NCBI RefSeq assembly: GCF_004010195.1
Contig: NC_057755.1
Coordinates: 3,805,462 to 3,869,360 of the forward strand
DNA from: Chiloscyllium plagiosum
Taxonomy: Eukaryota
Reading direction: 5' to 3'
DNA length: 63,899 nt
Shown here: in pieces, positions 1 through 63,899 of the stretch
Position numbering within the stretch: position 1 is the stretch's first letter
Layout: every line of letters starts with the position of its first letter
Notes under the pieces: model-generated
What the model saw: the letters and a program-made list of their open reading frames with translations, nothing else
Databases searched by the model: none
Told to the model about the DNA's origin: nothing
Made by a program: the position numbers and the translations under genes

Positions 1-104
1 AGAGAAAGCACACATAATCTTGACAGGCCAATCACTGTGCATCACCTGTCTATCCACTATCTGTGTCTGGAAGAGCTTTATACATTCTGGAATATGAACA
101 TAAT

Positions 105-647
105 TGTGGGATATAGGTAAAGCACTGTTGCTTCTGCAGCCGTAATTACTTCTGCAAGGTGATGAGCTAACCTAAACCATTGTATAATTGATTCAGCCAA
201 GAACTGAGATAGCTAAAATGTGCATACAAAGATGAAACCCTAAAGAGGGAATACATAATTGCTTCTGCTATGTAATGGACTAACTTACACAACTGTATAA
301 TTGTTTCAGCAGAGAGCTGAATTAGCTAAAATGTGATTGCAAACAATGGAACATTTAGATTTAGATTACTTTACAGTGTGGAAACAGGCCCTTCAGCCCA
401 AAAAGTCCACACCAACCCGCAAACCACCCATACCCCTACATTTACCCCTTACCTAACACTACGGACAATTTAGCATGGACAGTTAATCGAGAGAGACTCA
501 ATTAAGCTGTATAAATTGTGGAGAACTTTTTGGATCAGTGTGCCTTCTTGTTAGACACCTGTCTTGCAATAACGTTTCAATAAAATTCGCCGCTTCAGAA
601 TTTGACTCACACTGAAATTTATTGATGCATGAGCTTTGTTTCTCACA
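105..647 (+). repeat. 5' LTR (interrupted by a SINE fragment, part of U3 deleted)
   Basis: TGTGGGA...TCTCACA termini. TATA-like TATAAA at ~510 and AATAAA at ~579. Matches 6831-7080 and 7338-7497. Confidence 0.92.
355..488 (-). mobile_element. HE1-type SINE 3' fragment inside the 5' LTR
   Basis: The reverse complement reads ...catgctaaattgtccgtagtgttaggtaaggggtaaatgtaggggtatgggtgg...gggctgaagggcctgtttccacactgtaaagtaatctaaatctaa, the same family as the SINE at 53220-53510. It is absent from the 3' LTR. Confidence 0.8.
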
Positions 648-650
648 ATT

Positions 651-668
651 TGGGCGCTCGTCTGGGAT
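651..668 (+). promoter_or_regulatory. Primer-binding site, tRNA-Pro type
   Basis: TGGGCGCTCGTCTGGGAT matches the canonical Pro PBS TGGGGGCTCGTCCGGGAT with 2 mismatches, 3 nt after the LTR end. Confidence 0.88.
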
Positions 669-950
669 GTCCATCATCGCCAGCAGGGTAGGCAACGTCG
701 ATAGCTGGAAAGACACGTCCTTGTTCCTTTTAGAATAGTCCTGTGTTCCTAGGCGGTGGATTCCCCTTCTGGTTGACAGATTGAGATCCAATGAGAGTCT
801 ATCTGAACCAGGCGAAAGGGTAGGCACAGGGAAACATCGAGCCAGGCAACTCTGTGCACGGACCAAGAAGGAAAATTGACTTTTAAGTACTGCCTTTGTG
901 GCTGGGATTGAGTTCTAGTAGTTAGCAAGAGGCTAACGAAGGAACTCAAT

Positions 951-1356
951 ATGGGCTGTGCCGAGGGTAAAGAACATGTCTACGGGGAAAAAAAAAGAAA
1001 ATGGAGTTGGAGGCAGGGTCCCTGACACCATACCTCCAGAAATCCCACTATTGTGGAATTGAAAAAAAAAATGTACAAGGGAAAAAGATAAGATAAAGAT
1101 GATTAAATATTGTTGCTTTGCATGGACTAAGGAATCCATTCTGCATACCGCCGTGTTCTGGCCAAAGTACGGATCTGACGATGACTGTGTTTGTAAATAT
1201 TTGAATTTATATGTAAACAGAAAACAGCCTTTCAGTCAGGAGGAATCGGATTCTGCTTCATGTCGGAAGGGCTAGTAGCTGAAGAGCTACTGAGGGTACA
1301 CTTCGTAACTAAATCATGGTCAGACATCCAGAAATAGATTCTAAAGATGGAGGGGT

Positions 1357-1357
<1 letters not shown>
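951..1357 (+). pseudogene. gag: ERV gag relic: matrix region fused to a capsid C-terminal fragment
   Basis: Starts MGCAEGK (myristoylation-type). The frameshifted segment KMIKYCCFAWTKESILHTAVFWPKYGSDDDCVCKYLNLYVNRKQPFSQEE is matrix-like. At ~1281, EELLRVHFVTKSWSDIQK*ILKMEG resembles the capsid C-terminal FVTKSWPDI motif. Confidence 0.75.

Positions 1358-1410
<53 letters not shown>
1357..1410 (+). repeat. (TG)n(AG)n compound microsatellite
   Basis: Directly visible; it marks the 5' junction of the replaced internal segment. Confidence 0.95.
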
Positions 1411-1414
<4 letters not shown>

Positions 1415-2798
1415 AAGAGCTGCACAGCTAATAGAAAGCTTAGCCCTTTGTTTGTTGGTGATTGAATGTTTGTGCTTTGTTGAGCTTGAGATCCGGGACT
1501 GTTTTGAATCTGATTTCTATTATGGAAATTTAACATGATTTCTTTTAAGGTTAAGGATTTTACAGTGATTATGAAATGAAATGTTTACTCCTGTTCTTTA
1601 ACAGGTCACGACTGTAACTAACTAATCAGTTTCTAACTAATCTCTTTTTTTCTTTACATAAAGGCCAACCTTGTTCGGTCTCAGATCAGCTTAATACGGA
1701 GGAAAACAACATTATAACTTTTTTTGTGTTTCAGACCCATTTGTTTCCACTTAATTTTAAGATTGATGTGTTTCATTGATTATTATAATGTGCTAGCCTT
1801 AGCCTTATTCAGAATGTCCCCTACCTCAATGACAGTTGAAGTTTCAGTTCAATATTGGATTGTAATAAGTCCAAAAAAGATCGTATGGTTAATATGTGTG
1901 ACCTTGGATTCGGCCATTTTTCATGCATTAAAATTTTTTTTTACTTGAATGGACAACTCCTTTTAAGGCAGCTCCGGTTATTTCGCGATTTAGAGTATTG
2001 TAATTGAGCAATGATTGGTCAGGACTGTTTAAGATAACTAATTTTGGATTTGATTTAAGGGCCTAAAACCGGGTAATTTAGTGGATTGGTACCACTCCAC
2101 TCAGTGCTCTCTCCAAAATTCAAGCAGACTTTTATCCATATCATTAGGTGTCACGAACGAGGAAAAAGGACTTCTGCCTGGCTTAAGCAGTCACTGCTGT
2201 CACCCAACATTCCAACCTTTGGAAAATAGGGACAGCCAAACATATTGAGGAGTTGGGTGGTATATCAATCAATATTTCTTTTGTAGACAAGTGAATGAGA
2301 CAAATCACCAATTTATTTCTTCTCCCCTTGCAATTTTTGATTAGCTGAAAATTCAAATCCTAAAATTAGCTTTCAGATTATGACAAGTAACATTCCAAAA
2401 TGTATAGTTAGGAATAGCCTTTAAAGATAGACAAGCATAAATTGATAAATTGATTAAGTGAGGCTAAAATGAAAATAAAGGCAAGGAGATCAACTGCAGA
2501 AGGGAAGAGAATGATGCAACAAGAATGATAACGCAGCAGAGTGTTTTTACAGTGTTTTAGTCACTTTTTGGGTTTCCACCCTGAATTACACATAATGATT
2601 ATTTGTATTATTCATTAGATATATTATTATTTATATTATTATTATTATTTATAACAAATCAATTGTATCAGCCTGTATCAATAGTAATTGGCAGGATTCC
2701 TTCACACATTCTCAGTGACCTGTCATATTGATTCATAGCTAATTTAAAATATAACTGCATTAATTCATTGTTAATTTAAAAATGGAAAGCCACATTAC

Positions 2799-4685
2799 TG
2801 GCCAGAGTGTGTGCAGACAGTGGCAGCAACAGCCTTATTGGTAGAAGAAAGTCGGAAACTTACTTTTGGGGGAGTCTTAATAGTCAGCACTCCACACCAG
2901 GTGCGGAAGATTTTAAATCAGAAAGCAGGGCGATGGCTCAGAGTCTAGGATCTTGAAATATGAGGGAATATTAATATAGCAGAATGACCTTGTGTTAGTC
3001 ACAGACAGTTGCTTAATTCCAGTTGCATTCCTGTGGCTGGGAGAGTGGGAGGCCCTTCACAATCCAGAACCACGACTGCTTGGATATTATTGAATATCAG
3101 TCGAAAGTGCGGATGGACTAAAGGGACATCTTGCTGCATGCGGGAGCTCAGTTGTTTATCGACAGGTCCTCCCGGATGATTGAGGGTAAAAGACACAATG
3201 GAAATGCTGCAGTAGATGGGATAGAGGGAAGCGTTATCGAGGCCGAAAGACTGCCTAACGGCTGGTCAGCCCAAACTTGTGAACTCTGTGCCCTAGAAAG
3301 TGCTTTCAGAGCTTTAGAAGACAAGGAAGGAACGGTGTGCACAGACTCCAAATATGCATTTGGAGTGACACACACCTTCAGAAAAAATTGGCAAGAAAGA
3401 GGACTAATAAATAGTAGAGGAAAATAACTAGTACATGAGGAATTGATAAAACAAGTGCTGAAATCCCTGTTACTCCAAAGAGAAATAGCGATAATTCATA
3501 TAAACGGACATCGGAAGGGGGATGAACCGGAAGTTAGAGGAAATAAACTGGCCCATGAGGTAGCTAAAAAAAAACAGCCCTGAATCCACAAGGAGCAGCG
3601 ATATACTCCGTTATAGCTACAATTCCAGATCTTCAGGGTGCCCCGTTGCTGACTGCAAAGGAGGAAAAGGAACTAAAAGATTTAGGGGCTGCAAAGACAT
3701 CGGATGGGCGCTGGATGTTACCCGATGGGAGGGAAATGTTGAATAAAATGATGATGCGAGAAATTCTGGCTGTCTTACGTCAGGGGAGTCACTGGGGAGT
3801 GGAAGCAATGTGTCCCAGGAGGGAGAGAACCTGGACTTAGACCATTTCAGAGCATCCAGGTAGATTAGACCGAATTATCCCGAATGGGAAGACTGAGGTA
3901 TATTCTGGTAATAGTTGATCACCTATGTGGATGGGTGGAGGTGTATCCTTCAGCCACTGCCACCGCAAGTGGGGTGTCCAAGATAGTACTTGAACACATA
4001 ATCCCCAGATACGGGATGGTGGAGTGCATAGTTTAGGATCAGGGAACAAATTTTACTTTCAGGGTGCTCCAAGTAACGATGAAGGGGTTGGGAATCTCTT
4101 CGGAGCTCCACACCCCTTGGCACCCACCTTCATCAGGAAAGGTTGAGAGAATGAACCAGACACTCAAGAGGCAGTTATCTAAATTAGTAATAGAAGCCAG
4201 ACTCCCTTGGAATAAGTGTTTACCTATAGCCCTTTCGGGAGTGCGAACGGTCCAAGGAAAGATATGGACTGTCCCCTTATGAGATATTGTTTGGCCTGCC
4301 CTATCTGAGAACGAAAGGAGAACTACCGACCTTGGAGATTAAAGATCTGTTTTTTAAGATGTATATGCTGGGTTTGTCCTCCTCTTTGCCTTTCCTCAGG
4401 AAACAGAGTTTAATGGCACAGACTCCACCCCTTGAAGTCACTGTCCATCCGATCCGATCAGGTGATTGGGTCCTCGTCAAATCATGGACAGGGACCAAAT
4501 TGCAACCAGACTGGGAGGGTCCGTACCAGGTTCTTTTGACTACTGAAACGGTGATAAGAACGGCAGAGAAAGGCTGGACTCACTGCACCTGGATTAAGCG
4601 GCCAGTGGAATCTCCGGTTGAGAGAGAAGGCTGGACAACCGAATCGACAAAAGAACCACTTAAACTCAAGCTAAAAAGACTTTAA
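2799..4685 (+). pseudogene. pol: ERV pol relic: connection domain, RNase H and integrase; protease and RT catalytic domain missing
   Basis: Connection: WPECVQTVAATALLVEESRKLTFG. RNase H: LFIDRSS..SAQTCEL..TDSKYAF..HINGH..GNKLAHEVAK. Integrase: HTPWHPPSSGKVERMNQTLK and WEGPYQVLLTT. Several stops and frameshifts. Confidence 0.92.
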
Positions 4686-4699
4686 ATAACTGATTATAC

Positions 4700-6760
4700 A
4701 GTGGCGGCGCGAACGCAGGATAGTTTCCGTGGTATTGTATGCTAAGGCTCTTGGTGCTTCAGTACCATTGTAGAATGGGGGGCGGTGGGAAGTTTAGTTC
4801 TATGATATTAGCTCTTCTAGTCCGAGGATTCTGTCAGGCCCTAGTGTGGTCGTCTTACTTAGGAATAACGGTACCAGAGAGGACAAATCCACAAGTCATA
4901 GACACGGATGCCTGCCGCCTAGTGGATTGTGGAGATATAAGAAGTCAGAGGCAATGCAGTAACTCAGAGATACCTAACGTTCTACGAAAAAGGCCACGAA
5001 ATGGGGTGGGGGGGGGGCACGGGGTGGGTTTGAATGGAAGAAAGTGTCTCGTAGAGAGGAGCATAAGGGGTATCTTTGGGATGGAAGATGTAAAGGATGG
5101 CGGAGGCAGAAAAACCGTGAAGGGGATCTTTTGATTAAAACACTTGTCACAGTACAATGGGGCCCCTTCCTGCCAGCTGTTGACAGTCCCGATAAAAATT
5201 TGTAATCCGATATGTTTAACAATACGGAAAACCTCATGGCAAAAAGCGGTTGCGGGGGGAGATACATCTCAGGCCCAATTAAACAAAACATTTGTGATAG
5301 AGATAAAAGCAGACGGGAAGGATTTCTTGGGCCGTTGCTTCAATATATAGGTAAAAGACGGAACCTCAGTAGCAGAAATGAATGGGAAAGCCCCTTAATC
5401 TGACCCTAAGGTGATAAAAAATTGTAGAGGTAAAAGACTTAAAACAGGCCATTGAAGTAGAAACAGGATATGGGGATACAAATGCCTGGGTGGAATGGGT
5501 AAAGTACACAGTGAAAAGTGTGAATTAAAGCAATTGTTATGTTTGTGTCTCTGGGAGACCAATGGCCCAAGTAGTCCCCTTTCCACTTGGTTGGAAATGA
5601 GACAGGAGGGGCATGACATGCATGATAGCCCTGTATCAGGATGAGACCGCATGGAGTAATAAAAATTGGATGCCCCTTCTATTAATGTTCCCTCCCTTAA
5701 AGAAGGAAGATTTAACCCCCACCCCGCACCATGTTTTCTGCTGTGATCGGAAATCACACATCGCATGTAAACAGACGAGGAACAAATCAGTCCAGATACT
5801 TGGGAGAGCTGAAATCGTGTACCAAAATTGAGTACATGACGGAAACGGACAAGGGAGGGAACTACTCAGCATTAATGTTTCCACGAGCGGATGGTTGGTG
5901 GTACTGCAGAGGGAAAATATTGAGACCGACCTTACCTACAGATTGGAGGGACATGTATGCGATTGTGCAATTGGCAATCCCGTTCACCCTGGCATTTGGA
6001 AAGAAAGAGATAGTAAAGAAAGGGGAACGAAGTAAGAGATCAATATTGGATACTTCTTTTGATGATCATATGCATCTAGACTCTACAGGAGTTCCAAGAG
6101 GAGTACCCGATGAGTTCAATGCTCATAACCAGATCACAGCCGGAGTTGAATCGGCTCTCTTGGTGGGTAACAGTCAACAAAAAATGTGGACTGGATAAAT
6201 TATATTTTCTATAATCAGCAAAAATTCATTAATTACACTAGAGACGCAATCAAAGGCACAGCCAAACAACTTGATACCACCAGCAGAATAGCCTGGGAGA
6301 ATAGAATGGCCTGAGATATCATCCTATTGGAAAAAGGGTGCGTGTGTGTAAGTGATGTTAGGTGGGAGCTATTGCACCTTTTTTCCAAATAACAAAGCCC
6401 CAGATGGGTTTATTACTCGGGTCCTGCAATGCCTAACAACACTGGCGGAAGAACGAGCTGAAAACTCAGGAGTCAACACGTCACTCACTAGGTGGCTAGA
6501 ATTGTGGCTTGAGAAGTGGAAGTGTTAGGTGGTTTCAGTTCATACCTCTTTGAACACAGTGGCAGGAGTACGAACCTCAATCGGATGTTGTATCATTCCT
6601 TGCACACGAGGATTAACCCAAAGGCTGATCGAAACAGCTTTGCCCTCAAAAATGCCCCTAAAGAGCAATCGGGGAGAAGGGCTCTAACTGTTGAACAATG
6701 AGGGAATATGTGATCCTGGGGAGATTTCCAAAGCAAATGAAATCTCGGGGAAGATGCTCG
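4700..6760 (+). pseudogene. env: ERV env relic (gamma-type SU/TM)
   Basis: NAWVEWVKYT..SNCYVC CXXC motif at ~5480-5550; furin site RSKR at ~6028; GVPRGVPDEF; WINYIFYNQQKFINYTRDA; ISD-like WENRMA*DIILLEKG followed by a Cys loop. Frameshifted. Confidence 0.9.
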
Positions 6761-6814
6761 CCAATTTGGAGATGACATATAAGGAAAATGCAGAAGACAA
6801 TAAAGGATCATTTT

Positions 6815-6830
6815 AAAAAATGGGAGAAAT
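6815..6830 (+). promoter_or_regulatory. Polypurine tract
   Basis: AAAAAATGGGAGAAAT lies immediately before the TG of the 3' LTR. Confidence 0.7.
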
Positions 6831-7497
6831 TGTGGGATATAGGTAAAGCAGTGTTGCTTCTGCAGCCATAATTACTTCTGCAAGTTGGTGAACTAACCTA
6901 AACCATTATATAATTGCTTCAGCCAAGAGCTGGATTAGCTAAAACGTGCATACAAAGATGCAACTATATGAAGGGAATACATAATTGATTCTACAATGTA
7001 ATGAACTAACTTACACAATTGCATAATTGTTTCAGCAAAGAACTGAATTAGCTGAAACGTGCATGAAAACAATGGAATATGTTACAGACAAATAGATAAG
7101 GAGGGAATGATCATTGAGTTATGCCAGCTCGGCATATTAACTCCACGTACGCACCAGAACGAGCCAAGTTAGCTGCAAATAAGGGATAATACAAATAAGA
7201 GTATGGGTCGCCAGGCTTACAGTATTGGGAGAAGTAAACAAGGGCGGGGCACTGCTAGGCGGGGCAGAATACAATAAGGAATAGTGATAGGTTTGACACG
7301 TAATATGATAGGCCAATGAAGTAAACGGGGAAGTACTGAGAGAGACTCAATTAAACTGTATAAATTGTGGAGTAATTTTTGGATCAATGTGCCTACTTGT
7401 TAGACACCCGGTCTTGCAAGAACGTTTTAATAAAATTCGCTGCTTCAGAATTTGACTCGGACTGAAATTTATTGATGAGTGAGCTTTGTTTCTCATA
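6831..7497 (+). repeat. 3' LTR (667 bp, full U3)
   Basis: Homologous to the 5' LTR. Has an internal ~115-bp U3 duplication, a CCAAT at ~7312, TATAAA at ~7359 and AATAAA at ~7429. Ends TCTCATA (CA>TA). Confidence 0.92.
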
Positions 7498-8044
7498 TAT
7501 TGTTACCTGATAACCGTGAGGGTTTCAGTAACTCCCACTTTGATAGCTGTGACGCCCCTTGTACTGGACAGGTGAAAGTGTGACCTCACAGTGTCAGTGT
7601 GACTTCACCGTTTACATCACAGAGAAAGAAACCTGACATCACAATCGGTTTGTAACCTGGCTTCGTCTGAGGCACAAGGCTGCACGAGGATACCCAGGGA
7701 AGGCAAGGGCACTGCACTGACTATGTCTCAGGCTGATCTGTCTGGGAGTGAGTATGATCAGAGAGAGGATCAAAACAGCTTCACTTTACACAACACAACG
7801 CTGTGGAAAGACCATAAGTGAGGTAATCAGACAGAACATGGTGAGGTTTGAAAGGTTTATCTAAAATTCTTCCTCTTGCACTGACTGAGAGTTGGCGGGG
7901 GGAATGTGAATTAATGCTCCAGAGTTTATGAAAACGGCATTTAGAGTTTATTTAAACTTGTAAGTTATACAGAACTGATTATTAACATGTGTCAGAAACT
8001 TTTATCAAAAATGTAATTCTCCGCCTCTCACCTTGCCAATCCCT

Positions 8045-9360
8045 GCATCATTGGAGAATGATACAGAGATAGGAAGAGATGTAGTTGCTGTAAGAGGTTA
8101 CAGCGATAAGGAACGGTGTATGGGCTGGAAGATGATACAGAGATAGGGAGAGTTGTGGGTAATCGAGGAGGTAACAGTAATATGGACCAATGTAGGTGAT
8201 GGAGGATGTTCCAGAAATATCGGAAATGTCAGGGATGGGAGGAGGTTGCACAGATATAGACGACAGGGGTATCTGCAATAGGTGACAGTGATAGGAAGAT
8301 GTGTAAGAGTTTGTGGAGGTTTCAGAGATAAGGGCATTTGTTGGTGTTGGAGCAGGTTGCACAGAAGGACATCGTTGCTGGATGAAATTATGGAATTAGA
8401 TAGGTTCTTGTGGTGGAGGAGAGTACAAAGATAGGAAGGTGTGTATGGAATGGAGGAGGTGATGAAGATAGGAAGCGGTGTGGGGGATGAAGTATACCAC
8501 AGAGATATGAATGATATAGATGGTTGAGATGGTTCAATATATAAGGAAGGATGTAGATGCTGGAGAATATGAGAGAGAGAGGGAAAGATGGAGGTTCCAA
8601 AGATAGAGAGAGATGTAAATGCTGGAAGAAGCTACAGAAATAGAGGAGGATGTAAGTGCTCGAGGTGTTGACAGAGATAAGGTGAGTTTATGTGCTCACT
8701 GTGTACAGAGGTAGCGTGGTGCATTGTGGCTGGATTATTTGATTTGTTTTATTGGAGTTAGGTGTACGTAAGGACAGTGAAAAGCTTTGTTTGTGAGCAG
8801 TACAGGTAGATCATAATAAACAAGGACATACAGACCATAGGGCGCTTCGACAAAGTGAAGCACAAAGTTTATATTGCCAAGGGATGCATGAAGCAAAATC
8901 AATATTAACACGAAAAGCATGATTTGAATGTAGTGAAGGAGGTGTTAGAGAAATGATGCAGGTTGGGCTGGGGTTTGTGACAAATATAGGGAAGCAGAAG
9001 AATGTACGGAGATAGAAAGTTGCAGGGACTGGACGAGGTGTAGGAGCTGGAGCAGAGACATGGAAGGGTGCAGCTGACGTCAGAGGTTATAGAGGTGGGA
9101 GGGGAGAGTTGTTGGGGCTGGAGGAGGTTACAGAGATATGGAGGGGTTTAGCTCGTGACAGAGGTCATAAAGGTGGGAGGGGAGGGGAGTAGGGGCTGTA
9201 CGAGGTTACAGAGATATGGAGGGGTGTAGCTGTGGTCGGTGGTCATGGAGGTGGGGAGGGATTGCGGGGCGGTGGAGTTTACTGAGATAGGAGGGTGTAG
9301 CTGGGGTCAGAGGTCATGAAGGTAGGAGGGCAGGGGTGGCGGGAGCCCTTGGCTCTGGAG
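8045..9360. repeat. Degenerate purine-rich minisatellite-like tract (GGAGGAGGTTACAGAGATAGGGAGG-type units)
   Basis: Many variant copies of GAGGTTACAGAGATA.GGAGG. Interrupted at ~8735-8925 by a LINE 3' tail related to 63100-63290. Confidence 0.7.
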
Positions 9361-9495
9361 AAAATTGCAGATTAATCCAGAAACTCAGCTAATGCTCGGA
9401 TTCAAATCCTTCTCATAGCAGGTTGCTGAATCTGTCCTGAATATATGCTTGGTATTCAGAATATACTGATCACTGTGAAGCCATTGTCATAAAAT

Positions 9496-10062
9496 ATAGA
9501 ACATCAAAAATTACAGCGCAGTACAGTCCCTTCAGCCCTTGCTGTTGTGCTGACCTATGAAGCCCATCTAATCTACATCTATTCCGTTTTCATGCATCTG
9601 TTTATCCAATAATCAATTAAATGCCCTTAAAGTTGGCGAGTCTACTACTGTTGCAGGCAGGGCGTTCCACGCCCCTACTACTCTCTGAGTTAACCAACTA
9701 TCTCTGGCATCTGTCCTGCATCTGTCACCCTTCAATTGAAAGCTATGTTCCCTCATGCTAGTCATCATCATCTGAGGAAAAAGGCTCTCACTGTCCACCC
9801 TATTTAATTCTCTGATTATCTTTTCTGTCTTAATTAAGTCACTTCTCAACCTTCTTCTTTCCAACAAAAACAGCCTCAAGTCCCTTAGCGTTTCCTGATA
9901 AGACATTCCCTCTATACCAGGTAACATCCAAGCCAATCTTCTGCAAACACTTATCAATCTTCCACATCCCTCCTATAATGCGGTGACCAGAACTGTATGC
10001 AATACTCCAAGTGTGGCCGCACAAGAGTTATGTACAGCTGCAGCATTACTTTGTGGTTCCGA
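9496..10062 (-). mobile_element. CR1 LINE 3' fragment
   Basis: The minus-strand ORF MLPGIEGMSYQETLRDLRLFLLERRRLRSDLIK...TQRVVGAWNALP is the CR1 ORF2 C-terminus. Confidence 0.88.
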
Positions 10063-10069
10063 AATTCAA

Positions 10070-11030
10070 CCCGTGTGCTGCGGCTAGATCATTAAGGGGT
10101 TCCATTCTCTTTCATGTTTACCACTGGTCTGGGTTTTCCCTTATATTTCTCTGTCCCTCATCACATTATCCTGTGGGTCAGGTGGAATGTACTCATTTTA
10201 ATGAGGAAGGACCCAACTCTGGTAACTGTATCTATGATGTTGTGATTATAATTGGCACTAATCTGTGGTGAATGTTATTGAACATCTGGAGATGTTCTCA
10301 TTGGAAGTTCTCATCGAGAACAGTATCTGGGTGTGAGCGGAAATGAAAGTGAGTCCCCTTTCTGCTGCTGCCTACCAGCTGGATGGCTGCCAATGGGTGT
10401 TGGTGTGTCATGTGACCTTCAGCTGGTTTACGCTGGGTAACCACAGAATTCATCGGATCAGGTTTGGGCTGTGCATCGGGGGACTGAATTCGAAAGGTGT
10501 CGTAAGCTGGGAGAAAGGCAGTGTGTGCTCCCCATCTGTGGGCGGGTGTCGATGTGTCTGTGTGGGGCCTCTCACTATTTCCCTGGGTAGGTAGGACCCC
10601 AGAGGCCTACATTATCCCATTCTGGGAGATAGCTGGCTCTCTAGGAATTGTATTTGGTCCTGGTCCTTCCTACTAGGGCCTAATGTGCTTTGCTCAGTGT
10701 TGCAGGCAGACAGGACACATGCAGCTGCTTGGAGCTTCCTGCACTCTCCTCCAACTTGTCACTGTATCTTGAGGCTGCTTCTCGGTCCCCAGTGTCCCTC
10801 CTCTCACTGGGATTGGCTCTTTCCAATTGGAACTGGAGCTGTTCCGTGTGGGGGACGTTTTCATGCAACGTTCTGACCTGTTCCTTGTGTAAGAGCTCTC
10901 GCCCTGTCGCAGTCTGTAGTTTTTCCTGGAGTGAATGAATCTCACCTGTCTTATCCTGATCGAGCTCCTCCAGGATATAGACAGCAGCAGCAGAATACGA
11001 TGTTCTACAGGACGAATCGATAAAGAGATT
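10070..11030 (-). mobile_element. Possible decayed LTR-element gag N-terminal fragment
   Basis: A minus-strand coiled-coil-like reading (EELDQDKTGEIHSLQEKLQTATGRELLHKEQVRTL) is followed by a Pro-rich stretch and PMNSVVTQRK. No diagnostic motif. Confidence 0.3.
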
Positions 11031-11139
11031 CTAATTTAAATGGGGAGATGTTGTAGGAATTTCAGAGTGTTTGTGTGTAACATTTGCAGTCCCCTGCAGA
11101 GGGCCTCATACAGTGACTCTATGTGTGTGTGTGTGTTGC

Positions 11140-13150
11140 CCTTTGTCAGCATTTCGCCCATATCTCTCTCAACCCTTCCTATTTATATACCCAGCCAGAT
11201 GTATTTTAAATGCTGTAACTGTACCAGCCTTCACCAATTTCTCTGGAAGATCATTCCATACGCACACTACACTCTGCATGAAAAATTGCCCCTTTGGTCT
11301 CTTTTATATCTTACCCTTCTCACCCTAAACCTATGCCCTGTGGTTCTCGACTCACCCACCCCAGGTAAAAGACATTGTCTGTTTGCCCAATCCATGGCCT
11401 TCATGACTTAATTAAACTCTATAAGTTGAGCCTTCAGCCTCTGACGCTCTACAAAAAAGACCTAGCCTGTTCAGCCTCTCCCTGTAGCTCAAATCCTCCA
11501 ACCCTGGCAGCATCCTAGTAATTATGTTTCTGAAGCTTTTCATGTTTCACCACATCCTTCCATTAGGAAGGAGAAAAAAACTTCATGCAATATCCAAAAA
11601 TGGCCGAGACAATGTCCTGTACAGCCGCAACATGACGTCCCAACTCTTGTACTCAATGCTCTGACCAAGGAAGGAAGGTATAGCAAATACCTTCTTCACT
11701 ACCCTATCTGCCTGAGACTCCACGTTCAGGGAGGTATGAAGCTGCACTTCAAGGTCTCCTTGTTCAGCAACACTCCCTAGGACCTTTCCATTAAGTCTGT
11801 AAGTCCTGCAAAGATTTGCATTTCCAAAATGCGGCATCTCACTTTTGTCTGAATTAAACTCCATCTGCCACTTCTCAGCCCATTGACCCATGTGATGAAG
11901 ATCCTGTTGTAATCTGAGGTAACCCTCTTTGTTGTCTATTACACTCCAATTTTGGTGTCATCTGCAAATGTACAAACTATACCTCTTATACACACTTTCA
12001 AAACATTTATATAAATAATGAAAGGTAGTGTACCAAGCACTGATCCTTGTGACACACCACTGGACACAGGCCTCCAGTCTGAAAACCTTCAACTCTCCAC
12101 CACCACCCTCAGTCTTCTACGTTCTGAACCAGTCCTGTATCCAAATGGCTAGTTGTCCCAGTATTCCATGAGACCTGACCTTGCTAAGCAATCTCCCATA
12201 AGGAACCTTGTCAAACACCTTACTGAATTCCATATAGATCATGCCCACCACTCTGCCCTCATCAATCCGCTTTGTTAATTCCTCAAACAACTCAATCGAG
12301 TTTATGAGACATGAATTCCCATGCATAAAGCCATGTTGACTATCCATAATCAGTCCTTGCTTCCCAAATACATCTGCATCATGTCCCTCAGGATTTCCTT
12401 CAACAACTTGCCCACCACCGATGTAATGCTCACTGATCTATAGTTCTCTGGCTTGACCTTACCACCTTTCTTAAATATTAGCATCACGTTAGCTAACCTC
12501 CAATCTTCTGGCACCTCACCTGTCACTATCGATGACACAAATATCTCAGCAAGGAGCCCAGCAATCATTTCCCCCAGCTTCCCACAGAGTTTGAGGTTAC
12601 ACCTGACCAGGTCCTGGGGGTTATAGCCATTTTTATGCATTTCAATACATCCAGCATCTCTTCTTCTGTAATATGGACATTTTAAATAATATTTCCATCT
12701 GTTTTCCCATGTTCTATATCTTCATTGTCCTTTTCCACGGTAAATACTAATGCCAAGTATACATTCAGTATCTTTGCATTCTTCTGTGGTTCCACACAAA
12801 GGCTGTCTTGCTGATTTTGAGAGGGCCTTTTCTCACCCTAGTTACCCCCCTTTGTCCTTAATGAATTTGTAAAAATTCTTTGGATTCTCTTTAACTCTAG
12901 TTGCCAAAGCTATCTCATGTCCCCATTTTTCCCTCCAGATATCCCTCGTAAGTATACTCCTACTGCCTTTATACACTTCTAAGGATTCCCTCGATATCTC
13001 CTATCTATATCTGCCATATGCTTCCTTCTTTTTCTTAACCAAAACCTCAATTCCTCTCATCATTAGTATTCCCTACATCTACCAGCCTTTCCTTTCACCC
13101 TAACAAGGATATACTGTCTCTGAACTCTTATTTCAAGCCTTCCCATTTTC
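11140..13150 (-). mobile_element. CR1 LINE, ~2 kb decayed ORF2 (RT)
   Basis: TGEVPEDWRLANVMLIFKKG, QHGFMHGNSCLIN, FSKVFDKVP, FADDTK, WAEKWQMEFN. Confidence 0.92.
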
Positions 13151-13564
13151 CAAACTTTATAGTGTGCTCCAGTGTACATTGCGTCCTTCATCATGTGTGT
13201 ATATCTCAATGTAATTCAGCTTGCTGACTTTACCTGTGTGTCTTCGTGTGTCGTAATATTCTATTCATTTGTGGAATATACTTGTTCATTTGTTCAAACA
13301 TCTTGTGTTAATTTTTGCAGACAAATCTGCATCAACTTGTGCAAAGACCCTGTGCTAAAATCTTGTGTGAATTTGTGTTATAACCAAGTATTGTGGCTGT
13401 TCTGTGTTTGAAACTGCAGCTTTGTGTCTGTGTGCATTCCAAGTCTGGGTCCAGTGGGGGTCGGGGAAGGATAGGGGAAGGATCACCCACTGGCTGGCCC
13501 CAGCATTTACTGCCCACTCTGCTGTTTTGAGATGGCGGTTGTGAGCTGTCTTCTCAAAATGCGG

Positions 13565-13840
13565 CAGTCCACCTCTCTCCCTTTCTCTGTCTTCCCCACC
13601 TCTCTCTCTCTCATCTCTCTCTCCCCCTGTCTGCTGCCATCTCTCTCTCACCCCAGTTTCTCCCCAATCTCTCTTACTGTCTCTCTCCAACATCTCTTCT
13701 TTCCCCGTTTTCTCTCTCCCTCCTCTTACTCTCCCTCGCCAAACATCTCTCTCACCCTGCCTCTTTCTCTCCCATCCTGTCTGCCACCCTGTCTCCCCTC
13801 ACTCTCTCCCCAGCTTTCTCTCTCCCCTCTCTCTTTCTCC
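13565..13840. repeat. CT-rich low-complexity tract
   Basis: Directly visible. Confidence 0.85.
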
Positions 13841-16300
13841 CCAAATGCAGCAATAGGCACTAGTCATGCAGGTTTAATTACTGCCTGTGGTTTTCCAATT
13901 ACTTGCCATGTATGAAATGTCTGCGAAAATTCATCTGCATCTTTGTGCAGTCTGGGCCATTCAAAATGGTTTTATATTTTAGCTTGTGTTTTCCTCACTC
14001 CTAAATTCTCCCTAGTGGTAGTTCATGCGCCACTTGCAACATCTCCTTTCTGTAACCTACTGGCAATATGACTGAATGAACATTTGCCCATCTCTCCTCA
14101 TTTTTAAGATAGTAATGTTCAGGGACACAGATTCTTTGTCTGTGAATGCCTTTTGATACAATTGCTTTACATTTTCATCTTTTTGTTTTAAATCAGTTAA
14201 TTTATTTGAGTTAAGATATCTGTTATGTCATCTGTCTTGTTTGTCTCAGCCACCCGATCAAACTGGGTCTGCCAATTCCACTTCAATTCTCTTATCGGTA
14301 CCTTGTTGATCTCTCCTGTTTCAACTGCTGACTTTGTGAGCTCGTTCCACACAGTCAGGAAAAATCCCAGGATATATTTCCTTAAATAGTTCAGTTGCCT
14401 GAGTTTCTCCTGGCTTTTCAACCACAGGAGGCAGAACTCCTACCTCTGAATAAGCTGTATCATTAGCAAGGACAAATTGTATTCCTGGAGCTGAGAGTTT
14501 GTCCAGTATTCCTCCATGACTTTTTCACTTTTCACTGGACAGTCTAACCTCACTTTACATAATTGAGCGCTACTTGTCTCATCGTGAATTTCTGTTACTA
14601 GCACCTATTCTGGAAGAGTCCTTCAGGAGGACGTATCTCCTCCTATTTCAACATCACAGGTCGAAAGGATTCTGTATCTCTTAATATTGTAACCTCTTCA
14701 CCTGCTGCTCTTGGCCGAAGCGAATAAACTTTAACTTTGCAGATATGTGGTTTCAAAAGATTTGTCACTTCCTCCTTAACCAAGCTATGACCAGCTTATA
14801 CATTCTGGCGCAGTTTTCCAGCCTCCACTGTACTTTCCGTTACCACTCCAATAAAATTCACTGGCTTATCCTGTTTTCCTACGTCTGGCTTTCCAGTGCT
14901 TTTCCTAACCCACCAACACTGTGATTTCATGTGGCCCACTTAATTGCAATGAAAACACCGGCGCTTTTAAACTTCTCTGTCCCTTTCATGTGTTTCCTTT
15001 TACGCTGTGGTACTTAATCCCTATGATCTTCACCAAGATCTACCTTTCGTTTCCCCAACAGGAATTCTCTTTTCCTCAGATTCTATCGCACATGGACTGA
15101 AACCGATATTGGAAGCCAAACCATGATTTCTGGGAAAACTCACGTTCATCAGCAGCTAATCTTTCCATTTTCACTCTCTGCTCTTCCTCGTGGGTTCTCA
15201 CTGCGTCAGGAAGAAAAATTTTGAACCACTCCAAAATAATTGTCTCTCTAAGAATACCGTCAGATTGCTCTATGTTTAATATCATTATCCAACTGCCAAA
15301 ATTACTTTGTTTGATCCTTTCAGACTCGGTGTAGGTTTGACCAGGTTCCCTCCTTAGATTCCTGAAACGTTGCTTTGTAGACTTCTGGCACAAGCTCATA
15401 TGCACTTAAGCTGGCTTTATTCACCGCCTCATACATCACAGATGTCTCTTCTGATAGCTCACTTGCTCTCCCTACATGTTTTGTTTGGCTCAACAAAACC
15501 CACATGGGTCACTGGTCACCACATTTGTTTCACCACCTTTTCAAATGAGATGAAAAATGCTTCCACAGCCTTCTCATTGAATTTAGACAATGATTGAATA
15601 TATTTAAACAGTTTCTCACCCAGCCTTTGGCTTCCAAGGGTTTGCTCATCTTCACAAAGTTTACATTCAGCCTTCATCTGCATCCTTTTAAGCTGACTTT
15701 CCTGTCTCGGTGCCACTTGCTGAAGTTTGACCTCCCTCTCTTGCTTCCTTTCCTTTCCTGTCTCTCCTTTTCTCTGTCTTCCCTTTCTCTTTCTCTCTCT
15801 TCTCTCTCTTTATCTATCTTGCCTCTCCCTTTCACGTTCTTATCCTTATTGTTCTACGAAAGAGGTTCGTTCTTGTTCTCTTTCCTCTGCTTTCAATCAT
15901 AATTCAAACTGTTTCATTTCTGCTGCCTTTGCCTTGTCTCTTGCCTCGAACTCTAGTGGCTTTACTTTCAATTGAACATTAGCCATCTCTAAAGATTCTG
16001 ATGGTATTTCCAGCAAATGTAAATGCTAAGCTACTGCTGCAATTATCTCTCCTTTCCTCACGAAAGGAGGCAGCTCCAACCCTAGCCTGTTGCTAATTCC
16101 AGTAGCTTGGTCTTAATCACGTTTTGCAAAATCCCTAAGGTCAACTCTCCCACCTACAGAAACCCTTTGGTGACTGAAAGTGCCGTTGTTATCCCAAGCA
16201 CAGTTTAAACCAACTGAGTTCAACACCCAGAACAAAACATACTACCACTCGTTGCCTTTGAGACCAACAACCCTCATCCTAAATCAAAACTATAGAGTAA

Positions 16301-16318
16301 ATCCCAGATGAGCCCCCC
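16301..16318 (-). promoter_or_regulatory. tRNA-Pro-type PBS of the Gypsy element
   Basis: The minus strand reads GGGGGGCTCATCTGGGAT, 3 nt from the LTR end. Confidence 0.7.
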
Positions 16319-16321
16319 GTC

Positions 16322-16896
16322 TGTAATATACCAGGCCAGAGCCCTCCAAACATTTCATGAAGGTAGCCCAGGCCCTCACTTTGTTAGATGTTTGTAGCAG
16401 GTGTACAGCGGATATTCCAGGAGAGATGCAGTTGCCCTCACCACTTAGTTTGAAACAAAACAGAATTTACTTAAAAGATTACCGAATGAAACACACAAAA
16501 AAGAGAACAGAATGCAGAATAACTTAACCTATTCGAAAACCCAACCGATTATCCCAACTTAATGATACTGTTCCATGACTTGCAACAATCCCCATAAACA
16601 ACCCTTGATACAAAAGGGAAAATCAAACCCAGGGTCTTGCAGGAAAGAAGTCAGATAGACGATCAGTCCGGACCTGCTTCTGTCGGTCCAGCAGCTTCAA
16701 AACACGACTGCTAAAACCCAAACCAAACCAGAAAGAAGCTGATCTGGGAGAACGGGCCACTCCCCTTTCATGAGACGAGGGTTTTATTTTCAAAAACTCG
16801 AAAGCCAGTTGTCTGAGGAAAATCCAAGCTAATGTTTCATCACCAGTGTCTTTCTCAGAACTTGATAATAAACAATAACTCTGATTTGTCATCACA
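16322..16896 (-). repeat. 5' LTR of the Gmr1-type element
   Basis: The minus strand begins TGTGATGAC and ends TATTACA directly before the PBS. Confidence 0.7.
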
Positions 16897-16934
16897 GATG
16901 GTGCCAGACGTGATGAGATTTTCCAGCAATTCGA

Positions 16935-17600
16935 TTTGATTTCATTTATTGTTAGCAAATGTACCAAAGTGCAGTTAAAAGTTTTGTTTTATGTTTGGTA
17001 CAAGCAGATATAACATACAAGGACGTACGGATTACAGGGTGATTGAATAGAGGGAGGCAGACAAAGTTACTTTAACACAGCAGGGTACAAAAGTAAGATC
17101 AGCATTAGATTTAAAATTTGAGAGCTCCATTCACATTCTAATAACAACGGAGAAGATGTTGGTCTTGAACCTGTGTATACGTGTGATGAAGCTTTTGCAT
17201 ATTCTGTCTGGTGGAAGCGTTTGGATGCGATTATATCCACGATGGGAACGATATTTGATGATATTGGCGGCCTTTCTCGGAACGAGAAGTACAGATGCAG
17301 TCATTGGACAGGAGGTTGGCTTGTGTGATGGTTTGAGTCTTGTTCACAACTTCGTTACGGTCCTGGTTGGAGAAGTTTCTGGACTATGCCGTGATGCTCC
17401 CAGATGGAATGTTTCCTACGGTGAATTTAAAAAGGATGGCGAGGCTCCTTAAGGGCATGCCGAATTTCACAAGCATCCTGAGGAATAAGGGGTATTATTG
17501 TGCCTCCTTGATCATCACATCTCCGGGGTGGTCCAGGACAGATTGTTGGTTATCGTCACTCCAAGCAAAATGACACTTGTCGATCATAACCACCTCAGCT
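16935..17600 (-). mobile_element. Rex1/Babar-like LINE 3' fragment
   Basis: Inverse homologue of 62805-63290 (AANIIK..SHP region plus 3' UTR). Confidence 0.6.
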
Positions 17601-17804
17601 TCTGTTTCGGTTTTTGATTTCAAGCTCCCGCAGTTCTTTTACTAAGTATTACTTTCCCAGTTCCACAATGGAGTCCTCAGATACCTGTCGTTATAAAAAA
17701 AAGGACCAATTTGAGTGAAGTATTTTTCATAGAATGGCATACTCATGCATTAACAGGACAAGTCAACAGTTCATGAATATCCTTTTAGCTTCGGGTTTTT
17801 CTGG

Positions 17805-18950
17805 TCATACAGTCACAGACTAATATAGCATTGGAAACAGGTCCTTTGGCCCAAACTGCTCCATGCTGACCACGTGCTAGTTCCAATTACCTGCATTTGG
17901 TCTATATCCTTCTAAACCCATCCTATCCATGTACCTTTTCAAATGAATTTTAAATGCTGCTATTTTCGCTCCCTCAACCACTTTCTCTGCCAACTCATTC
18001 CATTCACTCCCCACATGAAGACGTTGCTCTTCAGGTCCTTCATTAACTTCTCCCCTGTCAACTTCAATCTATGCCCTCTAGTTTTCAATTCTCCAACCCT
18101 GGGAAAAAAAGCGATAAGCTTTCATCCTATCTCTGCCGCTCACGATTTTACACACATCATCCTCCTGCATTCCAAGAAATAAAGTGCAGTCCTGGGTAAC
18201 CTCTCCATATAACTCAGGTCTAAATCTTCTTTACGCTCCATCCTTTATTAACTATATCTCTCATATAACAGGATAACCAAAACTATACACAATATTCCAA
18301 GTGCGACCTCACAAATGACTTACACAGCTGTAACATAATGTCCCAATTCCTACACTCGTTGCTTTGACCAATGTAGGCCAGCATGGTAAATGCCTTCTTC
18401 ACCACCATGTCTACCTGTGGCAATACGTTCCAATGACTATGTACTTGTACTCCTGTGTCCCTCTGTTCCACAACACTCCTCAGGACCTTAGTATTTATGG
18501 TATAAGTCCTAACTTGGTATGACTTTCCAAAGTGCAACACCTCACATTTACCTGTGTTGAATTGTGTTTGCCAATCCTCAGCCCACTTCCCTCTAATGCT
18601 TGACAGCATTTGTCGCTTTCAATGATACCTCCAAATTTTGTATCATCTGCAAACTTACTCATCCTGCCTTGTACATTCACTTCCCGATCATTTATAACAA
18701 ATACCGATGGTCCCAGCAACCATCCCTGTGGCTCACCACTAGCCACAGGATACCAGTCTGAGAAACGACTTTCAACAATTGCCCTCTGCTTGCTACCATT
18801 GAGTAAATTTTGAATCTAGTTAGCTAGCTCTCCCTGTATGCCATGTTACTAATATTCACGATTAACCTGCCATGCGGGACCTTGGCAAAGGCCTTATTAA
18901 ATTCCATATAGACAACATCAACTGTCCTACCCTCATCTATCCTCTTGGTG
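17805..18950 (-). mobile_element. CR1 LINE fragment
   Basis: SGEPQGWLLGP, SKFADDTKFGG, WAEDWQTQFN, RSHLEYCV. Confidence 0.9.
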
Positions 18951-20144
18951 GTGAATTTAAAATTGGAACCTTGCAATGTCCAAAAATCAAAACCAGGTTA
19001 ACTACTTGGAAAGTAGTTGTGCTCAAAATGCTATTCTAACATTGTTCATTTACAGACCTCTGAGTGTTCATGATGAAGCGGGTGAATATGGTTAAACCTC
19101 GAATGTTTCCAGAGGAGTTCTTGCAGAGATGTCCTGAAGGTGAAATTGCTGACATGAACAATAACAGTTGTTTTCATTCTTGCTGGTTATTGCTGCCAGC
19201 AGCAGTGAACTTTCTCTGGATTCTCGTTAACTGTGGCTTTTCCTTAGCCTCCTACTGTCACACTTGGTCAAATCGTGCCTTGATGTTGATGGGAGCACCA
19301 CTACCTTCTCCTTTGGAGTTCAACCTCTCTGAACCAAGGCTGTAATCAATGGACCTTGGAGCACCCAAACTGGCTATCAGTAAGCAGATTGTTGCTGAAC
19401 AGGTATTGCTTGTTAGACCTATTAATGATACCTTCCTTCACAATTCCATGTTAGAGAATGGACAGATTCGTCATTAATTGACATCATCAGATTTGCCCTC
19501 ATCTTTCGGTGTAAAGCATGCATGGGTGATTTTTCACATTCTCTGTCCATGACAGTGCTGTTACTGCATGAGAACACTTTGGCTCGGCAGGTGACAACTT
19601 TCTATACTTATGTTATCAGGACCCACAAAATTTTCAGGATCCTGTGCCTCCTGTCATTCTGTAATATCAGGGAGAATGAGCTGACTTGGCTGGAGATTGG
19701 GATCTGTGGACATGGGGACCTCAGGTCGAGGCTAAAATGGATCAACGTCTTGGTCGATTTGGTTGAAAGTTGTTGCAAATGATTCAGCTCTTTCTATTGC
19801 TCCTGGTCTGCCCCATAACTAATGGATTAATTTGTCGAGAGCAGCCTTGTCACCCTGTGGTTTAATTGTCCGTCATATTTTATGACTAAATGTGCCAGAG
19901 TGTAGATCTGTTGAACTTAGATGTGATTCAAAAACAGACATTACTAGTGGAACACAGAAGGTCTGGCAGCATCAGTGGGGAGAGAGCAAAGTTTCATTGG
20001 TTGTGTGATCACTGAGCTCTGTCTGTAACTTGTTCCGTACAAATGTCGTTCTACTTTGTACCTTCACCAGGTTGGAACCTTCCATAATGGTGTTCCATGC
20101 TGCTGTTTGAATATGCTGTTGTACGCATCATTGAACCAGTCTGA

Positions 20145-20610
20145 AGACTTCCTATTCATATACTCACCCAGATGCCTTTTCAATGCTGTAATTGTGCCAG
20201 CTTTCACCATAGAGTTAGAGGGTCATAGAGCATGGAAACAGACCCTTCGATGCATGCAGTCCAAGATGATAATACTCCCAAGTTAAACTGGTGCAACTCA
20301 CCTGCTCCTGACTCATATCCCCCCAATCCCTTTCTATTCACGTATCAATCCAAATGACTTTGTTTCACACATACATCACGCTCTGCATGAAGGAATTGCC
20401 CATCAGGTCGTTTTGAGGTGTTTCCCCTCTCAGTGTAAACCCATGCCCTCTAGTTTTGGACTCTAATTTCCTGGGGAAGACCTTGGCAGTTCACCCTATC
20501 CATGCCCCTCATGATTTTATGAACCTCTATAAATTGTACACTCAGCATCTGGCACTCCAGTGCAAGAAAAACCACGCTATCCAATCTCTCTCTGTAACTC
20601 AAACCCTCCA
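20145..20610 (-). mobile_element. CR1 3' fragments (rearranged)
   Basis: CR1 3' motifs (aaatgc/cccctctagttttggactc/atgcccctcatgattttat) shared with the other copies. Confidence 0.65.
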
Positions 20611-21544
20611 GTCAGTTATGTCGGGCAGATGGTCGATGATTGTCTACGCAAAGTATAATTCTGATGATGCAGATAGCCCACTAAACTTCGTGGACACCCC
20701 GTCGTGAGTTGGTCGATCTGTTTGAAGTCGGCCCCATTTCACACAGATACAGTGCCGCACCACATAAAATGTGTGGCAGGCAGTTTGGGGACAATGCCTT
20801 TTGTACTGTCCCAGCTCAGTCAGCAGGTGGTGCTGCTAAGCCTGTCTTGGTGATGGATACTGAAGCCTCCCACACAGAGTCCATTCTCTGTCCTTTCCAT
20901 ACTCATGGGGACAGGCATCAATGATGAGCACGTCCTGCGTACGCCCACCCCTCTTGACTGTATCCCACAGGGCTGCTCCACTGCTGGCTCTGTCATGCTA
21001 GTGTGACAGGACTTGTTCTGATATGAACATAGAGTCGGCTGGGACATTATCTGGAATGTGGGTTTCCGTGAGCGTGACTATGTTCGATTGTTGCTGGATT
21101 AGTCTGTGAGAAATATACTGCAGGGCAGGTTTAAATTTTGTACAGTAAAGCGTTAACCTCTCTTTATTTCTTTGCATCTTAAAATGAAACCAAACTGAAT
21201 GATTTTTTTCTGTTGAATATTATTCGCTTAAATAATCAGAATGCGCACCTAATTATTGCTAAATTTAGTAAGTATATTCACTAACGGATTATTGCTCAGT
21301 TCAAAAACCGGAGAAAACAGCTGATTCATGTTTAGATGAGTAAACACATGATTTTTGCACTACTATACGTCAAAAATATGATTGAAATGCCCTGAATCTA
21401 AATATAATATTGCTGGAGCACGTTGGCACCTCCAGTAAAGAGTGACCGGCTCCTAAATATCTCCAGATAGCTCCCAAACTGGATCTGGCCAGTTATTCAA
21501 ACATTTCTTTACAACAGGCAAATTAGACTCGTCCTTGAACAAGG

Positions 21545-21820
21545 AGAAATGCATGGAGCAGATTAACCAATGGACGAGCACAAGGTTCATTGAAATTTTC
21601 ACAATTTATGCACATGAGCTGCCAATGACTATGATTCATAGGTTTGTCCATGTTGATGACATCCAGTGTGCCACATAAGCATCATAATTCTGATCTTTGG
21701 AGCAGATCCTTATTGAAGGTGCTAGAAAAGTGATGGATTGCATTGCATCTTGCATTGTATTCCTCATCATCAATATCCCGCGCATGTCAGCTCCACAATC
21801 CCAGTGTCCAAATAGAATTG
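21545..21820 (+). mobile_element. Vingi/Ingi-like LINE RT relic
   Basis: AWSRLTNGRAQGSL..IYAHELPMTMIHRFVHVDDIQCAT*AS*F*SLEQIL resembles RT motifs 4-5 (NGLPQGSVL..IYINDLP..KFIYADDICCATQA). Confidence 0.55.
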
Positions 21821-22449
21821 TGCATCTACATTGCTGGCCAGCATGATCCCAACTAACGTTATTGTGTGTGAGTCAAACTTGAAATTTTATGAAGATGTTT
21901 TCAAAATTATCTTTATCATTAACAGCAAAGTGTAATCATTGAAGGTCATAAATCCTTTGATCATAGCCACTTGATTGTCCCATAACCAAATCCAACCATT
22001 TGTTTCGTTCAATTTTATGGATGAAATCGAATGAAAACATAGTGGCAAAATGATAAGTTTGGTTATCGCACCCAAGATCAAATTATTAATTAACTTCGGA
22101 ACTTTGAAAGTATCCAATTATCTTTCCCTTGAATGCAAATATTTCACACATATTTGTTTTCATGAAAATAATTTAACTATGTTTCCAAATATTCCAGATA
22201 CGAGGACATATCAAATTGGCTCGACCTGTCTCACATGTGAGTGATCTGGGATAAGAATCTCAGTGTCCGTGTGATGTTACGTAGGTCGTGCCTCTGAAAG
22301 ACTGACAGATTGTTCCAAACAGTGTATCACTTCAGCTCTCCACAACAAGCAAGTTGCTGCCTGCACCCATCCAGTTTATTCTCACAAAACCTTAAACCCA
22401 GCGTCCACTATTATTCATGATTGGACGACATTTTTAATGAATCCTAATC

Positions 22450-24170
22450 CATTCATGGGCATCGCTGCCTGGGCCAGCATTTATTGGTCATTTCTTGTGG
22501 CTGGTCAGAATGTGTTGTTGAGCTGCTTTCTTGAACTGTTGTTGTCTGTGTGCTGTACACAGAATTACAACACTGTTATGAAGGGCTGAATGGTAATATA
22601 TTTCCAAATCAGGGTGATGATTGACTTGGAAGGAAATTTGTAGTGCATGGTGTTCCCATGAATCTGCTGCTTATGCCCTTCTTGAGGATTATGAGTTTCG
22701 AAGGGTTTGTTTGAGGATATTTGCGTGCAAATCTGGTCTCCTTCGTATTGGAAAGACGTTGTGAAACTTGAAAGTGTTCAGAAAAGATTTAAAAGGATGT
22801 TGGCAGGATTTGAGCTATAAGGAGAGGCAGAACAAGCGGGGGCTGTTTTCCCTAGAGCATCGGAGGCTGAGGCGGTGACCTCGTAGAGATTTAAAAAATT
22901 ATGACGGGCATTGATAGGATAAATAGGCAAAGTCTTTTCCCTGGGGTCGTGGACTCCAGAACAATGTTACGTTTAGGGTGAGAGGGGAAAGATATAATAG
23001 TGACCTAAGGGGCAACTTTTTCATTTAGAGAGTGGTGCGTGTATGGAATGAACTGCCAGAGGAAGTGGTGGAGGCTGGTATAGTTTCAACATTTAAGAGA
23101 CATTTGAATGTGTCTATGAATAGGAAGGGTTTGAAGGCATATGAGCTGTGTCCTGGCAGGTGGGACAAGATTGGGTTGGGATATCTGGTCGGCATGGACG
23201 AGATGGACCAAAGGGTCTGTTTCCATGCTGTACATCTATATGACTCTATGACTTTGGTGAATTTCTGCACTGAATCTTTAGTTGGTACATTTCGCTGCTA
23301 CTGAGAGTCAGTGATGGAAATAAAATGGTTATGTTGACCATCAAGTGAACTGTTTTATCCCGGAGAGTGTCCAGCTTCTTGAATGCTGTTGCAGCCTCAC
23401 TCATCGTGGCAAATGGGGAGTATTCCACCACACTCCTGACTTGGACCTTGCAGATGGTGGACAGATGGAAATCAAGAAGTGAGTTATTGTCTGCTGTATT
23501 CCTAGCTTCTGCCCTGCCTGGTCACCACTATATTTAAATGGATGGTCCAGTTCAGTTTCTGGTTAATGGTCATCTCAAGATGGTTACAGTTAATGAATTA
23601 GCAACAGTAACCCCATTGAATATCAAAGGATGATTGTTTGACTTACTGTTGTTAGAGTTGATCGTTATCTGGCATTTATGTGTCATGTATGCTATTTGTC
23701 AATTCTCATCCCAAGCCTATATATTGTCCATGTATCAAGGCATTTGGATATGGAGTGCTTCAGTGTCTGAGTAGTCACAAATTCTGCTGAACATAGTGTA
23801 ATCATTAGCTATACCCCAATGTCTGACCCTATGATGCAGGGAAGTCCACTGATAAAATTACTGAAGGTGGTCAGACCTACGACACACCTTTGAGGAACTA
23901 ATGCAGAGATGCCCTGCAGCTGTGATGACTGACCTCGAAGAGGTCTTTTATGCTTGGGATGACTCCACCCAGGGGAAATCCCCTGATTTCCATTGCCTCC
24001 AGTTTTGCTCAGGCTCCTTGAAGCCTGACCACATTGAAGGCCCAACACAGCCTTGATGTTAATTGCAGTCAGACCCACCACACCTCTGGAATTCAGCTAT
24101 TTCTGTCCATGTTTGGACCAAGGCTGGAATGAGGTCAGGAGATGAGTGGTGCCACTGAGCAGGTTGTTAG
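22450..24170 (-). mobile_element. Old CR1/L2-superfamily LINE (YKAQVRS..EYSP type) with a nested younger CR1
   Basis: MVEYSPFATMSEAATAFKKLDTLRDK and GISALVPQRCVVGLTTFSNFISGLP; same family as 55169-56045. Confidence 0.65.
22725..23250 (+). mobile_element. CR1 LINE 3' fragment (nested)
   Basis: RVVRVWNELPEEVVEAG..FKRHL, with a CTATGACTCTATGACT tail. Confidence 0.88.
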
Positions 24171-24199
24171 TTCTAATATGTTTGTTGCCGAATTTTTTA

Positions 24200-25830
24200 G
24201 TTCTGTCTGTCACATCAGGCTCATGCATGTGGCGAATGTGTTGGTGAAGACAATAGTTTGGAAGTCATTGTGAAGCAGGTGGAGAATGGTGACTGAATTC
24301 TGTAAGCGTCCATATTTTAGGAAGTTATCCCATAATCCCTCACGGTCCACAGAGTTGAAGACTTGAAGATCGAAGAAGGCCATGTAACAGAGATTACTGC
24401 TGTTCTCTGCACTCTGCTTGAATTTGTCACACTGAAAATCCTGGCCATTCAGTCTCTTGATGGGCTGAAGCTGCCTTGAGACGCGGAAGGAGATCTTCAG
24501 CCACTGGGAGGAGGGACTGAGGAGGATTTTCACAATGATCTTTCCCATAACGGACAGTGGGAAATTTCTCTATATGGTTGCAACTGTCTCCTTTCTTGAA
24601 GATGGTCAAAGTATTTGCGTCTCTGAGATTTCCGAGCTTGCTCCCCTCATTCCAGAAAAGGATCGTGAGGCGGATGCGTGTCAAGAATGTCTCTCCGCCA
24701 TATTTTAGTCCTTCACCGGGGATTCGATCTGTGCTGGTAGCCTTGTTGCTGTTCTGTTGTTGGAAGTGCTTTTGCTCTCAGGGTGGGTTGGAGATTTGCT
24801 GAGATAGCAGTGGGTACAGTGTGTCAGGAACACTTGTGCTGAAGGCTGTGAATTGGTGGAGGAGACGCTCAAAATGATCTCCCAAGTGAGTGCTGACTGA
24901 CTCTTGGTCTTTGATGAGGGACTGTCTGTGTTTGGCCCTCATTTGGTTCGCTCCCTTGGAACTCGGGCTGTAGATGCCTTTGATTGAGCTAAAAAAACTG
25001 CACACATTGTTGCTGTCAGTGAGTCACGGACTCTCCTCCTGTCTCTCTCCACCCACCTGCTATTCTTTCGGTCACGGCTTCTTTGTTTCTCCTCGGCCTT
25101 CAGTTGCATCTCCGCTTGTTTCCTTTAGCTGGAGTTATGATGGAGCTGCATGTTCAGGACGACCTCACTTTTGCAGTCTTGGAAATCTCGGTCTCCACAC
25201 AGTTGCGTCCTGGGAGTGGTTTAGGGTGTATCAGATGTTGTGGGCACTCTGTGACTCAGGTATCTTAGTCATCATCAGATCGGCTTTGAGGCCCTGCCTG
25301 AGAAACACTTCCTTCAGCGGGATATAGGTAGTTTGAAGCTCGTGTGGAATGAGTCTTCTGTCTCCTTCATTACGTCTAGATTCAGGGCAGAGGCACTGAC
25401 GGCTGTGAAGTACTCCTTCTAGCCCAGGGTGTGTCAGATGGTCATGAGGAGCTCATTTACCCTACAGGGGTATTTGTTGGAATGTCTGACTAGTTTGTTT
25501 GTTATGGTGAAGCTGATCCCATGGAGACAGTGTTCTGTGTTTGCTTTTCCTGAAGAAAGTGTAACCGCCACATAGTTCTTTAAGTTTCCTTTCTCTTGCC
25601 AGTCATATCCCACTCACAGCGATGATGTCAGTGTTGTTCTGCTGGGCAAAGGCTGCAGTGTATCATTCATGACAATTGATGTTGGTATTATCCAGCAGGT
25701 TCCTGATGTTCCAGTTCCCAGATTCATTTGGGGGTGGAGCAGGGTTAGGATGGACGCGGCCTGTTTGTGGATCCCTTTAATGTGGAGTGGTCACTGCAGA
25801 CCAACCACCACATGGTCCCAATGGAATGAG
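24200..25830 (-). mobile_element. RTE-clade LINE, 5' part (endonuclease to early RT)
   Basis: Endonuclease start relic (W N I R N L L D N) at ~25690-25730; GNLRDANTLTIFKKGD; LLPVAEDLLP; LCYMAFFDLQVFNSVDREGLW. Confidence 0.8.
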
Positions 25831-26739
25831 GTCTGGAGCCAATGACAGGGAAATTCCAAGAGAACTGAAGACCAGGCTCTGCTTTAGGACACTGTTGGAT
25901 TTCTTTGAACAGGGACGAAATAGAGTGCTTCTGTTATCTGAAGCCTATTTGGGGGAACAAGCAACTTAAGATGAAGCTGACCAGCTAATTTTTTCCTTTG
26001 GTCGAAATGCTGTCTTCTGAGTTCAAAGAGTCTTTAATTGTCTTGATCAAGGAATGTTTGATAAATCTTCTCAACACTCCAATTTCTGTGCATGTTGATT
26101 CTGCCATGACCATGCAAGTATCTCTGTGTGCCATGGACATTGTCTATAAGGTACAAAACACAAAATTCGAGTTGACATCAACAGTCCATGTGTGTTTTTT
26201 TTTATTTTTCACTGCAAGCAAAAAGAAATCCATTGAACAATATTGCTGTTTTTATTTCAGAAAGATACCAAGTGCTGAATTTTGTTATTGTGTGTATGTG
26301 TCTGTGATCATGTAAGGAGATGATTGCTCATGCTTCTTTATTACTGAGGTTTTTGTTAATCAAGAATTACATCTTCATTAAATAAATTGTGCTTTGATTA
26401 CAAATTACTTGCGTTTGTTAAAACAAATCTGGTTTATATATCTTTCTTAATTCACCAAATGTACAGTTTCCCAGTTTTGCACACCTGCCATGGCCCTTAT
26501 CTAATGAACCTCCCTTGTGCTTCTTCACCACCCTGAACTACATACATCTACAGTTTCTCCATTACACACCCAACCAATATCAAAGTCACTGAATAGCCAT
26601 ACATGCTTCTCCCCGTTGGAGAGTTCCAGTAGACGAGAGGAGCACAAATACATAAAAGAAGCTGCCCAGAATATTGCTCTAAAGCAAAGTGAGAACCTGC
26701 AGGAGATGTCACATTGCACATTGAACAGAACAGATATAC

Positions 26740-28250
26740 AGAATTAATGTTTGTGGTTGTGGTGGCAATCAAGGAACTGCTTTGTTCTGGAGAATGTCTG
26801 TCCTCTTGAGTGTTGTTGGAGGTGCACTCATCCAAGTAAATGGAGAGTGATCCATCATGCTCCCACCTTGTAGATGATGGCCAGGCTCTGGCAGAGAGGG
26901 GTGTCAGGAGGTGAGTTACTCTCTGCAGGATTCCGAGCATCTGAACCACTCTTGGAGCAACATTATTTGTATTACTGCACCTTTCCCGTTTCTAGTCAAT
27001 GGTAACTGTCAGGTTGTTGATAAAAAGGGATTTAAATAGCGACAATGCTATTGAAAAACTGTGATCCAGAGATAGATTCTCTCCTGACTGTACTCGTGTG
27101 GTGTAAATTTGCCATTTATCAGCCCAAGCTTGCATATGGTCCTGGTCTTGCACCATTTGGTCATGGACTGTGTCAGGAATTGAAGAGTCCTTGAATGTGG
27201 ACTCGCAGGTAAACAGGAAAGTGAAGAAGGCGTTTGGTATGTTTTCCTTTATTGGTGGAAGCATTGAATATGGGGGTTGGGAGGTCATGTTGAGCTGTAT
27301 ATGACATTGGTAGGCTACTTTTGGAATATTGCGTGCAATTCTGGCCTCCTTCCTATCGGAAACATGTTGAGAAACTTGAAAGGGTTCAGAAAAAAGTATA
27401 CAAGGAGTTTGCCAGGGTTGGAGAATTTGAGGAAAAGGGAGAGTCTGAACAGGATGGGGCTGCTTTCGTTGGAGCGTCAGAAACTGACGGATGACATTAC
27501 AGAAGTTTGTAAAATCATGAGGGGCTTGGGTAGGCTAAACAGATAGGGTCTTTTCCTTGGAGTGAGGGAGTGCAGAACTAGAGGGTACAGGGTTAGGATG
27601 AGAGGGGACAGGTATAAAAGGGACCTAAGGAGCAAATATTTCATGAAAAGGGTGGTGCATCTATGGAATGAGCTGCCACAGGATGTGGTGGAGACTATTA
27701 AAGCGTTTAAAAGACAGCTGAATGGGTATATGAATAGGATGGGTTGAGAAGGGCATGGGCCAAGTGCTGGCAAATGGAACTAGATTATCTTAATTTATCT
27801 GGTCGGCATGGACGAGTTGCAAGAAAGTATATGTTTCCGTGCTGTACTTCTCGATACTCTATTTCACACAATTGTGCTGTATGTTTTACAATCATTAGTG
27901 AGTGTCCTACTTGATGCAACAAAGGTGATTCATGAAGCAACTGAAGATGGTTGGGCCAATGACACTGCACTGATGAAGTCTATGACTCCTTGATGCCAGA
28001 TTCAGTCAAATGTGAACTTTGTGTCAAGGTCTGTCACTTTCACCTCACCTCTGAATGCCTGTCTTTTTCTATGCCGGAACCAAATGTTTTTATGAGGTTA
28101 GGAGGCAACTGGCCCTAGCTAAGACCATACTAACCGACTTTCAACATGTCCTAACTTTGCAATTATCGCTAAAGAGCGATCCTTATCATCACTTTGGTAA
28201 TCGTGGAGAGTAGACAAATAAGGTGGCAAATTGTTAGGTTGAGGATTTCC
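26740..28250 (-). mobile_element. Old CR1/L2-superfamily LINE fragments with a nested CR1
   Basis: LDECTSNNTQE and MQAWADKWQ motifs; same family as 22450-24170. Confidence 0.55.
27185..27860 (+). mobile_element. CR1 LINE 3' fragment (nested)
   Basis: VKKAFGM.., RTRGYRVRMRGDRYKRDLRSKYFMKRVVHLWNELP. Confidence 0.88.
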
Positions 28251-28257
28251 TGCTAAT

Positions 28258-29600
28258 GTAGAGTCATAGAGATGTCCAGCACAGAAGCTGCCCTTGCAGT
28301 CCAAGTTGTCCATGCTGTCCAGATATCCAAACCTAATCTAGTCGCATTTTCCAGCGCTTGTCCAGCATATACCTCTAAATCCTTCCTATTTATATATGCA
28401 TTCAGATGCCTTTTGAATACTGGAAGTGTACCAGCCTCCACCGTTTGTTTGGAAGCTTATTCCATACACACATCACACTCTGCATAAAAAGGTTGCCTCT
28501 TTTAGTGCCTTTTTATTCTTTCCCTGCTCACCTTAAATCTGTGCCCTCTCGTTCTGGACTCCCCCTCCCAGGAAAAGACTATGTCTATTTACCATAACCA
28601 CGCCCCTCCTGATTTTATAAACCTCTATCAAGGCACCCCGAAGCATCCGATGTTCCAGGAAAACATCCCCAGCCTGTTCAGCCTCTCCCAATCACTCAAA
28701 TCCTCCTACCCTGGCAAGATCCATCTAAATCCTTTCTGACCACTTTCAAGTTTTACAACAACCTTCCGATAGGAAGGGGACAAGAATTGTATGCCAAAAA
28801 TGGCTAAACCAATGCCCCGTACAGCTGTAGCATGACTTTGCAACTTTTATACACAATGCTCCGACCAATAAAGGAAAGCATACCAAATGCATTCTTTACT
28901 ATCCTATCCAATTGTGAGTCTAATTTCAAGGAACGATGAACCTGCACTCCAAGGTCTCTTTGTTCGCCAACACGCCATAAGACCTAAGCATTAAGTGTAT
29001 AAGTTCGGCTATGATTTGTTTTTCCAAAGTCCAGCACCCCATATCTATCTACGTTAAACTCAATCTGCCACTCCTCAGCCCATTGTCCCGTGCATTCAAG
29101 ATCACATTGTACACTGATGTAATCAACTTCGCTGTCCACTCCATCTCCAATTTTAGTGTCATCTGCAAATTTACTAACTACACCCACTATGTTCACATCC
29201 ATATCATTTATATCAATGATGAAAAGTAGTGAAATGATCTTTGTGGCACCCCACTGGTCACAGACACCTAGTCTGAAAAGCAGCCCTTTTCCACCTCCCT
29301 CTGTCTTCCGCCTTCAAGCCAGCTCTGTATCCAAATGGTTTGTTCTGCCTGTATTCTATGTGATCCAACCTGGCTAACCATTCTACCATGGGGAACCTTG
29401 TAAAATGTTTTACTGAAGTCCTTATAGATCACACCTGCTGCTTTGCCCTCATCAATCCACTTTGTGATTTCTTCAGAAAACTCAATCAAGTATGTGAAAC
29501 ATGATTTCCTATGCAAAAAGCCATGCTAACTACCCCTATCCGGTTTTTGCCTTTCCAAATACATGTAAATACTATCCCTCAGGATTCCCTACAACTCGCC
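28258..29600 (-). mobile_element. CR1 LINE fragment
   Basis: SKFADDTKIG, WAEEWQIEFN, DFSKTFYKVPHGR. Confidence 0.9.
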
Positions 29601-30104
29601 AATCTTGGGAAATATTCTCCATTGTCAGATAAAAAAAAACACAGTGCTTTAGCTGTCCTGGAATAGCTTGGTTCGAGCCGTATTGTGGAATAGAAATGTT
29701 TCCCGGGCAATATATATCATTGACTCCTGCCCCTATAAAGTTTCACTGCATGAAATGAAACATGGGCCAGGCACCTCCTATCGATTCCAAATGACCACAA
29801 CATGCCTCCCTGATGACACATCTTGAAGTGGAACCAATTCGAGGAAGCACTGTGGGAGAAACGGCAAAGAGAGCGCATAGGAATCTCTCTTTCTATCTCT
29901 CACACGATCTCTCACTCTCAGAAGTCCTCATGACTGTTCTGTTGAGAAAACTTCAGGAACACTGTGTAACACTTCCATCGTCAGACTACCTGCAAACAGT
30001 TCCTGACTGTATCCTCCGAAAGTCTGCTATGATTGTCTTCACTGCCTCACGGTTCAATTTGCATGTCATCTGCAAAATTGGAAATTATGTCCAAAGCACC
30101 CACG

Positions 30105-30340
30105 TGTCGTGGTTATAGTGAGTTCAAGCAGGTGGACCGTATAGAATATGCGTCCCCTGATTGGGGTTGTTAATGTGGTACAAACAGGTAACCCTAGGTA
30201 ACAGTTAAAAGAAAATGAGTGTCAGATGTCCTGACGCTCTGCGAGCTGTCTCTGAGGGCATTGGAGCAGTGTCAACTACTTGCTCCGTGTGAATAAAAGG
30301 TGGCGTAATGATGGGATATCACCAAGACCTGTAATGTTCT
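30105..30340 (+). repeat. Probable short solo LTR
   Basis: TG start, ATTGG box and AATAAA at ~30292; resembles a common shark Gypsy-type LTR from memory. The 3' end is unclear. Confidence 0.4.
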
Positions 30341-30844
30341 GAATATAAGCTGCCATCTGTAAGTCTCAGCTGCCAGAAGCACACGTTGGGATATTGTGTC
30401 TGTGATGATTGTAAATTCCAGTCTGTTATTTTAAAGGATCGATCCTGCGATGCCAGTGCTCCTGACCTTAACCTTGAAGCCTGATTTATCACAGAGCTCC
30501 GCAGGAATAAGGGAAGGAATATGACAGACCTTTCAAATATAGAGAAAGTCTAAAATGAAGACGCTGAACCTTTCTTATATAATGTTCATAATTCTCAAGA
30601 ATCAGCAGAAGCATTGTTCTCCAGTGTCTGTTCAGATCAGTTTTTCCCATCAAAATGTTGAACTTAGAATGGTTTGAACCATATAATCTAGACTGCTCCC
30701 ATTTCCTGTACTTTTTAAAAATTTCTTGTATCTCAATCTTCATGAAATCTCAACTGAAATATGGTCTGGTGAATATTTCCAGGATTTTAACAGAGGGACA
30801 CAGAAGGAATCATCCAAGTTCCAGTTAGCTGTTCAATGATAGGT

Positions 30845-30908
30845 GGGGGTGGTGGGGGAGGGGGGAGAGAGAGAGAGAGGGTGAGGGAGAGAGAGAGTGA
30901 GAGAGAGA
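30845..30908. repeat. G/GA-rich simple repeat
   Basis: Directly visible. Confidence 0.85.
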
Positions 30909-31299
30909 CGGCATTGGCAACTTGAACCTAAAGATCACCTTGCTTCTCTACATCTCACAATCAGTCGTACAACCAATTGTGTTAACAGATTCTGACTTAT
31001 GACATTATGATTGAGGGAGTGGCAGTTATTCAGTCACTAAACACAATTAGGCCTCAGACACAGTCTTGAGGAACGCCGGCAGTGAAGTCCTGGAGTTTAA
31101 ATGGGTTATTATGGGTTTTGAGAAACAAATTGTCAGTGAAGGATAGCACCCCACCTTTCCTCTTTTACTGCATGATCTATCAGAAAGGGGATGCCCACAG
31201 TACAAATGAAATTAAACTGGCACACAACACCTATCGAGGATAAAGACCATTTAGATTTGTTCTGCAAATGATCTAGTCAATCATTTTGATGCAGTTGAC

Positions 31300-31640
31300 C
31301 ACTGCATTAGTCATTCTTGGTAACATTCAGTCTCTCGGCACACAAGGACTTCTTCCTGGCAGAGATGGTACATGGTCTCTGGTTGCTCAGGGTCGCACAG
31401 GTAAACTGTCCCTTCTCGTGCTCCAAATCTGGCAATGGCATGTCCACACAGCAGGGCAAGTTCGATCTTTATTATCTCTCCCCTTCCACCCCCCCTTGCA
31501 AGTGGCTTGTCTGATGAGCTTGCAATGAGGGAGATGAACTCAGGCAGAACGTTCGGCGACCTAGGCAACAGTTGGGGTGGTGAGGAGGACCTGGAAGGTA
31601 CTTCCCATCAGGGTATGAGGCCGTGGAGTGTCCATTGTAA
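31300..31640 (-). mobile_element. Possible L1/Tx1-type LINE C-terminal (zinc-finger) relic
   Basis: LLCGHAIARF..YLCDPEQPETMYHLCQE resembles the C..ET..HL..C motif. Confidence 0.3.
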
Positions 31641-34600
31641 TAAAGTATAAACCATTCCCTCCTTGTATGTATGTGTATACAATATACACATTCTCAATTA
31701 ATTTATGCAGCAGCAAAGAAGTAACACAAACTAATGTCGTAGGAGTCACCTATATTCTGGTTTGAATATCGCGGGAGTCCCCTATTTGAGGCTATAATGT
31801 GTCCCCTTCAGCAGGCTAGAAGTCCTAAGGGCAATCTTGAAATAAATAATTCTCAAGTTAATCAAACTCATGTAGCCCACTTGAGTAAGTATATAGCCCA
31901 CACTGGCAAAAAGTTCATTCATTTTAAACTTTGCACCAGAGATTCCCTTCCTACCCTTTATTTTCTTACTTCATTTGGAGGCATGGGCGAATTAAACAAT
32001 CCTATTTTTATAAAGCCAGCTTTGCTAAGAGGTAATAGTCTTCGAAGGTTTGCTGCGAAAAACATCAATATTACCTAAGATTTCGATTAGTTCCGCAATA
32101 TATTGTATTCTCTTTATTTATCATACGTCAACTTCGTGCCCAATCGAATGGCCCAACCTACAGCTATAGTTAACAATATTTAGAATTAAGTGTAGCAACC
32201 AGATGGTAATTTTGAGCAGAAAAGTTGGCGATGAGTAGCTAGTGAGCAATGCTGTCCCCAAATTATAGTAACATGACACAAAGCTTTCAAACCACACTGA
32301 CATTTTCTAATATTGAGCTAACCTTGAAATTGGACATTGGTGCAGTCTTAAAATTATAAACCATCACTGTTCAGTATCAAACGTCTAATTGAAGATAATT
32401 GCTCAGCTAGAAACTCCTCCTTACATCTAACAGCCCCGTCTGAAGATAAATCAAATCAACCAGTGTGCATTCATATAAGTTGCATCCACTAAGAAAAGAC
32501 AGTTAGGCTTAGGGTCTATGTATGAACTCAAATCACTTGATAATTCAGTCAGTAGTATACTTTAATATAATATGAAGTGCCTGTGTCATTTCAGAAATGG
32601 TCATTTGCAAATTACTTCCAAATTTCTAAACAATATGGAAAACGATCCAACACTAAACCTGCTTACAGTGAGTAAGCAATAGATAAATCAACGTTTACAT
32701 TGTGAAACGACACTGAGCAAACAGTCTCATTCCCCGGTGATTTCTGTACCTTACCCAGAGCTGGCATACCCGTCCTTATTCTGTGTCTAACCGGGTTTTG
32801 CTGGGGACCAAATGGGATCAGGAGTTTGGGGTGAAAACCGGCCAACTTGGCAGCTGCATATACTTACCCACTACTTTAGAAACAGTATCAGTTTTATTAG
32901 CATGAGCTAAACATCCCGAAAAGCGTCAGATTGATTGGACAAAATAGCATTACTATAACACTGCCCCCTTGGGCGGTTACAAATCTTCAATGTTCCCACA
33001 AAGCTCCAACATCGTGAATCATTTTAAAAGCACAATGAAGAGTCAGTGTATATTTAAAGATATTCCTTTTGATAGAATGAAAGCATGTCGATTCCCAACA
33101 TCAGTTCGGGGCTAACATTAAAAACTTATTACACATCGGCCACATTTCAACAGTTAAAGCAAGGGCCAGGCCCATGTTCCTGGGAGATTTTGCTTTCTTG
33201 TTCCTAGTCTCAAAGGTAAAGTTCTGTGAACTGCCTGTCCCCATTTTCGGGAAACGGTTGTCCAGCAGTGGTCGTCGGGTAGGTACATGAGGTAGGTTCC
33301 GCCTCCAGTGGCTACCCTGGTTCCAATCAACCATATCAGAACTGGCATATGGCTTTTTGTATCCTGAGGGCGCTGGATATAATTTGGTTTACCTGTAACT
33401 TGTATCATGGTTCAATCCCCCAATCACATGCAGAATGTCTTCAACTGGACAGTAAGGTATCTTTCCATTGTTTAATTAACAATAAATTAATGCAGCCATG
33501 TTTTAAGTTAGCCATGAGGCAATAAGACAGGTAACTGACAATGTGCAATGGAATTAAAACAAGCGACCCTGCCAATGAATTTTAATTGGAGAAAATACAT
33601 CTGATTATTGTAAATATTATAAAGTATTATAATAAAGTCATGAATAAATGAATCACCATCAGTAAATCAATGTGGGAACCTAACTAAAACATTTTTAAAA
33701 ACTGTTTCATCCTTGTTATTTCATCATTCTCTTCCCTTCTGTAGTTGATCTCCTCGCCTCTATTTCAATTTTAACCTTATTTAAACAATTTCACAATTTA
33801 TGTTTGTCTAACTTTAAAGCCTGTTGCTAACTATGCATTTTGGAATCTTGATTGTCATAATCTGAAAGATTCTCTCCGTTCTTGAATTTTCAGCGAATCA
33901 AAAACTGCAAGAGGAGAATAACTAAATAGGTGATTGGTCTCTTTGAATCGTCCTGGTCACTCTATCACATGGCTGTGACATTGTGGAGCCTGCTAACTCC
34001 ATGGCAATGGGGCAGTGATGCTACAAAAGAAATAGCGATTGATTTACCACCTATTCCTTGATGAGTTTGGCTGTCCCTATTGTCCAACGGGTGGAATTCT
34101 GGGTGACAGCGGTGACTGCTTAAGTCAGGAAGCAGTCCTTTTTCATTTGTTTGGGACAGCTAATGATGTGGATATAATTCAGTGTGGATATTGAGTAGCG
34201 TGTTACCAAGCACACTTTGCCCATTATTGAGTGGGGATCCATCTGAAGAAGAGTCTGGAAAACAACTTTTCATTTACTTTTTGTGGACTTTGGAGGATCA
34301 AGAGTGGTTAGTTTTCTTTTCTTGTTTTGAGAACTTATCTCCTCTGTGGTAATATACCTCTGGTCATTATTTTTACAATATATATCTGAGTAACATGCAG
34401 CATGTTATTTTCTTTCAGTCATCAATATAAGTTGTAAATTCATTTGTTCAGCATTTAATATTTAAAACGTAAAATGTACACAGTTCCCAACATTGAAATC
34501 CACTATAATTACCCAAAACATCCAAGATTGGTCCTGACCAGTCATTGCACATTTACAATGCTAAAGGTCGTGAAATAACTGAAGCTGCCTCACAAGGTTT

Positions 34601-34951
34601 TGTCTATTCAAATGAAAAAGCAAACTTCTAATGCATGAATAATGGCTGAATCCACAGAAACAGATATTTGCCATCGGGTTCTAATTTTGTTAGATGATTT
34701 ATTACAATCTAATATTGAACTGAAACTTCAATAGTCATTGAGGGAGGGGACTCCCTCAATAAGACTGCAACTGTCCTTACCAATGATCACCAATAAAACA
34801 TAGTAGACTTAAGTGGAAACAAGCGAGTCTGAAACAAAAAAAGGTTATAATGTTGTCTTGCTGTTTATTAAACTGATTTGAAATCGAATAAGGTTGACTT
34901 TCTCGTATGGATAAAAGGTATTAGTTAGAAACTGACAGTAGGGCAGTCATG

Positions 34952-35372
34952 GTGAAAACAAGTTTTGCAGATTCTGGAAACCAGAGTCGAGATTAAAGCA
35001 CAGCAGGTCAGGCAGCAACCAAGGAGCAGGAAAATCATTGTTTCAGGCAAAAGCCCTTCCTCAGGAATCGACGCAGGGTGCCTGCAGGGTGGAGAGATAA
35101 ATGAGAGGGGGGTGGGTGTGGGGAGCGAGTAGCATAGAGGATTTTAGGAGAATGGGGTGGGGATGGAAGCTGGTGAATGGGGATGGAGATGAGCAGAATG
35201 GAGGGTGGAAAAAGGTAGCAAAGAGTATAATGGGTGAATGGGGGTGGGGATGAAGGTGATAGGTCAGAGAGGAGGGTGGAGTTGATAGGTGGAATGGAAG
35301 ATCGGCAGGTACGATAGGTCATGAGAGCGGTGCTAAGATGGAAGCTATAGCTGGGGTGACGTGCAGCAAGGA
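34952..35372 (-). mobile_element. Penelope-like element 3' fragment with an 8-bp target-site duplication
   Basis: Homologous to 48165-48430; flanked by CAGTCATG at 34944-34951 and 35373-35380. Confidence 0.8.
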
Positions 35373-36246
35373 CAGTCATGACCTATAAACTGAAGAGGAG
35401 ATGATATTTTATTTCATAATCACTGAAGGATCCTTAACATTAAAATAAATCATGCTAAATTTTCAAAATGCAAATCAGATTCAAAACAGTCATGGATCTC
35501 GAGCTTTTTCACATAATGTCATTAATGTTGAGGATGGATCATCTGTTCTGTCTATGCAATTACCCATTTTAAAATTACTTCAGTTTTATAGCAACTGATT
35601 AAAGAATAACTCACCAATCAGAATTCCACAAACGTTAATTTATTTCACAAACTCTTTTTAAAAACCAAATTAACCTTTATTTATAAAATACCGCAATATT
35701 TCCTTTTATTAATCAACTTAAGTTGATTTTTTTAAGGTATTATTATTAGTTATTAACTTATTATTAAGTTCCAGGCCTCCTTTCTATCGATTATAAGCAG
35801 ATAAATCTTAGTCAATATACTTTAAATTAACATCAACCACCTGTGTTAAATATCGGGGTCAACTGCTCGCTGTGTGTGTGTGTGTGTCCCTCCCTCAGTA
35901 ACAGCAGTGTGTACCATCCCCACCCCCCCCCCCCCCCCCCCCAGACACGACCCCCATAATCCCCCTGAACCAACCCTTGCTAACAGCGATACTTTTGAGC
36001 TGGAATGGAACATAAACAGCGAGGGTTCAAGTCAGACACTCCTTGAATGAGAGGAAAACCAAACGCTTTTAAAATGTTCACATCTGGCCGGCCGAATTCC
36101 TCAACACTCATTAGTGAAAGACATTTAACTCTTCCACCGCTGTTAACGACCTGTCCGAGCTGAAATGAAACATGGCCCCAAAATGAAGATCCAGACACCT
36201 CAAGAGAGGACTCTTATTTCGTATTCTGTTAAAAAATTCAACGGAA

Positions 36247-36540
36247 TGCGGTCTGGAAAAAAGCAAGCGTCATTAGTTTATTGAATTAAGGCACCTTGAT
36301 GCAATTCTGTTCAGCAACACAAAAGGCTAAAGCATTCGTGTTCTGTGGTGATGTTGTGCAATTACATTGGAAAATTAGAGATTATTTGTATTTTGCGGTC
36401 TGGAAAAAAGCAAGCGTCATTAGTTTATTGAATTAAGGCACCTTGATGCAATTCTGTTCAGCAACACAAAGGCTAAAGCTTTCGTGTTCTGTGGTGTTGT
36501 TGTGCAATTACATTGGAAAATTAGAGATTATTTGTATTTT
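36247..36540. repeat. Tandem duplication, 2 x ~147 bp
   Basis: TGCGGTCTGGAAAAAAGC starts at 36247 and 36394; 3 differences seen. Confidence 0.95.
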
Positions 36541-36556
36541 TAAGATATAGTGCAAC

Positions 36557-36745
36557 CTTAATTACAAGAAAAGACCAATCACATTTAATAAGATGACATG
36601 ATTTCCAGTAAATCAACCCAATGATATTTCCTGGGAAATGGTTCTTAATTAGAAGAAAAGTCCAATCAACTGTAATAAGGTGACATGATTGACAACAGGC
36701 TAATCCAACGATATTCCCTGGGGAAGGGGTCTTAATTTATGTAAA
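36557..36745. repeat. Diverged tandem repeat, ~87-bp unit, 2+ copies
   Basis: CTTAATTA.AAGAAAAG.CCAATCA...TGACATGATT...GATATT.CCTGGG occurs twice, with a third CTTAATT start. Confidence 0.8.
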
Positions 36746-37029
36746 TATCCACGTCATAGTAGCGGTTCAATGTTAGTTCGAATACACATCACTGTCTTAT
36801 GAGAAATCCATTGTTCTCTTTTATCTCAGAATACAACCAAATTAGCAAAGCATCAGTTCAGATTCACAGAGTCAAATTATTGCTTGCAGCCATTTTGTTG
36901 TGTTATTTTAAATTGAAAAATCATTTTGTTTTGAATAAAAATCTGCAGATACTTGTTGCTTCTGACAACAGCCTAAATTCAAGTTTTAGATCCTCTGGAG
37001 GGGTATTAAAGTGGCAGGCAACTGGAATC

Positions 37030-37545
37030 TCAGTGTCTTTTGCGGGATAAGACGTCGATGTCCTCCGAAGTACCATTCCATCTACCCTCTGTTTGCACAA
37101 TTATATGGGAGACCGACATAGTGAGCAACGAATGCAGCTGACTAAATTGTGAAAAGTGATGATAAATCGTTGCTTCACCTGAAAGGCATGTTTGGGCCCT
37201 TCGGTACTGAGGGGGGAAAAGGTAAATTGGCATGTGTTACCTTAGGGGGTTGCAAGGGAAGGTGCCAGACGGGTGCTGGGGCTCTAAGGAGTGAAGAAAG
37301 AGTGGACGACGGTGTCCCATGGGGAATGATCCCTGCGGAAGTTGTAATATGTGTCTGGTGGTCGAATCTCACTGGAGGAGTTATAAATGGTGTCTGATTT
37401 TTTTTTCTGGTTTGGATGCTGATGGTGGTATGGTAGGTAAAGACTAGGAGAAATCGGTCTCTGTTGCAAGAGGGGTAAGGTTGTTGGAAAGATGGGAAAT
37501 GGGTCAGACACAGTTAAGAGGGCTCTGTTGACAATGGTTCTATGA
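37030..37545 (-). mobile_element. Penelope-like element fragment (RT/GIY-YIG linker region)
   Basis: FRRDHSPWDTVVHS and PSVPKGPNMPF; related to 48600-48930. Confidence 0.65.
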
Positions 37546-39004
37546 AGTTGGGTAGTTAGGAGCTGACAGTGGTGACCATATTTCCACCATTTCTGATCAT
37601 TTACACCCCACCCCCACCCCCCAGTCCTTACTCACACACCAAAGACAAAACCAGACACACTGGTCACGGTCTGAAATCAGACACGGGCCACGGGATGCGA
37701 GTAACACAGTGAACACCTTTAATCACGACACAGAAGCAGTGGCTTAGGGCCCATGGGGACACATCCAATCAAGAAAGATACTGCAGTTAGCTTCAGGCAC
37801 AGCCTCAGATTAACCTTGCGGTCCATTGATATTTAAGCAGCAAGTGTAAGGGTGTCTGCAAGGAGAGGAAAAACTGATTTCATCATCGAAACATGTTTTA
37901 AATCTGCACACCCCTCCGATATCTGAGCAATCCCGGGAGTGACCTGGAAAGCAAAGAAGAGAAGTTCATTGGTTCCTGCAGTCAGGCGCCAAGATTTCAC
38001 CTCAGTTCGTGAGACCCCTGAACTTCATTTATACAGTCATTGATGAGACATCTGTACATAATGAACACAGTCCAATCCTGGGGTTGGGGTGTTGGGGTGT
38101 GGGCGGGAACCTGTCGATTGCAGGAATGCCAATTGACATGGAATGGCCTTAAAGATGATAGCCTGCTGCTTATTTATTCCAAAAGGTAAATAAACATGAA
38201 GTGTTTCAGAACTGAAGTGGATTGTTCACTCATGGGAAATTTCTGCCATAATTCACCAACTGCACAAGGAATTCATGGTAGACTGGTGGGACTATCACTG
38301 GACGGACATCCGAGACCATCGAGCTCATGTTCTGAAGAGCTGCCTTTGAATCTCATCGAGGAAGATGACGAAATATGAATTATATCCAAATAATCTGATG
38401 TCAAGTGTGGAAATGCTGTAGATTATCCGGGGGAGGGATGCTGGTGGTGAAACAAGGGAATAGCTACTTCATTAAAGTTCTTAAGAGAAGGAAACCTATT
38501 GCCAGCACTTGCTCTGACTTACACGTGACTCCAGATTCATTCCCAAATGCCATCTGGGCAATAATGAATGGACAAGAAATCTTGGCTTAGCATCCCACGA
38601 ACAGTTATCGTACATATTAACTGATTGATTTTCGTCTACTGTCAGCTAAAGCTAAAGTCTCTTGTCAGCGAAAGGGTTACAACTTAGTCTTCAGAGAGAT
38701 GAGTGACTTTAGTCTGTCCTTCTGAATGTTTGTGAACATTGAGGATAAATGGACTCACGTTTAAATGAAAGATGTTGTTTCATGACGTCATCAGCAGGGC
38801 CTGGCTGCACCATCACCAAGGCCACAAGAACAAAGAACAGGACAGTTCTCATCTTCCATTGACTTTCTGCTGCACTATGAGTTGCCCAGGGAGTGGAAGC
38901 TTCATATATGTTTCACAGGCTGTCCCACAGTTAATAATTGCAAAACCACAACACGGAGAGAATCTGTGATGCACATGTGAAGACGTCATTTCAATTATGA
39001 GTCA

Positions 39005-39390
39005 AACAATAACACACAGAGACACACAAATGTGCACTTAAACAACCAGACACAGGCACAAAACAATATATACATATATACATAATCATAGATACACACA
39101 CACATAAAATAATATATACACATATACATAATCGCAGATGCACCTACACACCCACATATACACAAATGCAAAAAATTTACATATTCAAACACACACAAAT
39201 ACTCATACACACACACAGACACACGCACATGCATAGACACACTGATACACACAGACACAAACGCACACACAGACACACACATACACACAGGTGGACGCAC
39301 GAACCCATAAAACACACATAGACACATGCACGCACATACACAGACACAAAAACACATACATAGACACACTGACACACACAGACACTATCT
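39005..39390. repeat. CA-rich degenerate microsatellite
   Basis: Directly visible; it explains the Cys/Val-rich spurious ORFs. Confidence 0.92.
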
Positions 39391-40464
39391 GCACGAATAC
39401 AATGGTGTGGGATAATTGATATTTGGGAAAACAGCAGTATTCAGCTGCTGGATTGTCTACAGCAAAACAAGGGCTACTGTGTTGGGTGGCTGAAATTTGA
39501 ATACTCAGCAGTGTGCAATTTGTGCATTCTCTGTAGTCATACGCCATCGTCAGTAATACAATACATACAGTGTGAGATAACTAACATATGACACTGAGCA
39601 GTGTCTAATGTGCGTACTGCCTACAGTGATGCAACATCTAAACTGTGGGACAACTGTGATTTGAACCGTTAGCAGTGTGAATTCTGTATATTGTCTGTAG
39701 TTATGCAATGTGTACAGTGTGGAAAACTGATATTTGAGCATTCAGCTGAGGGCAGTCTGTGTATTGAACTGGCAATTGCACAGTGACATGCTGGATCCAT
39801 TCCAGTCTTTACTGTTGGACAATGCAGCTATGGATGAACTCTGAGAGACTGAATGGAGCCTTGTAGCCGGAGAGATCCGCGTTAGAGTCAAATATTTAAC
39901 AGACTGATCGACGATCCAAACTGATCATAGAGTGTTTCCCTCCCGTCCCTGAAATGGAGTTATTTTTGGTCATGGTGTCCAGCTCCAGGTTTTTAGCCTC
40001 GGGTTCTTGTTTCCCTAAGGAGAGATTAGCTTCCAGCTGAGACTCACCCACTGAGTTATTCTTAAAGTCTGATCAATAAGAGACATGTTATCCAGGGCTC
40101 TTGTGGTGCCATGGAAGTATTCCTATCTTTGATCCACGAGGTCTGGGTTCATTTCCCACATCTTCTCATCAAACCAAGAGCGCATAAAGCCAATTTTGAG
40201 AAGTCAGCCATGTTTTGTTTTGGATTAAGAATGGTTGCTGTTTGTTGATGCCATCATTGACATGGCGAAAAACAGGAATCCATTGCATTTGTGTAGATTT
40301 GGTGCGTTTTTAAATCTTTGAGCGAGGCGGGGAGATTATGCCATTGCTTCTGTTTTCCTGATTGCTCTGCTGCGCGCATCTTTTCAGCTTCCGATCTACT
40401 TCCAACGCTGCATGGCATGCCTGAGTAAGGTTCCAGATCCCCTTCACACTCATCCCCTTCTGTG

Positions 40465-40702
40465 GCACTCATCCACAGATTCCATCATTAAGCAAATCGA
40501 CCAGGACCCAATATCCGTGCCACTGCAGCGGACTGATGTACCTGACAACCGGAAGTGGCAGATGCAAATCACTATACATGCTGGAGGAAGCATTACAGAA
40601 GAGCTTCACAGGAGGCTCGGAAGCACTGAGGATGTCACCTGGACAGGGGACGAAACGTCTGCAAAACAAATTCCCAGCTCGGCGAACAGAACCACAACAA
40701 CT
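40465..40702 (+). mobile_element. Penelope (Poseidon-type) 3' end
   Basis: WHSSTDSIIKQIDQDPI is a GIY-YIG ORF C-terminal relic, followed by terminal-repeat sequence containing a hammerhead motif. Confidence 0.7.
40623..40662 (+). ncRNA. Minimal type I hammerhead ribozyme motif
   Basis: GCA-CTGAGGA-T-GTCACCT/GGAC/AGGGGAC-GAAAC-GTC-TGC: both core boxes, stem II with one mismatch, palindromic ACGT stem III, GUC triplet and a 3-bp stem I. Confidence 0.7.
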
Positions 40703-41479
40703 GAAGGTTACCTTTAACCAGACGTGAAGGCGAATTTCCTCATCTCCAACTCTGCCTTCTCCCAGTTTCCATCTCTCCCAGTTTCTGAACCTCCCCCAGA
40801 CCCAAACATTTCTTGAAAGCAGACCTTCAGCTTTACGTCCCATGCTCTGTTACCAATAACTACCCCTCAACCAGGCCAGCCCCTACTTTGTCGTGAACTT
40901 TGAGATCTGACTGTGTGCAATTGCCTTCTCTCCCCTATTAAAACAGTGGCAACACTCATTAAAGATTACATGTACGTCCAATATTCTAATATGTCCTGGG
41001 ATTCTGGAAGGTTTTGTCAGTTATTTGCTTGAGATCTGCACCTTTCCTGATCTCTCCCCTCCTCTATAGATCTCTCTGATTTTATCTCTCTCCACCATTC
41101 TTTTTGTTTCTATCGATCTGCCTGTTGCTAACTCGCTGCTTCTACCTGATTATTCCCACTCTCTCACTTTCTCTCCCTCCCTCCATTTTCCCTGCACAAT
41201 ACTTCTCACAATCTTTTTTTCTGCTTCTCAATGAGTTTCCCGACCTTGCTGTATTCCTACGTATCACCCTCTGTGAACAATCTTTAAACTTTCCATTTTC
41301 AAATCATTGCTGTTGCATTAACGTTGACATTGGGTAGCTCAAATGGCTGGATTTCTCGATTGCACGGCTAAGTGATGCCAATAATAAGAGTTCAATTCCT
41401 GTTCCAGCCGAGATAAAGTTCAAAAAAGAGAAGATGAGGAGTAGGCAATTTGGCTCCTCAAACCTGCTTTGATATTCAA

Positions 41480-42260
41480 CAGGATCATGTGTGTTCAAAC
41501 ATCCCCGCCATCCCTTTTCCTACGCTGTCTCCATAACCTTTGGTTCCCCATCTAATCAAGAAGCTCTCTCTCTCAGCCTTAAATATATGGAGGTATTATG
41601 GCCCACATGGCTCTCTAACACAAGGAGCTACAAATCTTTAAAATCCTCTGAAGGAAGAACATCTTCCTCCACTCAGTCTGCAATTGGAATTCCTTCATTC
41701 TGAGAGTCAGTTCCTTGTCTCCCCAATAAGGGGGAAGCATCCTCTCAGTATATTTCCTGTCAAACCCCTTAAGAATCCTATATATTACACGTGAGATCAC
41801 TTGTCATTCACATAAACTCCAGTAAATAGGGTTCAAACTGCTTTAGACTTTGCTCAGAATGCAAACTCTTCATCCCAAGAATCTTCCCAGCGTAAATTCT
41901 TTGAACTGCTTGCAATGAAATTATGTATTTCTTTAAACATTGTGAACAGTTGTGGTCCAAATGGTAAGACCTCCATACTCTAATACTGCAGCCCTCTTGA
42001 AGTAAGGACCAACATTCCAATCACCTTCTGGATTATCCATTGCCCCTCTGTGTAACCTTTCTGTGTAATGTGCCCAAGTTCCACTAAGTGTCTTTTTGTT
42101 GCAGCTTTCTCCATTTAAAGGCGATCAACTTCACTTCTTATCACATTATACTCCAATTCAAACTGTTTCACATCTGTCTAAACTATGAATATCTCTCCAC
42201 AAACTGCTTGTATCCCTCTTATGACCTGCATTTCCAGCCATTGTGATGTCGTTTGCTGTT
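41480..42260 (-). mobile_element. Old CR1 LINE fragment
   Basis: LQAVQRIYAGKILGMK and YRILKGFDR are ORF2 C-terminal motifs. Confidence 0.7.
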
Positions 42261-45057
42261 TTGGAAACAGGATTTTCACTTCCTTGCTCTAACTCATGAA
42301 GCCCCTGCAGGTCCCACCTTCTCAGTCTCTCCCCTCGCCTGGGGTGGGGTGACCCCCCTCGTTAAATCACCACCAGCTGTCTCCCAATGGTTACACATTT
42401 CTTATAAGCTGCTGTTGTTTTCTTCAATATTTACCTCTGAAGCGGAACCAGTCGCCATCCTGTCTGACTCTCTTTCTCAAGCTGTTTGGAATCTTTCCCT
42501 CGCTGTGAACAAACAGTTTATTCCCTGCCTGACTCACATCAAGAAAGGAAGAAGGCAGATGGTATGTTGTCCTTCATTGAAGTGGATTGGAGTTCAGATT
42601 CGGGATGCTCACTGACGCTCTTGAGGGACATGGTGAGGTCACTCCTGCATTATTGTGTCCGGTGTTGGTCCCCCTACCTCAAAGATGATATTCTCACAAT
42701 AGACAGAGTGCCCATCGAGACTGCTCCACCACGCAATGAGATCATCGTTGAAATGATCATCATCAAACCCACTTCCCTGCCTTTTCCCCATTACCCTCCA
42801 TTTACTTCCTGATTAAAAACCTCTCTATCACAACATATGGACAGGTCGTGAGTTGATGGATGCAGACGATGAGCAGGCAGGTGGCATTAGAGGAGAATGG
42901 CATCATGGTCGGCACAGAAATGGTGGTTTGAATGGCCTGATGTTCTGTTGCACTCTTCGGAATTCCCATTGTGCTCATATAATGTTAAAGAACGTAAGGC
43001 TGTGGGCCAAGTGCTGGAAAATAAGACTAGAATAGGATGTGATTATTAGGATGGCGATGCCAAGTGGTATTATTGTTGTTCCGTTCGTCTCTCGTCTCAG
43101 GTAGCGCTTTGAGAATGATGTTTAAACAAGGCTTGGGCAAATAGTGCTTGAACTGAACTGATGAGGCAGAGGCTGGAATCAATGTCACAGGCTTCCCAGG
43201 CCAAGCCACAGCTGTGTCTGTCTCCTCGGGGAGTCGTTTATGGTCCATGGGATCCTGCAGGAGGACAGAAATTCCGGGCCAGAATTCAGAGGTTTCGCTC
43301 CCATCTCAGCAAACACCAGCCACTGATGTGTGCCACGACCTCCACGAACAGCTCGATGGAAGATTGTAACGAGCCTGCGCAATCCACCCCCTCACATTCC
43401 CAATGGGCACAGTCAATGGTCTGGCCCTTTAGCACGTTGAAGATAGAGGCTGTGATAATTAACTAATGAACCGTTTATTTGTTCATATATTATGCTACAG
43501 TGCTCCTGCGTCTCACACTATGGCTGGGCAGTGATCACCAGAGGATGGTTAAAGCATTGAATTTGCTGATTCTGTCCCTGATAGTGGCCAAGCCTTTTGC
43601 TGCTGCTAGAGGCAGGGAATCCTGGCTGTTGGTGAGAGGTGAGGATGTCTTTCAATGGGGAATGTGAGGAAGTAGAATGCAAGAGAAATCCCAAGCCGGT
43701 CTGGCAGCGTCCGAGGAGTGAGAGAAACACTGCTCACATTTCCAGTTCCATTCTTGAAGATATTCTGAAGAAGAGTGAGAACAAGACGGGAAATGTGAAC
43801 TCTGTTTCTCTCTCTGTCTCTGCACAGATGCTACGAGGCCTGCTGAGCTGCTCCATCAGTGTCTGCTTCAGATTGTCACAACCAAAGAATTTAGCCTTTA
43901 GGCTATTGAGATAAGCAAGGTATGAGTTGGGGAGGAGATAGACTGGGCAAAAGAATAAAGCCATTCAACCTTCTCACCTCTGAATTCTGCTATTCGACCT
44001 GCCTTTTTCCAGACTTCATTATATCACGTGTCTGCTTTGCTCACCTATCCCCCCAACCCTGGTTTCTACGCAACACTTCTAAGGATCTGTTCCCCTCAGG
44101 AACTGGAATCATGCACGTGATGTGAATTGTCACAGGCCAGCAAGCTTTCACAGGCAAATTCCATCCTGAATTACGCTCCATTCCATGGTGCCTTATTGTA
44201 TATTCCAGATTCTTCATTGGGTGTGAGTGACGCATTCCAACGATCATCGTCTGTCAGTAATCACAGCTGAGAGGGCAGCTGAGAGACAGCGACACATCAC
44301 TCTGGTTCTGGAGTCACATAGAGCCAGACTAAGTTAAAAATAGCGTTCTTACTCCAGAACTGATATTCCAGAACCTGATGGATATTTAGGAAAATTGAGA
44401 ATTGGCACAGCTGCATCATTATTACATTTTTCCTTTAGATTTCACACTTCACCACCTGTTATGGTGGGAACGATCTCTTGTGTTTCTGGATGATTATTGC
44501 AGTGAATTTCACATCGTCCCTCCACCATCATTCTCATTCTTCAAGGTGATGTAGTTTGACAGGCGAGAGAAAAGGCTAAAGGGAGAATGAAGAACTGCGC
44601 AAGAGAATCTAAACTTTTAGGCAAATCGCATTTTGTTTGTACAAGTTATTAGCTTGGATTTAAGTGAAATCTACAGGTAAATGTGTGAAATTTCTACATT
44701 ACAGGAATGTTAGACAAGATCTACTTGGGGAGCAATATACTTGGCCTTATTTACTCAAAGAAGCAGCTGAAAATGGCTCCTCCACAACTGAGTCAGATCG
44801 ATTCCTTCTGGTTGGAGCATATGAATGTTGTAAAACGAGAGCAACTCACCACTTGGGTTGTTCTTACACTAGAATATCTATTGCAAGCTTTATATGATGA
44901 ACTTTAAGTTTAAGAAAAATGTGAAAACATGTAAATCTAAACCTAATTAGAGAAAATAGAAGCAGTTAATTGGAGCAAATTACGGCCAGAAGCAATGAGT
45001 ATGTGTCACAGCTGCAGTATGTGAGCATTAGACTAAAATACAGACAATGTATTGTAC

Positions 45058-46225
45058 ATTGGATGTAGTGTACGCGGATTTTAGTAAGGCATTTGATAAG
45101 GTTCCCGATGGTAGGCTTATGCGGAAAGTCAGGAGGCATGGGATAGTAGGAAATTTGGCCAGTTGGATAGAAAACTGGCTAACCGGCCGAAGTCAGAGAG
45201 TGGTGGTAGATGGTAAATATTCAGCCTGGAGCCCAGTTACAAGTGATGTTCCACAGGGATCAGTTCTGGGTCCTCTGCTTTTTGTAATTTTTATTAATGA
45301 CTTGGAAGAGGGAGTCGAAGGGTGGTTCAGTAAAATTGCAGATGATACGAAGATGGTGGAGTTGTGGATAATAAGGAGAGCTGTTGTCGGCTGCAAAGAG
45401 ACGTAGATATGATGCAGAGCTGGGTTGAGGAGTGGCAGATGGAGTTCAACCCTGTCAAGTGTGAGGTTGTCCATTTTGGAAGGACAAATAAGAATGCGGA
45501 ATACAGGGTTAACGGTAGGGTTCTTAGTAAGGTGGAGGAGCAGAGGGATCTTGGGGACTATGTTCATAGATCTTTGAAAGTTTCCACTCAGGATAGAGCT
45601 TGTAAGAAGGCCGATGGTGCATTAGTGTTTATTAGCAGACGGATTGAATTTAAGAGCCGTGAAGTGATGTTGCATCTGTACAGGACCTTGGTTAGGCCAC
45701 ATTTGGAGAACTGTGTGCAGTTCTGGTCGCCTCACTTCAGGAAAGATGTGGATGCTTTAGAGAGTGCTCAGAGACAATTTATCAGGATGTTGCCTGGAAG
45801 GGAGAATAGGTCGTACGAGGATAGGGTGAGAGTGCTAGGTCTTTTCTCATTAAAACGGCGAAGGATGAGAGGTGACTTGATAGAGGTTTATAAGATGATC
45901 AGGGGAATAGATAGAGGAGACAGTCAGAACATTTTCCCCGGGGTACAACAGAGTGTTACAAGGGGACATAAAAATACTGTGAAGGGTGGAAGGTAAAGGG
46001 TGGATGTCAGGGGTAGGTTCTTTTCCCAGAGGGTGGTGGGGGAATGGAATGCGCTGCCTGTGGGAGTGGCAGAGTCAGAATCATTGGCGACCTTTAAGTG
46101 GCAATTGGATAGGTACATGGATGGGTGCTTAAGCTAGGACAAATGTTTGGCACAACATCGTGGGCCGAAGTGACTGTTCTGTGCTGTATTGTTCTATGTT
46201 CTAGGTTCGATGTTCTATGTTCAAT
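45058..46225 (+). mobile_element. Relatively young CR1 LINE, 5'-truncated, ORF2 RT with a frameshift
   Basis: [39 protein letters not shown], then a 210-aa ORF, then a (GTTCTAT)n tail. Confidence 0.95.
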
Positions 46226-48164
46226 GTCTTGGGGATGGGGAATGTTCGTTGGATTATTTGCAGCAGGAGGCGGTCACACCTCAGTAATAAGAGAGCGTGA
46301 TTTTCATTCAGGTATACATAGTGAGCCAGACAGCAGGGATACAGGAGCCTCATCTTTGGCAAGAATGGCACCAGAATGAACAGAAAACCAGTCAAGTGGG
46401 AGAACATCAAAAGAAATGGAATTGTAGGAGGGGGCTCACAGGAGTCGACAACTTTCTCTGCAGTAATGAACGTGAGTCCAGGAGACTGTGTTCCATCCCT
46501 GTGCTGAGGTTCAGGCACCAAGGTCAGGCCTGTCGACAAGTTCACAATGGGATGAGCATGAGACAATCTTACTGATCCATGTTCTTACAGACAACATATA
46601 CCAGGCAAGAAACAAGGTTCTGCCAACACACTGTCAGGAGCTTGGTGTCCAATTTAGAAGCTAACCCTCTGGATTAATATCACACCAAACTGTTACAGGG
46701 CACAGGGCCATTCAGATTAGGCAGGGACATTGGTGGCTCAGAGACTAGTGTGAGAGAAATGGGATCGGATGTGGTTCTGTCAATACAGATACGGCCAGAC
46801 CTGCTTAGGTTAGATTTCAGATTTTCAATAAAGGTACTTTTTCTTCATACATTTCCTGTTATTTTTCCTCGCTGTGTAATTTGTGATTCGAAAGATCCTA
46901 TACGGTTGCTATTATGTTCTTCAGCTGATCGTGTCACATTAAAAGATGGATGCACATGCATACCATGGTGATTCGATCCCTAATCGCATTGAAACCTCTG
47001 TTGTTCTGTAGATGTCTCGATGGACAGTGTCAGTAAGAGTGAGGTCAGTGATCTCTCCATTTTTGGAAGCCCATCTTATTCACTGATTCCCCTTCCCTCA
47101 GGAAAAACAGTGCCTTCTCCTCACTCGGTCCTTCATGTGACTCCAGCTCCTGGGATTAGGGAATGGGGAATAAATGCTGACCTCAACAGCAATCACACAT
47201 TCAGAGGGTGAGAACATTCTCATGTCAATCAGTGAGTGAAATATTCTTGTTTAAAGAGGGCAGCCCCTACCCTGGAGTGCAGAAGGACAGCTCTGTGACA
47301 TAGTTTCACACTGGAATAAATTGTCCCGATGCAATATCAAACGAATTATTCTGTGATCTCGGGATGGGGCTAATGGTGTTTGAGTAGAAAGCGTTATTGC
47401 TGGCAGATTCCGGATTCTGTTTTTGTTATTTCTTTATGATGTACTGAGCAGCAACACTCCTTCATAATTGGGATTAAACTTGTTACTGTAACTAGTTTGT
47501 TCATGGACAGAATTTGAAAAACAGCAACAAAGCTGAGTAATGCTGTGACCTCGATCTCCCCAAGGAGCTTCTACACTGTATAAGGGAGCGTCTCTGGGAA
47601 TGCATCAGCTCAGAGTTTCAAACAAGTAGGTTGTCAGCTGCCTGAAGAGGCACATCACCTTACACGGAGAAATGCTTCGACCAATTCGACACGTTGAGAG
47701 GGTGTTCATTACCATCCTTACTTTTATTGGTGCTCTTGGTATGGCATTATGAGAATTAAATGTTCACTTGACCCAAAATATTAACTCTGCTTTCTCTCCC
47801 ATGGATGATGTCAGTCCTGCTGAGTTATCTCTGTCTTTGCCTTTGGGCGAAAGAGAGAAGGACCGACAGACTGAACAGTTTTGCCCAATCCCTTGTGATG
47901 TAGAACTTGAGATATTAGGAGAAGGACATTAACCTGGCCAGTGCTGCTCCAAAACACCCACTCCTCCTTACGCGAAATTTGTGAGAGTACATCAGAAAAT
48001 ATTGTCAACTGCAGAAAGTGAAATAAAAATCATCCTCGTCGCCTTATGAAACCGTTTTTTGAGGTGTCTGGATACTATTGTAGTGGCTGTATTTGGTTGA
48101 TTTGGATTTAAATTACCTATTCCACTCAATTAGATTTCAGTTTATAGTGGTTCTCGGAGAAAAA

Positions 48165-48930
48165 CACAGCTGCTGAGGCAGCATCGAGGAACAGGAAAAT
48201 CAACGTTTTGGGCAAAAGCCCTTCATCAGGGATGAGGCTGGGACCCTCGGGGATGGAGAGATAAATGGAGTGGCGGAAGACAGCTGAAAGTGAAATCGGT
48301 GGATGGAGGTAGAGCGAATGGTGATAGGTCAGAAAGGAGGGTGGAGCGGACAGGTAGGAAGGAAGTGGGCAGATGGGACAGGTCATGAGGGCAGTGCTGA
48401 ACGTGGAGATTGGAACTGGGTTAAGGTGGGGGAGGGGACATGATGAAACTGATGAAGTCCACATTGAGGCCATGGGCTTCAAGGGTTCCGAGGCAGAAGA
48501 TGAGGCATTCTTCCTCCAGGCATTGGATGGTAGGGGAATGAGGATGGAGGAGGCCCAGAGCCTGCATGTCCTCGGCAGAGTGGGCGGGGTGATGAACTGT
48601 TCAGCCACGGTGCGGTGGGGTTCGTTGGCGCTGGTATCTCGGAGATGTCCTCTGAAGCACTCTTCGAGGATGTGGCCGGTCTCCCCAATGAAGAGGAGAC
48701 CGCATGGGGAGTAATATATAAAATAAATGATACGTGTGGAAGTGCAGGTGAACTTAGATGGATGTAAAAGGCTCCTTTGGGGCCTTGGGCGGAGTGAGGA
48801 GGGCAGTGTGGGCGCAGGTTTTGCAATTACTGTGATGGCAGGGGAAGGTGTCAGGAGGGAAGGGTGGGCTGTAAGGGGGCGTAGACCTAACCATATAGTT
48901 ACGGAGGGAAAAGTGTTTACAGAAAGTGGA
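48165..48930 (-). mobile_element. Penelope-like element 3' part (GIY-YIG endonuclease relic plus terminal repeat)
   Basis: The minus strand reads DMQALGLLH..CLEEECLIFCLGTLEAHGLNVDF, with a degenerate hammerhead at 48198-48232. Confidence 0.8.
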
Positions 48931-50884
48931 TTGGAAGTGTTGGATATTCTCAGAGAGTTGGACAGTATCTATGGAGAGAAAAAAAAAACACAGTTCATGT
49001 TTCAGATGGGAATAAGATCAGTGCACAATGTTATCATCACTATAAGCTCAGAAATGTAGGAGAAACACACTGTAGTGCAGGGACAAATAACTTGCGACTG
49101 CAGAGAAACTGAGGGAAGATAAAAGTTGTAAATTAGCAGCACATCGACAGTGAGAGGAATCTCAGTTAAACACAGTTGGCACAAACTGAAGTTAAATACC
49201 TAACCATGCTAAAGTACACTCATTATTAAAGACATTGGAAGGGAAACAATGGCAATGTGATAAGGATCTGTAAAGGTGTGACAGAGCATTGGATGGACAT
49301 AAATTCAGACCAACAGTCAGAAGCCATCGCAGTCATAGAGACATGGAACGTTACACATGGAACAGACTATAGCAAAAAGGAATGACATTGGTGATGAACG
49401 CTCAAAAAACTCTGAAATAATTTCACTTCTGAAAAATATCCTGCTAAGTTTCAGGTGGAGCCTGAAACTGGAAAGCGATTGGAACTCAGGTGTCAGAGAA
49501 AATCCTTAAATCTTGGGAAATGCCCAGGATGGAGTAATGTCTCTGTGCCATTGTCACTGTGTGATGACATCACCCACAGGAACACAGAGCATCTGGGTCT
49601 GTGCAAACTCGAGATCCCCCACACACTGGGAAGGATGGCAGGGTTCTTGACAGGGGACTCAGAAGATTTACCAGAATGGTTTAGGGAATGACAGATCGCA
49701 GTCATGAGGTTAGGTTGTAGACATCGGCATTGAGGGGATATTTGACAGAGTGGAAGCAGTAGTTTATGATTGGTTAACAAAAGGTAAATAAAATGAAGCT
49801 GTTTCCATTAGCTGGCCATAAATGGATTAGAGGAGAGGTACTTCAGTTTGGGGATGTTCCACAGTGAGAATGCGAGAAAGAAATTTTATGCAGCGACCTT
49901 GGACCTTGGACTCAATGCTGACCCACAAACGCCAATAATGCTGCGATCCTGATACATCGATGGAGGTCATGTGTAAAAAGCACACTGGTCTGATCAATGA
50001 TGGAATCTGAATTGAATCAAAACTAGCATTGATCTGACAGATTTAATGTGAAATTCTCCCAATGGACTTAGAGCAGACGATTCCAAGACAGAAAGCACAT
50101 CACGTTTCCACAAATTACTGTTTGATCCTAGAGAAATCTTTCGCAAATTCTGGAAATCTTTCCATCGACTGACGTTGTGAGACGTTGCCGATGTATAAAG
50201 GTCTAACTCTCAGAAGGACATGGCTGGGAATACTCAACAGATCAGGCAGGTGGGAATACACACGTTGAACATTTCAGGTCAACGAAATTTCATCAACATC
50301 TTCTTGAAGTGGGACAAGTAGCTGGTATATACAAAAAGTAAATGATCAGGAGCCATTGTATAAGTGTGCAAACTAGAATCGAAATCACACACTAAAATAT
50401 TCTGGATGCTGCAGGAAGTGATTGACGTCTGGGGAGACGCACATTGGATTAAAGTTTTGAGTTCAAAGTCACTGAGAGTCAGCTGAACTTGAAACGATAA
50501 ATCTGCTTCGCTGTTCAGAGAGTGTATGTTCAATTTAGGAGGATAGATTAAAACAATGGGATGACTTTAATAATCGGAGATGGAGGGAATCCTTTGTTGA
50601 GCTCAGTGAATTGTTGAAATTTAATGCGTAATGGTCTATAATTCGGGAAATTACAATCAGATTGTGTGGCTTTTAAGTGTTAAAGAGCGCCTGGTTAATA
50701 CTTCCGCACACTATTACAATTACAATTCCTACTACTCTTCCATAACATATTCCAGCCCAAATAGATATCAGTTTCTTGGAAACAATAGAATCTTTCAATT
50801 TGTGGATAATGATCAAAAGAAAGTTTTAACTGCAAACAAAAGTTTGAGACGAGTCCTGTGTTATGATCCAGCTTGTATTTTCCT

Positions 50885-52270
50885 GATCTGCTCTTGACCC
50901 TGGTGATGCTGTCTAGGGGGAAATACAGTCTCTTCAGAACTTTCCCTGATCTCCATGGCAGTGACAGATCTCCAGATCAAGACAACAACCATGGCACTAT
51001 CTGATTTCTAGTCTATCTTTTCTATCAGGCTGCTGCCCACCATTCCTGCAAATACATATACTTCTGTTTTCTGTTATTTAGTAACTGGTAGTTCCAGTTG
51101 GTTGATGATCACTTGGTCCGTATCGCTCAATTCGTTGCACCTCCATATGCTTGTAGGGCGAACTACAACCACTGAGATTACGTTCCAGACACCTACCATT
51201 CTCTGTGGCAAAAACACCTTGCCCCCACATTTGTTTTAACTTTCCAATTTTTATCTTGAATGTTTGCTTCATTGTTTTAGAAATTTCAATTCTGGGAAAG
51301 AGATCCTGACTGTCAACTCCATTTCTGTGTCTCACAATTTTATAGACTTCACCGAAATCTCCACTCAGCCCCCTCTGCTCCAAGGAAAATAACCTGAGAT
51401 TTTTGTAGAGTCTCCTCATATCTCATAACCTCTAACACAATCAGCATCCTGATAATTTTTTTCTGCACCCTCAACATCCTTCCTGTAATGTGGCGACCAT
51501 AATTTAACACGACACTGTAAGAGAAGCCAAACAACAGTCTGATAAAGCTGCAACATGACATCTTCATTCTCATTTCTTCCTTGCACTTTGTATCGAGTTC
51601 ATGAGCTTCTGTACTTTCCCCCACATCTCCTTCATTTACAAACTTTACCTCAAAACATTACGCATCCCAAAGCCCCAGGCCTACAGCGTTGCCATGACAA
51701 CCACCATGCTGTACTGTCCCCATATCAAAACCGGGAGAGTGAAGGTGACTCGCACTTCCACAGTAACCCACGTCCTTGTATCCATCCCCATCTAATGTAG
51801 TGACTTTTACACCCATTCCACAATTGCTGTCCACTCTGCCTACAGGCAGGCTTTCCCCACTGCTCAGAACTGGATTCCCCAACTTCACTGCTACTGCAGG
51901 GTCACCCGAAGCCCTCCTTGAGAATTTCATCGAACTGATTCCCAATGACAGGAACGGACAGGGTCAGCATGGATTGGTGAACGGGAATTTAGGATCGAAA
52001 ATTCTACCGGATCATTTCGGGTATAAAATAAGTAGTTTATGTGGCCACCTCTCTGGACTGCATTGATACAGATTCCCTGATCTTGATTGTCCCAAACAAT
52101 GTCAAAGTCGTTGGACATACTATGCCAGTAACTCCTGACTGACTACTGTCTCCCTTGCCCTGACGGAGAACTTGTTTCCTGAGGCGATGAGACGTGCCCA
52201 TTTGGTTGAAGTACATGCAGAGTGTTTGCTGCTTTAGCTGCTGTTCCAAGTGCCTGACATTCCAGCCCCT
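50885..52270 (+). pseudogene. Highly decayed GPR139-like class A GPCR relic, interrupted by CR1
   Basis: LLLTLVMLSRGKYSLFRTF / LISMAVTDLQI (50888-50980) matches the TM1-TM2 pattern VILSRGKCGLS..YLVAMA.ADL. Weaker matches lie downstream (VLVSIP at ~51780, CFSCCSKCL at ~52235). Confidence 0.5.
51085..51570 (-). mobile_element. CR1 LINE 3' fragment
   Basis: LRLFSLEQRGLSGDFGEVYKIV..DLFP. Confidence 0.8.
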
Positions 52271-52799
52271 TGACTGATCACCGCTAACAACAATGATAAG
52301 CTGCCTGGCTTATGTCTGTGATAAACAAGCAGGCAAGACAGGAGCACTGTGAAACATTAGGTTCTGGTTGAGTCATGAAAGTGCAAAAAAAAACAAGGAA
52401 AGATAGCGATGTTGTGCCAGTCTCTGGGCAGGACATGTCTCAGGCGCTGGAAAGGTTGCAACGTTTTTGGAGTAATAATATTCTTTGTGGGCAGATACAA
52501 CTACATCTTGATGCAGTGCTTTTATTTAACTGTGGCACAGTTCACCCGCTCTGCAAGTATCTATTGGGCTTTTTAATGTGACAATTGGCTCTCTGAATAA
52601 TATGCCCCTGACTTGATCATTCGTGATGCCACACACAATTGTCTCCTACGTCAGTGAATATGTAATTTGATTCAACACACAGGCCTTTGAACTGAGAAAA
52701 TAAAGCCTTCATAACCACACCTATTGATTCCAATTGCTCTTGCACTCTGGTGAAAAACATTATTAAGGATTTACAAGGATATTGTCGCTGTTCGAGCAT

Positions 52800-53205
52800 C
52801 GGAGCTATGGAGAGAGGCTGAATATGCTAGGATTGTTTACTCTGGAGCGTCATCGGCTGAGGGGTTACCTTCCAGAAATGTATAAAGTCATGACGGACAT
52901 GATTAGGGTAAATAGACAAGATCTTTTCACTGGAGTGGGGTAGTTCGGAAGTAAAGGGCAGAGGTTTAGGGTGAGAGAGGAAATATTTAAAAGGGAACTC
53001 AGGGGCAATGTTTGCGCAAAGAGGATGAGCTGCCAGAGGAAGTGTTGGAGGCTTGTATAACATTTAAACGGCATCTGGATAGGTATATGAGTAGGAAGGG
53101 TTTAGAGAGATATGGGCCAAGTGTTGGAAAAGGGGAACACATGAGGTTAAAATACCTGGTCATCATGGACGAGTTGGACTGAAAGGTCTGTTACCGTGCT
53201 TTAAC
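52800..53205 (+). mobile_element. CR1 LINE 3' fragment
   Basis: SYGERLNMLGLFTLERHRLRG..; 3' UTR shared with the other copies. Confidence 0.85.
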
Positions 53206-53219
53206 TTTATGTACCATAA

Positions 53220-53510
53220 AGGGGCAGCACAGCGATTAAAACTGCTGTTTCGAAACACCAGGGAGCTGGGCTCGATTCTGGCCTTGGGTCGCTGTCTGTG
53301 TGGAGTTAGCACATTCTTCTTGTGTATGTGTATATTTCCTCTCACATTCCAAAAGTTGCGCAGGTCAGGTGAATTGGCCAGGCTAAATTGCCCAAAGTGT
53401 TAGGTACGTTATTCACAGGTAAAGTAGGGAAATGAGTAAGGGTGGGTTTATCTTCAGGTGGACTTGTTGAGACAATGGACCTGTTTCCATTCTGAAGGGA
53501 ATGTAATATT
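53220..53510 (+). mobile_element. HE1-type SINE
   Basis: tRNA-like head (GGGCTCGATTC B-box-like), central GTCTGTGTGGAGTTAGCACATTCT, GGTGAATTGGCCAGGCTAAATTGCCC and a CR1-like tail. Confidence 0.8.
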
Positions 53511-54232
53511 TTTAAAAAAAAATCAGATCCTTTCCTGCTTTACAGTGTTCTCAAAATATCTCATTCAATGCATCCGCATCATCCTCCTCATCATCAAAAT
53601 CCAAACTGTTGAAACTTCAATAGCTTCATCTTCTCCAATTCTTTTCTGAAATGCCGTTTGACATGAGGTAGAGCTGGTGGAAACTTTGATTTACTTCTAT
53701 TGTTCGGAACATGCACCAGGGATGAAGTGATAACATTGAGAGTGAATGCTGAACGTACAATAAGTGACAGATAAATTAGATTCGAGGTCAAGTTGCCTTG
53801 ACCAAACAAAAGCGTAGGTACGCTTTGTTATGCATAGATTAGGGACATGAGAAATCAGGGAAACATCCAGAAAAGTGAACAAATAAAACTGGTTTACGAA
53901 TATTTGAATGGGGAGTGTACTAATCCCAGAACTGTTGCAATACTAGAACGATGCACCAAGTTGATGTAGCAAGCTGCTAATCCATCTCCAACACGGGGGT
54001 GGGAGGATGGTTTGGGGGAGTTGAAAGAGACTGTCCCACAGTCTTGCCCCTCCATGTTGCTCAGACTGGGAGGCTCTAAAGTGAACGTATTTGCCTCATT
54101 GAAGAAACAATTGGAACATTAAGCAGCTATTGGGATAGAAGATGCGTGAAGTGTTTGGAGGGGAACGCATGAAATTGAATAAGGGAATCGAACTGCATAC
54201 AGGTACGATGGACCAATTGCCGCTTCTGTGCC

Positions 54233-54998
54233 ACAACATTCTATCATTCTGTGATCTCTTCCTCTCTCTCTTGAACGAGGTCTGCCTTTCCGTTGTGGAA
54301 AAGACAATGGGAGATGCAGACTAAGCACGTGTGCAGAGAATGAGCTCGAAACTAATGGGAAGTGTCTCTTGTTCTTCAAGTGTTGCAAGAGCTTGTGAGT
54401 TCCAACTGGGGAATCATGGCCAAAGCGAAGCTCTGTTTGGTGCTAAATGCTGTCACTCCTCAGTTGTGTCAGCGGCAATGTGTGACAAGCCCACTCTTCC
54501 TCCATTGACTTGAATAAAACTCACTGCATTCATGATCACTTCTGTTCTGTGTTCATTTCTCATGGAGAGAACACCATCCCGTCTTTATTTCGAAAGAATG
54601 CCCATCTGGTCCAAGACAACATTCTATCATTCTGTGATCTCTTCCTCTCTCTCTTGAACGAGGTCTGCCTTTCCGTTGTGGAAAAGACAATGGGAGATGC
54701 AGACTAAGCACGTGTGCAGAGAATGAGCTCGAAACTAATGGGAAGTGTCTCTTGTTCTTCAAGTGTTGCACGAGCTTGTGAGTTCCAACTGGGGAAGCAT
54801 GGCCAAAGCGAAGCTCTGTTTGGTGCTAAATGCTGTCACTCCTCAGTTGTGTCAGCGACAATGTGTGACAAGCCCACTCTTCCTCCATTGACTTGAATAA
54901 AACTCACTGCATTCATGATCACTTCTGTTCTGTGTTCATTTCTCATGGAGAGAACACCATCCGTCTTTATTTCGAAAGAATGCCCATCTGGTCCAAGA
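54233..54998. repeat. Tandem duplication, 2 x ~383 bp
   Basis: ACAACATTCTATCATTCTGTG starts at 54233 and 54616; 3 substitutions and 1 indel seen. Confidence 0.97.
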
Positions 54999-55168
54999 TT
55001 CTCTCACAAGTAGAAACAACTTATCCGCTCCTACCCTGTCGTGTCCTCTAAGAATCTTGCATGATTCAATTACGTACGAACTCAGTTTTCTAAACTCTGA
55101 TGGGTACAGGTCCAGCCCTACTCAACCAATCCTCATAAGACATTCCCTCCATTCCTGGGATCAGTCTG

Positions 55169-56045
55169 ATGACCACCATAAGTTTAAAGGTAGAGGTGTT
55201 CATCAATGACTGCACAATGTTCAGCACCATTTGCAACTTCACAGATACTAAAATAGTTTATGTTCAAATGCAACAACATCTTAATACAATCCAGGCTCGG
55301 GCAGTGAAACTTGCTCGTCATAATTACCATACAATGACCATCTCAAATAAGAGACAATGCAACCAACTCCACATGAAACTTAATGGTGCAATCTTCATTG
55401 AATCCACCACTATCAACACCCTCGGGCTTATCATTGACCAGAAACTCAAGTGAACTCACCAATAAACCCTGTGGTTACAATAGCAGGTCATAGGCTAAGA
55501 GAACTGTGGCAAGTAACGCCCAAAGTCTGTGCACCAAGTACAAGGCACAAGTCAGGAATGTGTTGAGATATTCTCCATTTGCCGGGGTGAGTGCAGTTCC
55601 AGCAACACTCAAGAAGCTCGACAAGATCCAGGACAAAGCAGACCACTTGACATCCACAAACATCCACTCACTCTGTCACTGACACTCAGCAGCAGCAGTG
55701 TGTAATAGCTGCAAGATAGCACTGCAGAAATTCACCAGATATCCTTCGACAGGATCTGCCTATACGCTTTCATTGTGAAGGACAAGGACAATTGCTAAAT
55801 TGGAACACTACCACTTGCAAGTTTACTATGAAGCTATTCAGCACCCTAGTTTGGAAATATATAGTCTTTCCTTCACTGTTGCTGGTTGAAAGCAGAGGAC
55901 TTCCCTCCCTTAAGATAGTTTGCGTCTACCTACAGCACACGGAATGTGACAACTCAAAAAAGCAACTCAGCAATAATTCCCAATTCACCGAGGAACAGGC
56001 AATATATACTGGGCCCAGTCAGCAATGCTCATGTCGCATGAGTGA
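55169..56045 (+). mobile_element. Old CR1/L2-superfamily LINE 3' part
   Basis: VFINDCTMF (FADD relic) and YKAQVRNVLRYSPFAG..TLKKLDKIQDKA. Confidence 0.75.
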
Positions 56046-56049
56046 ATGA

Positions 56050-56830
56050 AATGCGAGCTTCCCTCCCTGGCAGTGCATTCCAGATCTCTGCTGTCTTCAT
56101 TGCACCCCATGCTCCCAGTAAAACAATTCTTCCGTAAATCCATTCTAAATCTCTCCCCTATCACTTTAACATGGTGCCCCTATGTGACTGAACCTTCGAT
56201 TAAGGAAAGGGATGCTCGCTGTCCACCTGTGAACACACCTCAGAATCTTCCAGACATTTATCAGCTGTCGCCTCGACCTTGTTGCTCTAATAATCTCCCT
56301 TCATCACTGAATTGCTCCCATCCAAGCTACATCCTGGCGAATGATCTCTGCATTTCCGCCAATGCAGTCACAGTTTAAAATCTCACAACCTGGCCTGAAG
56401 ATATTGGGTTGTACCCTGATATCCCTATAAATGCTTTCATCTAAATACTTCTTCCAAATGATGAACCCTTCTGACTCCATCTCCCTTACAGTCAGTGAGT
56501 TACAGATTCGCACTACCCTCTGACTGAATAAAATAGAAATCCCACAATCCCTCTAAATCGTCCATCCCTTCCTGTAAATCTATATCCCCTGGCCGTTTCT
56601 GCCTCCACCGAAGGGAATAGTTTCTTCCTGTCTACCCTAGTTGTGCCTCTCATCGATACATCTCTATCATGTCCCCTCGGAATCTGATCTGTTCTGAGAA
56701 AATAAAAGTCCACTCTGTCCAAACTGTCTTCACAAGTGAATCTCTTCAACTCAGGCAACATCCTGGTTAACCACCTCTGCCCACATCCGCTGTCACATTC
56801 CTCCTATCATGTAGATCCCGAAGTGCAGAT
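56050..56830 (-). mobile_element. CR1 LINE 3' fragments
   Basis: MLPELKRFTCEDSLDRV..RVDRKKLFP..ARGYRF. Confidence 0.75.
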
Positions 56831-57179
56831 AATGAACACAGAACAATGTTTCATACACTTCCAGCAAAGCAGTTCTCAGCAGCATCACGCTTGATTCAGA
56901 CCTTTACTGAAATCCTGAAGGACAGTCTGAGCCTGGGACAGAGGCCTGAGCAGCTGAGCAGGAGCTCCGCAAAACTTTGCTGTGTCTACTTAGAAACCTG
57001 GTTCAGATACAGACTTTCAATGACTGAAGGATAGACCATATTCTGAACTTCAACGATGAACCCTGAATCTTACTTGCCTGGCTTGTTTATGAGCAGGTTT
57101 ACAAGTCTTATCACAGGTATCGAGGGGACTGTCACAGGAGTAGAGGTTAAGTGGATTGGCACTGCGCTCGTTAGAGTAA

Positions 57180-58570
57180 GAATAACTTTACTGAAACATA
57201 TAAGACTATCAGGGGATTTGACAGGCTAGATAGAGAAAGGTTCTTTCCCCTTTTGGCAAACTCTTGGGCCAGAAAGCATCACCTCATAGTAAGGGGTTGT
57301 CCATTTCAGGCTGATCTGAGGGGAAATGGCTTCTGTCATAGAAAATTAAAACTGTGGCATTCTTTATCACAGAGGGCTGTGGATGTTGGGTCAATAAGTA
57401 TATTCAAGATTGTGACAGAGAGATGTTTAATTCGGAAGGGAATCAAGGATTGAGTGGAAAAGGCATAGAAATGGATTTGAGGATGATCAGATCAGTTATG
57501 ATCTGATGGAGTGGTGCAACAGTATCGATGGGCACTCTGCAGATGGTGAAAATGTCCTTTTGGTGGTAAGGAGACTAAACAACACACACTGCTCCAGGGT
57601 TGGTTTCACCAAGTCCCTGTACAGATTCAGTGAAGCATCTTGAATCTGAAGTCCAATCCTTTTGCAATGGAGGCCAACTTTCCATTTTCCTACTTCATTG
57701 ATCAAGCAGTGAGTAAACTGTTGGTTCACAGTGAGGGCAAGCTTCCAAACAGGATGGCAGACAGGATGGCGACTTGTTCTGCTTCAGAGGTAAATATTGA
57801 AGAAAACATTACCTGTTCAGAAGGAATGTGTAACTATTGGGAGACAGCTGGTGATGATTTAACCTGGGGATCACCTGAGGTGAAGAAGATGGGATCTGCA
57901 TGCTGTTAATGACTTGGAACAAAGAAGTGAATGTTCTGTGTTCAATACTGCAGACAGCGTAACAATGGGGCGGGGGGTGGAGGCAGCTAGCAAGAGGGAT
58001 GAAAACAGTTTATGGAGAGTATTGATAGTTTCAGTCAGTGCGCATAAATTTGACAAATTGTGTACAATGTTGGATTATGTGATATTTTACATCTTGGAGG
58101 GGAGAATAAAAGCACAAATTATTGGAATGGAGAAAGCTGCAACATAAAGAAACACGGAAAACGAGCACACGGAGCAGCATGTGATCGGGAATGGCAATAG
58201 AATGTTGGGTCTCATCATAACAGGAGGGAGTATCAGAGAGTGATTGGGATTTTTAAACCATGTAGGGAGGACCATGGTATGTACTGGTCATGGAAGATTA
58301 ATCTTTTCTCATCCTATATTACTTAATTTAGCTGGCAGCCTTGCATACTATGGTATTTGACGTGCTCATCTAAGTAGTTCTTGACTGTTGTGACAATTCA
58401 TACCTGTTCATATCTTTTCAGGCAATGAAGTCCAGATAACTCTAAATACCTCGGTGAAAAAAATTGATCAAATCCCCTTACCTTATATCTGTGCATATTG
58501 GTTACTGACTCCCGACTGAGGGGAAAGAGTTTGCGCTATTTACCTGTCTATATCACTCAGAACTTTACAC
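57180..58570. mobile_element. Mosaic of old CR1 fragments in both orientations
   Basis: CR1 C-terminal motifs (LWHSLSQRAVDVGS; LYRDLVKPTLEQCV) occur on alternating strands. Confidence 0.6.
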
Positions 58571-59932
58571 AGTAGGACTGCAGAAAGGCATGGACTTAGG
58601 GAGTATTGTGAAGCCAAATGTGATTACTGTATTAGCGCATGAAACAGTTTGGAGAAGATCACAGAACTGAGAGGCCTGTGAGTCTCGAATTATTTGCAGA
58701 AATAAGAGGGAGTGACTCTGGAGAAGGTCAAAGGGAAAGAGAAGTTCTGTGAGTGTGCAAGTGCTTACAATAATAATGATGGAGTAGGACTGCAGAAGGG
58801 CAGAAAACGAGTGGATGCAGGAGCACTGGAGGTTAATACAAATAATAAACACAGTGAGGCTGGAGGATGACACAGAGTTCTGGAGGACTGTAGAGTTTGG
58901 AGCAGACTGCAGAGATGGTGAAGGCCGCATTTGCCTCGAGGGTAATGTAAGGGAATTAGCTTCAGCAAACTACAAGCTATGGCATAGTCAGGAAAGACCA
59001 TTGTGGTTGGGAAGGATTACTGAAATAGGGATGTTTCAGCCTGGAGGTAGTGTGGAGATAGGAAGTCGTGCAAACGTGCAGAGATTCGAGAGAAAGATTG
59101 GGTGAAATCATTGACAGATTTGAAAACAAGACCACTTTGAAATGCAGATGTTTCTGGAGACAATGCAGTTCAGTTAGAGACCACGTGTGGCAGGAGTTAC
59201 ATGATGGACAGCATTCATGTTAACAACATGAGGCTTACTGACACTAATATCATGCCAAGTCAGAATTTGAAATTTCCAGTAATGATGTGAGAACAGAGCG
59301 ATGGAAGATTTACACAACAAATGAGCTGATGCAATAATTAAATGGAAACAAACTCTCTAGATGCTGAGACCTGGTTCGAAGTTATCTAAAAACTCATTTT
59401 CAAATTTGTGACTGGGATTTTTCTGGGTCAACCTGAGGCAGTTCCCAGGAAGTGGTGGAGTTTGTCAATAGCTGTCAATCAATGACATTGACACCAATAT
59501 TGAATACAGTGTCAGTCCCTGGACCCACCTCCAGCTTTCCACCCAATCCTTCTTAATGATAGTAACCATGACGTTTATAATCTGCCCAGATTACCACACT
59601 TCCTCCCATCTCCCTCCAACTCCCAATAAACAAGCAGTATCACGAGGCATCCGGAGATAAGTATACCCCCAACACCAGCCAGTGGTGTGAGAATCTACAT
59701 TATATTAACAATTGGGATATTTTTTATTGACGTGGAAAGCAGTTTTGCATCTGCATTCATTTCCATTTTGAAAACTGAAATGTTCTTTTGCTTCCCCGAA
59801 TGCAATGGCCTGGAAATGGAAATAACAGAGCTGGAAGTGACACTTTGGATCGTGATTAGCTTTCCATGTTACAGGAGGAAGCAGAAACCCTGCTCCTGCT
59901 ATTTCAGTTCCAATAATCTTAGGTGAATTTTG

Positions 59933-60417
59933 NNNNNNNNNNNNNNNNNNNNNNNNNNNNNNNNNNNNNNNNNNNNNNNNNNNNNNNNNNNNNNNNNNNN
60001 NNNNNNNNNNNNNNNNNNNNNNNNNNNNNNNNNNNNNNNNNNNNNNNNNNNNNNNNNNNNNNNNNNNNNNNNNNNNNNNNNNNNNNNNNNNNNNNNNNNN
60101 NNNNNNNNNNNNNNNNNNNNNNNNNNNNNNNNNNNNNNNNNNNNNNNNNNNNNNNNNNNNNNNNNNNNNNNNNNNNNNNNNNNNNNNNNNNNNNNNNNNN
60201 NNNNNNNNNNNNNNNNNNNNNNNNNNNNNNNNNNNNNNNNNNNNNNNNNNNNNNNNNNNNNNNNNNNNNNNNNNNNNNNNNNNNNNNNNNNNNNNNNNNN
60301 NNNNNNNNNNNNNNNNNNNNNNNNNNNNNNNNNNNNNNNNNNNNNNNNNNNNNNNNNNNNNNNNNNNNNNNNNNNNNNNNNNNNNNNNNNNNNNNNNNNN
60401 NNNNNNNNNNNNNNNNN
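59933..60417. other. Assembly gap (485 N)
   Basis: Run of N. Confidence 1.
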
Positions 60418-60697
60418 AAATCCCAGTTAATGCTTCGGGTCCAGTGACCCTTCTTCAGAACAGAAATGTTACCTCTTCTCCATGAATTGGGAAACCTGTG
60501 TCCTTATCTTCATCTTCTTTTCGTTCTCTTGATGTCTGTCAAATATTCCATCTTCTGTTATCTCCCTGTGAGATGTGCATCTCTACAATGGTTACCTTTG
60601 GTCTTCAATGGTCATTTATTACCCCCCACCCACTGGATTTTGAGCTTTTATCAGGTTTATTCAGTGATTAGTTTAAAAATTCTGGAAACTGGATATT

Positions 60698-61448
60698 TCA
60701 TCGTTCTTTTGAACTGAGCTCTGACACTGGATAGAGGCACCATGTAAATAATTGTGCTTGTGCAGCAACATACATTGTGCAGCGTTTATCCAACTTGTTC
60801 AAAGATTCAAAGATTTCATAGTCATAATCCGTTAACTGATCTGGGAAACCAAATATGTGGAAAACATATAACAGCCAGCTAATTACGAACTTTCTAGATA
60901 TTGCAAAGCGTAAAATCACTGTCTGAATTCTACTCTTCAGCTTGGGCTCACTCTGCTCGTCTTCCTTACTAAGACACCTCAGTCCCTTACAGGCTTGTCT
61001 TGTAAATAAAGTGTGTGTGACTGTCAGATCATGGAGGAACACAATGTAAAATAAGGCAAGAATGGGGTTAAAGCCACAGCAAATGAGTGGAATCCAATGC
61101 AGCAAGAGTCAGCAAAGTAGCCGCCCTTATTCCTGCCGTAAAATAGCCTGTTCCTAGTTATATGTTTTAGTCTCAAATCTAAAATGTCAAGAACATTTTT
61201 TAAACAAAGGAGAATGTCGATTTTTGACACAAATGCAGTAAACAATTACTAGTACACTATTTCGTTTTCAGTTTGTGGCAACAAAAGCTGACAAAGCGAT
61301 CAAAGGTGAATGTGACAGTGAACTAAACAGAACAGTCAGTGAAAATGACCTGGAGATCTGCTGTTGCCATGGCCACCAGGTAACGTGTTATGCAGGTAGC
61401 GAGGCCTCATTTTCTGTGGGACGGGCTCAAAATCGACATTGGAATTTA
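60698..61448 (-). pseudogene. GPR139-like class A GPCR pseudogene (main coding exon)
   Basis: Follows a polypyrimidine-AG acceptor (61449-61470). Reads GLATCITRYLVAMATADLQVIFTDCSV*FTVTFTFDRFVSFCCHKLKTK*CT, ILLCLKNV, LTPFLPY, LTVTHTLFTRQACKGLR..EPKLKSRIQTVILRFAISRKFVISW, YVAAQ..YPV. Contains stops, frameshifts and an internal deletion. Confidence 0.85.
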
Positions 61449-62804
61449 CTGGCAGAATGATAATTGAAAAATGGCTGGGTATTAATTAACACTATTTTCT
61501 ATATAAGTATCTAAGCAATCTGAATGTTCGCTACAACAGCAAGATAAAATTAGCCAGAAGTTTAAAAAAATATGAGCACAACGGTAAATCAATAAGTTTC
61601 CAATTCCATGTAACAAATTTTGACTTGAATAGAAACAGGCTGCAAATGGAATCTAGAATACCAATCCAAAAGCTATCCATAGAAACATGCAACACTTATA
61701 ACGGTGTACCTGCACTGCATCCAGCCTGTGACTCCTTCAAGAACAATTGTCACAACTGGATAATATAGTGTGAAAATTGGACAAACCCTATGATAGGAAA
61801 GTGCTAAAAGTTGGACCACTCTTTTCCTTTTATTCATGTTGAAATCACTGGCAAGGCCAGCATATATTGCGAATTGCTTAGAAAGGAATTAAGATTCAAT
61901 TACATTGCTGTGGATATGGAGTTACCTATAGACAATTCCCTACCTTCTGAAAAGATAGGTGCCTCACTACAGTGAGTTATATTCGGAGGAAAACATGCCA
62001 TCACAGCTGTAACATATTTAAAAAGATCAGTTTTAAATCAGTTATCATGCAGAGCCAAGGAATACTAGGGATTTAAGAGGAAGGTTCTTTCTTAATGATC
62101 GGTTTGAGGGCAGATGTATTTCAATTACAAAAGGATGATGTTCCCACGCAATGATAATACATGTTGTTCAAATGTGTTTTCCAAGCAGAGGCAAATGTTT
62201 AATGTATAAGCACCGTGAAAAGTGAGGGAAGTGAGACCATTGTAATTCTGGTCAAGTGTGAACCCCAGTCATCTGACTATATGGTGGAGAAAAAGGGATA
62301 GATAATGTGAGTTAATTAATACTGTGGACGCACGGAGGTATAGATAACACAAACAAACTGCCACACAGCACCATTGCCTACCCCTGCAACGCTGCATTAA
62401 CTCGCCTCAATTATCAACAAAACATACAAGAAGTGCAGTGAATTAACACTGAATACTTTACTTTCAATGTGGATTCCTGCAAGATTTAGGAAATGAATAA
62501 TATGCTGTTCATCATTCAGTTTAAAATGTAAAGATGTATGCAACATGTATAAAGGCAGAAAGTAGAGTTAAACTATACGTTGGTCAGAAGCTCGGGCAAA
62601 CCCGTCGTGCTCCTTCAGCAAAATAACCTGTCCAGACATCTATCGTCACTTCTGTGTTATAGATGATTTCTTTTGGACAGGTACCTCAATTGAAAGAAGT
62701 GGACGTTCAGCTCAGTCCAATCTAGAAACATTTTTGTGACCGTGTAGTTGTAGATGAAAGAAAGTAACAGGGAATGAAACTCATTTACTCAGACATAAAG
62801 TACC

Positions 62805-63290
62805 AAGTGCTTTACAGCTGCTCTGCCCCGGACCGTAAGAAACTACAGAAAGTTGTGAACACAGCCCAGTGCATTACACAAGCCAAACTTCCTGCCATTC
62901 ACTCAATCTGCACTTCTTGTTGCCTCAGAACGGCAGCCAACATCATTAAAGACTCATCCCATCCCCGTTTAATCCTCTTCCAAACTTTTCCGTCAGTCTG
63001 AAGATACAAAAGCATAAACATGCATACCAATAGGTTCAAGAATATTTTCTTCTCCGCTGTTATTTGACTTGTGAATGGATCTCTCAATTTTAAAATCTAA
63101 TGCTGATCTTGCTTTTTGTGCACCTTCGTTGCAGCTGTACCTTTATATTCCTCGCTCTGTACAATCACCTGATGATCTTCGTGTCTTTGCATGTTAAAAT
63201 CTGCTGTACTACAAGCAAACAAATGATTTTCACAGTGCACAGGTAGATATGACAATAATAATAAAACAAATCAAACCAAATCAAATCAAA
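62805..63290 (+). mobile_element. Rex1/Babar-like LINE 3' end
   Basis: SCSAPDRKKLQKVVNTAQCITQAKLPAIHSICTSCCLRTAANIIKDSSHP, with an (AAATC)n tail. Confidence 0.75.
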
Positions 63291-63338
63291 GGTAAAGGGA
63301 GAAAGTTAAATGACAGAGATATTGGAAGCGGTCGAACA

Positions 63339-63780
63339 TCACAGCCAGACGAATAACTTGTGAAGACAGAGACGTGTTGTGTTTTTGACAGAGCTGTAAA
63401 CGTTGAAATGCCAGAGGATGGCATGTTCAATGTTGAGGGTGTTGCTGAAATATGAAAAGTGCATCACTGGGAAAGTTGCTAAGGTGGCACTGATGCCTTC
63501 ACAAAGAAAAGTATCCTGAGAAGAAACAACAGTTAGGGCAATTACAGTCAGGGTCACTTTGGAATCAGTGCCTCTGGAGAAATGTTGGTTAAAAAGACGA
63601 TGGACTATATAGGAGTAGGAGAAGTCATAAAGACAGAGAGGTTTATAACGCAGAAAAAGAAATGCACTTTGGCCTGTAGAGTCTATGCTGGTCAAATGCA
63701 ATTGCCTAACAATTCTCATGTGGTTTTCCAGCATTAGGTCCATAACCCTGCCATTACAACTGCACACATAAATAGTTCTG
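63339..63780 (-). pseudogene. Possible galanin-receptor-like class A GPCR relic (TM4-TM7)
   Basis: The 142-aa ORF contains SAFLFLRYKPLCLYDFSYSYIVHRL (TM5-like), SKVTLTVIALTVV (TM6-like) and TLATFPVMHFSYFSNTLNIEHAILWHF (TM7/H8-like). The key CWxP and NPxxY motifs are degraded. Confidence 0.4.
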
Positions 63781-63789
63781 TTATCAGGG

Positions 63790-63890
63790 TATCCGCCTCT
63801 ACTGCCCTTTCAAGTAGCCATCCAGGGAGCCAAACTCTGGCTACCTGCAGCCTTGAGGAAGAATGCCTCATCTTCCGCCTTGGGACCCCC
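63790..63890 (+). mobile_element. Penelope-like GIY-YIG fragment
   Basis: LEEECLIFRLGT, as in 48165-48930. Confidence 0.6.
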
Positions 63891-63899
63891 CCCCCCCCC

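Follow-up and report, generated by a model that had tools for sequence, protein, structure and literature searches.

We analysed a window of 63,899 nucleotides of Chiloscyllium plagiosum DNA (contig NC_057755.1, positions 3,805,462 to 3,869,360 of the forward strand). It contains a provirus, called here provirus A, in which pol starts abruptly behind a non-coding segment, and this segment is present a second time in the window, within another element (element B). We consider it fairly probable that provirus A is a multi-copy, non-autonomous recombinant of a class I endogenous retrovirus (ERV), in which the protease (PR) and the polymerase domain of reverse transcriptase (RT) were replaced via template switching between co-packaged RNAs. 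Template switching had already been proposed in the first-pass annotation of this DNA. The replaced core, the sharp 3' junction and the microhomology on which that proposal relied were all upheld, whereas the nature of element B and the length of the overlap had to be corrected.

Provirus A and its missing core

The following features were assigned to provirus A.

105..647, + strand: 5' LTR, with TG...CA ends, matching 6831-7497
651..668, + strand: PBS-like sequence directly behind the 5' LTR, presumably of the tRNA-Pro type
950..1272, + strand: broken remnant that we take to be gag matrix-like
1347..1410, + strand: (TG)n(GA)n microsatellite, evident from its sequence
1412..1482, + strand: non-retroviral bases before the overlap with element B, found in other family copies and absent from B
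1483..2798, + strand: shared AT-rich non-coding segment, copy A, defined by homology to B, with no coding trace
2799..2805, + strand: overlap of the shared segment and pol, 7 nt, 6/7 identical to B 33451-33445
2799..4682, + strand: broken pol remnant with the end of the RT connection domain, RNase H and integrase
4750..6800 (start approximate), + strand: broken env-like region, assigned by its position and a weak match to protein P0040 (E 0.27)
6831..7497, + strand: 3' LTR, with a purine tract just before it and ending in TA

Judged from these features, provirus A is a decayed two-LTR ERV of class I (gamma- or epsilon-like) with an LTR pair, a PBS, a PPT and a short flanking duplication. The LTRs matched in 221 of 253 and 148 of 164 alignment columns (88.5% alike, K2P about 0.12), and the 4-nt flanks at 101-104 and 7498-7501 were identical in three of four positions. 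We also observed that in the 5' LTR a foreign piece at window positions 355-488 replaces about 257 nt that are kept in the 3' LTR (7081-7337). This piece is an insertion with a deletion, and we assume it to be derived from a SINE or a LINE tail.

The gag-like remnant matched nothing in Pfam, PDB, homologue and Atlas searches, the last of which gave no usable match for 1063-1272. Pfam detected no family in the env-like region, where we nevertheless take some stretches to be TM motifs. In the pol remnant, Pfam identified RNase_H (2e-8), rve (3e-8) and MLVIN_C (4e-10), so that provirus A carries the RNase H, the integrase core and the MLV-type integrase C-terminal domain of a class I pol.

An integrase-core search yielded 41 proteins, and within their clusters we found a full Pol, P0044, with protease, RT, connection, RNase H and integrase domains (Pfam). 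Provirus A matched only residues 484-1148 of P0044, from position 2799 on, with 94% identity over the first 47 aa. Provirus A therefore lacks the protease, the polymerase domain of RT and the beginning of the connection domain. The first-pass annotation had spoken of a swap of NC-PR-RT. Replacement of the core agrees with our results, but the loss is larger than that, and the capsid domain went undetected too (Pfam found neither a capsid nor a nucleocapsid family in 900-2830).

Another protein, P0001, matches window positions 3733-4682. Its open frame of 400 aa fuses the early part of the protease in frame to the integrase, and over 354 aa the protein shows 99% identity to P0044. P0001 is another deletion derivative of the P0044 ERV group, without RT and RNase H.

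The segment shared with element B

Self-BLAST of the window returned four blocks in the same order on opposite strands, with E values from 1e-30 to 1e-87.

1483-1615 and 35505-35372, opposite strands: 82% identity
1626-2025 and 34935-34531, opposite strands: 74% identity
2114-2286 and 34193-34021, opposite strands: 81% identity
2286-2805 and 33952-33445, opposite strands: 73% identity

It had been claimed that 1483-2805 (+) is colinear with 35505-33445 (-) over its whole length, at 70-80% identity by eye. The order of the blocks is as described, and pairwise alignment gave a comparable identity of 80.6% (1027 of 1274 aligned columns), with a K2P distance of 0.24 over 1161 columns. All four motifs quoted from the segment were found in both copies. 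The homology does not run over the whole length, however, as copy B has about 780 extra bases. These comprise a later insertion of 418 nt, about 290 nt and 69 nt, and the segment sequence of B that has no counterpart in A amounts to about 360 nt. Identity between the copies dropped abruptly past 2805/33445 and likewise before 1483/35505. Beyond these points the flanks of A and B, both upstream and downstream, aligned as shuffled sequences do, in line with the earlier statement that homology ends sharply and copy B runs into unrelated sequence.

The features of element B, all on the minus strand, were as follows.

36190..36975, - strand: putative LTR-like stretch upstream of B, with 87-nt tandem units, TATA-like and AATAAA motifs and a 147-nt near-perfect duplication
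33445..35505, - strand: copy B of the shared segment, extended by blocks at about 34200-34490 and at 33953-34021
34952..35369, - strand: later insertion in copy B, 418 nt, with an 11-nt target duplication (10/11)
31700..33444, - strand: non-coding continuation of element B, 1.7 kb, Pfam negative
31510..31610, - strand: probable integrase C-terminal remnant, frameshifted, on the same strand as the segment and 3' of it
31149..31166, - strand: PPT-like purine tract followed by TG, with no LTR partner behind

Element B had been regarded as belonging to a different element family. Its features suggest a separate lineage but probably not an unrelated kind of element: we read B, as the weakest step of our argument, as a probable ERV of that other lineage, truncated and defective. 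The integrase remnant at 31510-31610 gave weak matches to Pfam MLVIN_C (E 0.11) and to PDB 2m9u (E 0.35). With a short profile it was the best site of the window after A's own (9.2 bits, compared with at most 7.7 in 30 shuffles), and with a longer profile its score lay within those of the shuffles. A homologue search with this integrase piece found no match. We do not class B as a full provirus, because it has no LTR pair in the window; the LTR-like stretch 36190-36975 has no second copy there, and no clear PBS was seen in element B. A myristoylation-like motif at about 33245 raised the possibility of a gag start, which found no support, and the Atlas search gave no usable match for 33104-33388. 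The non-coding continuation contains one protein match, at 32914-32771, to P0042 (GCC39661.1, a hypothetical protein of the bamboo shark Chiloscyllium punctatum; 58%, E 1e-5), the sole match among 1.84 billion proteins. GCC39661.1 probably represents a gene model placed on a further copy.

The insertion 34952-35369 is related to 48161-48398 of the window. We assume that it and 48126-48968 are related Penelope-like remnants; Pfam matched no family in 48129-48968. The window further contains many decayed fragments of LINE RT, lying in either orientation and 63-75% alike (9600-12700, 17900-19000, 22700-23500, 27200-29600, 45000-46000 and 52800-53200), which we take to be CR1-like. Near-perfect tandem duplications were observed at 36247-36540 (147 nt, 98%) and 54233-54998 (383 nt, 99%), each either a recent duplication or an assembly artefact. 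There is an assembly gap at about 59930-60420, and the window has 485 N.

The shared segment has a GC content of about 35%, compared with 46% in pol. Pfam found no family in any of six frames of A or six frames of B 33400-34960, and there were no matches in an Rfam scan or a tRNA scan. No scanned frame showed an RRM family either. A candidate coding signal in block 2286-2536 (3-base periodicity 26/11/10, p = 0.006, in one of 14 ungapped blocks) was rejected, with p = 0.059 on retest. The best pN/pS of the segment was 0.44, a value attained in 5.9% of 1000 permutations, and in that frame five stops (5-6) are common to both copies. Read from the two aligned copies, the segment was already non-coding when A and B split. 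DNA pattern searches returned 1 and 0 matches in viral contigs and 0 and 6 in metagenome contigs. We attribute these to chance, since none extends beyond 24 nt against the window.

The junction and its occurrence in other copies

The first-pass annotation had placed the switch into pol at the residues WPE, and pol of provirus A indeed starts at 2799 with W-P-E-C. The pol side of the microhomology was located by protein alignment. In all eight Pol relatives compared at this place the Trp is preceded by Gly, whereas provirus A has unrelated codons there; therefore the overlap is 7 nt long (2799-2805). A microhomology is thus present as had been reported, but it does not extend over the 10 nt of 2796-2805. 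The chance of a six-in-seven match is about 7e-4 at a fixed point, a figure calculated post hoc. Viral contigs searched for intact retroviral pol DNA contained no retroviral locus. The overlap would represent a template-switch microhomology. In the part of Tan et al. 2016 available to us, microsimilarity is reported at 25 of 29 such joins, with a median of 6 bp, and internal ORFs are replaced rather than interrupted (PMC5131818). The junction of provirus A is unusually clean: it lies at a single codon boundary, the overlap is 7 nt, and a probable donor form is present within the same window.

We wanted to see whether the join is a trait of a family. Parts of 1400-3400 were detected in 20 of 24 listed runs (three organisms, eight studies), with shares of at most 0.19. 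Contigs or reads of four runs, three of DNA and one of RNA, were aligned to 1412-4700 at 80%. One DNA run each from organisms A, C and B gave 1974, 2491 and 1576 aligned contigs, respectively, of which 127, 140 and 113 were at least 99% alike. The segment is thus high-copy in three organisms. Provirus A and element B share one window because the family is abundant, and the inverted second copy 31 kb away, which had been emphasised earlier, is real but expected by chance for a high-copy family.

Among 24 listed of 6108 pieces, two span the junction and extend over 31 nt beyond it in either direction. One is a contig of run X12 (2704-3016, 44 differences) and the other a contig of run X6 (2745-3042, 43 differences); both are about 300 nt long and about 86% alike to A, and they come from two organisms. 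No junction-spanning piece from organism B was among these 24. Another X6 contig matched pol of A at 2850-3171 with 4 differences in 322, which indicates that the junction-spanning contigs represent other copies and not this locus. Since the same junction occurs at about 86% identity in contigs of two other runs, the segment-pol join is a family trait, and the proposed chimeric family gains support from its diverged copies.

The upstream boundary at 1483 had to be abandoned. Contigs of the three DNA runs continue over 1482 in the form of A, so 1483 is the point at which B departs and not the start of the family insert. Within the segment, eight X6 contigs switch at 2078 from A to B-like sequence, and 1649-1830 is missing from other contigs; the segment is therefore a mosaic of blocks. 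Summed contig depth, which does not equal copy number, peaked at 1412-1631, 1852-2071, 2622-2841 and 4382-4491; at 2072-2291 it was lower by a factor of about ten or more. The B-type continuation at 2799-2805 was absent among 24 of 1089 loose ends, so that the donor form rests on one locus.

Two further observations were made in these runs. A high-depth X12 contig joins window position 2800 to 3733, which is also the break of P0001. This joint could be either a breakpoint that recurs or an artefact of mapping, and we set it aside because its short side has 30 nt and it coincides with the break of the unrelated P0001 fusion. In the single-cell RNA run X21, 484 reads aligned, mostly at 1447-1576. 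They derive from a diverged copy, in sense orientation, and end in A-runs (1571-1576). The read ends probably result from internal priming, since there is an A-rich stretch at this place in the DNA contigs. Copy B has AATAAA at about 35416-35411, near the counterpart of the read pile.

Origin of the proposed recombinant and comparison with known systems

The replacement most likely arose during minus-strand synthesis. RT would copy env and the integrase/RNase H part of a P0044-like autonomous family back to 2799-2805, jump at the microhomology there to a co-packaged B-type RNA and copy the segment, and then go back to the retroviral leader and gag by at least one additional switch upstream of 1412. 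The recombinant, retaining LTRs, PBS and PPT, would spread with the proteins of an intact helper ERV, and the segment would be passed as a block mosaic among several subfamilies. We thus infer a transfer from a B-type donor to the lineage of A, which likely needed a helper virus to spread. The split of A and B likely predates the integration of A, if B is of similar age, because the distance between the segment copies exceeds that between the LTRs of A (K2P 0.24 and 0.12, respectively).

Several other explanations were weighed against this one. The segment might be a host RNA (3' UTR, intron or lncRNA) captured once by template switching of an ERV, with A and B as its descendants and B no separate retroviral donor. 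The AT-rich, non-coding character of the segment agrees with this, and such captures are known from crocodilian ERVs, as described in the accessible part of the report (PMC4299795). Against it, the 12 segment frames searched with Pfam hold no trace of a host protein, and neither pN/pS nor the shared stops give a coding signal. We regard it as unlikely, and it is compatible with template switching between co-packaged RNAs, for which it would provide the ultimate source of the segment. We find it very unlikely that the direction was the reverse, that is, that the segment-pol form is ancestral and B was derived from it by a second switch or a deletion a few bases into pol. Several copies do show the A-type junction, and at 1483 B leaves the family while other copies follow A. 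Still, the break of B would have to fall by chance within 7 nt of an existing junction, B has segment sequence that is missing from A, and the eight X6 contigs follow the form of B at 2078.

Insertion of an independent transposon into both elements, which the first-pass annotation had named as a case that would overturn its reading, is highly improbable and already largely refuted. The high copy number and the sharp pairwise ends would suit a transposon. We found no terminal inverted repeats (8/30), no tail and no target duplication at any end of either copy; pol is replaced rather than interrupted, the 3' end overlaps pol codons, and other copies cross 1483 in the form of A. Taken with its non-coding nature and high copy number, the lack of termini and of a duplication argues that the segment is not an independent transposon, and in repeat annotation it should not be modelled as one. 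We give hardly any credence to the idea that the segment represents gag-pro-RT of the element itself, decayed until it can no longer be recognised; for PR-RT this idea is refuted. The segment does occupy the place where these genes belong, but pol is 94% identical to P0044 directly from 2799, while none of 14 Pol proteins, P0044 included, matches the segment significantly, and the segment differs from pol in GC content. Template switching between co-packaged RNAs therefore remains the explanation that we prefer.

We think it quite unlikely that selection maintains the segment as a portable, non-coding RNA cassette, serving packaging, dimerisation or export, that moved between unrelated shark ERV backbones. 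If it were, gene-less elements would out-compete their helper viruses, and the most widely shared blocks (1412-1631, 1852-2071 and 2622-2841) would be the working parts. The finding would matter more if the segment were a functional RNA cassette that several lineages of ERVs have in common, or part of a host transcript that became amplified.

Among known systems, the analogy with the MER4 group drawn earlier is apt. The interiors of this group are largely non-coding and non-autonomous, and provirus A fits the mosaic class I ERVs of mammals; we use this as an analogy and claim no membership of the group. Provirus A retains remnants of RNase H, integrase and env, unlike mouse VL30 as we take its structure to be. 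It would resemble VL30 in its presumed dependence on a helper: according to the available part of one paper, VL30 RNAs are packaged and reverse-transcribed by a helper virus (PMC4997597). Patch repair at microhomologies is described there as well.

In mammals, class I ERVs that recombined and then spread are already established. HARLEQUIN, which includes MER4I and MER57I pieces, is ascribed to co-packaging and polymerase jumps in the parts of two papers available to us (Vargiu et al. 2016, PMC4724089; Kojima 2018, PMC5753468). Provirus A agrees with HARLEQUIN and with further mosaic human ERVs of class I described there in having two LTRs and an interior patched together from other families, and its recombinant, too, was likely amplified later (PMC4724089, PMC5753468). 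Its interior joins viral sequence to sequence shared with another family, and the junction is found in several diverged copies. Unlike HARLEQUIN, provirus A has a cartilaginous fish as its host, and the imported piece has no assigned family.

Provirus A shares with LTR-mediated retrocopies the replacement of part of an ORF, a short microsimilarity at the 3' join and, probably, non-autonomous spread; their insert is an identified host mRNA, whereas no parent gene was found for that of A, whose nearest source is another repeat (PMC5131818, as far as the accessible text goes). In crocodilians, nectin3 or KIT-ligand was taken up by ERVs (Chong et al. 2014, PMC4299795, in the part at hand). The nectin3 ERV, too, belongs to a non-mammalian lineage that was amplified with foreign cargo and lost a viral domain, but the crocodilian cargos are ORFs under purifying selection, whereas the cargo of A is non-coding and replaces PR-RT, not env (PMC4299795).

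CmiERV of the elephant shark is, like provirus A, a chondrichthyan ERV; the available part of Han 2015 describes near-complete elements and fragments and mentions no recombinant family (PMC4422223). Two lineages of chondrichthyan ERVs are epsilon-like, according to the accessible part of another paper (PMC4977317). We did not find the recombinant family of A in the literature searched, shark ERV papers included; Dfam, Repbase, subscription papers and supplements were outside this search and may describe it. In summary, these comparisons suggest that provirus A extends the recombinant, helper-dependent class I ERVs from mammals to a cartilaginous fish.
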